A DNA stretch of 33,401 nucleotides from a virus (lineage: Duplodnaviria; Heunggongvirae; Uroviricota; Caudoviricetes), in IMG/VR virus record IMGVR_UViG_2724679239_000006; one strand, given 5' to 3'. A program made the position numbers and the translations under genes. Shown in pieces: positions 1 through 33,401 of the stretch; position 1 is the stretch's first letter, and each line of letters opens with the position of its first letter. Below the pieces are notes generated by a model, which was not told the origin of the DNA, searched no databases, and worked only from the letters and a program-made list of their open reading frames with translations.

Positions 1-1002
1 TTACCCTCTATTGTCAAAAGGGTTCAATTCAACTGCAGCCTCTAAATGACCTGGAGCAAAATGCGCATAACGCATAGTCATTTTTATATCGCTATGCCCC
101 AGTATTTTTTGCAACACAAGAATATTTCCTCCCCGCATCATAAAATGACTGGCAAACGTGTGACGTAGCACATGAGTTAATTGCCCATCAGGAAGCTCGA
201 TCTTCGCTCTCTTAATTGCAGCGTCAAAAGCCTCATAACATGGTGAAAATAACGCTCCTCGTTTTTTAGGAAGCATAGCCTGCAATTGAGGTGAAATCGG
301 TACAGTGCGGTTCTTCTTTCCTTTAGTTTTAACAAATGTGATTCGACCGGGCAGCACTTGAGATTGCTTTAATCCTTCAGCTTCACTCCACCGAGCACCA
401 GTCGCAAGCCCAATACGGACAACAACCCCCAAATCTTTATTCCGTGACTCATCACACGCAATCAGAAGGCGTTCAATCTCATCTACATACAGAAACGCCA
501 ATTCCTTTTCTTCCTCACGAAACTTGCGAATGCCAGTCAGGGGGTTTTCACCAGACCACTCCCCAAGGCGCTTCAGTTCGGCAAAAACAGCATGTAGATA
601 TGACTGCTCGCGATTAACGGTTGCTTCACTAAGTTTTTTCTTCCCCTTGGGATTCCATTCTCCTGATAACCTCCTTTCCCGATAAGTAGCAAACATATTT
701 TTGTCAAACTGAGAAGCAAATGGATCTCCCAGCCTGGAACAAATAGACTCAAGTTTGACTTTGCGCTCTGCACCAGAGGACAAGGTTTTACCGTACATCT
801 CAAACCAACGAGCAACCAACTCAGAAAGACGAGGACCAGAACCATCTTGAAACTCGTCTCCAACTCTACTATTCATTAAACGGCGCTCATAAGAGAGCGC
901 CTCACTTTTTGTCGCAAACTGTTTACGAATACGTTTTCCCGATGCCCCGTAAGGATAACATTCGCAAAGCCATTTACCTGATGGAATCTTACGAACCGAC
1001 AT
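1..1002 (-). CDS. int: Phage tyrosine integrase (P2 Int-like)
   Basis: 333-aa ORF ending at window position 1; C-terminal catalytic region with HVLRHTFASH...LGHSDIKMTMRYAHF (R-H-R-Y type motifs); sits at the prophage end next to the repressor as in P2. Confidence 0.9.
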   Translation of the reverse strand: MSVRKIPSGKWLCECYPYGASGKRIRKQFATKSEALSYERRLMNSRVGDEFQDGSGPRLSELVARWFEMYGKTLSSGAERKVKLESICSRLGDPFASQFDKNMFATYRERRLSGEWNPKGKKKLSEATVNREQSYLHAVFAELKRLGEWSGENPLTGIRKFREEEKELAFLYVDEIERLLIACDESRNKDLGVVVRIGLATGARWSEAEGLKQSQVLPGRITFVKTKGKKNRTVPISPQLQAMLPKKRGALFSPCYEAFDAAIKRAKIELPDGQLTHVLRHTFASHFMMRGGNILVLQKILGHSDIKMTMRYAHFAPGHLEAAVELNPFDNRG

Positions 1003-1007
1003 TTTAG

Positions 1008-1355
1008 TTACTTATCACATAAATCAAATGCAGCCTTAGTGACATCTCCCAGATTCTTTTTTAACCCTGGGGCGGCATCATTATCCAGCCAAAATGGATT
1101 ATTGTTATCTAACGGTAACGCACCAAATGTTTTACCTTTTATTCGAGCCAAACCTGTAAGCGCATATAACTTATTATCGTCAAAATTCATCACATAAGGA
1201 TTACCATCTAGACACTGTAACTGAACCTCATCAGTATTAAATGGCCATACCCCATTGAAACTCTCACGTTCAATATTTTTAAAAGGCATTGCGACGGCAG
1301 AAAAAGAAAACATAGATAAAAAAGTAACTAATAGTTGAACATTTTTTACTTTCAT
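1008..1355 (-). CDS. Hypothetical secreted protein (N-terminal signal peptide), lysogeny-side accessory gene
   Basis: 115-aa ORF; N-terminus MKVKNVQLLVTFLSMFSFSAVA looks like a Sec signal peptide; lies between the repressor operon and int. Confidence 0.55.
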   Translation of the reverse strand: MKVKNVQLLVTFLSMFSFSAVAMPFKNIERESFNGVWPFNTDEVQLQCLDGNPYVMNFDDNKLYALTGLARIKGKTFGALPLDNNNPFWLDNDAAPGLKKNLGDVTKAAFDLCDK

Positions 1356-1384
1356 ACCATTACCTCAATTTAGCTCAAGTAAGA

Positions 1385-2035
1385 TTACAAATTAAAAAAC
1401 ATCCTAGAAATGGCACCACCTACCACCCCCCCTACGCAGATAAAGAATATTATTTCTTTTGGATAAAGTCGGATTAATTCTGAAGCACGAAGTCGGACTT
1501 CTGGTAAGGTCGAATTCTCTGTGTTGCTTGATACCGATTGTTGCTCTAACCACGACAATGCAGACTGCAACTGAGAACGAGTAAGATCGTTTAAACGTCC
1601 TGTACCGAAATTGATATGGCAATACCGCAGAAGTTTTTGTCGAAGTCCACAGTCTTCACTGTTACGTAGTAATAAACTTACAAGAGCCTTACAGGCATCA
1701 TGATCTTTACATCGCTCAAGCATTGCATGCAGAAAACTCTCCGCTGTTTTATATTGATTTACTGTCATATCATCAATACCAGCTACACCAATCTCCGCAT
1801 GTACTTTTTGCCAAATAATAAACGCTTCAGTATTGCTAGCTTCTGCAATCGCAGCAACCAAGCTATTTAGCTCCTTACGCTGAGCCTTAAGCAAAGGGCG
1901 ATCGTCATCATCATTATTCGAAGGGATTGCGATATTGACGGTATGAGAACCATCATATCGCCCTATCTGAATATTCTTTTCGTGAAAATCACGCCCAGCA
2001 ACGCGATTGTTTGAACCGTTTGAGTTGACGGCCAT
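1385..2035 (-). CDS. Hypothetical protein with C-terminal transmembrane anchor, lysogeny-side accessory gene
   Basis: 216-aa ORF with its own RBS (GGAGGTGAC before ATG); hydrophobic C-terminus IIFFICVGGVVGGAISRMFF; N-terminal motif NNRVAGRDF mirrors the C-terminus of the upstream repressor. Confidence 0.6.
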   Translation of the reverse strand: MAVNSNGSNNRVAGRDFHEKNIQIGRYDGSHTVNIAIPSNNDDDDRPLLKAQRKELNSLVAAIAEASNTEAFIIWQKVHAEIGVAGIDDMTVNQYKTAESFLHAMLERCKDHDACKALVSLLLRNSEDCGLRQKLLRYCHINFGTGRLNDLTRSQLQSALSWLEQQSVSSNTENSTLPEVRLRASELIRLYPKEIIFFICVGGVVGGAISRMFFNL

Positions 2036-2050
2036 GTCACCTCCCTACTA

Positions 2051-2455
2051 TCACCTACCCTTAGTTTCGTTATAGTCACGCCCAGCGATACGGTTATTAC
2101 CGCCAGAAATATTTAACTCACGTCCTGATGGCTGAGTTTCCTTTTCACTGGCCGCACCTTTTAAAGCCCCGATCACCGCGTTTTTCACATCTAACGAAGC
2201 TGCTCGAAAGCGAGTAATCAACTCCTGCTCATCATCGTTATAAGTTTCAGGTGAGTGAATTCCCAACACAACATACTGAACATCAAGGCCAAAACGAGAC
2301 AGCGCTGCCAAATACGCAGCATCAGGAAAGCTATCTCCTTTCTCATATCTAAGCTGAGTTAGCTTTTTGACTCCACCAATGTCGCTCATAGCAACTTGAC
2401 TAAGTCCCAATCTTTCCCTTTCCTCACGCAACCTCTGACCAATATCATTTTTCAT
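2051..2455 (-). CDS. Prophage immunity repressor, HTH XRE/Cro-C1 family (P2 C analogue)
   Basis: 134 aa; N-terminal helix-turn-helix QRLREERERLGLSQVAMSDIGGVKKLTQLRYEKG; divergent from the early operon and co-oriented with int as in P2. Confidence 0.75.
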   Translation of the reverse strand: MKNDIGQRLREERERLGLSQVAMSDIGGVKKLTQLRYEKGDSFPDAAYLAALSRFGLDVQYVVLGIHSPETYNDDEQELITRFRAASLDVKNAVIGALKGAASEKETQPSGRELNISGGNNRIAGRDYNETKGR

Positions 2456-2464
2456 ACAAAAACC

Positions 2465-2493
2465 TTGACAGGTATCTTTTTTGATACCAAAAT
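2465..2493 (+). promoter_or_regulatory. Candidate early promoter (-35 TTGACA at 2465..2470) with 18-bp operator palindrome GGTATC-N6-GATACC (2471..2488)
   Basis: Consensus -35 hexamer followed directly by a perfect inverted repeat in the divergent repressor/early-operon intergenic region; -10 element weak (CAAAAT) and uncertain. Confidence 0.35.
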
Positions 2494-2530
2494 GATTTCA
2501 CGAGCTATTAGATGATCACAATATATCACT

Positions 2531-2737
2531 ATGAAACAAGTTCTTCACGATACCAGATCACGCATTCCGCGTAACACCGCCACAGGTCCAAGACTGGCAC
2601 TTCGGCTGTCCCTCGAGGAGCGAGCCGTCATTGATGAAATGGCAGCTAAAGAACAACGCTCATCCTCTAACATGGCGCGCATGATCTTCCTTCGCGGCCT
2701 AGAGCTAACCCAGAAAGAACAAAACAAATCTTCCTGA
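2531..2737 (+). CDS. Ribbon-helix-helix DNA-binding protein, first gene of early operon (Cro/Cox-role candidate)
   Basis: 68 aa; beta-strand plus two helices pattern PRLALRLSLEERAVIDEMAAKEQRSSSNMARMIFLRGLE typical of Arc/CopG/ParD-type RHH proteins. Confidence 0.5.
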   Translation: MKQVLHDTRSRIPRNTATGPRLALRLSLEERAVIDEMAAKEQRSSSNMARMIFLRGLELTQKEQNKSS

Positions 2738-2753
2738 TCAGGAGGCTAATGGG

Positions 2754-2957
2754 ATGTCAGGTATAACCATCAATATCAATGTGAATGCCCCCTATGTATC
2801 CCTGCAGAAATATGCAGAGATAACAGGTATCCCTCTTAATACATGCAAAAAGATGTTGGCTGACGGTCGAATTATTATCCGACCCAAACGCGCCAAAATG
2901 GAAAAGCCTGAAGTAAACCTTGTGGCGATGTTAAAAGACGCTTTGGCTAACAGCTAA
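2754..2957 (+). CDS. Small HTH protein, excisionase/AlpA-Cox-like
   Basis: 67 aa; YVSLQKYAEITGIPLNTCKKMLADGRIIIRP resembles excisionase/AlpA-type HTH; RBS AGGAGG upstream. Confidence 0.45.
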   Translation: MSGITININVNAPYVSLQKYAEITGIPLNTCKKMLADGRIIIRPKRAKMEKPEVNLVAMLKDALANS

Positions 2958-2978
2958 AACAATGAACAGAGCATCATC

Positions 2979-3329
2979 ATGAAAAAAAACACTAATATTC
3001 CATACTCCAAATTTCGTAATGGCGTAGAACGCCACGCTAACCGTTTCGCTATCAGTACATCACGTAGCAACACTCGCTACAGCCTGAGCGAAACACACGC
3101 TACACCTGATGGCCATCCCGTAAAACAAATTGGTGAACACACCTGGCTGATTGAGAAAGCTGGAATCGTGGTTCACAGATGCCAACGCAACCCATTTACC
3201 GGAAACCGCATTTTTGCTCTGAGCAACGGCGACAATCAGTTTGGACAGGATTTCACGTTGTACGAAGCTCTGCGCACGGTTGATCGTCTGCTGCGTGGAC
3301 AGAATTTCATTAAACAGGCTGATTTATAA
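2979..3329 (+). CDS. Hypothetical early protein
   Basis: 116-aa ORF in early operon; no recognisable motif. Confidence 0.45.
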   Translation: MKKNTNIPYSKFRNGVERHANRFAISTSRSNTRYSLSETHATPDGHPVKQIGEHTWLIEKAGIVVHRCQRNPFTGNRIFALSNGDNQFGQDFTLYEALRTVDRLLRGQNFIKQADL

Positions 3330-3339
3330 CAGGTGCTTT

Positions 3340-3618
3340 ATGACCAAAGACCATGCTCAGGGTGTATTTATCCGCTTTATTGATTTTCGCGGTGAGCTGT
3401 TGTTGCGCGCATCAGCTATTGATGGAGTGGTTCCGGTAGATAAAAGCACGGCCACTTACATTTATCTGAACGGCACACGCCTGACCGTAGAGATTCCATA
3501 TCAACCCGTATGCGAAATTATTAGAGAAGCTGAAAAAGCACGTCAGGTTAATAGCGATAAACCCTATCTCGAAATTATCTGCATGGATTCAGAAGCTGAA
3601 ATTCAGAAGGCAGATTAA
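3340..3618 (+). CDS. Hypothetical early protein
   Basis: ATG at 3340 (MTKDHAQ...) chosen within track ORF 3241..3618 to avoid overlap with upstream gene; 92 aa. Confidence 0.45.
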   Translation: MTKDHAQGVFIRFIDFRGELLLRASAIDGVVPVDKSTATYIYLNGTRLTVEIPYQPVCEIIREAEKARQVNSDKPYLEIICMDSEAEIQKAD

Positions 3619-3629
3619 AGGGCGTTGCG

Positions 3630-3872
3630 ATGGATAAAGAATATAAAACTCTCGTCAATAAAGCACTTGAGCGCTTTCATTTTCGCTTAAACGCATCAGG
3701 CGCTCATGCTGAACGCGCAGCCCGAGAGTCATTGACCAGAGCTATCAAGAGTATATACGACACGGCTTTTTACGTTGACGACCCGGACGCGCTCGACGAG
3801 CTTTCCGTACTCGTCTGCGCCGCAGAAAACGGGGACCATATTGAGCCATATAAACTGGGAAATATTGCATGA
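3630..3872 (+). CDS. Hypothetical early protein
   Basis: 80-aa ORF, compact spacing in early operon. Confidence 0.45.
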   Translation: MDKEYKTLVNKALERFHFRLNASGAHAERAARESLTRAIKSIYDTAFYVDDPDALDELSVLVCAAENGDHIEPYKLGNIA

Positions 3873-3982
3873 GTATATTTATCTCATGGCTTGTTCTGAT
3901 TATTTCGGTGGCCTGCGCTATTGGGATTATGCGAATTATTAATTCAGTAAAAAAGATTGAACGCTTTTTCACTGAAGAATAA
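3869..3982 (+). CDS. Small hydrophobic membrane peptide (37 aa)
   Basis: ATGA start/stop overlap with upstream ORF; translation MSIFISWLVLIISVACAIGIMRIINSVKKIERFFTEE is a single predicted TM helix; below the 60-aa cutoff of the ORF track. Confidence 0.3.
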   Translation: MSIFISWLVLIISVACAIGIMRIINSVKKIERFFTEE

Positions 3983-4068
3983 CCGCGCAAATAAGACTCC
4001 AGGTTAAATAAGAAAATGTGAAAACAATCCGCATTCGCGGAGGTATTCGCACACGCCAAGGAGGCGTA

Positions 4069-4272
4069 ATGGCAATTAAGCATTTTCCTGTCGTTCGTTT
4101 CACCTCCAGAGGACGTGAATACGAAGTTGACGAACGCCTGATTACCACAATCGACAAACACCGTTCAGAAAAGGATGCACATCACATCTATCTCACTGAC
4201 GGTACTTACTTCTGCGCCACCAACGTGGTGCAGGTGAATCTTATCAGACAGGTACAGGAGTCACGCAGATGA
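4069..4272 (+). CDS. Hypothetical early protein
   Basis: Strong RBS AAGGAGG 5 nt before ATG at 4069; 67 aa. Confidence 0.5.
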   Translation: MAIKHFPVVRFTSRGREYEVDERLITTIDKHRSEKDAHHIYLTDGTYFCATNVVQVNLIRQVQESRR

Positions 4273-4514
4273 CCATTCTGGACTACATCGCTGCCAATCC
4301 GGGTTGTAGCGGTGGAGAAATCGCCGCAGCACTGAATACACCAACCACAACCATTAATGCGGAGCTACGCCGTCTCTGGCGCAGCGGTTCAGTCATAAGA
4401 AAAGAGCGCAAAACAGGCGGTCGCTTTTCTTATCAGGTAAACCCGATGCCGTTTGGGTGTAGCAACCCTCTAACCCAGATGTTCAACCAGCTACTGAGAG
4501 AAATCAGAGCATGA
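4269..4514 (+). CDS. Putative winged-helix DNA-binding protein
   Basis: ATGA overlap with upstream ORF; 81 aa; GEIAAALNTPTTTINAELRRLWRSGSV resembles a wHTH recognition helix region. Confidence 0.45.
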   Translation: MTILDYIAANPGCSGGEIAAALNTPTTTINAELRRLWRSGSVIRKERKTGGRFSYQVNPMPFGCSNPLTQMFNQLLREIRA

Positions 4515-4655
4515 GCACCTCCAACTGCCGGAAACCACGTCGGGCTTCAGCAGCTCATCCGGCAGCAAAACAAACTCCGTTAATTCCTGTTCCGGGCCTT
4601 TCCTGCACCTTGCGGCAAGAGGCCTTCGCACATCTGCAACAAGAGGATTGCCGCA

Positions 4656-5021
4656 ATGATTCTCGCCGAAGACTTTTTTGATTACCTGCTGAAAACCGAG
4701 CGCGATTTTGGTATTCGCGTTCTCGACCGCTATGCAATGTATCTGAAATCACTGCCGGAACAGCAGCTCCCGGACGGCCAGATTGTTATTGACGGGCGCT
4801 ACATGGTTGGTAGCTGCCAGGAGGATTACACACTTTCCCGCATCGAAAGCGGCACGCCTTCCGTACTGGGTATTTACCAGCGAACTTCATCTCTGATTGC
4901 TGATGTAATTGCTGACAGCATTCGCATAACACACCGTTATGCCAGCACAGAGAGCACCATGCAGGAAATCCAGCGGCTGGCTACCGTCTGCCACAATGCA
5001 CTGAGCGGAAAGGCGGAGTAG
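4656..5021 (+). CDS. Hypothetical early protein
   Basis: 121-aa ORF immediately upstream of replication gene A. Confidence 0.45.
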   Translation: MILAEDFFDYLLKTERDFGIRVLDRYAMYLKSLPEQQLPDGQIVIDGRYMVGSCQEDYTLSRIESGTPSVLGIYQRTSSLIADVIADSIRITHRYASTESTMQEIQRLATVCHNALSGKAE

Positions 5022-5026
5022 TCGGC

Positions 5027-7810
5027 GTGGCAACGGAGTACATCAGAGACTGGCAACAACCACGCCATGCAGTCGGTCGCGAGGGAACGGGGGAGCCTGT
5101 CCGCCCCTCCCTTCTTTCTTCCTGGCTGGATGCCTACCGGGCAGAGAACGAGCGCCGCCAGGAAATGGCTGATGCGGCGTTCTCCGCTGCACCACTGGGC
5201 AATCTGATTAATAAAAGCCTGGACGCACAGGAAAAACAGGACAAAGTCATCACACTGGCAAGAGAAGCCAGAAAGCAGGCACGCGGTGCGGTGGATGAAG
5301 CCATGGCCTCGCTGCGTCTGCTGCCGTCCTATCTGCGTGATCCGCTTATCCGCCATCTCTCTTTCCTGCGCAAAAAACAGGAATCTGGCCACCAGAAAGG
5401 CAAAAAGAACCAGCAGGCGGAACGCTATGCGAGCGGAACCCTGCGCAAAATATTCGAACGCCTGGCCCGCACCGACCGTCGCTGGCTGACTCCGGGTTAT
5501 CGCTCCCTTGCCGGACGTGAACGTCTGGACGATTTGCTGTACCTGCCACAGCTCAACAAGCACCAGATACAGACGCTGGCCGTCATGACGGCGGCAATGT
5601 TCAGCAGCACCTTCGAAAAACTCTGCGATGGCTGTGGCGCGACCGACGGCGAGCTGACCATGGATATAACGCTGAAGGCGTATCAGATGCTGGCCCGCAT
5701 GGCGTTACATCTGCACACAGTGCCGCCGCATTATGACGCACTGACAACAGACAAAGACCGGAAGAACGAACCGGACACGGAACTGCTGCCGGGTGCAATC
5801 CTCCGCCTGACCTGTGCGGACTGGTGGAAACGCAAACTGTGGCTTTTACGTTGCGAATGGAGAGAGGAACAACTCCGCGCTGCCTGTCTGGTTTCCAGAA
5901 AAACATCACCCTATCTGAGTCAGGACGCATTAAGTGAATTTCGCGCACAGCGCGAGAAAACACGCGATTTCCTGAAAAGTTTCATGCTGGAAAATGAAGA
6001 CGGGTTCACGATTGATCTCGAGACAGTGTATTACGCGGGAGTAAGTAACCCGGTCCACCGTAAGGCAGAAATGATGGCCACCATGAAGGGACTGGAACTT
6101 CTGGCCGAAGCCCGTGGCGACAGAGCGGTGTTTCTGACTGTCACCTGCCCGTCAAAATACCACGCTACAACAGAGAACGGTCATCCGAATCCCAAATGGA
6201 ACGGCGCCACCATGCGCGATTCCAGTGATTACCTGGTTAACACTTTTTTTAAGGCGGTCCGCAAAAAACTGAATCGCGACGGCCTGCGCTGGTATGGCAT
6301 CCGCACGGTGGAGCCACACCATGACGGCACCGTGCACTGGCACATGATGGTCTTTGCACATCCTGAAGAAATCGACAGCATCGTGGACATCACCCGTGAT
6401 ATTGCCATTCGCGAAGACCGCCACGAGCTGGGCAATGACATAACTCCGCGCTTTAAGGCAGAGTACGTCGACGGTTCGAAAGGTACGCCGACCAGCTACA
6501 TCGCCACCTACATCGGAAAGAACCTGGACAGCCGCGCCGTGGATGGCATTGACCCGAAAACAGGCAAGCCACGCGTTGATCACGAAACCGGAAAATCAAT
6601 GGCCGAGAGCGTGGAACGCGCCATCGGCTGGGCGCGCCTTCACCGCGTCCGCCAGTTCCAGTTCTTTGGTATCCCCTCCCGTCAGGTATGGCGTGAACTC
6701 CGCCGCCTTGCCAGTCAGATGGCCCGCAACCCGGAAGGTCCACAACGTCTGGAAAATGACGCAATGGATGCGGTACTCGCTGCCGCTGATGCCGGGTGTT
6801 TTGCCACCTACATTGAGAAACAGGGTGGCGTACTTGTTCCACGCAAGGATTACCTGATTCGCACCGCCTACGACCTCGCAGAAGAGCTGAACGATTACGG
6901 CGAGCAAAGCGTACAGATTTACGGGATCTGGTCGCCACAAATCGGGGAATCTTCCCGCGTGTGCACGCACCCGGATAACTGGAAGCTGGTAAGACGTAAA
7001 CCGGAAGCGGAAGACAGCGCCCGCGAAAATGGTTTTGACCTTCAGGGCGGCCCTGCCGCCCCTTGGACTCGTGGCAATAACTGTCCCCGTGTACAGGAAA
7101 CGGACAACAACGGGACAGAACGGCCAGCACCGTGGCCGCAGCTTCCTGACGGCGTTGATGTGGATGAATGGATGCGCTCACTGAAACGGCACGAAAGCCG
7201 GGCGCTGATGCGTTCGCTGCGTGACAAACAGGCAAAAAACAACAGTGATGAAATGCAGAACTGGACACAGAGCCGCAAACAGCCGCGGCCTTTGCCTGAT
7301 AACCACGAGTTACTCGCTAAAGAATGGCGGGAGTCTGCCGAATCTCTCGGCCTGCATATCGGTGAACAACAGATGCAGCACCTGTTACGGGGCGGCAGTC
7401 TGTACGTTGACGGCAGCATCATTGCACCGCAGGGATTTGAAATTGTACGTAAACCGGATACCCGACCGGACAGCCGAATCACACAACTCTGGCAGCGCCT
7501 GAGCCGTAATCACGGCGTAAACAGCACGGAAATCCGCCATAACCCGGTTTCCAGCTATCTGAAACAGCTCGGGGCATCAGACCCAGAAGCCGCCGCACGC
7601 CTGGCATCCACAATTCAGCAGGACCAGAACACCATGAAAACACCCGTTACCGTACTTTCTGACATGCTGCGCACCATCCGTGACGCAGAGCACGCACAGA
7701 GAATCAGTGAAACCACTGAACGCGCCCGCCGCAAAGCAGACCTGCTGCGGTGGCCTGACCAGCGAAAACAAAAAACAGACAGAAACGGGATTCACAAATC
7801 CCGTAAATGA
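5027..7810 (+). CDS. A: Rolling-circle replication initiation protein (P2 gpA-like)
   Basis: 927-aa ORF (GTG start at 5027; true start uncertain); HUH-type motif GTVHWHMMVFAH and tyrosine-rich motif SYIATYIGKN typical of P2 A/phiX A-type relaxases. Confidence 0.85.
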   Translation: MATEYIRDWQQPRHAVGREGTGEPVRPSLLSSWLDAYRAENERRQEMADAAFSAAPLGNLINKSLDAQEKQDKVITLAREARKQARGAVDEAMASLRLLPSYLRDPLIRHLSFLRKKQESGHQKGKKNQQAERYASGTLRKIFERLARTDRRWLTPGYRSLAGRERLDDLLYLPQLNKHQIQTLAVMTAAMFSSTFEKLCDGCGATDGELTMDITLKAYQMLARMALHLHTVPPHYDALTTDKDRKNEPDTELLPGAILRLTCADWWKRKLWLLRCEWREEQLRAACLVSRKTSPYLSQDALSEFRAQREKTRDFLKSFMLENEDGFTIDLETVYYAGVSNPVHRKAEMMATMKGLELLAEARGDRAVFLTVTCPSKYHATTENGHPNPKWNGATMRDSSDYLVNTFFKAVRKKLNRDGLRWYGIRTVEPHHDGTVHWHMMVFAHPEEIDSIVDITRDIAIREDRHELGNDITPRFKAEYVDGSKGTPTSYIATYIGKNLDSRAVDGIDPKTGKPRVDHETGKSMAESVERAIGWARLHRVRQFQFFGIPSRQVWRELRRLASQMARNPEGPQRLENDAMDAVLAAADAGCFATYIEKQGGVLVPRKDYLIRTAYDLAEELNDYGEQSVQIYGIWSPQIGESSRVCTHPDNWKLVRRKPEAEDSARENGFDLQGGPAAPWTRGNNCPRVQETDNNGTERPAPWPQLPDGVDVDEWMRSLKRHESRALMRSLRDKQAKNNSDEMQNWTQSRKQPRPLPDNHELLAKEWRESAESLGLHIGEQQMQHLLRGGSLYVDGSIIAPQGFEIVRKPDTRPDSRITQLWQRLSRNHGVNSTEIRHNPVSSYLKQLGASDPEAAARLASTIQQDQNTMKTPVTVLSDMLRTIRDAEHAQRISETTERARRKADLLRWPDQRKQKTDRNGIHKSRK

Positions 7811-7880
7811 GCGAAAAACACGCCGCGATATATGAAACGCGCACAAAACAGGCAAAAGCGGGATTTCAGAATCCCGTAAA
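7785..7880. promoter_or_regulatory. Two copies of a 23-bp motif CGGGATT-N5-AATCCCGTAAA (7785..7807 and 7858..7880) bracketing the probable parM promoter
   Basis: Direct repeat of an internally palindromic motif; first copy overlaps the 3' end of gene A, second lies about 30 bp upstream of the parM start. Confidence 0.35.
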
Positions 7881-7911
7881 CGATTAATTAATCAACATAA
7901 GGAAAATCGAC

Positions 7912-8871
7912 ATGAAAATTTGCATCGACGACGGCTCCACCAACATCAAGCTGGCATGGACTGAGAACGGCGAACGCCGCAACGCCATCAGCCCGAACAG
8001 CTTCAAGTCGGAATGGTCTGCGCCGTTCGGTGGCACGCAGCCCGCGAACTACATGCTTGATGGCGTGCGCTATGGTTTTGATCCGGTCAGCGATCGCTTT
8101 GTCCAGACGACCGACACGCAATACCAGTACAGCGATGTGAATGTCATTGCCATTCATCACGCGCTGGTCAAATCAGGTATCACACCACAGGAAGTGGACG
8201 TGGTTGTCACTCTGCCACTGAGCGAGTATTTCGATACAAACGCACAGCCGGACATGGCCAACATCAACCGCAAAAAAGCGAATGTCCTGCGCCCTGTGGA
8301 GTACCAGAACGGTGAAGCATTCACTATCCGCAACGTGCGGGTTATGCCTGAATCCATTCCGGCTGGCTTTAAGGCACTGGCTGACATGAGTCCGTTTGAA
8401 TCTCTGCTGATTGTGGATTTAGGCGGAACAACGCTGGATGTGGCAAAGGTTCAGGGGCAACTGGCAGGCATCAGCCAGGTATTTTGCGATCCACATGTGG
8501 GCGTTTCCCTGATGACCGATGCCGTGTTGTCGGTGATGGCCGCCAACGGCATGCGTACCAGTCACCACGTCGCCAGTACCGTTATTGAACATCGTCACGA
8601 TGAAGCCTGGCTGCGCCGGCACATCCACAATGACGCGCATTACAACAGCCTGATGGCAGTTATTCGTGAAAAGGAGGAGACACTAAAACAACGCGTGATC
8701 CGCGCACTCGCGGGCTTTTCGGGTTACGGGCGGGTGCTGGTTGTCGGTGGAGGAGCGGAGATTGTGGCACCCGCAGTCCATGAAGTCTATGGAGTCAATG
8801 CGAATTTCATCACAGACGGGGTGCCACAGTTTGCTCTGGTTAACGGTCTGTACGCTATGGATAAGGAGTAA
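7912..8871 (+). CDS. parM: Actin-like segregation ATPase ParM/StbA
   Basis: 319 aa; N-terminus MKICIDDGSTNIKLAW and colinear conserved blocks (YSDVNVIAIHHAL, VMPESIPAG, LIVDLGGTTLD, VVGGGAE, LVNGLY) match plasmid R1 ParM as remembered. Confidence 0.85.
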   Translation: MKICIDDGSTNIKLAWTENGERRNAISPNSFKSEWSAPFGGTQPANYMLDGVRYGFDPVSDRFVQTTDTQYQYSDVNVIAIHHALVKSGITPQEVDVVVTLPLSEYFDTNAQPDMANINRKKANVLRPVEYQNGEAFTIRNVRVMPESIPAGFKALADMSPFESLLIVDLGGTTLDVAKVQGQLAGISQVFCDPHVGVSLMTDAVLSVMAANGMRTSHHVASTVIEHRHDEAWLRRHIHNDAHYNSLMAVIREKEETLKQRVIRALAGFSGYGRVLVVGGGAEIVAPAVHEVYGVNANFITDGVPQFALVNGLYAMDKE

Positions 8872-8877
8872 CCCTCC

Positions 8878-9189
8878 ATGGCGACATTAACCAGAAGAAT
8901 AAGTTTCTATCTGAAGCCAGCCGCCGTCAAGAACGAAGGCAAAGCATGCGACTGGCTGGACAGCCTTACACCAGAAGCCCGCAAAAGCGGCCAACGCGTG
9001 GCTTTTCTGGCCGGGCTGGCACTTCTGAAAATGAATCCGGCAGAGGCTTACCGACTGTCTGCATGGGCTGATGATGAGGCGTTATCAGTGACACAAACCA
9101 GGGCAGAACGCCACATGTTACAGCCAGCGCCCACCGCACAGATAACCAGTCAGATAGCCGGAAATATCCGGGCGTTATTTCCCGAATAA
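8878..9189 (+). CDS. parR: ParR-like centromere-binding adaptor (RHH)
   Basis: 103 aa directly downstream of parM; RRISFYLKPAAV...CDWLDSLTPEARKSGQRVAFLAGLAL parallels the R1 ParR N-terminal region. Confidence 0.7.
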   Translation: MATLTRRISFYLKPAAVKNEGKACDWLDSLTPEARKSGQRVAFLAGLALLKMNPAEAYRLSAWADDEALSVTQTRAERHMLQPAPTAQITSQIAGNIRALFPE

Positions 9190-9240
9190 CACAACATCAG
9201 GGCGCTGGCCAGTAGGGGCAAGGCTATAAATAGATGAGCA

Positions 9241-9263
9241 AAACGCCCTCCTCCAGGGCGTTT
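9241..9263 (+). terminator. Rho-independent terminator downstream of parR
   Basis: 9-bp stem AAACGCCCT/AGGGCGTTT with 5-nt loop followed by a T-rich tract. Confidence 0.5.
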
Positions 9264-9270
9264 ATTTCAA

Positions 9271-9300
9271 TGCACAATAGTGCACAAATTTGCACAATTT
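9271..9300. repeat. Three tandem 10-bp iterons TGCACAAWWW
   Basis: TGCACAATAG TGCACAAATT TGCACAATTT in helical phase; a fourth GTGCACAAA near 9362 and a GGATCCGT direct repeat at about 9341..9360. Confidence 0.4.
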
Positions 9301-9552
9301 TTTTGAACGACTTTTTACCCTTCCGGCCCGCGTGGTGGCTGGATCCGTCAAGGATCCGTGCGTGCACAAAAAAACGCGTTTTTTCTGCGCGCAGGTGACG
9401 GGGGAACAGCCCGCGTTTCAGGGGGTAAATAGCATTCCCCGAGCGATGTCGCAGCGACACAACAGAATGGCTGTATTTCTCACGCTGAGCGTGAAAAAGA
9501 CGTAAGGGTTTTTGATTTGATGGGTTGAAAGGTAAGGCCGTCAAAATCGCAC

Positions 9553-9575
9553 TGAGGCGGCGAGAACATACAGTC
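9553..9575. other. Candidate cos (cohesive end) site
   Basis: GAGGCGGCGAGAACA resembles the remembered P2 cohesive-end sequence GGCGAGGCGGGGAAAGCAC (12 of 15 positions) and lies about 150 bp beyond the portal gene 3' end, as in P2. Confidence 0.25.
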
Positions 9576-9671
9576 AACGCGGTGGGATTGCGTAAGAGTC
9601 TGACCGTCGATGGTGGCGATAAACTGGAAGGCGTCGTGAAATTATCTGACTGATACAGGAGCTGGAGAGTC

Positions 9672-9694
9672 GGGGCATAAATTTTTTATGCCCC
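9672..9694. terminator. Strong hairpin terminator between the cos region and the portal gene 3' end
   Basis: 10-bp stem GGGGCATAAA/TTTATGCCCC with 3-nt loop, A/T tracts on both sides. Confidence 0.5.
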
Positions 9695-9721
9695 GGCGAA
9701 GCAGCAGACAAGCGAAGCGCG

Positions 9722-10768
9722 TCAGGCTGTGGGCTGGGTGTCTAACAGTGCGTAAGGGTTAAAGCGGATCACCTCTTCGCCCAGCCAGTCATTGATGTGC
9801 TTCATGGCCTCCATGACGGGCATCAGCTCGTTAATTGCGTAAACCCGCGCGGCCTTCTCCACATCACCAAACGCACTTTTTTCACCCGGCATCGCCCCCA
9901 TCAGTTGCGGCGGAACGCGGTGCGCAGCCAGCACATCATCACGGGATGCCGCCTTAACATTCATGAACTCATCCTTTGCGGTGATCTGCTGGAACGGCAA
10001 AATTTGCCCCCCCTCTTTGCCCCCGTTGGGCGCATGAATGAGCACGTTTTTAAACGCACCACCACCACGTGCACCCTGTAGCGTTTCTTTCAGGGAGTCC
10101 ATGCTTTCGCGGTTTACCTGCGCTGCACCGATGTAGATGATGCACCCGGCGTGGGATCCGTTGTCGTAATACAGTTTTCTGAACATGTCCGCCGAATGAG
10201 ACAGGCTGGCCGAGAGTAATGCGCCGAGATATTCCGGCATGCCGTAGATTTCCTGGTTAATGTCAGGATTCATCAGGTGGCACACTTTACCAGGGCGAAA
10301 CTGAAACGCGTCCTTACCATCCTGCACATACCACCATGATTCAAGATCGCTTCCGCGTCGCATGTATTTCGCCAGGGCGTGCCGTAATTTAAGCGGTTCG
10401 CCGAGCATATTGCTTCGAAGCTCAAGGAATGCGTTACCGAACACAAACCAGTCCAGCGCCAGCGCCGAGAAATCCTGCCGGGAAAGCAACGGGTGCGGGA
10501 TGTAGCAACCGAGTAATACATTGCGCTTAAAGTAAAGCGCAGACTGATGCCAGGACGTTTGCCGGGCAGCTCTTGCCAGACCGTACCAGTCCACCGGGGT
10601 TTCATACCACCGCCCGTTATCAGCACAGTACATATTGTCCAGCAGGTCATGCCCAGTCAGGCGATAAGGACCATCAAATGTGAATGCACTGAGCGACGAT
10701 TCTTTCCTGAGCACATCAGCGAGATCAATGCGTGAACTCATGCGCACTTTTTTATTTTTTCTGCTCAT
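9722..10768 (-). CDS. Q: Portal protein (gpQ)
   Basis: 348 aa; position, size and orientation match P2 Q; ATGA overlap with the terminase gene stop. Confidence 0.9.
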   Translation of the reverse strand: MSRKNKKVRMSSRIDLADVLRKESSLSAFTFDGPYRLTGHDLLDNMYCADNGRWYETPVDWYGLARAARQTSWHQSALYFKRNVLLGCYIPHPLLSRQDFSALALDWFVFGNAFLELRSNMLGEPLKLRHALAKYMRRGSDLESWWYVQDGKDAFQFRPGKVCHLMNPDINQEIYGMPEYLGALLSASLSHSADMFRKLYYDNGSHAGCIIYIGAAQVNRESMDSLKETLQGARGGGAFKNVLIHAPNGGKEGGQILPFQQITAKDEFMNVKAASRDDVLAAHRVPPQLMGAMPGEKSAFGDVEKAARVYAINELMPVMEAMKHINDWLGEEVIRFNPYALLDTQPTA

Positions 10769-12519
10769 CAGAACTCCATAACCGTGAAACGCTCGTTTTC
10801 TCCTTCGCCGCCAATCGGTTCGTTAATGACTGCAAGCATGGTTGCCCACGCAAGGTCGCCGTGGCTGATCCCCCTAGCACGGTCCGTTTCGTAAGTAATG
10901 AAACCACCCGCCGTTTTTACCTTACGCACGGCGTTAAAGGCCGCAACCAGCTCACGTTCAGCGCGATCGTATTCCCACCGTCCGGCACGCATTATTTGCA
11001 GCATTTTCAGTACCAGCGACCGTTTTGATGACAGCGTGAAGGTGTACGGGATAGCCGCAGGGAAAAACCGTTTCACTATCTGATAAACAGCCTCCCCGTT
11101 CCCGCCCGTCACATCAATGCCGATGTGTTCCACGTTGTAGCGATACGTGAACTCTTCAATGACTCTGGCCTGTTCTTCAAATTCCAGCCCCTGAACGCGT
11201 CGCGTCTCCACCGTTCGAAAACGGCCACCAGGAACAGCCGGAGGAACCACCACGGACACAGCGCCGCTGTCGCCGTTGCCACTGCTGCCGTTTGCGTCAT
11301 ACCCAATCCATACCGGGCGATTCCCCATCGGGCGGGGAGCAAAAGGTTTCCAGTCTTTCCAGTCGTCGTATCCGTCAACACCGCAGCCAATCAGGATATT
11401 CAGGTTAAATGCCGATTCCCCTTCGCGAACAAATTCACACATATAGAGATTGCGGAACTCGTCTTCAGTGTTATTGCGTCGGATTTTGTCAATGCTGGTT
11501 AACGTCCATCCCTGATTGACCACATCTTCCAGCGTCACAATTTGCCGCCAGATGTAGTCAGGGCAGATAAGGCCGTTATGAAGTGCATTCCAGCTCACAT
11601 CAAAATGCTGACGTTTATGAGCACGAAGCCCTTCATTCCAGCGATCACCATTCCAGTATGCATACGCCTCATGTGTTTCACTTGATGGCGTGGAAAAATA
11701 GGTACACCGCAAACCATCCAGCGTTGCCATAGCAGCGGCCACCTTGCGCAGCTCTGTGAAACGCCCCGTCCAGAAAAACTCATCAAAATACAGATTCCCC
11801 GTGTACGATTGCGCGGTGGCCGCAGAAGTGCCGAGAAAATGCATCTCTGCGCCGTTGGAGAGGATAATTTTATCGCCCCCTTTCAGCTCCACATCAACTT
11901 CAGATGCAGCCTTCTGAATGATGTTTTTAAACTGGAACGCCTGACGACGCGACGCTGACAAAAAAATCTGGTTACGCTGGTAAGGTTGTGCCACATCGTC
12001 ACGTAACGCCATCAGCAGTGCTTCCTGTGCAAAATACCAGGTCGCCCCAATCTGTCGGGATTTCAGAATCATCCTGTCAGTAACTCCGGCACGCTCACAG
12101 GCACCGATAGCCTCAAACCATTTGCGCTGATGTCCGGCCAGCCTGCTGGTAATTTTTTCCCGCAGTGCGGCAATCTGTTCCGGCGTGAAATGATTTTTAA
12201 GTTTTTTCGCCCGGCCTTTCTTTCCTGTGGCCTTCGCATCCGGCTGGCCATCATGCAGTTTTTTAAGCTGCCGGGTCAGCAGGTCTATTTCCTTGAAGTC
12301 ACCACCTGTTTTATTCTGTTTTTCAGTAAGCTGGATAAGGCGCGCATCGATGGACTGCGTGACACGCTGCACGGGTGGCGTTTCATCCCACTGGTCGCGT
12401 TTTTTCCACGCATAAATCGTGTTCGGGTTTATTCCCATCAGACGTGATATTTCTGCGGGCGGGTAACCCTGCCAGTAAAGTTGTCGCGCACGCTGGCGCA
12501 CAAAAGCGTCCTGAATCAT
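10768..12519 (-). CDS. P: Terminase large (ATPase) subunit (gpP)
   Basis: 583 aa; divergent from the scaffold gene as in the P2 P/O arrangement. Confidence 0.9.
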   Translation of the reverse strand: MIQDAFVRQRARQLYWQGYPPAEISRLMGINPNTIYAWKKRDQWDETPPVQRVTQSIDARLIQLTEKQNKTGGDFKEIDLLTRQLKKLHDGQPDAKATGKKGRAKKLKNHFTPEQIAALREKITSRLAGHQRKWFEAIGACERAGVTDRMILKSRQIGATWYFAQEALLMALRDDVAQPYQRNQIFLSASRRQAFQFKNIIQKAASEVDVELKGGDKIILSNGAEMHFLGTSAATAQSYTGNLYFDEFFWTGRFTELRKVAAAMATLDGLRCTYFSTPSSETHEAYAYWNGDRWNEGLRAHKRQHFDVSWNALHNGLICPDYIWRQIVTLEDVVNQGWTLTSIDKIRRNNTEDEFRNLYMCEFVREGESAFNLNILIGCGVDGYDDWKDWKPFAPRPMGNRPVWIGYDANGSSGNGDSGAVSVVVPPAVPGGRFRTVETRRVQGLEFEEQARVIEEFTYRYNVEHIGIDVTGGNGEAVYQIVKRFFPAAIPYTFTLSSKRSLVLKMLQIMRAGRWEYDRAERELVAAFNAVRKVKTAGGFITYETDRARGISHGDLAWATMLAVINEPIGGEGENERFTVMEF

Positions 12520-12673
12520 TGCTCCCCCTGAGTAATTACAGGAAGATTACCCGCGCGCGAAACCGTTCTCCTTAACCCCCTGTTCTGGCCGTTTTCTTAC
12601 AACAAAAGCCCTTTGTATCAGCCTGTTACGCTTTGCCATCATGACTGAAGGACCAGTCAGAGGGGCAAAAACT
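12520..12673. promoter_or_regulatory. Divergent late promoter region (P-Q leftward, O-N-M-L rightward)
   Basis: Intergenic interval between divergent P and O genes, equivalent to the P2 PP/PO region; no clean TGT-N12-ACA Ogr site identified. Confidence 0.35.
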
Positions 12674-13510
12674 ATGGCTAATGAAAAATCAACAACCCGC
12701 AAAAAGTTTCGCGTGGCTGTCTCCGGTGTAACGGCAGACGGGCGCGAAATCAACGGCGACATGCTGAAAGCTGCCGCCACCAGTTATAACCCGTCCGTTT
12801 ATGGTGCACGTGTGAATATTGAGCACATCCTGTCACCACTCCCCGGTAGCGAGTTTTCCGCTATGGGCGATGTTGTGGGGTTGAGCACCGAAGACATAAC
12901 CGATGGCCCGCTGGCAGGTCGCACGGCACTGTATGCCGAAATTGAGCCGACCGCTCGCATGATGTCCCTGCTTAACGATGGTAAAAAAATTTACTCCAGT
13001 ATTGAGCTGGAGCCACAGTCAACCATCACGGGAGGCCCTTACCTGCGCGGGCTGGCAATGACCGACACCCCCGCCAGCCTGGGCACGGAACGTCTGGCCT
13101 TTGCGGCACAACAACGTATGCAACTGATGACATTCAACTGTCAGCAGGGAGACGTGGCGATGTTTACCGCCGCTATGGAGTCAGAACTTATCGAACTCAC
13201 CGAACAACGTCAGGAAGAAGGTACCCAGTGGTTTAACCGCGTTATGGGGATTATTGGCCGTGGCCGCAAAGCGGATGACGCCAGTTTCTCCCGTATTCAG
13301 GAAGCGGTGGAAGGTGTCGCAACGTCACAGGCCGACATTATCGACCGTTTTAATGTGCTGGAAACCCGCCATCAGCAGGACAGCCAGAAAATCACTTTAC
13401 TGACCACAGAGCTGGCAGCACTGAAGGAAAAACTGCGCACGCAGGACGGCGATCCGCAGAACCGGTTCACCGCAACGGGCGCAGCCTCCGACCAGCTGGC
13501 TGACTTCTGA
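12674..13510 (+). CDS. O: Capsid scaffolding protein (gpO)
   Basis: ATG at 12674 (MANEKSTT...) with RBS GAGGGG; about 278 aa; position before the major capsid gene. Confidence 0.85.
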   Translation: MANEKSTTRKKFRVAVSGVTADGREINGDMLKAAATSYNPSVYGARVNIEHILSPLPGSEFSAMGDVVGLSTEDITDGPLAGRTALYAEIEPTARMMSLLNDGKKIYSSIELEPQSTITGGPYLRGLAMTDTPASLGTERLAFAAQQRMQLMTFNCQQGDVAMFTAAMESELIELTEQRQEEGTQWFNRVMGIIGRGRKADDASFSRIQEAVEGVATSQADIIDRFNVLETRHQQDSQKITLLTTELAALKEKLRTQDGDPQNRFTATGAASDQLADF

Positions 13511-13533
13511 TAAGACAAAGGAGCAAATTTTTT

Positions 13534-14586
13534 ATGAATCTGGTGATGTCAGATATTACCCGCAACAAGCTGGGTTGCTATATGGCGCAGCAGGCGTCGC
13601 TTAATAATATCCCGGTTTCCGCACTGGTATCGCGATTTACCGTAGACCCCTCGGTGCAGCAGCGTTTTGAAAACGCCTCAAAGGAAAGCACCGAATTTAC
13701 AAAAAGAATTAACGTGATCGGAGTGACCGACCAGAAAGGCGAAAAAATCCTCCTGGACACCACCGGGCCAATTGCACGCACGAATACCAGTTATGACGGC
13801 ACAAAACGCCGTAACCCGAATAACGTGGTTGATCTGAAAAACCGCAAATACCAGTGCGAACAGGTGAACTACGACACGTTTATTTCATATCCGCAGCTTG
13901 ATGCCTGGGCGGCACACACTGATTTTCAGTCCCGCATCAGCGCACAGATTGCCCGGCAGGTGGCACTTGACCGCATCATGATCGGTTTCAACGGCACGTC
14001 TCACGCGGATGAGTCCAACTTCAGCACCAACCAGCTGCTTCAGGACGTTAACGTGGGCTGGCTGGAGCACATCAGAACCGACGCCAGCGAGCGCGTTATG
14101 AATGACGTGACGCTGACCTCCCGCAACATGGACAACACCGTGGCGCACGCGGGTAAGTATGCGAACGCTGATGCACTGGTACAGGACGCACGCTCATCCC
14201 TGCTGGATGAATGGCACAAGGAAGCTGACGACCTTGTGGTGATTATGGGGCGCAACCTGTTTAACTCGCTGCGTCTGCCCGTACTGAACAGTATCAGCGG
14301 CCAGAATCCCAATGCGGAATTACTTGCCGGGCAGCTCATTCTGTCATCGCGCACCATTGGCGGGCTGGGCGTGTTCCTTGCGCCGTTCTTCCCGGATTCA
14401 ACGATGCTGATCACCTCGTTCAACAACCTGTCGATTTACTGGCAGAAAGGTTCAATGCGTCGTCTGATGAAAGACGAACCGGAATACAACCGCATCGCCA
14501 CCTACCAGTCCATCAATGACGCTTATGTCGTTGAAGACTATGGCAAGTGCGCGATGGTCACTGGCCTGAAGTTCGCCGACAGCTAA
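13534..14586 (+). CDS. N: Major capsid protein (gpN)
   Basis: 350 aa; blocks FTVDPSV, DLVVIMGR and VVEDY match the P2 N protein pattern; RBS AAAGGAG. Confidence 0.9.
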   Translation: MNLVMSDITRNKLGCYMAQQASLNNIPVSALVSRFTVDPSVQQRFENASKESTEFTKRINVIGVTDQKGEKILLDTTGPIARTNTSYDGTKRRNPNNVVDLKNRKYQCEQVNYDTFISYPQLDAWAAHTDFQSRISAQIARQVALDRIMIGFNGTSHADESNFSTNQLLQDVNVGWLEHIRTDASERVMNDVTLTSRNMDNTVAHAGKYANADALVQDARSSLLDEWHKEADDLVVIMGRNLFNSLRLPVLNSISGQNPNAELLAGQLILSSRTIGGLGVFLAPFFPDSTMLITSFNNLSIYWQKGSMRRLMKDEPEYNRIATYQSINDAYVVEDYGKCAMVTGLKFADS

Positions 14587-14595
14587 TCAACTCAC

Positions 14596-14614
14596 GGCGG
14601 GCATCATGCCCGCC
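14596..14614 (+). other. Stem-loop immediately downstream of the major capsid gene
   Basis: 8-bp GC-rich stem GGCGGGCA/TGCCCGCC with 3-nt loop, no U-tract; possible mRNA stabiliser or attenuator. Confidence 0.35.
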
Positions 14615-14631
14615 TGTAACGGAGAGAAAAA

Positions 14632-15429
14632 ATGATTACTCCTGCACAGCAACACTGGCAGAACGTGATGGCACAGCGCGCAGGCCGGGCGAATGAAGGC
14701 GTGGACCACGCCGCGCGTACCGCGCATGAAGAGGTGCTGTATCGTCTGCGTCTGGCACAGGCCCGGCTTAAGGGCGTACAGGCCAGAAGCGCGAAAGCCG
14801 CCATCAAAAAAGAGTTGTTACCGGACTTTTCCGGCTGGATTGAGGGAACGCTGGAGGCTGACGGCGGGCAGCAGGATGAAGTGATTGCCACGCTGATGGT
14901 GTGGGCGATTGACTGCGGCGATCTTCCGCTTGCGCTGCGTATTGGTGCGTATGTGGTCCGTCACAACCTCATCATGCCGGATAACTTTGGCCGTACTGCT
15001 GCCACAGTGCTGACCGAAGAAATCTGCAACCCGGTATTGACGCAGGCCGGGACGGATGCCGACGCGGATTTGTCCACCTTTATCGAACCACTGGACACAC
15101 TTTGGGAAATTGTCGCCAACCAGGATATGCCGGACGAAGTGCGCGCCAAATTATGCAAGGCGTGCGCCTTTGCCCGCCGTGGCCTGAGCGATGCGGACAG
15201 CATGGCCTCATCACTGAAGCTGCTGCGCGAAGCGATGCACCTGAACCCGAACGCAGGTGTGAAACGCGAGATTGCAACCCTTTCCCGCGCCCTGAAAAAA
15301 GCCGATTCCGCAGCCGCACCAGTTGCCAGCGCACAGCAGGCGCAGGACGAAAGCAGCAAAAGTAAAAAGACAACGCGGAAGCCTGCAACACGAAAAACCA
15401 CCGCGACGCAGAAGGCGAAGCGCGGTTAA
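14632..15429 (+). CDS. M: Terminase small/endonuclease subunit (gpM)
   Basis: 265 aa; position after N; RBS GGAGAG. Confidence 0.85.
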   Translation: MITPAQQHWQNVMAQRAGRANEGVDHAARTAHEEVLYRLRLAQARLKGVQARSAKAAIKKELLPDFSGWIEGTLEADGGQQDEVIATLMVWAIDCGDLPLALRIGAYVVRHNLIMPDNFGRTAATVLTEEICNPVLTQAGTDADADLSTFIEPLDTLWEIVANQDMPDEVRAKLCKACAFARRGLSDADSMASSLKLLREAMHLNPNAGVKREIATLSRALKKADSAAAPVASAQQAQDESSKSKKTTRKPATRKTTATQKAKRG

Positions 15430-15530
15430 CGACTGACCCCGTCAGCGGGCGGCGTGCGCGGTGTTCCGGTTTGACTCCGTGACCGTTTACACCACGCACC
15501 CACCGCCCGATTTTTTCAGGAGTGAACCCC

Positions 15531-16025
15531 ATGAGTATGGTTGCCAGAACCGAAACCCGCCCCGCAGAGGATGACATCACTGATACCGATGATGGCGATA
15601 CCCGTATTTCTGCGGGGGCATTCTGGCCGGATATTGTGCTGCGTGAGCTGCGTCTGGCGGTACGACTGCCGGGCCGCGTGACCACCTCCCGCCTGCTGCA
15701 TACCGCCACCGGGGCGGTGGCCCACGTTACCCGTGAGCTGGAAGCGTGGCAGCAGGAACAGCAGGCAGCCGGACACGAAACACTGGCCGATGTCCCGGCG
15801 CCATTAATTAACGGAGAAAGCGTCAATCTCTGGCACTGGCGCAATGCGGTTTATACCGCCACCCGTGCCCTGATTCTGGAGCGTTACCGCGATGCGGACA
15901 CAACGGATAAGGGCGAGCGCCGGGCAGATGCACTGGACGCACAGGCTGCGGACCTGTGGCGCGATGTGAGCTGGGCCATCTCTGACATTCTGGGAAGACC
16001 ACGAATGTTTGCGGAGCTGTGCTGA
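15531..16025 (+). CDS. L: Head completion/stabilisation protein (gpL)
   Basis: ATG at 15531 with RBS AGGAG; 164 aa. Confidence 0.85.
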   Translation: MSMVARTETRPAEDDITDTDDGDTRISAGAFWPDIVLRELRLAVRLPGRVTTSRLLHTATGAVAHVTRELEAWQQEQQAAGHETLADVPAPLINGESVNLWHWRNAVYTATRALILERYRDADTTDKGERRADALDAQAADLWRDVSWAISDILGRPRMFAELC

Positions 16026-16225
16026 TGAAAGTGAAGGCACTGGCAGGCGACACCGTGGATTCGCTCTGTTTCCGCTACTACGGCATGACGCAGGGCGTCA
16101 CCGAAAAGGTGCTGGATGCCAACCCAGGACTCTGTCAGCAGGTATTTCTGAACGCCGGGCAGGAAGTGGAGATGCCGGAGCCGGAGAAGAAGAAACGAGA
16201 AATGATTCAGTTGTGGGGAGAGTAG
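16025..16225 (+). CDS. X: Tail protein X (gpX)
   Basis: 66 aa; YYGMTQGVTEKVLDANPGL resembles the P2 gpX pattern; start overlaps the L stop. Confidence 0.8.
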   Translation: MKVKALAGDTVDSLCFRYYGMTQGVTEKVLDANPGLCQQVFLNAGQEVEMPEPEKKKREMIQLWGE

Positions 16226-16227
16226 CG

Positions 16228-16551
16228 GTGAGCACCATTCAAACAGGGATCACAGAGCAGGTTATTGCGTGGCTCCTTGACCACCTGCCAACGGTGTATG
16301 CAGTAGGCGCGGCGGTCAGCATTTCCGCGCTGATGAGTCTTTATGACGGACGAACACTGGTTCAGACCGTAACGGGATCGCTGGCGTGCGGCGTTCTTGC
16401 CATGGCCGTGGCCGGGTCGTTGCGCTTCTTCGGTTTTCCTGAAGATGCCGTGACGTTTATCGGCGCATCAATCGGTTTTATGGGGGCAGAAAAAGCACGC
16501 GACAAGGTTATTGCGGCCTTTAATCGCAGGGTGAAGGAGAAGGACGAATGA
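16228..16551 (+). CDS. Holin
   Basis: GTG start after the X stop; about 107 aa with three hydrophobic segments; located upstream of the endolysin. Confidence 0.55.
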   Translation: MSTIQTGITEQVIAWLLDHLPTVYAVGAAVSISALMSLYDGRTLVQTVTGSLACGVLAMAVAGSLRFFGFPEDAVTFIGASIGFMGAEKARDKVIAAFNRRVKEKDE

Positions 16552-16940
16552 GCAACACATTTAAATTCAGCAGCCGGAGCGAAAAGAATTTGCAGGGCGT
16601 AAATCCTGATCTGGTGAAAGTGACCCGACGGGCACTGGAAATCTCGGAAGTGGATTTTGGTATCACCGAAGGGTTGCGCAGCCGTTACCGCCAGAAGCAA
16701 CTGGTGGCCACGGGTAAGAGCCAGACCATGAACAGCCGCCACCTTACGGGGCATGCCGTGGATGTTGTGGCTTATATCGGCAGCCAGGTGTCATGGGAAT
16801 GGCCGCTGTACGAAAAAATCGCAGCAGCATTCAGACAGGCCAGCCGGGAACTGAATATTCCGGTGGAATGGGGCGGCGACTGGAAGACCCTGAAAGACGG
16901 ACCACATTTTCAGTTACCACACGGAGCCTATCCGGCATGA
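16548..16940 (+). CDS. Endolysin, zinc peptidase M15 family
   Basis: 130 aa; SRHLTGHAVDVV and WGGDWKTLKDGPHFQL are characteristic of M15/VanY-type peptidoglycan peptidases; ATGA overlap with the holin. Confidence 0.7.
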   Translation: MSNTFKFSSRSEKNLQGVNPDLVKVTRRALEISEVDFGITEGLRSRYRQKQLVATGKSQTMNSRHLTGHAVDVVAYIGSQVSWEWPLYEKIAAAFRQASRELNIPVEWGGDWKTLKDGPHFQLPHGAYPA

Positions 16941-17344
16941 AGCTCTGGCCCACGCTGGGTGTCGCTTTCCTTCTGATTGCCGCATGGGGAACATCCATGC
17001 GTCTGTCGTGGTCGCTGGGCCGGGAGAACGCCAGAAACGAAGCGCAGGCCAGCGCCCTGAAAAGCACCGTCGACACCCTGAATATCATCAGCACCGGGGT
17101 ACAGGATATGCAGCAGGTGCTGGCGCAACTCCGCGTGGAAAATCAACAGCGAAATCAGGACGGAGAGGCCAGACGTGAACAGCTACGCAACGATATTGCA
17201 AAAGATGAATGCGCCCACGCTTTGCCTGACGCTCGTTTTACTGACAGGTTGCGCAGGCACGCAGAACGCGCCACGGCCAGCGCCGTCAGTCCGGCTTATA
17301 CCGCAGACGCTGACCATACCGGTAACGCCTCCCCCCTTCCCTGA
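16937..17344 (+). CDS. lysB: i-spanin (LysB/Rz-like)
   Basis: ATG at 16937 overlapping the endolysin stop; N-terminal TM LWPTLGVAFLLIAAWG followed by a charged coiled-coil-like region. Confidence 0.6.
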   Translation: MKLWPTLGVAFLLIAAWGTSMRLSWSLGRENARNEAQASALKSTVDTLNIISTGVQDMQQVLAQLRVENQQRNQDGEARREQLRNDIAKDECAHALPDARFTDRLRRHAERATASAVSPAYTADADHTGNASPLP

Positions 17345-17495
17345 CACTCCCACATGGGGAAATCTCGGTATATGGGGCGACCGCCTTCTGGATGCACTGG
17401 AAACCTGTAACGCGGATAAACGGGCCATTGAATTACTGGAGCAGCGCAGACTGCAACGACTGAACAACGAGGACAACAGCCATGCTGAAAACTGA
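17175..17495 (+). CDS. lysC: o-spanin lipoprotein (LysC/Rz1-like), overlapping lysB in the +1 frame
   Basis: Lipobox LLTGCAG after a short signal sequence; proline-rich segment TIPVTPPPFPDTP; start is either GTG 17175 or ATG 17205. Confidence 0.6.
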   Translation: MNSYATILQKMNAPTLCLTLVLLTGCAGTQNAPRPAPSVRLIPQTLTIPVTPPPFPDTPTWGNLGIWGDRLLDALETCNADKRAIELLEQRRLQRLNNEDNSHAEN

Positions 17496-17949
17496 TTCCC
17501 TGCGTGAAGCCATGACCCGTTCATGTCGATGGTGTCACGCCAACCCGGAGAAATTCACCATTTTCGTGGAGAGCGGCAACATTGAAACGACCGGAGAAAC
17601 TCCCTCGTTTGCTTACCGCTATCAGATGGTGATGTTTGTCATGGATTACGCCGGGGAGCTGGACGACCTGACTCTGCCGCTGCTGGCGTGGTTGTCGGAG
17701 AATCAGCCGCAGTTGTTGCTCAACCCTGAGCGTAATCAGGACATCAAATTTTCTGCCGTTATTAATGACGATGACAGCGCCGATATCCTGTTTACACTGC
17801 CCCTGCGGGAGCGCGTTCGCGTCACGCGCAGCAGTCAGGGCACACCACAGGCAGAACACCTGCCGGAGCCAAAACCCCGCCTGCCATCTTCCGAAGGCGA
17901 CTGGTCACATGTATTCCAGGATGTGACGTGGGGCGAAAGCGATGGATAA
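17482..17949 (+). CDS. R: Tail completion protein (gpR)
   Basis: 155 aa, size and position as P2 R. Confidence 0.8.
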   Translation: MLKTDSLREAMTRSCRWCHANPEKFTIFVESGNIETTGETPSFAYRYQMVMFVMDYAGELDDLTLPLLAWLSENQPQLLLNPERNQDIKFSAVINDDDSADILFTLPLRERVRVTRSSQGTPQAEHLPEPKPRLPSSEGDWSHVFQDVTWGESDG

Positions 17950-18577
17950 GGCATTCACCCGCGCGGATGAAACCTTCGAGGCTATCCGCGACAGCCTGAA
18001 TCAGCAGGCCATCAATAACATCGCCAGAAAGCTGGCACAGGATTTACGCCGCGCCCAGCAGGCACGTATCCGGTCACAGAAAGCGCCGGACGGGACCGCA
18101 TGGACACCACGCAGACGCCGCGTAACCCGGATACAGGAGCGCATTCGCTTTATCTGGAATAACGAAACACGCACGCTGAAAAACTGGCATCACGACACAG
18201 GGAAATACGGGCGAACCATTACCGGGTGGGATGAGGATAAAAACAATATCCGCACGTTTTACCGGGATGACATCGACCGTTTTCTGGAAATACGCACCCG
18301 ACGTATCAACCAGGACAGCACAAAGCACGTCCCCATGTTCGTAAAACTGCGCACCGCCCGTTACCTGAAAGCCCGCGCGGATGCCTCCGGTGTGACAGTG
18401 GGTTACAGCGGCGTGGCCGCACGTATTGCACGCGTTCATCAGTTCGGTGAACGCGATCAGGTTGCGCCGGGTATTTTCACCAATTATCCGGTACGTGAGC
18501 TGCTGGGTATCAGTCAGGCGGATGAGCGCCTGATTTATAACACGGTGCTGGGCCGGATTGCGGAGGCAGTACAGTGA
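17942..18577 (+). CDS. S: Tail completion/virion morphogenesis protein (gpS-like)
   Basis: 211 aa; position between R and V. Confidence 0.75.
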   Translation: MDKAFTRADETFEAIRDSLNQQAINNIARKLAQDLRRAQQARIRSQKAPDGTAWTPRRRRVTRIQERIRFIWNNETRTLKNWHHDTGKYGRTITGWDEDKNNIRTFYRDDIDRFLEIRTRRINQDSTKHVPMFVKLRTARYLKARADASGVTVGYSGVAARIARVHQFGERDQVAPGIFTNYPVRELLGISQADERLIYNTVLGRIAEAVQ

Positions 18578-19155
18578 ACGCAGAACTTATGAGACTGCTG
18601 AGCAATATCATCCGCACCGGGATCATCTCTGAAATTGATGAGAAATCCTGGTGCGTGCGGGTCCTCAGCGGCGGACTGGAAACAGGCTGGTTGCGCTGGA
18701 ACACCACGCGCGCGGGAGCCTTCAATGTGTGGCTGCCGCCATCAGTGGGCGAACAGGTGGCAATTGCCTGCATCGGCGGCAACCCGGAAACAGCCATGAT
18801 AATTGGCAGCCTGTGGAGCGATGACATTCCGGCCCCCGGAAAAAGCCTGAAAGAAATCGTGGTCAGCGCGCCGGATGGCGCGGTGTTCTGCTACGACGCG
18901 GACGCAGGCGCACTGAGCGCCAGCGGCGTGCAAACGGCCACCCTGCAGGCATCCGTCAGCGTGAAACTGGACACACCTGTCGTGGAGTGCACAAACCTAC
19001 TGAAAACAGCCGAGATTGACGTCACAAAAGGGGGAAAGATGAGCGGCAATATCACGCACAGCGGCGGCAATTTCACCTCAAACGGCATCACTGTGCATAC
19101 GCATAAACACGGTGGCGTTAAAGGTGGCAGCGATTCGACAGGAGGACCGCAGTGA
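18574..19155 (+). CDS. V: Baseplate spike/assembly protein (gpV)
   Basis: 193 aa; ATGA overlap with S; position as in P2. Confidence 0.8.
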   Translation: MNAELMRLLSNIIRTGIISEIDEKSWCVRVLSGGLETGWLRWNTTRAGAFNVWLPPSVGEQVAIACIGGNPETAMIIGSLWSDDIPAPGKSLKEIVVSAPDGAVFCYDADAGALSASGVQTATLQASVSVKLDTPVVECTNLLKTAEIDVTKGGKMSGNITHSGGNFTSNGITVHTHKHGGVKGGSDSTGGPQ

Positions 19156-19502
19156 CAACCCGCTACACAGGAATGAACCCGGACGGGACGGGAAACCTGA
19201 ACGATATGGAGCACCTGAAACAGTCAGTCAGGGACATCCTGACCACCCCGCTGGCAAGCCGGGTTATGCGACGGGAATATGGCAGTCTTGTCCCTGATTT
19301 GATTGACGAACCCATGAATAACACCACGCGTCTGCAATGCATGAGCGCTGCTGTGATTGCACTGACACGATGGGAGCCACGCATTGCCCTGAGCGCCATT
19401 GATGTTGTCTGGAAGGCGGGAGGCCGCGCCGGGGTGACACTATCGGGTACTGTCATTCAGACCATGCAGAATGTTGAATTAACCATCACGCTGAGGGAGT
19501 AA
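19152..19502 (+). CDS. W: Baseplate protein (gpW, GPW/gp25 family)
   Basis: 116 aa; GTG start with RBS GGAGGA; MTTRYTGMN...SRVMRREYGS matches the P2 gpW pattern. Confidence 0.85.
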   Translation: MTTRYTGMNPDGTGNLNDMEHLKQSVRDILTTPLASRVMRREYGSLVPDLIDEPMNNTTRLQCMSAAVIALTRWEPRIALSAIDVVWKAGGRAGVTLSGTVIQTMQNVELTITLRE

Positions 19503-19505
19503 ATC

Positions 19506-20402
19506 ATGCCTGCCGTTGACCTTTCACAGTTACCGGAACCCGCCATCATCGCGGAGCCTGATTTTGAGGCAATTCTGGCTGACACAAAGGCCATGATGAT
19601 TGCGGCTTATCCCGCCGAACAGCGTGAAGCCGTTTCCGCCGCGCTGGAGCTGGAATCAGAACCCCTGAACGTTATCGCTCAAACCATGTCGTTTCGTGAA
19701 ATGCTGTTACGCCAGCGGGTTAACGAGGGCGCACGCGCCTGCATGTTAAGCCACGGTTCAGGGACAAACCTGGACAACCTCGCGGGCAATATGAACACAA
19801 AGCGCCTGGTTATCACTCCGGCAACGGATACCACCGACGCGGTGATGGAGAGCGACACCTCGCTGAGACTGCGGGCGCAGCGGGCGTACGACGGCCTGAG
19901 TGTTGCTGGCCCGTCAGGTGCATACGAGTATTTTGCCCGCAGCGCCAGCGGTCTGGTGCGTGATGCGCGGGCTATCAGTCCGTCTCCGGCAAATGTGACG
20001 GTTTCCATCCTGTCCACTGAAGGCGACGGCACGGCAACGGAGGCGTTGCTTAATACCGTTCGCGCCGTTCTGAATGCAGAGGATACCCGCCCGGTGGCAG
20101 ACCGCCTGACCGTACAGAGCGCCAGAATCGTGACATGGCGGCTGAATGCAAAACTGTACTTTTACCCCGGCCCGGAATCCGAACCTATTCTGGCCGCTGC
20201 GGAATCGTCGTTCAGGAAGTGGCTGTCTGAGCAGGGACTTATCGGTCAGGACGTGGCGCTGTCAGCCATTGCTGCCGCACTTCATGTGCACGGCGTGCAA
20301 CGCGTGGAGATAATCGAACCCACCCAGAATATAGCCATCAGCGACATACAGGCGGCGCGTTGTGAGTCATTCACCATCAGCGAAGGTGGGCGCAATGAGT
20401 AA
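19506..20402 (+). CDS. J: Baseplate protein (gpJ)
   Basis: 298 aa; position after W. Confidence 0.85.
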   Translation: MPAVDLSQLPEPAIIAEPDFEAILADTKAMMIAAYPAEQREAVSAALELESEPLNVIAQTMSFREMLLRQRVNEGARACMLSHGSGTNLDNLAGNMNTKRLVITPATDTTDAVMESDTSLRLRAQRAYDGLSVAGPSGAYEYFARSASGLVRDARAISPSPANVTVSILSTEGDGTATEALLNTVRAVLNAEDTRPVADRLTVQSARIVTWRLNAKLYFYPGPESEPILAAAESSFRKWLSEQGLIGQDVALSAIAAALHVHGVQRVEIIEPTQNIAISDIQAARCESFTISEGGRNE

Positions 20403-20925
20403 TTCACTGTTACCACCATCAGCCAGCAATTTCATGCGTTGTGCCGAAGCCGTCGGAACGCGCATTACAGACATTCCGGTAGACCTCAACACGCTGTGGT
20501 CGCCGGACACATGCCCGGTGCATCTGCTGCCTTATCTCGCCTGGGCGTTTTCCGTTGACCGCTGGGACCGCAACTGGCCGGAGGAAACAAAGCGCCAGGT
20601 GATTCGCGATGCGTGGCTGATACACCGACACAAGGGGACCATCAGCGCACTGCGCCGGGCCATTGAGCCGCTGGGATACCTCATTCGCGTGTCTGAGTGG
20701 TGGGAGTTCGGCGGAGAACCGGGAACATTTACCGTTGAAGTCGGCACGCTGGACAGCGGTGTGACGGAGGAAATGTATCTGGAAATGGAGCGGTTGATTG
20801 CTGATGCCCGCCCGGTCAGCCGCCACATGACAGGACTGAATATCATTCAGGAAATCCCGGGGGATATTTTCGCAGCGGCGGCAACTTATGACGGTGAAGT
20901 TATCACCATTTATCCAGGCGATTAA
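20395..20925 (+). CDS. I: Baseplate/tail protein (gpI)
   Basis: ATG at 20395 overlapping the J stop; 176 aa. Confidence 0.8.
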   Translation: MSNSLLPPSASNFMRCAEAVGTRITDIPVDLNTLWSPDTCPVHLLPYLAWAFSVDRWDRNWPEETKRQVIRDAWLIHRHKGTISALRRAIEPLGYLIRVSEWWEFGGEPGTFTVEVGTLDSGVTEEMYLEMERLIADARPVSRHMTGLNIIQEIPGDIFAAAATYDGEVITIYPGD

Positions 20926-20927
20926 GC

Positions 20928-23156
20928 ATGAGTACCACAACACGAAAATTTAAAACCGTTATCACTGATACGGGTGCAAAAAAATTAGCACAGGCAGCCG
21001 CACCAGATGGCAAACCCGTCCGCCTGACACATATGGCCGTGGGTGACGGCGGCGGTACTTTACCCACGCCAGACAGTAAGCAGACCCGTCTTGTGCATGA
21101 GGTGTGGCGACATACCGTTAATCGCGTCTTCCTGGACGCAACACATCAGAACCGCATTATTGCGGAGCTGGTTATTCCTCCAGAAACGGGCGGATTCTGG
21201 ATCCGGGAAATTGGTGTGTTTGATGAGCACGGCGATTTAATCGCGGTGGGAAATACTGCCGAAAGTTACAAGCCAGCCGTTGCCGAAGGGTCCGGGCGTG
21301 CGCAAACATTTCGCACCATCCTGACCGTATCCAGCACGGCCACCGTGGCGCTTACCGTGGATAACACCATGGTGATGGCCACGGTGGATTACGTGGATGA
21401 CAAACTAAAAGAGCATGAACAGTCACGACGTCACCCGGATGCCTCGCTGACCGCAAAAGGCTTTACTCAGTTAAGCAGTGCGACCAACAGCACGTCTGAA
21501 GCACTGGCCGCAACGCCGAAAGCGGTAAAGGCTGCATATGACCTTGCTAACAGGAAATATACCGCACAGGATGCCACCACAGAGCAAAAAGGCCTTGTCC
21601 AGCTCAGTAGCGCCACTAACAGCGTGTCTGAAATGATGGCGGCAACGCCGAAAGCGGTAAAGGCCGCCTATGACCTTGCTAACGGGAAATATACTGCACA
21701 GGACGCCACCACAGCGCGAAAAGGCCTTGTCCAGCTCAGTAGTGCAACCAACAGCCCGTCTGAAACGCTGGCTGCGACGCCAAAAGCTGTTAAGGCGGTA
21801 ATGGATGAAACGAACAAGAAAGCGCCGCTGTCGAGTCCGGCACTCACCGGAACGCCAACCGCACCAACTGCGCCAAAGGGTACTAACAATACTCAGATAG
21901 CAAACACGGCGTTCGTTATGGCCGCGATTGCCGCACTTGTAGACTCATCACCTGACGCACTGAATACGCTGAACGAGCTGGCTGCGGCATTGGGCAATGA
22001 CCCGAACTTTGCGACTACTATGACCAACGCGCTTGCGGGCAAGCAGCCGAAAGACGCCACCCTGACGGCGCTGGCCGGGCTTGCTACTGCGGCAGACAGG
22101 TTTCCGTATTTTACAGGGAATGACACCGCCAGCCTGGCAACTCTGACAAAAGTCGGGCGGGATATTCTGGCTAAAGCGACCGTTGCCGCCGTTATCGAAT
22201 ACCTCGGTTTGCAGGAAACGGTAAATCAGGCCGCTGGCGCATTGCAGAAAGACCAGAACGGCGCAGATATTCCAAACAAAGATAAATTTACGCAAACAAT
22301 AGGTGCTTGCCGCTCTTTTCATGGTTCTATTAGCACAGGTGCAGGAAACTGGACGACGGCGCAATTTATTGAATGGCTGGAATCTCAGTGGGCCTTCAAT
22401 CATCCATACTGGCTGTGTAAATGCTCATGGTCATACGGCAATAATAAAATTATTACTGACACCGGATGTGGACTTATTCACCTTGCGGGTTGCGTTATTG
22501 AAGTTATGGGCAATAAAGGCGCCATGACCATTCGTATAACCACACCGAGTACCTCTAGCAGTGGTGGCACCACTAATGCGCAATTTATATATATTAACCA
22601 CGGTTCAGAGTATTTACCTGGCTGGCGACGTGACTACAACACGAAAAATCAGCAGGCCGCTTTTGCTTTAGGGCAAACAGGAAGCACTGTCGGAAATGAT
22701 AAAGCTGTTGGCTGGAACTGGAATAGCGGGGTATATAACGCAAATATTGGTGGCGCATCGACATTAATCCTCCACTTCAATATGAACGCGGGTAGCTGCC
22801 CTGCTGTACAGTTCCGCGTAAATTATAAGAACGGTGGTATTTATTATCGTTCAGCGCGTGATGGTTATGGCTTCGAGGCTGACTGGTCAGAGTTTTACAC
22901 CACAACCCGAAAACCTTCAGCAGCAGATGTTGGGGCATATACTAAAGCGGAATGTAATTCACAATTTATTACAGGTATTCGATTAGGTACAAAATCATCA
23001 GCGCAAACATGGAATGGTCCTGGCTGGGGCGATAAATCTGGTTACGTTGTTACAGGTTCCGTTAACTCAAACAAAGATGAACTTATTGATACAACACAGG
23101 CAAGGCCAGTGCAATATTGTATCAATGGCACCTGGTATAATGCGGGAAGTATTTAA
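20928..23156 (+). CDS. H: Tail fibre protein (gpH) in current orientation; C-terminal 310 aa encoded inside the invertible segment
   Basis: 742 aa; three tandem 44-aa fibre repeats; C-terminal motif QYCINGTWYN; crossover site inside the ORF at 22201..22225. Confidence 0.9.
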   Translation: MSTTTRKFKTVITDTGAKKLAQAAAPDGKPVRLTHMAVGDGGGTLPTPDSKQTRLVHEVWRHTVNRVFLDATHQNRIIAELVIPPETGGFWIREIGVFDEHGDLIAVGNTAESYKPAVAEGSGRAQTFRTILTVSSTATVALTVDNTMVMATVDYVDDKLKEHEQSRRHPDASLTAKGFTQLSSATNSTSEALAATPKAVKAAYDLANRKYTAQDATTEQKGLVQLSSATNSVSEMMAATPKAVKAAYDLANGKYTAQDATTARKGLVQLSSATNSPSETLAATPKAVKAVMDETNKKAPLSSPALTGTPTAPTAPKGTNNTQIANTAFVMAAIAALVDSSPDALNTLNELAAALGNDPNFATTMTNALAGKQPKDATLTALAGLATAADRFPYFTGNDTASLATLTKVGRDILAKATVAAVIEYLGLQETVNQAAGALQKDQNGADIPNKDKFTQTIGACRSFHGSISTGAGNWTTAQFIEWLESQWAFNHPYWLCKCSWSYGNNKIITDTGCGLIHLAGCVIEVMGNKGAMTIRITTPSTSSSGGTTNAQFIYINHGSEYLPGWRRDYNTKNQQAAFALGQTGSTVGNDKAVGWNWNSGVYNANIGGASTLILHFNMNAGSCPAVQFRVNYKNGGIYYRSARDGYGFEADWSEFYTTTRKPSAADVGAYTKAECNSQFITGIRLGTKSSAQTWNGPGWGDKSGYVVTGSVNSNKDELIDTTQARPVQYCINGTWYNAGSI
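21456..21810 (+). repeat. Three tandem 132-bp repeats (third partial) inside the tail fibre gene
   Basis: Repeating peptide KG(F/L)(T/V)QLSSATNS.SE..AATPKAVKAAYDLAN.KYTAQDATT read three times. Confidence 0.6.
22201..22225 (+). other. Invertase crossover site (left inverted repeat, gix/cix-like)
   Basis: ACCTCGGTTTGCAGGAAACGGTAAA; its exact reverse complement occurs at 25218..25242. Confidence 0.65.
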
Positions 23157-23158
23157 TT

Positions 23159-23692
23159 ATGATGCATTTAAAAAATATTAAAGCAGGAAACCCCAAAACC
23201 GTAGAACAATATAAATTAACACGACAATTTGGCGTTGTCTGGTTGTATTCTGATGACGATAAAAACTGGTATGAGGAACAGAAAAACTTTCAGGAAGATA
23301 CAATAAAATTTGCTTACACTGCCGATGGAATCATTGTGGCTGTAGATAAGGATGTATCGACAATTAATCCCGAAGGTTTAAGCGTTGTTGAGGTTCCTGA
23401 TATTACAGCCAATAGGCGGGTCGATATTTCTGGTAACTGGATGTTCAAAGATGGCGCAGTGATAAAGCGGGAATATACCGAAGAAGAACAGAGACAACAG
23501 GCGGAAAATGAGAAGCAAAACCTGTTACAACTCGTCAGGGATAAAACTCAGCTATGGGATTCTCAGCTACGACTTGGAATTATTTCTGCTGAGAATAAAC
23601 AAAAATTGACCGAGTGGCTGCTCTACGCGCAGAAAGTAGAGTCTACGGATACCTCCGTCCTGCCAGTCACGTTCCCCGAACAACCAGAATGA
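23159..23692 (+). CDS. G: Tail fibre assembly chaperone (gpG)
   Basis: 177 aa; N-terminus [21 protein letters not shown]; directly after H. Confidence 0.85.
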   Translation: MMHLKNIKAGNPKTVEQYKLTRQFGVVWLYSDDDKNWYEEQKNFQEDTIKFAYTADGIIVAVDKDVSTINPEGLSVVEVPDITANRRVDISGNWMFKDGAVIKREYTEEEQRQQAENEKQNLLQLVRDKTQLWDSQLRLGIISAENKQKLTEWLLYAQKVESTDTSVLPVTFPEQPE

Positions 23693-23695
23693 GAG

Positions 23696-23720
23696 AAGGC
23701 CCGTTCGGGCCTTATTTTTT
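23696..23720 (+). terminator. Hairpin terminator between convergent chaperone genes
   Basis: AAGGCCC-GTTC-GGGCCTT followed by a T-run. Confidence 0.5.
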
Positions 23721-24255
23721 ATTCAGGCTTTTGTGGCCATTCAGGATTTGCCGTATCCACGCGGCTGAGCAGAACGCTGTAGCGTTCCCAGCCATCCAGC
23801 CGTGTACGTTCCTCATCTGTTGCCAGATTCATCCTGACGGCACGTTCCAGCAGCCGGATGACTGATTCAGCTTCGGAAAGCAAAGCTGCTTTTTGTGATT
23901 CAGCCTGCTGTTGTAATTCATCTTCTGTATAGACTCTTTTAATTACAGCACCATCCTTAATCATCCAGTTGCCGGAAATATCAGCGCGTCGGTTTACCGT
24001 AATATTGGGTAACTCAATAACACTCATTCCCTCTGGATTAATCAGGGATGCGTCTTTCTCTATGCAGCAAATAATACCCTCCTGGTTATATGCCACTTTT
24101 AACGTGTCTGGCTGGAAGTTTTTTTGTTCCTCATACCAGTTCTTACCTTCTTCCGACCATAACCAGACAACATCAAATTCTTTTGTAAGTTGATACTGTT
24201 CGATAGTTTTTGGATTTCCTGCTTTAATATTTTTTAAATGCTGCATATTAAGCAC
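23719..24255 (-). CDS. Alternative tail fibre assembly chaperone (G-prime), inverted orientation
   Basis: 178 aa; clearly paralogous to gpG ([21 protein letters not shown] versus [21 protein letters not shown]). Confidence 0.85.
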
Positions 24256-25217
24256 GTCCTACATTGTACCACTGACCATTAATATATTTCTGAACAGGCG
24301 CATAGACAGGCCACTCCCAGTCGTCATCAAAGTTACCACCTGTAAGAACACACCCCGCAGGGAGTGTTCCACCTTCGCCACCCCATTTTATTCCGCTCTG
24401 GTTAGCTCCCATGCGAACGTCACGCACATAGCGGGAATCAAAATTTCCATAATTTCCGGGAATAATTTGTGAACCACAAAGCCAGTTCCCGTTATTGTCC
24501 ATATACGCCTGACCGTCAGTACCATTGGCTGTCCTTGAGTTATTAATCATGTAGATGCCAAATTGCTTGTTCCCCAGTCCACCTATCATGAACTTGCGGT
24601 CAGCGTGATTCTGGCGAAGCAACGCCTGAGCGCTATCAGTGTTAACTATATTTTTCCCAAAGATAGCGTTGTTATCGCGCATCTGAATCCACATACCATT
24701 ACTGCTGTTAATAGCAAAACGGTCTGAAAGCGTCTCCCCTGAAACATTAAGGCCACGCCCCATCGAAACAGCGCCAGTAGCGTTATTAATCCATAATGGC
24801 CTTAATCCGTTATAAGTCCCCATGTTGTCACCGGAGTTTGTCAACATGAAGTATGTGTTTGAACCATCATTACGAATAAAGAATCCGTAATTACCATAAG
24901 CAATACGAAGGCCGTTTGCTGATTTTGATATGACTTCGCCATTTACAATGGCATTAACAAGAATATTTAGCGCATCCCATTTCAGCGTCATCAGGTCTTT
25001 TGTTGTTGTGCTTTGTTTGCTTCTCCATTTGAAATATTCATTGCCGTTATCTCCCGTTTCAAACCACATGAATGAATCAGTGTCACCATCGGCATCATTT
25101 TTAAATCCAATCTTCGCCCAGTCAGAATTCCGAATCCAGGCAAGGATTGAGTCGTATTCAAAAGTAAGCCCACCGGACAAGGTATCGCCTGTCTTTTGGA
25201 CGGCGTTACCAGCCTTG
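24248..25217 (-). CDS. Alternative tail fibre C-terminal segment (H-prime), promoterless and startless until inversion
   Basis: Open frame runs through the right crossover site (track ORF 24248..25276); contains [10 protein letters not shown] matching [10 protein letters not shown] at the H crossover; C-terminal motif [10 protein letters not shown]. Confidence 0.8.
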
Positions 25218-25242
25218 TTTACCGTTTCCTGCAAACCGAGGT
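25218..25242 (-). other. Invertase crossover site (right inverted repeat)
   Basis: Exact reverse complement of 22201..22225. Confidence 0.65.
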
Positions 25243-25305
25243 TTTTGATAATGGTCGTTTCTGGCCCACATGGCATGATTTGTGCTTTTGAGCGGGAGAT
25301 TCAAT

Positions 25306-25905
25306 GTGCTGATTGGCTATGTACGCGTGTCAACAAATGACCAGAACACGGATTTGCAACGCAATGCGCTCAATAGCGCAGGATGTGAACTGATTTTTGA
25401 AGATAAAATCAGCGGAACAAAGTCAGCCAGACCGGGATTGAAAAAACTGCTCAGAACACTGTCAGAAGGCGATACGCTCGTTGTCTGGAAACTGGACAGG
25501 CTGGGCAGAAGCATGAAACACCTGATCACACTGATTGAGGAATTACGGGAAAAAGGTGTCAATTTTCGTAGTCTGACGGACAGCATTGACACATCAACAC
25601 CCATGGGGCGCTTCTTTTTTCACGTCATGGGGGCTTTAGCTGAAATGGAACGCGAACTGATAGTTGAACGTACCAGAGCAGGACTGGCAGCAGCCCGCGC
25701 ACAGGGGCGCATTGGTGGGCGTCGTCCGAAACTGACAAAAGAGCAACATGAGCAAATAGCAAGGCTGATTAAAAACGGCCATGACAGAAAACAACTGGCC
25801 ATAATTTACGGCGTTGGTATATCGACGATTTATCGTTACCACCCCGTGGGAGAATCAACCGGGACAACTGAGAAGACCAGAGGAAACAAAAAACCGCTAA
25901 TCTGA
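25306..25905 (+). CDS. Serine DNA invertase, Gin/Cin/Pin/Hin family
   Basis: GTG start giving MLIGYVRVSTNDQNTDLQRNAL; catalytic serine motif, GDTLVVWKLDRLGRSMKHL, and C-terminal HTH; near-identical in pattern to Gin/Pin as remembered. Confidence 0.9.
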   Translation: MLIGYVRVSTNDQNTDLQRNALNSAGCELIFEDKISGTKSARPGLKKLLRTLSEGDTLVVWKLDRLGRSMKHLITLIEELREKGVNFRSLTDSIDTSTPMGRFFFHVMGALAEMERELIVERTRAGLAAARAQGRIGGRRPKLTKEQHEQIARLIKNGHDRKQLAIIYGVGISTIYRYHPVGESTGTTEKTRGNKKPLI

Positions 25906-25917
25906 TCATTAGCGGTT
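25892..25917. terminator. Bidirectional hairpin terminator between the invertase and gpU
   Basis: 10-bp stem AACCGCTAAT/ATTAGCGGTT with 6-nt loop, flanked by A-run and T-run; overlaps the invertase stop codon. Confidence 0.5.
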
Positions 25918-25927
25918 TTGCGTTAAA

Positions 25928-26422
25928 TCAAAACAGCCCTTTAACTGAGCTGACTGCATTGTTAAGGGATGATGTTACCTTATCTTTAAGGCCGGACAGC
26001 ATATCGCTGAACGATGAGGATTGCAGGCGTTCCCGCAAATCCTCATCACAGCGTTCAAGGGTCAGGGAAAACTCTATCTTTTTCGCTTTCCCGTAGCGAT
26101 CCAGTTCAGAGCGGGTCGTGCTCGTTTCGGTCAGAACATACATGCCGTAAATCTGCCCGACGCCATCAATCAGAGGCCACGGGCGCCCCATATACGCCTG
26201 CGTGGTCAGCAGCGACAGCGACACTTCGCCGCCTGTAATCTCAGGATAAAGCACGCCGGAAAGAACGATGCGATCATCACCTGCACCGATATACTGCCAG
26301 CTTGCGGAACGGTTAACGCGCTCGTTTTTCACATGTCGCCAGCTTTTGTTTTGCTGTAACTGCTGATGCGGCAACGTGCGCAGCTCAAAAACAAACATGC
26401 CGTAGATCATCATCATGGCCAT
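25928..26422 (-). CDS. U: Tail protein U (gpU)
   Basis: 164 aa; pattern WRH...VVLSG..YPE..GG..SL...GK.WPLIDG.G.IYGMYV matches P2 gpU as remembered. Confidence 0.8.
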   Translation of the reverse strand: MAMMMIYGMFVFELRTLPHQQLQQNKSWRHVKNERVNRSASWQYIGAGDDRIVLSGVLYPEITGGEVSLSLLTTQAYMGRPWPLIDGVGQIYGMYVLTETSTTRSELDRYGKAKKIEFSLTLERCDEDLRERLQSSSFSDMLSGLKDKVTSSLNNAVSSVKGLF

Positions 26423-26428
26423 GACTCC

Positions 26429-29266
26429 TCAATCTTTATCGTAAAAACTGCCACGCCCGGCACGGGTACGCCGCTCCAGTTCTGCCCTGACCATTTCGCC
26501 GACCAGTTTCGCCAGTTCGCGGGGATTCTGCGTAACAACGTTATGCAGATGGACATGAATTTCACCACCAAATCCGGGGGTCGCAGCCTCCCGGCTGCGG
26601 GAAGATGCGGAAACGGGCGCAACTGGCGCACGTGCGGCCTCCACGACCGGACGGGAGCTTGCTGCAACAACAGGGGGCAGCGCCGGAGATAACGGAGCCG
26701 GGGGCGCGGGAGTGATATTGATTGCAGGAAGAGCCTTGTTGCTCTGCGCAACCTTTCGCTCCTGCCACTCCCCACGAACAGCAAGCGCACGGGGCAGGTT
26801 CTTAAAGACAATATCACCGGGGCCGATACGCTTTTTCGTCTCATCAACCAGCTTGCCCGTATTATCTGCAATTTTGCTGAGCCTGCGTAGCGTGCCAGTG
26901 TTGTTGTCCGTGAGCGGCTTATTGTCTTTAGGCTTATCGCCTCCGGTCCCTGTTTCCGCAGACTTCGGCGGATTGATTTTTGCCAGGTCCCCCTGAAGCA
27001 AAGCAACCTTGTCCTGAAGAATGGCCGCACGCTGCGCGTCTTCGATTTTCTTTCTCGCCCTTTCCGCTTCATCTGGAAGGACACCAAGTTTTTCAAGTAT
27101 CCATGCCAGCGTATCCAGCAGCATTTTGGCAGGCGTCAGGACAAGCTGTAACGCACCGCCAAGAACGTTGCCGAATACCTCGCCAGCACTGGTGCATTTA
27201 TCCAGCGTTTCCTTGCTGGATTCCATCGGTGACAGCAGCGATGTAAACCAGTTAAAGACCTGAATCACGCCATCACGAACCAGTTCGAAAACAGGGCCAA
27301 ACCGTTCAAAGGTTTCGCGTAACGGGGCCAGCCGCTCCATAATCCCGCTGAACACCCCGGCAAAAAATGCCCTGATTGGGTCCCAGTATTTCCAGATGAG
27401 AACGGCAGCTCCGGCAAGCGCAGCTACGATAAGACCGACCGGGCTGAACAACGCCCCGATAGCACCTCCCAGTAAAGAGACGGAACCCGTCACCATTCCC
27501 CATAGTGCTGGCAGGACCCTGACAGCATTCATTGAACCGGTCAGGAGGGAAAAGCCAAGACGCAGTTTTGCCAGCGGGCCAGCAAGCACACCAATAGCCA
27601 GCGACAACGAGCCAACCGTTGCAGTCATTGCCAGCAACGCACCGCCTGCTATCAGTAGCTGGCGCGTCAGTACCGGATGGGCCTGCGCCAGCGCCGTCAC
27701 CCTTGATACCACCCGCGTGAGCCACTGCGTGACAGAACGCAGCGGACCGTCAATCAGATCTGCAATGCGGATGCGCAACCCTTCCCATGCACTGTCGAGT
27801 GATTTCAGATCGCCGTCAAGGTTGTTGGCCATAACCTTTGCTGTGCGTTCAGCCTCACCGCGCGCGCCTTCAAGTTCTTTTCTCAGTTTAGGTAAGGAAC
27901 CGTCACCTGCCGCATCAACGAGGGCCATAAATGACGTGAAGGCCTCTTCTCCGGCTATGTCCTTAAAGAACGATACCCGGTCAACTTCCCCGTATTTGCG
28001 GGTGGCTTTATAAAGGTCGGCCAGCACATCCTCCATCGGGCGCATTTTGCCGTTCGCATCAGAGACAGCCACACCAAGCTCTTTCAGCGCCTCTGCCGCC
28101 GCCTTTGGCGGTGATGCCAGACGAGCAAGGCTGGCACGCATTGCCGTCCCGGCATCACTCCCTCTGATACCCATATTCGCCAGCACGCCCGCCATCGCTG
28201 CGGCCTGCTCCAGCGATATTCCCAGCTTACCCGCCACCGGACCTGCATATTTCATGGTTTCGCCCAGCGCGCGAAGGTCGGTGTTAGTACGGGTAAACGC
28301 CGCAGTAAGTGTGTCGCCGACCCGATCCATCTGGTCAGCAGAGAGGCCGAACTGCGTCAGGATATTTGAGCCAATATCCGCCGTCTCGCCAAGGTCCATA
28401 CCGCCAGCCGTTGCCATGCTCAGCACGCCGGGAAGCGCAGCCTGAATGGCTTCTGGTGTGAAGCCAGCCATAGCAAGAAATGCCTGCCCACTGGCGGCAT
28501 CACTCGCAGTAAACTGCGTTTCAGAGCCGAGCTTTAGCGCCTGCTCACGCAGCGCCTTAAACTGCGGGCTGTTCTGGTCAATTCGCGTCAGCGCCTGCAC
28601 ACGGGACATCTCTTTCCCGAATCCGATAGCGGGCTGCAAAAAACGCCCGGCAGCATAGCCGCCAGCCGCTGCCGCACCAGTTGCCAGCGCACCACCCGTT
28701 TTCAGTTTTCCCGCTGTTTCCTGCGCGCGTGAATACTGCTCACGCGCCCGCGTTACACGCGCAAGCGCCTGTCGTTCGAGTTCAAGCTGGTTGTTGTACT
28801 GTTCGGTGCGTCTGATGGCCTGCTGGATGGTGTTATCGCTGCCTGTCAGGGAAATACCGTGGCGTTTAAGCTCTCCGCCAAGCTCCCGCATTTTCTGAAT
28901 TTCCCGTGTGCGCGATTCATTCAGGCGTTCAAGCCGGGTGCTTAACTGCTGCATCAGCTTTTGTTGTTTTTCGCTGAGCACCGTACCCGTGCGTTGTAAC
29001 TGATGAAGGGCGTTAAGCTGGCGTCGTGCTTTCACGATGCCAGCATCCGCTTTACTGACAGCATCGCGGGCGCGCTCAAATGAACGCGCCTGACGCTCGA
29101 GATTTTTGATCGCCCCCTGCGTTCGCTGGATGGAGTCACCAAGCTGTCCCATCAGGCGGCGGGCGTTTTCGGCTGGCCGGGTCAGCCTGTCAACAGCACT
29201 GAAGGCGACCCGAATGTCAAGAGTCTTCATCGTCTGCATTCCCACTGCGAAGTGCCGCCCGCTCAC
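26429..29266 (-). CDS. T: Tail tape measure protein (gpT)
   Basis: 945-aa ORF, helical/alanine-glycine-rich with hydrophobic core segments; start uncertain (possible later starts at 29239 or 29230, after the E' stop). Confidence 0.85.
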   Translation of the reverse strand: MSGRHFAVGMQTMKTLDIRVAFSAVDRLTRPAENARRLMGQLGDSIQRTQGAIKNLERQARSFERARDAVSKADAGIVKARRQLNALHQLQRTGTVLSEKQQKLMQQLSTRLERLNESRTREIQKMRELGGELKRHGISLTGSDNTIQQAIRRTEQYNNQLELERQALARVTRAREQYSRAQETAGKLKTGGALATGAAAAGGYAAGRFLQPAIGFGKEMSRVQALTRIDQNSPQFKALREQALKLGSETQFTASDAASGQAFLAMAGFTPEAIQAALPGVLSMATAGGMDLGETADIGSNILTQFGLSADQMDRVGDTLTAAFTRTNTDLRALGETMKYAGPVAGKLGISLEQAAAMAGVLANMGIRGSDAGTAMRASLARLASPPKAAAEALKELGVAVSDANGKMRPMEDVLADLYKATRKYGEVDRVSFFKDIAGEEAFTSFMALVDAAGDGSLPKLRKELEGARGEAERTAKVMANNLDGDLKSLDSAWEGLRIRIADLIDGPLRSVTQWLTRVVSRVTALAQAHPVLTRQLLIAGGALLAMTATVGSLSLAIGVLAGPLAKLRLGFSLLTGSMNAVRVLPALWGMVTGSVSLLGGAIGALFSPVGLIVAALAGAAVLIWKYWDPIRAFFAGVFSGIMERLAPLRETFERFGPVFELVRDGVIQVFNWFTSLLSPMESSKETLDKCTSAGEVFGNVLGGALQLVLTPAKMLLDTLAWILEKLGVLPDEAERARKKIEDAQRAAILQDKVALLQGDLAKINPPKSAETGTGGDKPKDNKPLTDNNTGTLRRLSKIADNTGKLVDETKKRIGPGDIVFKNLPRALAVRGEWQERKVAQSNKALPAINITPAPPAPLSPALPPVVAASSRPVVEAARAPVAPVSASSRSREAATPGFGGEIHVHLHNVVTQNPRELAKLVGEMVRAELERRTRAGRGSFYDKD

Positions 29267-29749
29267 GCCAGCTAACCACTTCGCCGGGCGTCATCATGAA
29301 GATTTCGGCGGGCGACCAGTTAAAAATAACGGCAATATCTGCCACAAAGTCTTCTATGTGCTCAAAGCACACAACCGTGATCAGGCTTCCGTCGCCTGTT
29401 CGTTCTTCCCGCCAGAGTCCGCACCGCTCAAAAAATTTACGGCAACCACACATAACTGAATAAAGTCACGGGATGCCATTTTTTTGATCGTCACTTCATC
29501 CAGTCGCGGTGATGTCACGCGTGACAACAGCGTAAACATGGATTCCGCTTTCAGACTCAGCACATCAGACAGCGACAGACCACGCAGGGATCCAGCCTGC
29601 TCAATAGCCCCGGTAATCTCCACATACGTGATTTTTTCGTCGCCTCGCTCAATTGGCTGGGTAAGTTTTACGCCGCGCTCGCCGGTTTCTTTCGCAGTAT
29701 CAGCAACCACCACAGCGTTTTCAGTATCGGTATTTTTCGTCTCTTTCAT
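29217..29749 (-). CDS. gpE+E' fusion chaperone made by programmed -1 ribosomal frameshift
   Basis: Slippery site T_TTT_TTG at plus-strand coordinates 29429..29435 (minus-strand mRNA); the -1 frame is open from there to a stop at 29217. Confidence 0.6.
29381..29749 (-). CDS. E: Tail assembly chaperone (gpE)
   Basis: 122 aa; PIERGD...LRG pattern as in P2 E; contains the slippery heptamer TTTTTTG near its 3' end. Confidence 0.8.
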   Translation of the reverse strand: MKETKNTDTENAVVVADTAKETGERGVKLTQPIERGDEKITYVEITGAIEQAGSLRGLSLSDVLSLKAESMFTLLSRVTSPRLDEVTIKKMASRDFIQLCVVAVNFLSGADSGGKNEQATEA

Positions 29750-29803
29750 CAGAAAACTCCTTTCAGTCAGGGGCGACGCACTGCGCCGCCTGCATATTAC
29801 ATA

Positions 29804-30316
29804 TCAGCCGAGCCCGAGCGCGGAACGGATGCGGTCGGGTACAATGTCCTTGCCATCCTTCCGGTAGATGTGGTTCACCAGGTCAATTTCCCACACCGGA
29901 CGATCGTTAATACTCAGCTTGTAGTAGGTGTTTTTGACAGCGTAAGTGTGTGACGTGGCTTCGCCCTGTTTGGCCTCCCCCATATCAATTTCCGTCACAC
30001 GCCCGCGCATCTCGATTTCATACAGGTCGCTTTCTGCATCGGTGTAGTATTCACCCGCAAAACGCAGCAGCGTGCCGTCCATTGTTCCGCCATATTTAAG
30101 GAACAGCGCACGAACGGCGCCCCCCATGACAAAACTCGCATCAAGCGCGGAATCGTCCAGGCCGAGGTCGATACTCACCGCTCCCAGCATGCCACCACCA
30201 CGATAGCTGTCGGTTTTACGCGTCAGTTTAGGCGGGGTGACAGACGTCACCTTACCCACTTCATTTTCACCATCCACAAACAGCGTAAAAAAACGAAGAT
30301 GTTTTGGTACGGCCAT
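29804..30316 (-). CDS. FII: Tail tube protein (gpFII)
   Basis: 170 aa; SVTPPKLTRKTDSYRGGGM..DLGLDD pattern matches P2 FII. Confidence 0.9.
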   Translation of the reverse strand: MAVPKHLRFFTLFVDGENEVGKVTSVTPPKLTRKTDSYRGGGMLGAVSIDLGLDDSALDASFVMGGAVRALFLKYGGTMDGTLLRFAGEYYTDAESDLYEIEMRGRVTEIDMGEAKQGEATSHTYAVKNTYYKLSINDRPVWEIDLVNHIYRKDGKDIVPDRIRSALGLG

Positions 30317-31500
30317 TAAGCACCTCCAAGCACTGCAAATGCAGGACCAAAGAACTCATCAGTGAACGCCTGGTAAAGCTCCATATCTTCCAGCGGAGGA
30401 ACGGGCGTATATTTATAGCGAATACGCACGCGCCCCTGTCGTAATTCTGTGGTGCTGTTATCCACGATGTCATACCAGCACGATGCGCCAATCAGTTTCC
30501 CGGCAGTAACCAGCGAATCCAGTTTTGCCCTGATGGCACTGATGACGTCCTTCACGTTCGCAGGCGTCAGTGGACTGTCGATGGTTTCAAACTGCGCTTC
30601 CGCAACCGTGTCAGCCAGCACCTGTGCGGTTCGGGTATACACCTCAAAAATGTAGGCGTTCGTTTCCGGCGTACGGTTACCCCAGAAGCGGAACCCGTTG
30701 CGGCGAATGATGGTTGTGATTTCTTTGTTGTTGAGGCTGTTGGCATCGCTGTCTTCGGCCTGCAACGACCAGAACACATGCCTGGACATCCCCAGCACAT
30801 TTTTGACCGGAACGTTGGACAGCGATTTGTGCCAGCCCTGCTCATGGTCAATGTACGCACGAAGGCCGCACGCATAGGCTGGCGCGGGGAAAACCTCATT
30901 CTCGCCACTTTTCGGGTTGTAAGCGATGAAGTCCGGCCACAGGAGCATCAGCTCGCGTTCGTTGAATTTTTCACGGTATGCAATGGCTTCAGCCATCGTG
31001 TTACAGCCATGACAGGAGGCATACACAAACGCGCGCAGTTTACCTGCAATCACGCACAGGGATTTTGTCACCGCCTCCGTGTCCAGCCCCGGCGCGGCCA
31101 GAATACGCGGACGGTATCCGATGCTTTCATCCTGCTCTGCAACAAGCAGCGCATACATCCCCGTATAGCTGCCGTCGGATTCAGAACCACCGATAACCAG
31201 TTGATCCTGTGTTTTTCCGTCTTCTTCTTTGTGTTCAGCCACGCGAACGACGATCACCTTTGTGCTCACCTGGTCTGCAATGGGTTTCAGCGCACGGTAC
31301 AGCGTCCCCGTTGTCCCGCATTTTCCCAGCACGTCATTGACGCGGGTCACTAATGCAGGCTTGTTCAGCGGGAACAGCTTCGCGTCCGCATCGTCCGCCG
31401 TTGCCACGATACCGATAACGCTGGAATCAACGTCGTTAATTGCTGTTACCAGGTCGGTACTTTCCGTAACGCGGGCGCCATGAAAGCGAGTTTCACTCAT
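30316..31500 (-). CDS. FI: Tail sheath protein (gpFI)
   Basis: 394 aa; FPLNKP, PRILAAPGLDT, RELMLLWPDF, GFRFWGNRT and YTPVPPLE blocks match P2 FI. Confidence 0.9.
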   Translation of the reverse strand: MSETRFHGARVTESTDLVTAINDVDSSVIGIVATADDADAKLFPLNKPALVTRVNDVLGKCGTTGTLYRALKPIADQVSTKVIVVRVAEHKEEDGKTQDQLVIGGSESDGSYTGMYALLVAEQDESIGYRPRILAAPGLDTEAVTKSLCVIAGKLRAFVYASCHGCNTMAEAIAYREKFNERELMLLWPDFIAYNPKSGENEVFPAPAYACGLRAYIDHEQGWHKSLSNVPVKNVLGMSRHVFWSLQAEDSDANSLNNKEITTIIRRNGFRFWGNRTPETNAYIFEVYTRTAQVLADTVAEAQFETIDSPLTPANVKDVISAIRAKLDSLVTAGKLIGASCWYDIVDNSTTELRQGRVRIRYKYTPVPPLEDMELYQAFTDEFFGPAFAVLGGA

Positions 31501-31657
31501 AGTTCCAGCCCCTTGTATCCGTTAAATGATTCGGCAACAATCATCACCCACCACGCGCGTAATCTCATCCCTGCGCCGTTCTTGCCGCCCGGCGACAACA
31601 AAAAGCAGTAACCCCGCCCGCACACACATGCGACCATGCTGCACAGGGAGGGAGCCG
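31501..31657. promoter_or_regulatory. Divergent intergenic region between FI (leftward) and D (rightward), with 19-bp palindrome ATGATT-N7-AATCAT at 31526..31544
   Basis: Only non-coding interval available to drive both the tail operon and D in this arrangement; palindrome seen directly. Confidence 0.3.
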
Positions 31658-32767
31658 ATGATTGACACCACCATGCAACTGTTCAACCAGAGTACTGACC
31701 CCGTGAAGATGCCTGATTTTGATATTCTCGCGGAGGGGAAAACGCTGTCCGGTGTGACAGAACGCCTGATGAGCCTGTCACTGACCGACAACCGGGGATT
31801 TGAAGCAGACCAGCTAACCATCACGCTGGATGATGCTGATGGTCAGTTGCAGTTGCCGCCACGGGGCGCTCGCCTGACGGTTCTCATTGGCTGGAAAGGC
31901 GAACCGCTGACAGAAAAAGGCACTTACATTGTTGATGAAATTGCTCATGAAGGACCGCCCGACAGACTGACCATTTCAGCCAGAAGCGCAGATTTTCGGG
32001 ATGAATTTAACGTCAAGCGCGAAGTATCCTGGCATGATGTGACCGTTGAACGCGTGGTGTCTGCAATTGCTCACCGATACGGCCTGAAACCGCAAATCAG
32101 CGAAATGCTGATGGATATTGAAATCGACCACGCTGACCAGACCGAAGAAAGCGACATGTCCTTCCTTACACGCATGGCGGAAATGCTGGGCGCAATCACC
32201 ACGGTAAAAAGCGGTAATCTGTTATTCATCATGCCAGGTGGTGGCGTGAACGCGCAGGGAAAACCATTACCATCGTTTGCCATCACACGCAGCAGCGGCG
32301 ATCGCCATCAGTTTCGCATTGCTGACCGCGAGGCGTATACGGGGGTACGCGCTTACTGGCTTGATCTTAATTACGGGAAAAAGAAAAAAGTCAGCGTGAA
32401 ACGCCGCAAACCGCCAAAACCCAAAAAGGAGAAAAGCAGCAGCCGTGAAGGTGACTATATGGAAGGTGCGGAAGGCAACGTGTTTGTGTTACGCAAGACT
32501 TATCAGAACGAGCAGGCAGCAAGACGCGCAGCGGCGGCAAAGTGGCAGCAGCTACAACGCGGAGCCGCATCATTCTCCATCACGCTGGCGCGTGGACGCG
32601 CAGAACTCTACCCCGAAATGCATGGCACGGTAACAGGATTTAAAAGCGAGATTGATAATCAGGACTGGATTATTGCAAAAGCCGAGCACTCCATTGATAA
32701 CAGCGGCTTTACCACGCAGCTTGAGCTTGAGGCAAAAATCCCGGAATGGATAGCAGAAACAGAGTGA
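31658..32767 (+). CDS. D: Tail protein D (gpD)
   Basis: ATG at 31658 with RBS GGGAGGGAG; 369 aa; position before ogr. Confidence 0.85.
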   Translation: MIDTTMQLFNQSTDPVKMPDFDILAEGKTLSGVTERLMSLSLTDNRGFEADQLTITLDDADGQLQLPPRGARLTVLIGWKGEPLTEKGTYIVDEIAHEGPPDRLTISARSADFRDEFNVKREVSWHDVTVERVVSAIAHRYGLKPQISEMLMDIEIDHADQTEESDMSFLTRMAEMLGAITTVKSGNLLFIMPGGGVNAQGKPLPSFAITRSSGDRHQFRIADREAYTGVRAYWLDLNYGKKKKVSVKRRKPPKPKKEKSSSREGDYMEGAEGNVFVLRKTYQNEQAARRAAAAKWQQLQRGAASFSITLARGRAELYPEMHGTVTGFKSEIDNQDWIIAKAEHSIDNSGFTTQLELEAKIPEWIAETE

Positions 32768-32809
32768 GCAACTTAGAATAGCGGCAGCACCACGTTAAGG
32801 GAGGTCGCT

Positions 32810-33070
32810 ATGTTCCGTTGTCCGCTTTGTGGCGCATCTGCCCGAATCCGCACCAGTCGTTCGGAAAATGATTCAGATACCGTACGGAAAAAATATTACC
32901 AGTGTAACAACCTGGAATGCGGCGTATGCTTCTCAACACTGGAGGCTTTCCATAAATTCACATCGAAACACGCCCCCGGCGTTCACTCTTCAGAGGGCAT
33001 CCCGTGGAATGAGCTACCAGCTTCGCACAGGGGAAACAACCAGATGAGTTTGCCATTACCTCAGAATTAA
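32810..33070 (+). CDS. ogr: Ogr/Delta-family zinc-finger late transcription activator
   Basis: 86 aa; MFRCPLCG...YYQCNNLEC C4 zinc finger as in P2 Ogr; RBS GGGAGG. Confidence 0.85.
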   Translation: MFRCPLCGASARIRTSRSENDSDTVRKKYYQCNNLECGVCFSTLEAFHKFTSKHAPGVHSSEGIPWNELPASHRGNNQMSLPLPQN

Positions 33071-33130
33071 CAGGCTGAATTGCCGGAGTAACAAAAAAGC
33101 GATAGATTACGCGCGGGTGCCTTTCGGCTG

Positions 33131-33343
33131 ATGGCTGGAGGGAATACCCGAAGGCCGGATGTGGAAAGGCCCCGGAAAACATCTCTGTTTAACCGAGGCC
33201 CTGACCATCTAACCTTAGCAAGTGATAGGTTAGCGCCTCCCCAAAAAAGGAGCAAGCGCTATGTCGCAAAAATCGCTTATGGCCATCACGTTCTGCGTGA
33301 CGGTAATCCTCATCATCTGGATGCTGCACGGTTCGCTGTGTGA
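33131..33343 (+). CDS. Mok-like overlapping reading frame of the hok locus
   Basis: 70-aa ORF starting upstream of and overlapping the hok-like gene in another frame, as expected for mok. Confidence 0.3.
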   Translation: MAGGNTRRPDVERPRKTSLFNRGPDHLTLASDRLAPPQKRSKRYVAKIAYGHHVLRDGNPHHLDAARFAV

Positions 33344-33401
33344 AATACGGATGAGCTTCTGGGGAGCGGAGTTTGCGGCGTTCTTACAGTGTAAGCAGTA
33401 A
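33261..33401 (+). CDS. Hok/Gef-family type I toxin (46 aa)
   Basis: RBS AAGGAG 8 nt upstream; translation MSQKSLMAITFCVTVILIIWMLHGSLCEIRMSFWGAEFAAFLQCKQ has an N-terminal TM helix and the conserved SLCE(I/L)R...E.AAF..C core of Hok proteins; stop codon is the last triplet of the window. Confidence 0.6.
   Translation: MSQKSLMAITFCVTVILIIWMLHGSLCEIRMSFWGAEFAAFLQCKQ

Follow-up and report, generated by a model that had tools for sequence, protein, structure and literature searches.

The locus and its opposed cassettes

The window analysed here, a stretch of 33,401 nucleotides, is a P88-like prophage (P2-related, Xuanwuvirus) from Escherichia albertii, a bacterium that is emerging as an enteric pathogen. 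The prophage appears complete, running from the integrase to gpD with every P2-type head and tail gene present, and it also encodes replication, capsid and lysis genes. Over positions 1-20000, its backbone is 92-95% identical to those of the P88-like phages, namely Escherichia phages P88, 520873 and 503458 and Citrobacter phage phiSM, from which its E. albertii host sets it apart. These phages share the layout of the locus, in which the fibre and chaperone genes are followed by a reversed chaperone gene, a reversed fibre fragment, a DNA invertase gene and reversed tail genes, and the invertase is already annotated in such relatives. The module is 80-83% identical in DNA overall, but the cassettes are not alike, with only 47% identity between the silent C-termini of 520873 and the window. 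The features of the locus are the following.

20928..22200, plus strand: constant N-terminal part of H (Mu/P1 Sc equivalent), outside the invertible segment; Pfam Phage_tail_fib and three Phage_fiber_2 repeats
22192..22217, plus strand: left 26-bp crossover site, TTATCGAATACC TC GGTTTGCAGGAA, with the central dinucleotide TC at 22204-22205
22201..22225, no strand assigned: left copy of the perfect 25-bp inverted repeat, encoding LGLQETVN
22226..23156, plus strand: variable fibre C-terminus now joined to H (Mu S' type, G(-) form), by Mu S' homology
23159..23692, plus strand: tail fibre assembly chaperone for the attached C-terminus (Mu/P1 U' type); Pfam Caudo_TAP, E=2.6e-34
23719..24246, minus strand: second chaperone, silent orientation (Mu/P1 U type); Pfam Caudo_TAP, E=7e-34
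24248..25217, minus strand: alternative fibre C-terminus, presently silent (Mu S / P1 Sv type, G(+) form); Pfam Gp34_trimer
25218..25242, no strand assigned: right copy of the perfect 25-bp inverted repeat
25226..25251, minus strand: right 26-bp crossover site, minus strand TTATCAAAAACC TC GGTTTGCAGGAA, with the core at 25238-25239
25243..25276, minus strand: short leader outside the segment, ATG at 25276, MPCGPETTIIKN, holding the silent copy in an open frame
25306..25905, plus strand: serine DNA invertase of the Gin/Cin/Pin/Hin group, 199 aa, GTG start; Pfam Resolvase and HTH_7
25324..25395, plus strand: candidate Fis-bound recombinational enhancer, matching the annotated enhancer of P1 cin (nt 19-90 of the gene)
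25890..25919, no strand assigned: terminator-like hairpin

The H gene (20928-23156, 742 aa) has 309 residues beyond LGLQETVN. Its constant part, which holds three 132-nt tandem repeats (21455-21850), is 94% identical to residues 1-430 of the Escherichia phage 520873 fibre. Residues 422-742 share 81% identity with the Mu S' fragment, and the variable C-terminus also gives a weak match to Pfam gp37_C. The silent C-terminus on the opposite strand is 84% identical to residues 160-504 of Mu S and 85% identical to P1 Sv, and the full open frame that carries it spans 24248-25276 (minus strand); neither a promoter nor a ribosome-binding site for it is evident in the sequence upstream. The chaperone gene following H encodes a protein 81% identical to both Mu U' and P1 U'. 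The second chaperone, which shares 76% identity with Mu U and 78% with P1 U, likely begins at the ATG at 24246, giving a protein of 175 aa, the form found in public protein sets. The two opposed cassettes between the repeats, each a variable C-terminus followed by its own chaperone and recognized earlier from the sequence alone, are thus confirmed by the Pfam matches and by identity to Mu and P1, in which S/U and S'/U' are their homologues. The hairpin lies between the convergent invertase and gpU genes.

Crossover sites and invertase

The original prediction had placed perfect 25-bp inverted repeats at the ends of the segment, and their coordinates proved correct to the base. The repeat, ACCTCGGTTTGCAGGAAACGGTAAA, reads 22201-22225 on the plus strand and 25242-25218 on the minus strand, is perfect without extension on either side, and is surrounded by a looser inverted repeat (61 nt at 79%; 22189-22249 and 25194-25254). 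As is typical of this invertase group, there are two inverted 26-bp sites, each with imperfect 12-bp half-sites around a 2-bp core. Compared with the reference Mu gix, TTATCCAAAACC TC GGTTTACAGGAA, the sites of the window differ at 2-4 of 26 positions, the right site at 2. A search of the 33.4-kb window with a 20-mer of the site, allowing up to 3 mismatches, matched these two places only, with no third copy, and the same search found matches in 0 of 100 shuffled sequences.

Both repeat copies encode LGLQETVN in the reading frame of the fibre, in H and in the opposite ORF. Inversion in silico yields an in-frame H of 755 aa with the U-type chaperone gene directly after it, and LGLQETVN is read across the site in both fibres, the 742-aa form as found and the 755-aa form after inversion. 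The fusion of the constant part of H to the alternative C-terminus, expected from this shared motif, therefore holds in frame. The exact predicted 755-aa protein was not found in a collection of 15 billion proteins; the corresponding fibre of a flipped relative, described below, differs from it at 3 residues.

A serine invertase does lie just outside the segment and ends at 25905, as had been noted, whereas its start probably needs to be moved from the open-frame start at 25282 to the GTG at 25306. This start, which gives 199 aa as in Mu gin, is preferred because the 199-aa form is present in public protein sets and the 207-aa form is absent. The protein matches Pfam Resolvase with E=3e-52. 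Over 180 residues it shares 76% identity with Gin and 78% with Cin, and its identity to the invertase of phage 520873 is 83.5%. Residues 1-182 match the solved Gin structures 4m6f and 3uj3 with E about 1e-89 (4e-89 for 4m6f), against 1e-32 for gamma-delta resolvase. No sigma-70-like promoter for the invertase was found on a scan of the upstream sequence; gin is likewise expressed at a low level from a GTG start.

The invertase begins MLIGYVRVSTNDQ, and the serine at position 9 aligns with Ser9 of Gin, the nucleophilic serine (PMC3575834). The KLDRLGRS motif is present, and the position of Gin M114 carries the wild-type Met. In the stretch ..EQIARLI.., the Q, R and L of DNA-binding helix 1 align with Gin, and K46, K47 and R50 are conserved, numbered on the assumption that Hin and Gin positions are offset by one. 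The residues reported to be specific to Fis/enhancer-dependent invertases are Gln151, Arg154 and Leu155 of Hin, together with basic residues at Hin 47, 48 and 51 (PMC3798978). The candidate enhancer is identical to its P1 counterpart at 58 of 72 nt and to that of Mu at 54 of 72. Its synonymous codon identity (10/21 with P1, 11/21 with Mu) is not clearly higher than in the rest of the gene (32/80 and 28/84, respectively). Enzymes of the Gin/Cin/Pin/Hin group act with a two-Fis-site enhancer in cis, inside the 5' end of the invertase gene; inversion needs host Fis and supercoiled DNA, and the enzymes are mutually interchangeable.

Orientation in nature and the proposed switch

Both orientations exist in nature, as seen between isolates. 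One E. albertii assembly (locus L004; GCA_054077945.1, 350-kb contig) contains this prophage too, but there the segment is inverted, with the breakpoints precisely at the repeats. Over 12,600 nt it has 8 mismatches to the inverted model and 2,137 to the unflipped window, and its invertase is identical to that of the window. The original prediction named, as what would tell against it, a single orientation together with a dead invertase; instead, L004 is flipped, and Ser9 is still in place in the invertase, along with the other conserved residues that were checked. Loci L005 and L008 (two contigs that also appear as L016 and L017) have the orientation of the window at 99.96-99.98% identity, while L010 and L011 begin with flipped-orientation bases beside the invertase-side repeat. 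In complete E. coli genomes, homologous modules occur in the orientation of the window in 52 genomes and flipped in 59. The relatives are mostly short-read drafts, and several contain the segment as a stand-alone contig ending at the repeats: 3,042 nt, equal to 22201-25242 (L019), 3,041 nt (L020), 3,029 nt (L021) and 2,990 nt (L022). Such repeat-bounded contigs point to mixed orientations within cultures. In a natural deletion variant (L006/L007) the junction falls precisely on 22204-22205, the 2-bp crossover core, and the invertase may have produced this deletion by acting at a quasi-site.

We consider, with a probability of about 0.93, that the tail fibre operon of this P88-like E. albertii prophage contains a working host-range switch of the Mu G-segment type. 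The invertase (25306-25905) would bind both 26-bp gix-like sites, cut at the central TC/GA dinucleotides (22204-22205 and 25238-25239) and rotate the ~3.03-kb of DNA between them. Its catalysis of the inversion would probably depend on Fis and on the enhancer within its own gene. Read-through from the upstream late operon would reach only the cassette facing the constant part of H, so that the orientation of the window would give a fibre with a Mu S'-type tip folded by the U'-type chaperone, and the inverted orientation a Mu S-type tip with the U-type chaperone. A lysogen population would then release two kinds of virion differing in receptor specificity, as extrapolated from proteins 81-85% identical. 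The host range of phage P88 is set by the fibre C-terminus (PMC5285337); with this role and the 81-85% identity to Mu S'/S as the basis, virions from the two orientations are predicted to differ in host range.

It is conceivable that the module is a frozen relic of a Mu/P1-like ancestor, which no longer inverts in this prophage and whose silent cassette is decaying. The orientation evidence comes from assemblies of relatives rather than from reads of the source strain, and the invertase has no promoter-like site in its upstream sequence, both of which fit a relic; against it, the two cassettes, their two chaperones and the invertase all retain uninterrupted reading frames, the catalytic residues are conserved, a prophage differing at 8 of 12,600 nt carries the flipped form, and the repeat-bounded contigs suggest mixtures. 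We regard a relic as very improbable, and much the same can be said of flipping without the invertase, through general homologous (RecA) recombination between the copies of the 25-61-bp inverted repeat. That repeat is long enough for rare homologous exchange, and the two routes cannot be told apart by sequence alone because their product is identical; nevertheless, 25 bp of perfect identity lies near the lower limit for RecA-dependent exchange, the repeat is a genuine gix-type site adjoining a Gin-type enzyme, and the L006/L007 junction falls precisely within the 2-bp core, the point at which serine invertases cleave. That the orientation differences in public assemblies are merely assembly artefacts at an inverted repeat is also highly unlikely. 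The draft quality of most relatives favours this explanation, as does an apparent 67-bp deletion of the right repeat in one locus (L018), rejected on finding a scaffold gap marked by N. However, the perfect repeat of 25 bp is shorter than the k-mers commonly used by modern assemblers, so a sample with a single orientation should assemble straight through; L005, L008 and L004 do assemble through the locus in contigs of 98-350 kb, and the complete E. coli genomes carry the two orientations about equally often.

A different role for the switch was also considered, in which it chiefly serves the lysogen, fibre-derived proteins in one orientation blocking receptors and protecting against other phages. 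Receptor blocking has a reported precedent in PinQ and StfE2 of prophage e14 (PMC12529663). In either orientation, one receptor-binding C-terminus lies behind the ATG at 25276, just outside the segment, and the silent copy thereby retains an ATG-initiated open frame; if it were expressed, a free fibre fragment could mask surface receptors and alter sensitivity to other phages. On the other hand, the prophage looks complete, the cassettes lie within the late fibre operon, the silent copy has no evident expression signals, and such a role would add to the one in the virion without replacing it, so we judge it quite unlikely to be the main one. The broader proposal, that the switch acts in the lysogen besides diversifying virions and, separately, that the L006/L007 deletion arose by the invertase at a quasi-site, is likewise given only a slim chance. 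The preferred reading remains a Mu-type switch of the virion tail fibre.

Significance and comparison with known systems

The locus is a real, apparently working and ordinary example of a long-known phage host-range switch. Its importance beyond annotation is small: it shows that a live fibre switch is present in the P88-like prophages of E. albertii. Orientation is worth recording in host-range or phage-typing work on P88-like phages, and the P88 host-range study makes no mention of inversion (PMC5285337). Draft assemblies of strains with these prophages will break at the switch locus or choose its orientation at random. The whole 3.7-kb module (segment, sites, spacer and invertase) is common to Mu-like, P1-like and P2-like phages at ~83% DNA identity, and these are three unrelated phage types sharing one module.

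The Mu G-segment/P1 C-segment design proposed originally is borne out by the sites, the constant N-terminus, the cassettes and the Gin/Cin-type invertase. The analysis supports the view that every element of this design that sequence can test is present, and is homologous rather than merely analogous. The G segment of phage Mu, with Gin, has the same order of constant fibre part, site, Sv-U, U'-Sv', site and invertase on the fibre strand. The segment of the window is ~83% identical to it in DNA, the sites are nearly identical to gix, the site-to-invertase spacer and the GTG start are conserved, and an equivalent fragment ORF (Mup52) occupies the place of the leader at 25243..25276. The orientation of the window equals Mu G(-), with the S'-type tip attached. 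Mu differs in being a transposable phage, in contrast to the P2-related temperate phage described here, and its constant part is an Sc of roughly 170 residues, whereas that of the window is a P2 H-type N-terminus of 425 residues.

The C segment of phages P1 and P7, with Cin, has homologous Sv, U and U' (78-85% identical to those of the window) and an invertase 78% identical; in DNA, the P1 C segment and that of the window share ~83% identity, and the annotated P1 enhancer lies within the 5' end of cin. In P1 the cix sites are shorter than the sites of the window, and the two diverge outside the ACC..GGTTT core. Its C segment measures 4.2 kb, the variable parts are longer, and cin lies on the other side, beside Sv'.

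P2-like E. coli prophages have been shown to invert their tail fibre segments, with coexisting orientations detected by whole-genome sequencing and PCR (PMC4272514). In the P2-like prophages of E. coli E2348/69 and in the P segment of e14, with Pin, an invertase and inverted repeats produce alternative fibre C-termini, as in the window, although one E2348/69 locus has three repeats and four variants against two sites here, and e14, unlike the window, is a defective prophage. Carotovoricin Er and other invertible-fibre tailocins also switch the fibre tip of a P2-type contractile tail by means of a DNA invertase (cited in PMC4272514; see PMC13195805). Those tailocins are tail-only bacteriocins, to which the window adds integrase, replication, capsid and lysis genes.

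Crossover sites and fibre cassettes

The invertible segment of the original prediction was said to lie between perfect 25-bp inverted repeats, and these are present as ACCTCGGTTTGCAGGAAACGGTAAA, read from the plus strand at 22201-22225 and from the minus strand at 25242-25218, with identity ending at both sides. A repeat finder reported a longer inverted repeat, 61 nt at 79% identity (22189-22249 / 25194-25254), of which they form the core. Searching with a 20-mer of the site and allowing up to three mismatches, we found only two matching places in the window, both of them the repeat copies, while 100 dinucleotide-preserving shuffles returned 0 matches. Both copies encode the peptide LGLQETVN in the fibre frame, and the predicted gene layout agrees with the ORF map of the window, as was also proposed.

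Features of the invertible segment and its surroundings
1-1002: integrase
20928-23156, plus: H, tail fibre, 742 aa
22192-22217, plus: left 26-bp site, TTATCGAATACC TC GGTTTGCAGGAA, core 22204-22205
23159-23692, plus: Caudo_TAP fibre assembly chaperone (Pfam), 177 aa, 81% identity to Mu U' and P1 U'
23719-24255, minus: reversed Caudo_TAP chaperone (Pfam), 175/178 aa, 76% identity to Mu U and 78% to P1 U
24248-25276, minus: reversed fibre C-terminus ORF, 342 aa, Pfam Gp34_trimer domain
25251-25226, minus: right 26-bp site, TTATCAAAAACC TC GGTTTGCAGGAA, core 25238-25239
25928-31500, minus: gpU, tape measure, E/E', tube and sheath genes; baseplate and fibre genes run on the other strand
31526-32767, plus: gpD, after the sheath-tube-tape-measure-gpU block

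In Mu, both gix sites read TTATCCAAAACC TC GGTTTACAGGAA; comparison of the two 26-bp stretches with these sequences therefore identifies them as gix-type crossover sites with a 2-bp core. A search of the window for additional, shufflon-like crossover sites found none, and half-site matches at two mismatches were isolated occurrences. The sole other match to ACC-NN-GGTTT, at 10593, lacks half-sites and was rejected as a further crossover site.

The stretch 22192-25251 aligns by megablast with the Mu G segment (82.8%) and the P1 C segment (83.7%), as well as with D108, D6, P7 and SfMu. The C-terminus presently joined to H is 81% identical to Mu S', and the reversed one is 84% identical to residues 160-504 of Mu S and 85% identical to P1 Sv. 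Given the identities of the cassettes to Mu and P1 proteins, the window orientation is equivalent to Mu G(-). Pfam profiles assigned to H a P2-type tail-collar N-terminal domain and three Phage_fiber_2 repeats, and detected baseplate J, tail protein I and gpU in neighbouring genes. The constant part of H contains three tandem 132-nt repeats (21455-21850; 100/82/61% identity), each with one Phage_fiber_2 motif; in P1, too, the annotation marks a repeated element of 132 bp (a1) within the constant part of S. Reverse-complementing 22226-25217 in silico bore out the in-frame fusion expected upon inversion, yielding an uninterrupted 755-aa H with the U-type chaperone gene directly after it.

The invertase and its candidate enhancer

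The adjacent recombinase ORF ends at 25905, as originally placed, whereas its start had to be corrected: the most likely start is the GTG at 25306 (MLIGYVRVS...), giving 199 aa and resembling the start of Mu gin. Public protein sets contain this 199-aa form and lack a 207-aa form. The protein has the Pfam domains Resolvase and HTH_7, and its residues 1-182 match the solved Gin structures 4m6f and 3uj3 with E values of about 1e-89, versus 1e-32 for gamma-delta resolvase. It retains Ser9, the linking nucleophile, which is substituted in the S9A protein of the 3uj3 crystal (PMC3575834). The position equivalent to Gin M114, where M114V gives a Fis-independent mutant (PMC3575834), holds the wild-type Met. 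In DNA-binding helix 1 the Gln, Arg and Leu are conserved, as are the basic residues at positions 46, 47 and 50; McLean et al. described conservation of these residues as unique to invertases that depend on Fis and the enhancer (PMC3798978).

The counterpart of the enhancer annotated inside P1 cin lies at 25324-25395, with identities of 58/72 to P1 and 54/72 to Mu. Two pairs of G-N13-C 15-mers are shared by the window, Mu and P1: one at gene positions 22 and 71, spaced by 49 bp, the other at 46 and 94, spaced by 48 bp; neither pair could be matched to Fis sites already described. The stretch 25324-25395 also codes for the best-conserved part of the protein, and because a synonymous-site comparison could not separate enhancer from coding constraint, we regard an enhancer here as plausible. 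The spacer from the right site to the invertase start is conserved with Mu, and a promoter scan around the invertase found no sigma-70-like site. Where the invertase and gpU genes converge, a hairpin with a 12-bp stem and T runs on both sides (25890-25919) is probably a two-way terminator.

Orientation and variation among relatives

Public proteins identical to those of the window bear Escherichia albertii names, which places the window in that species. Public contigs were found by identity of the encoded invertase and of the encoded U'-type chaperone, and these proved decisive for the question of inversion. One 350-kb contig (L004, the same as L015; GCA_054077945.1) encodes a 755-aa fibre followed by a 175-aa chaperone and a reversed 177-aa chaperone. 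By BLAST, the window's block 22189-25251 lies reversed in this contig with collinear flanks, and an ungapped comparison over 12,600 nt gave 8 mismatches to the inverted model of the window versus 2,137 to the window unflipped. Three residues separate its fibre from the predicted fusion, which accounts for the failure of exact look-up: the predicted 755-aa flipped fibre and 329-aa flipped silent ORF had no exact match in the protein collection, a result that carries no weight. Two further contigs (L005 and L008, recovered again as L016 and L017) have the window orientation at 99.96-99.98% identity, and two others begin with reversed S'-type C-terminus adjoining the invertase-side repeat, comprising 72 nt in L010 (GCA_003569025.1) and 5 bases in L011 (SRR36487304).

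Among the 15 contigs bearing an identical U'-type chaperone, 8 are only 2-5 kb long. One of 3,042 nt corresponds exactly to 22201-25242 (L019), and L020, L021 and L022 measure 3,041, 3,029 and 2,990 nt. The assemblies concerned use k-mers longer than the 25-bp repeat (31 for Logan); since the contigs end at the repeat on both sides, reads would have backed both junctions. We infer that the sequenced cultures would have held mixed orientations. Among complete E. coli genomes, homologous modules (identity about 83%) take the window orientation in 52 genomes and the flipped one in 59. In E. coli KSC9 (NZ_CP018323.1 17396-22401 and 4840017-4845022), WS1933D and MSI001, a single complete genome carries two such modules, one per orientation, and thus one cell's invertases could act on several prophages.

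A different variant, found in L006 (Logan SRR35649717) and L007 (GCA_052910735.1), is the window prophage minus 22206-24497, a 2,292-bp deletion; the two samples may represent one clone. The junction, at 5160-5230 of each contig, retains a TC common to the left core (22204-22205) and to 24498-24499 on the same strand, the geometry that would be expected of a serine-invertase deletion between directly oriented sites. The second site lies inside the silent fibre cassette, and its flanks resemble gix poorly; the deletion truncates the fibre near residue 426. Quasi-sites of Cin have the same central dinucleotide as cix, and the deletion looks like an invertase-mediated event at a quasi-site.

Other silent cassettes occur in prophages with an identical invertase or chaperone (L009 4651-5915, L014 5642-6906, L023 1-400 and 1357-2690, L012 1-17), and at one end of the L023 segment a P1-cix-like site, ACCTCGGTTTACGAGAGC, replaces the gix-like one; these differences indicate that cassettes and sites are exchanged among E. 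albertii prophages. Draft assemblies frequently break at the 25-bp repeat. At position 7019 of L018 (GCA_001514885.1), 67 bp with the right repeat (window 25177-25243) seem to be missing; this was rejected as a naturally locked variant, the junction containing a single N and hence representing a scaffold gap.

Taken together, the repeats, ORFs, homologies and flipped near-identical relative confirm the invertible segment and support its interpretation as a fibre switch of the Mu G/P1 C type. That the locus is a frozen relic which has stopped inverting is unlikely, because its genes are intact and a near-identical relative is flipped. It is also unlikely that the orientation differences arose in assembly, since long contigs read through the segment in one orientation or the other and both occur among finished E. 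coli genomes. Flipping by RecA-mediated exchange is disfavoured: the repeat is short, gix-type sites adjoin a Gin-type enzyme, and the deletion variant also speaks against it.

Prophage setting and known systems

Positions 1-20000 share 95.4% identity with Escherichia phage 520873 and 92-94% with P88, 503458 and Citrobacter phage phiSM, all P2-related members of the genus Xuanwuvirus. After the integrase come gpA replication, ParM/StbB-like partition, capsid, lysis, baseplate and fibre genes and then the invertase, which sits where the fibre-side and reversed tail gene blocks converge. The gene order of P2 differs from this reversed tail block. In the part of 520873 that was seen, the layout is the same as in the window, the invertase being followed by a tail protein and the tape measure, both reversed. 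The corresponding genes of 520873 are labelled in RefSeq as a pair of tail fibre proteins, a pair of chaperones and a DNA invertase. The ParM-like (StbA_N/ParM) and StbB-like plasmid partition genes (7912-9189) stand within an integrase-bearing P2-like prophage, and P88-like phages have them likewise.

A literature search found no published description of this E. albertii prophage. The host range of P88 is set by the last 30 fibre residues, in a paper that leaves inversion unmentioned (PMC5285337), and a systematic survey includes fibre inversions of the Mu type among those of prophages (PMC9881135). Sequencing and PCR established that segments invert in the P2-like prophages of E. coli E2348/69, one locus having two variants as in the window (PMC4272514). 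A hypothetical extra function of the switch, serving the lysogen as for PinQ and StfE2 (PMC12529663), is possible but of low probability. In design and in sequence the locus belongs to the Mu G / P1 C / e14 P family, whose mechanism, well understood, would by homology apply here, now with natural evidence of both orientations.

Follow-up and report, generated by a model that had tools for sequence, protein, structure and literature searches.

In the P2 record (NC_001895), a single strand encodes H, G, FI, FII, E, E′, T, U, D as well as ogr, as had been correctly stated in the original prediction that the present analysis followed up. The F operon of P2 is co-directional with H and G, has one annotated start and includes D, the start codon of which overlaps the stop codon of U, and the record also annotates the E+E′ frameshift. 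The four late operons of P2 have been described together with the TGT-N12-ACA consensus (PMC3931495). Among the annotated activator sites of P2, that of pF has the form GTTGT-N12-CCAAC and that of pP/pO the form GTTGT-N12-CCATC, the latter being entered only once in the record, as ‘activator binding site; pO, pP promoters’, with the transcription starts of the two promoters at distances of 54.5 and 56.5 bp on either side of the centre of the dyad.

We here analyzed the corresponding genes in a stretch of viral DNA of 33,401 nt, below called the window, in which the tail region was mapped using open reading frames (ORFs) and Pfam domains. The features found were as follows.

20928-23156, plus strand: H, from the ORF/Pfam map
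23159-23692, plus strand: G, from the ORF/Pfam map
25928-26422, minus strand: U, gpU-like tail protein (ORF; PF06995 Phage_P2_GpU, E=1.4e-38), last in the leftward tail operon
26429-29266, minus strand: T, gpT-like tape measure (ORF; PF10145 PhageMin_Tail, E=4.9e-59)
29217-29453, minus strand: E′ frame (PF06528 Phage_P2_GpE, E=1.7e-12), entered from E via a -1 frameshift
29381-29749, minus strand: E, gpE-like tail chaperone (ORF; tblastn identity 32% with P2 E, 43% with SEN4 E)
29804-30316, minus strand: FII, tail tube (PF04985 Phage_tube, E=1.6e-45)
30316-31500, minus strand: FI, tail sheath (PF04984, PF22671, PF17482), heading the leftward operon
31501-31657, no strand: FI-D divergent control region of 157 bp, with homologous spacers of 151-157 bp in six other lineages
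31658-32767, plus strand: D, gpD-like tail/baseplate hub (PF05954 Phage_GPD; 95-98% to Xuanwuvirus D, 49% to P2 D)
32810-33070, plus strand: ogr-like zinc-finger late activator (PF04606 Ogr_Delta, E=2.4e-14)

The ORFs and Pfam domains confirmed that FI through U are encoded leftward and H, G, D and ogr rightward, and that a spacer of 157 bp separates the divergent FI and D, this length following from the D start being taken as ATG 31658. That start is preceded by the ribosome-binding site GGGAGGGAG and is the one annotated in both P88 and Citrobacter phage Shae_phiSM; it was preferred to a start at 31526, where the longer ORF is merely an in-frame upstream extension. The block has also retained the slippery E/E′ heptamer of P2, TTTTTTG, which could be read in the minus-strand sequence at 29435->29429.

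The closest phage records were those of the Xuanwuvirus group, including P88, P884B11, 503458, 520873, 500465-2, Chuche, PhiR44_2 and Citrobacter Shae_phiSM, with a DNA identity of 88-94% over 60-84% of window 20900-33401. The gene tables of P88 and Shae_phiSM agreed gene for gene with the ORFs of the window, in the order H-G-(inverted G′-H′)-invertase-U-T-E-FII-FI, with U through FI in reverse and then D in forward orientation. Judged by these matches, the window is a Xuanwuvirus-type (P88-like) prophage of the P2 family. P88 and PhiSM are inducible, viable and plaque-forming phages (PMC5285337, PMC6456863), and the inverted layout is consequently a functional one.

To define which phages share this layout, a protein-level census was made with FI and D as queries, because a junction blastn (distant search) had matched across the FI-D junction only in Xuanwuvirus and KSP20, the DNA of the other genera being too diverged for detection in that manner. 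FI and D were adjacent and divergent in all 47 of the 47 phage records having FI at least 55% identical, spanning Xuanwuvirus, Novemvirus phiT5282H, Reipivirus, Reginaelenavirus 3LV2017, Senquatrovirus SEN4/SEN5 and the unclassified Serratia phage KSP20, and no second orientation of the FI-U block was found among these 47 clade records. The same order is annotated in P88, Shae_phiSM, SEN4, KSP20, phiT5282H, 3LV2017 and ST16-OXA48phi5.4, and the inverted block could be seen from the ORFs in Kp4848-1. In every cross-checked record with an FI identity of 51% or less, FI and D were co-directional, as found in Erwinia ENT90, Klebsiella ST258-KPC3phi16.1 and 16.2, Kp4848-2, Acidovorax Acica, Burkholderia KL3, Wolbachia WO, P2 and Fels-2. 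A D of the clade type (71% identical) occurs also in the record CP052639.1, which stands outside this cross-check of FI orientation. The expectation that Fels-2 and SopEPhi would share the inverted layout proved wrong, with Fels-2 being co-directional. The divergent layout did not extend beyond a single close group of similar phages, in which FI was at least 55% and D at least 63.6% identical.

The layout was also common in bacterial genomes. Using an 861 bp query that covered the 5′ end of FI, the spacer and the 5′ end of D, the junction was found to be contiguous in 1358 of 5426 complete Escherichia coli genomes (~25%), these being 1358 of the 1385 genomes with any match to the query. None of the partial matches listed had a break at the block boundary, as they were either truncations or tiny hits. 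The possibility that the orientation would be an assembly artefact, or reflect a polymorphic segment that is currently switching, can therefore be considered practically negligible, with the junction contiguous in all of those complete E. coli genomes as well as in independently sequenced phages from several laboratories, and with no repeats at the ends of the block that could drive either switching or misassembly. P88-like prophages and their sister genera ordinarily have the FI-U block annotated in this orientation, as can be seen in RefSeq records. Two explanations had been offered in the original prediction, a normal layout of the lineage or an ancient inversion. The first of these was borne out by the orientation being common among relatives (47 of 47 records, at least five Peduoviridae genera and about a quarter of the complete E. 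coli genomes), the very outcome that the original prediction had named as refuting anything unusual, and the synteny comparison with P2, Fels-2 and close relatives, giving P2 and Fels-2 as co-directional and the close relatives as divergent, also showed that the arrangement is not unusual for its lineage. The second also turned out to be the best reading, since the outgroups keep the P2 order, and the two hold together.

It is quite probable, in our assessment, that the FI-U block became inverted in place in an ancestor shared by one subclade of the Peduoviridae and was then fixed, yielding a normal functional layout. The subclade would comprise Xuanwuvirus, Novemvirus, Reipivirus, Reginaelenavirus, Senquatrovirus and Serratia KSP20, and the event would have been the flipping, between G and D, of a segment containing the F promoter together with FI-FII-E/E′-T-U. 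D, ogr and int retain the P2 orientation relative to H and G, and because of this, with all sampled outgroups being co-directional, one inversion is the simplest reading. The inverted state is best read as derived, with the polarity taken from the sample of cross-checked outgroups. The reverse polarity, with a divergent FI/D layout being ancestral and the co-directional layout of P2 derived, could be argued from the bidirectional usage of a dyad at P/O in all P2-like phages, such that a divergent F/D arrangement would not be intrinsically derived. We nonetheless regard that history as unlikely, because all of the cross-checked outsiders (from Burkholderia, Acidovorax, Erwinia, Klebsiella, Salmonella and Wolbachia) were co-directional and because a single change within the divergent group is a more economical assumption than a large number of reversions in parallel.

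Exchange of tail modules occurs between phages, and FI of the window shares no more than about 46-49% identity with its P2 and Fels-2 counterparts, as could be the case if FI-U were a foreign tail module that had been acquired in the opposite orientation instead of having been inverted in place. However, the identities to P2 inside the block (FI 46%, FII 42%, U 46%) were similar to those of genes outside of it (Q 47%, P 45%, N 42%, W 45%, D 49%), so that the genes outside are as diverged from P2 as those inside, and FI, located inside the block, defined the same set of relatives as D, located outside. Furthermore, both the content and the internal order of the block were exactly those of the FI-FII-E/E′-T-U genes of P2, including the TTTTTTG frameshift site. 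The equal divergence of block and flanking genes, together with the shared set of relatives for FI and D, argues that the block was probably inverted in place and not captured as a foreign tail module, the latter being a decidedly unlikely origin in view of these comparisons.

The original prediction also held that the inversion was plausibly mediated by the invertase encoded next to the block. The features found in this part of the window were the following.

22192-25251, no strand: invertible tail-fibre segment, Mu G / P1 C-like, with gix-like ends and a Mu G megablast match
22192-22217, plus strand: gix-like site TTATCGAATACCTCGGTTTGCAGGAA, left end of the segment
25226-25251, minus strand: gix-like site TTATCAAAAACCTCGGTTTGCAGGAA, right end of the segment
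25282-25905, plus strand: serine invertase of the Gin/Cin/Hin family (PF00239 Resolvase and PF02796 HTH_7), with GTG 25306 as the likely true start
25885-25924, no strand: hairpin lying between the stop codons of the invertase and U, an inverted repeat with a terminator-like match at minus 25919-25890

The invertase gene and the U end of the block are 22 bp apart, and serine invertases of the Gin/Cin family occasionally use degenerate secondary sites, whereby the adjacent Gin/Cin-type enzyme might have flipped FI-U through secondary quasi-gix sites that have since decayed. The evidence found here went against this proposal on several counts. The window has only two gix-like sites, both of them flanking 22192-25251, which is also exactly the span of the megablast match to the Mu G region (82.8% identity). 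The best gix-like 26-mers at the two ends of the FI-U block matched at 13/26 and 17/26 positions, which is background, in agreement with the initial observation that no gix-like site was present at the block boundaries, and no inverted repeat pairing both block ends was found. Among phages with the inverted layout the invertase was confined to Xuanwuvirus, and no invertase is encoded between the fibre genes and U in SEN4, Kp4848-1, ST16-OXA48phi5.4, phiT5282H or 3LV2017, although all of these contain the inverted block, leaving four of the five inverted-block genera without the enzyme at that place. Conversely, the tail operon of Fels-2 is in the normal orientation even though this phage has an invertible fibre cassette together with a Cin/Gin-like invertase. 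The cassette region was also of foreign composition, with a GC content of 0.42-0.46 compared to 0.53-0.59 in the tail block, and it was variable beside an invariant FI-D junction, as the invertase-U junction was contiguous in only 621 E. coli genomes vs the 1358 having the FI-D junction. In many of the E. coli genomes without the invertase the match began only at window 25921-25923, at the hairpin 25885-25924. This hairpin is accordingly also the boundary of the invertase cassette in the E. coli relatives, and has the appearance of a terminator for the leftward operon, possibly a bidirectional one; matches in the terminator scan were at chance level overall and only this hairpin was used.

When considered as an invertible segment of the Gin/Cin/Hin type, the FI-U block thus showed neither crossover sites, nor both orientations, nor co-occurrence with an invertase. 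As judged from these comparisons the invertase is a bystander that is not implicated in the inversion, and its having flipped the block by way of decayed sites appears very improbable, so that this part of the original prediction is not supported. With regard to the mechanism of the inversion, no trace is left at the breakpoints. The positions of the sites, the GC content, the case of Fels-2, the other genera without an invertase and the variable presence in E. coli instead point to the cassette being a later insertion. The invertase and the Mu-like fibre cassette would then have been inserted on the Xuanwuvirus branch only, at the position, usually a variable one, that separates the fibre genes from the tail operon, and the enzyme would act only on 22192-25251.

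Because D can, after the inversion, not be transcribed from pF, and because no source of transcription for it is present further upstream on its strand, a promoter for D would have to lie in 31501-31657. The elements proposed within this spacer, together with a related site elsewhere in the window, were as listed here.

31578-31599, no strand: Ogr-type activator dyad GTTCT-N12-ACAAC (core TCT-N12-ACA), centre at 31588.5
31540-31545, minus strand: -10-like hexamer GATGAT toward FI (putative pF), starting 43.5 nt from the dyad centre
31632-31637, plus strand: -10-like hexamer GACCAT toward D (putative D promoter), starting 43.5 nt from the dyad centre
12582-12603, no strand: second copy of the dyad GTTCT-N12-ACAAC, inside the 154-bp divergent spacer between P and O

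A strict search of the window with TGT-N12-ACA gave three matches, which is fewer than expected by chance, none of them in the late intergenic regions. It missed the sites listed above because these have one mismatch each, that in the FI-D spacer being TCT where the consensus has TGT; the sites were instead found through comparison of the P/O spacer with the FI/D spacer, followed by analysis of the relatives. Exactly two copies of GTTCT-N12-ACAAC are present in the whole window, one in each of the two spacers, although this count is not an independent test since the pattern GTTST-N12-ASAAC was derived from both of these window sites, and the independent support comes from the relatives. There, one T[CG]T-N12-A[CG]A dyad was found at the same position in each of the 151-157-bp FI-D spacers of nine genomes from six lineages, with the canonical TGT-N12-ACA in KSP20, SEN4 and 3LV2017, and the distance from the dyad was 81.5-88.5 nt to the FI ATG and 68.5-76.5 nt to the D ATG. 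On both sides, -10-like hexamers of the form xAxxAT were located at 43.5 nt from the dyad centre. Toward FI, those found across the lineages were GATGAT, AATGAT, GAATAT or GATTAT, with that of 3LV2017 shifted by 1 nt, whereas the D-ward hexamers at 43.5 nt were GACCAT, GACGAT, AATCAT or AACCAT, with GATCCT in phiT5282H. The D-ward GACCAT lies within the most conserved part of the spacer alignment. This hexamer spacing puts the dyad centre near -55 of the candidate promoters on both sides, relative to predicted starts, and gives a predicted D leader that is short, of about 13-21 nt. A generic sigma-70 scan gave no promoter in the FI-D spacer, as should be expected for activator-dependent promoters without a -35 element. 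The sequence CGCGCG-TAATCT (31554-31565) was also considered as a rightward -10 element, but was discarded because its conservation is limited to Xuanwuvirus and because no dyad is suitably spaced from it.

The P/O spacer of the window could be compared with this geometry, having a -10-like TAATCT 43.5 nt toward P and a CATCAT 44.5 nt toward O. It fits the dyad arrangement once O is considered to start at ATG 12674, a revised start having the ribosome-binding site GAGGGG and an N-terminus (MANEKS...) that aligns with gpO of P2; a start at ATG 12641, with neither a ribosome-binding site nor a gpO-aligned N-terminus, was rejected. The phage also encodes a cognate activator of the Ogr/Delta family, through the ORF at 32810-33070 (PF04606).

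From these observations it can be suggested that the inversion carried pF and a symmetric Ogr site into a position back to back with D, and that activation from this one dyad (31578-31599) would extend both to FI-U, leftward, and to an independent D transcript, rightward, such that D may have been kept under late control even though physically detached from the tail operon. We lean, if only slightly, toward one shared Ogr-type site driving both FI-U and D, which would constitute a second bidirectional late-promoter region in this subclade. For the predicted promoter facing D, both the start site and the dependence on Ogr are, like the promoter itself, deduced only from the conserved geometry of the sequence. 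The earlier statement that D is uncoupled from the tail operon hence holds in the physical sense but probably not with regard to regulation, with one Ogr-type dyad located at about -55 of candidate promoters facing both ways.

With regards to what is new, the FI-U layout should in annotation be neither flagged as a rearrangement nor linked to the invertase, and in the literature searched (Xuanwuvirus, P88, SEN4, P2-like inversion) we found no papers discussing an inversion of the tail block. This missing commentary is a gap in the literature and not the sign of a novel system. A shared dyad-driven promoter for FI-U and D was likewise not found described in the searched literature, and the only element that could be called mildly new is this putative second bidirectional Ogr-type promoter region, which follows upon a known precedent in P2. 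The layout, being standard in a very common family of enterobacterial prophages, has little significance beyond correct annotation. Within the Peduoviridae, prophage callers that use synteny, as well as annotation centred on P2, should allow for the tail operon being in either orientation. The FI-D spacer is also a compact natural test case for whether one dyad of the Ogr family can serve two divergent late promoters, and it may show how D, an essential gene that was severed from its operon, regained co-regulation. If that is true, the symmetry of an activator site would be what lets a promoter be shared after rearrangement.

Comparing the locus finally with the known systems, it was closest to Xuanwuvirus, in which the order and strands from H to ogr are as in the window, including the fibre cassette, the invertase, the leftward U-T-E-FII-FI and the rightward D. 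FI was 95-99% and D 95-98% identical, and the 157-bp FI-D spacer nearly identical, whereas the differences were found in the variable C-termini of the tail fibres, in the cargo downstream of D and in IS100 insertions in some of the members, none of which concerns the inverted FI-U layout. With the F operon of P2 the window has the gene set, the internal order and the heptamer for the E/E′ -1 frameshift in common, and it differs by having FI-U inverted and D outside of the operon, needing a promoter of its own. The activator site of pF in P2 is located 82.5 nt from the FI ATG, to be compared with 88.5 nt in the window, and the annotated P2 sites are of the same form as the GTTCT-N12-ACAAC of the window. 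The P/O region of P2 and the FI-D region of the window both have a divergent spacer of ~155-175 bp with one dyad ~55 bp from each start (predicted in the case of the window), an arrangement that is repeated in the P/O spacer of the window itself. In P2, the pP/pO arrangement serves the packaging and head operons and has both starts annotated, whereas the putative FI/D counterpart would be specific to the clade. At the spot equivalent to the invertase cassette of the window, P2 has fun(Z). The Mu G and P1 C segments were 80-84% identical to window 22192-25251 and have the gix-like ends and the adjacent serine invertase in common with it. Systems of the Mu G, P1 C and Fels-2 type flip a tail-fibre segment only, with the invertible cassette of Fels-2 coexisting with a normal tail-operon orientation, while the FI-U block is without every such hallmark.

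Scaffold gene O, opposite P across one of the two divergent spacers, was mechanically assigned an ORF starting at ATG 12641, but on sequence grounds its real start is probably ATG 12674, which is preceded by a GAGGGG ribosome-binding site and from which the N-terminus can be aligned to P2 gpO. With O starting at ATG 12674, the P/O spacer would become 154 bp, nearly equal in length to the FI/D spacer (157 bp, 31501-31657). Further along the same late region, tblastn against P2 identified an R-like gene at 17482-17949 and an S-like gene at 17942-18577, thereby placing V at 18574-19155. S and V thus overlap in the window, with no intergenic room for a P2-style pV region between them, and the O operon may either be continuous through to G or have a pV located within coding sequence.

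In P88 (NC_026014.1), a small CDS is annotated over the FI-D spacer (locus positions 11567-11698), covering the conserved dyad, and many E. coli RefSeq genomes carry 'hypothetical protein' calls in the FI-D gap; such small CDSs are likely spurious calls within a regulatory region. The product names of Citrobacter phage Shae_phiSM (OR565851.1, locus positions 10448-12899) look displaced: 'late control gene D protein' stands on the sheath gene, and D itself carries the name 'ogr/Delta-like zinc finger family protein'.

The best genome match to the FI-D junction, at 99.3%, was that of E. coli RM9088 (NZ_CP042298.1, locus positions 9765-11973), where the prophage is positioned beside ihfA-pheT. 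In this prophage D is annotated as a shorter VgrG/Pvc8-family protein, with ogr flanked by a DUF2971 gene on the D side and a Hok/Gef gene beyond it. This prophage and the window are not alike in cargo or in the state of D.

Among E. coli genomes, the invertase adjoins U in about 621, as compared with 1358 (of 5426 complete genomes) having the FI-D junction, and the cargo at the invertase/U spot (25885-25924) is therefore variable inside the lineage. The invertase/U hairpin at 25885-25924 falls at the same place as the match limit (25921-25923) of invertase-less E. coli relatives.

On the other side of the invertase, the window carries a complete invertible tail-fibre segment of the Mu G / P1 C-like type at 22192-25251, with the following features:

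Limits of 22192-25251: two gix-like sites of 26 bp each
Inside 22192-25251, plus strand: C-terminal part of H, together with G
23719-24255: G', inverted alternative to G, inside the segment
24248-25276: C-terminal part of H', inverted alternative to that of H
25282/25306-25905: serine invertase, following the segment

The GC content of this segment is 0.42-0.46, lower than that of the remainder of the late region, and its DNA identity to Mu, D108, P1 and P7 is 80-84%.

Follow-up and report, generated by a model that had tools for sequence, protein, structure and literature searches.

The tac/ucb/SD switch logic of hok mRNA has been described for the hok/mok/sok locus of plasmid R1, in which the sequence GAGG is the Shine-Dalgarno (SD) sequence of mok (PMC9841398). 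Among prophage-borne loci, hokW-sokW of Sp5 was reported to bring growth arrest forward and to double phage release after induction (PMC8621323). On a broader scale, a preprint (10.1101/2025.08.07.668861) gives M1, C16, T18, L30, C31, E32, and E41 as positions kept by more than 80% of 1264 Hok peptides; it also describes hok as enriched in prophages, states in a passing remark that type I toxin-antitoxin systems help to maintain prophages, and explicitly places mok outside the analysis.

Here, we have examined the end of a stretch of 33,401 nucleotides from a virus of the Caudoviricetes (IMG/VR record IMGVR_UViG_2724679239_000006), the whole of which is referred to as the window. Judged from its sequence, the terminal region downstream of ogr is very probably a hok/sok-type type I toxin-antitoxin cassette, carried as cargo by a P88-like prophage. 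The finding is real and already known: RefSeq and phage databases annotate the same protein, and hok has been described before as enriched in prophages. Its value is mostly one of annotation, hok after ogr being a standard cargo gene of P88-like prophages of the P2 family. Two points are of biological note, namely a subfamily seemingly without the mok leader, which is essential in the R1 paradigm, and the role of a hok/sok cassette in P2-like phages.

The Hok peptide and its prophage context

The last ORF of the window encodes a peptide of 46 aa, MSQKSLMAITFCVTVILIIWMLHGSLCEIRMSFWGAEFAAFLQCKQ, with a hydrophobic segment at about residues 6–22 and with both the SLCEIR and the EFAAFLQC motif. 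An SD sequence, AAGGAG (33247–33252), precedes the ATG by 8 nt, and the window closes with the stop codon. The ORF, its ribosome-binding site, the transmembrane helix, the two motifs, and the gene end exactly at the window edge had all been listed in the preliminary description, and all were found as described there.

The profile searches agreed with the Hok/Gef identity proposed in the same description. The Pfam model HOK_GEF (PF01848) was matched with 30.3 bits (gathering threshold, 22; E 3.1e-07; profile positions 5–42 of 42), and PHROG 251 (“MokW-like host killing”, category moron) with an E value of 3.1e-23 over the full peptide length, while the HokA and Hok models of NCBIfam matched with scores under their strict cutoffs. 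In an alignment with HokC of K-12, the 46-aa Hok of an Stx2 phage, and Hok of R1, the residues M1, C12, T14, L26-C27-E28, E37, A39, and F41 are invariant. With an N-terminus shorter by four residues, M1, C12, T14, L26, C27, E28, and E37 of the window correspond to the positions kept by more than 80% of the peptides in the preprint, and their spacings are identical to those of its sequence logo (10.1101/2025.08.07.668861). Since the invariant residues match these conserved positions, the Hok core is in register. RefSeq contains the identical protein as WP_000078911.1 (“Hok/Gef family protein”, E. coli 510016), and the ORF is intact, with 46–47 aa, in 123 of 124 related loci. At the level of sequence, the Hok assignment is far beyond chance, and the reading of the 46-aa ORF as a putative Hok/Gef-family toxin of a type I toxin-antitoxin locus is supported.

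Starting with a tyrosine integrase gene (ORF 1..1002, minus strand), the window displays the gene order of the P2 family, i.e., a repressor region, replication gene A, portal/terminase, capsid, lysis, and tail genes, gene D (31526..32767), and ogr. The hok cassette begins about 10 nt past the ogr stop codon and fills the last ~320 bases. The counterpart of parMR, which had been noticed at 7.9..9.2 kb, is real, a ParM/ParR pair being located at 7912..9189. This pair is common to all P88-like phages and already annotated there; a role of hok in prophage retention, as discussed below, is coherent with it.

Whether hok lies inside the prophage or in flanking host DNA had been left undecided, and here the relatives were informative. 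The 602-nt ogr-hok segment is present at a coverage of at least 80% in 1158 of 5426 complete E. coli genomes (about a fifth), in which it is annotated as “ogr/Delta-like zinc finger” and “Hok/Gef family protein”. It also occurs, with 93–96% identity, in the phages P88, P88_4B11 (Xuanwuvirus), Chuche, and PhiR44_2 and in Citrobacter phage Shae_phiSM. The cassette alone, 84% identical, is found in many Stx2a-converting phages, and the 46-aa Hok subfamily is rare on plasmids (37 records). Phage Chuche, a virion isolate from mud, reveals the order D-ogr-hok-com-methyltransferase-int-C-cox, and a circular record of 34,461 bp, labelled as a “plasmid”, shows the same ogr-hok-com-methylase arrangement. 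For the placement of attP, the phage records 500465-2 and P88_4B11 were left out, showing host flank or an unclear permutation.

The element of E. coli H3, which shares 99.9% identity with the first 2.5 kb of the window (the integrase region), sits between yecA and the tRNA-Leu gene leuZ. It is flanked by a direct repeat of 137 nt (attL 3592–3728 and attR 40728–40864 of sequence L127), and its hok is situated on the inner side of attR, at a distance of 0.93 kb. When three sequences were aligned, the crossover fell at the anticodon loop of leuZ, and the DNA next to the attR core in the direction of hok belonged to the phage. The empty yecA-leuZ site of K-12, the one unoccupied site examined, is about 195 nt long and has no hok; the possibility raised in the preliminary description, that the locus is a chromosomal hok of strains lacking the prophage, therefore fails at this site.

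The cassette is thus found between att sites and in packaged or circular phage genomes, as P88-like cargo would be, and the sequence comparisons place hok inside the phage genome, not in host DNA. It is highly likely to be accessory cargo of a P88-like prophage (P2 family, Peduoviridae) at leuZ, located between ogr and attP/attR. That it is instead a host gene merely flanking the prophage outside attR, as might be suspected from a window which stops at hok and lacks attR and from the many chromosomal hok loci of E. coli, is hardly credible given the linkage of ogr and hok in 1158 genomes, the ogr-hok-com/methylase-int order of Chuche and the circular 34.5-kb record, the position of the H3 gene inside the attR repeat, and the K-12 site of ~195 nt without hok, and for the relatives this reading can be considered already refuted by the sequences.

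Both edges of the window are gene ends. Among the 126 IMG/VR loci carrying this hok, which were collected by an exact 20-mer scan of viral contigs, 41 likewise end exactly at the hok stop codon, and the gene end at the edge is therefore an artefact of provirus boundary calling. In relatives, fbi ends 64–68 nt past the hok stop codon, which puts the fbi element and the terminator (3' UTR) presumably beyond the edge and leaves only tac within the window. As boundary callers often cut at the hok stop codon, whereby fbi and the terminator are lost, hok mRNA structures derived from their calls will be truncated.

Promoters, leader, and predicted antisense RNA

Table 1. Features of the ogr-hok region, given in window coordinates
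Feature	Position	Strand	Description
ogr	32810..33070	+	Late-gene activator; Pfam Ogr_Delta 53.4 bits; ogr/Delta-like zinc finger in RefSeq relatives
Predicted hok promoter	33080..33108	+	-35 TTGCCG (33080-85), 17-nt spacer, -10 TAGATT (33103-08)
hok mRNA 5' leader	33115..33260	+	First G of GGGUGCC as predicted +1; alignable with the hokC leader of K-12
tac-like 5' element	33115..33129	+	GGGUGCCUUUCGGCU; nearly invariant in homologues
“Mok-like” frame	33131..33343	+	70 aa; present in the window, not conserved
Predicted Sok RNA	33159..33220	-	~60 nt; 10-nt 5' tail, hairpin GGCCUCGG..CCGGGGCC (33200-33168), weak U-tail
ucb-like box	33164..33173	+	GAAAGGCCCC; alternative partner of tac; also pairs with the GAGG box
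CGAGGC box	33194..33199	+	Invariant; homologous to the mok SD (GAGG) of R1/hokC; no start codon after it here
Hypervariable block	33204..33219	+	Predicted sokT, target of the single-stranded 5' tail of Sok
Predicted sok promoter	33227..33255	-	-35 TTGCTC (33255-33250), 17-nt spacer, -10 TAACCT (33232-33227)
Anti-SD hairpin	33234..33259	+	GCGCCUCC ... GGAG CAA GCGC; predicted to sequester the hok SD; from the fold of a 98.7% identical relative; invariant columns
hok CDS	33261..33401	+	Predicted 46-aa membrane toxin, Hok/Gef family

The features of the region are listed in Table 1. A consensus scan of 32760–33401 for promoters and terminators, with a threshold of 9 of 12 positions, found nothing. 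The hok promoter was missed because it matches the consensus at 8 of 12 positions; the sok promoter, likewise a match of the 8-of-12 type, falls under the threshold as well, and both were identified through conservation and homology to K-12. The geometry of the hok promoter (TTGNNN, 17 nt, TAGATT/TAAATT/TAGAAT, 6 nt, GGGTGCC) is kept in unrelated upstream contexts, and the TAGATT of the window aligns with the TATAAT box 5' of K-12 hokC. Copies of the P2 type and of the Stx type are homologous from the TAGATT box as far as GGCACCC in the 3' UTR, which delimits the cassette as an autonomous module.

The Rfam model RF01794 matched 33115–33249 of the plus strand over its full length (model positions 1–157) with 40.9 bits and an E value of 1e-07, the gathering score of 59 not being reached; a relative which is 98.7% identical over ogr-hok scored 45 bits, also below 59. 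As this model describes the sense strand of the hok leader, the match shows homology of the locus and indicates nothing about the Sok strand. Further Rfam matches (CRISPR-DR26, sR1, Thr_leader, etc.) were discarded, being at chance level or reflecting the terminator.

For the same relative, the full-length mRNA was predicted to fold with -163.4 kcal/mol (z -6.6 vs. shuffles) and with 5'-3' closure, its first 15 nt pairing with GGCCGAAGUGGCACCC near the 3' end. Per-sequence duplex folding of the relatives, covering about 24 combinations of variants, gave tac-fbi duplexes of 14–18 bp with -21 to -29 kcal/mol; the 3' partner varies opposite an invariant 5' end, and the duplex is kept in all scorable 3' variants but one. 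RNAalifold on the alignment of 63 sequences missed the tac-fbi pairing, owing to the poor alignment of the 3' UTR. For these 63 unique homologues, it predicted a pairing of positions 1–14 with 47–59, i.e., of 33115–33128 with 33161–33173, and in a single-sequence fold GGCCCCGG pairs with CCGAGGCC, the latter being invariant. An alternative tac/ucb pairing, by which the SD box would be released, is predicted by these models, and the hok SD itself is modelled as buried in the conserved hairpin GCGCCUCC...GGAGCAAGCGC. Of the fbi and tac elements envisaged in the preliminary description, tac is present and its pairing with fbi is seen in relatives, fbi lying past the window edge.

A search of the minus strand for sok, another possibility raised earlier, yielded a candidate promoter and a hairpin at a position homologous to SokC. 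The exact TTGCTC-17-TAACCT arrangement is shared by 41 of 50 scorable unique homologues, and the divergent copies of Stx phages display TTGCCT or TTGACT, a spacer of 17–18 nt with a different sequence, and TAACCT. When the annotated SokC of K-12 (59 nt) is mapped via the alignment, it spans 33217 (5' end) to 33159 (3' end). Folding is more stable for the antisense than for the sense strand in each of 77 unique homologues (means of -26.4 vs. -19.8 kcal/mol), which fits a selection of G·U pairs on the antisense transcript in the modelled structures. Taken together, a Sok antisense RNA is predicted to be made from the conserved minus-strand promoter, running from about 33220 to 33159.

The hypervariable block, its putative target, occurs in at least ten variants between invariant flanks, and such a pattern would be expected of an antisense specificity determinant, not of a coding region. 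The pairing of this block with the 3' UTR differed weakly between cognate and non-cognate combinations (-16.2 vs. -14.0 kcal/mol), so a cognate pairing is suggestive only.

The mok-like frame

The preliminary description had also seen a mok arrangement in a longer frame starting upstream of hok and overlapping it. This frame does exist; it is offset from hok such that one codon starts 1 nt ahead of the hok ATG, and the frame of R1 mok relates to that of hok in the same way. Its start codon is nearly invariant, and with 70 aa it has the size of R1 Mok (PMC9841398), as would suit a classical three-gene hok/mok/sok locus. However, of 78 unique close homologues, nearly all of which have an intact hok, only 26 keep an open frame from ATG 33131; seven others have a different ATG, and in most of the rest the frame is interrupted by stops and offers no start of the ATG, GTG, or TTG type. 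Both remaining frames close 15–51 nt upstream of the hok ATG, and where a start codon follows, it is located beyond the hok SD, with a single sequence as the exception. Allowing for ATG, GTG, and TTG starts in three frames, none of the candidates for a mok equivalent was conserved among the 78 unique homologues, most of which lack, in every frame, an ORF with a canonical start that extends to the hok SD.

The ATG at 33131 itself is located 16 nt from the predicted 5' end of the mRNA and is not preceded by an SD; it forms part of the tac stem, an RNA structure which explains its conservation. The 70-aa translation matched no family in Pfam, PHROG, or NCBIfam, and the mokC ATG has a TAA as its counterpart in the window. 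The longer frame is probably fortuitous, and the 46-aa Hok subfamily appears, from the homologues compared, to have no conserved mok leader ORF; the mok reading of the earlier description is accordingly left without support, and a hok/mok/sok locus of the classical kind is distinctly improbable here. A mini-ORF (GTG-NNN-GGT-TAG, 33222–33233), present in copies of the P2 type, absent from those of the Stx type, and without an SD, is not proposed to be functional. In PHROG and GenBank, the label “MokW-like” is attached to the Hok peptide itself, and its use in phage databases is misleading in that it refers to Hok.

As a more far-reaching model, which we consider speculative and rather unlikely as a whole, the 46-aa prophage Hok could represent a mok-independent variant, in which Sok and the tac/fbi/ucb switch would gate the hok SD directly via the anti-SD hairpin and the specificity of the antitoxin among co-resident copies would be determined by the hypervariable block. 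Joined by parMR, such a cassette would form a plasmid-style stability kit, combining partition of the excised circle with killing of phage-losing cells. Sok would act about 30 nt upstream of the hok SD, and for a block of translation at this distance, with no mok involved, the mok-less model offers no explanation.

Possible roles and comparison with known systems

On the plus strand, the cassette would express, from its autonomous promoter, a highly structured mRNA starting at 33115 and encoding the 46-aa Hok. In this mRNA, the hok SD would be held in the conserved anti-SD hairpin, the 5' end (tac) would pair with fbi at the 3' end or, alternatively, with the internal ucb box, and the free 5' tail of the predicted Sok would pair with the hypervariable block of the leader. 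By homology to R1 hok/sok, hokC/sokC, and hokW/sokW, the full-length mRNA may be expected to be stable and inert, until slow trimming at its 3' end opens the structure. As in these homologous systems, the short-lived Sok would then bind the leader of the opened mRNA and lead to its decay, and once the supply of Sok stops, Hok would be made and the inner membrane depolarised or damaged.

The most likely role of such a cassette may be a selfish retention of the prophage through killing of cells that lose it, a reading to which we would give slightly less than an even chance. It is coherent with the remark of the preprint on type I systems and prophage maintenance (10.1101/2025.08.07.668861). Next best is an aid to lysis on induction, which we regard as possible, if on balance unlikely. 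It is the only role tested for a prophage hok/sok: for Sp5, mitomycin C makes Sok disappear, the synthesis of Hok precedes that of the endolysin, and the release of phage drops to half when the locus is absent (PMC8621323). Moreover, a 46-aa Hok which is 76% identical to that of the window is found in Stx2 phages. On the other hand, HokW (51 aa) belongs to a different Hok subfamily and to a lambdoid SOS-inducible phage, and the effect in Sp5 was only twofold.

A defence by abortive infection is clearly less probable than either of these roles. Here, a lytic superinfection would stop host transcription, Sok would decay, and Hok would kill the cell. In relatives, variable cargo adjoins the cassette, such as the TIR and SIR2 genes between D and ogr of E. 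coli H3, and R1 hok/sok was originally reported to partially exclude T4, as cited in PMC13047441, but this exclusion was not reproduced (PMC13047441). According to a heading in the preprint, hok is also not enriched near defence systems (10.1101/2025.08.07.668861).

Finally, the cassette might be an inactive relic. Both promoters are sub-consensus, and in relatives a degenerate second hok remnant adjoins attR. Some hok loci are also said to be disrupted in laboratory strains. We consider this reading very improbable, however, as the ORF is intact with 46–47 aa in 123 of 124 loci, and as conservation extends to the promoters, tac/fbi, and both the anti-SD and the Sok hairpin, in contrast to a diversifying target block. 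Retention of the prophage remains the reading that we prefer, at the tentative level given above.

Comparing the window with described systems, the closest are P88-like phages such as P88, Xuanwuvirus P88_4B11, and Chuche, which carry the same hok directly after ogr, with 93–98% identity of the ogr-hok DNA, and share the parMR pair as well. Their records annotate the peptide only (“MokW-like”), but not Sok, the promoters, or the mRNA elements; otherwise, there is no substantive difference. The leader alignment with hokC(gef)/mokC/sokC of K-12 extends from the -10 box up to the hok ATG and takes in GGGTG, GAAAGCCCCG, and CCGAGGCC, and the core residues of Hok are shared, whereas the proteins are only 24% identical. 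In K-12, mokC is an in-frame N-terminal extension from an ATG, where the window has TAA, and the locus is chromosomal, while the cassette of the window is phage-borne.

Like the window, the hok/mok/sok locus of R1 combines a small transmembrane toxin, which has the SLCEIR core, with an antisense RNA that is encoded in cis and directed at the leader (a predicted RNA in the window), and its mRNA logic, with the tac/fbi fold-back, the tac/ucb alternative, and the GAGG box (PMC9841398), matches that of the cassette. The R1 protein has 52 aa compared to 46 aa, with an identity of ~33%, and its locus is plasmid-borne and includes mok, whereas the window cassette is located on an integrated prophage of the P2 family and has no conserved mok. 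The hokW-sokW locus of the Stx2 prophage Sp5 is prophage-borne like that of the window (PMC8621323), but its HokW, a hokC-like paralogue, has 51 aa in contrast to the 46 aa of the window Hok. Distinct from HokW, the 46-aa copy of Stx2a phages shows 84% DNA identity to the window from the -10 box to fbi and 76% identity at the protein level.

Provirus boundaries and the attachment site

The window opens at the stop codon of the integrase gene (position 1) and closes at that of hok (33401), and a boundary placed exactly at the hok stop was found in 41 of the 126 IMG/VR loci carrying the hok of the window. Provirus boundary calls therefore often remove the hok 3' UTR, with its fbi element and terminator, together with the att sites. 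The anticodon loop of leuZ, the gene for tRNA-Leu (UAA), serves as the attachment site, and the duplication of 120-137 nt found there includes 3'ETS-leuZ, which the K-12 annotation lists as a small RNA; judged from the coordinates, each lysogen would possess two copies of this small RNA sequence. In relatives, the attR core is directly adjoined by a second, degenerate and diverged hok-like remnant, in which the leader is preserved as far as the CCGAGG box and is joined, through an internal deletion, to the SLCEIR...C-terminal part.

Features of the window and of related loci
Feature	Coordinates	Location
leuZ attachment site and duplication	E. coli H3 locus (L127) 3592-3728 and 40728-40864; comparison locus L129 2249-2402	
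Second, degenerate hok-like remnant	comparison locus L002 5310-5470; L127 about 40560-40680	outside the window; in relatives, immediately internal to attR
ParM (PF06406 + PF21523) and ParR/StbB-like (PF10784) pair	window 7912-9189	after replication gene A
Variable cargo	L127 36878-38793; phage Chuche (L003) 6829-7771; NZ_CP148288.1 (L128) 4856-5822	flanking ogr-hok in relatives
DUF2511 protein gene	window 1008-1355	adjoining the integrase, attL side of the prophage
Hypervariable block, 12-15 nt	window 33204-33219	within the hok leader, facing the 5' tail predicted for Sok

The hok leader

The match to Rfam RF01794 ("sok antitoxin") at 33115-33249 of the window lies on the sense strand, not on the antisense strand; the family covers the leader of the hok mRNA from +1 to the hok AUG, and strand calls based on it would mislead. 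Within the leader, the hypervariable block is bounded by invariant flanks and shows at least ten variants among close homologues. Such variation, facing the predicted 5' tail of Sok, suggests that antitoxin specificity is diversifying.

Cargo genes, a circular form and the partition system

TIR-domain and SIR2-family genes are located between D and ogr in E. coli H3, and com and a DNA methyltransferase gene between hok and int in Chuche and pZ1323PEC0009-2; the D-ogr interval of the window contains neither set. The DUF2511 protein, annotated in one relative as YebY family, is encoded by another small cargo gene of the prophage.

Deposited as an E. coli plasmid, the circular record NZ_CP148288.1 (34,461 bp) is, despite this label, a P88-like phage genome including ogr-hok, so that the culture behind it yielded an assembly of an extrachromosomal circular phage form. 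Since the ParM/ParR pair is common to P88, P88_4B11, Chuche, PhiR44_2, Shae_phiSM and others, with 90-93% nucleotide identity, a plasmid-type partition system is a standard feature of P88-like phages of the P2 family.
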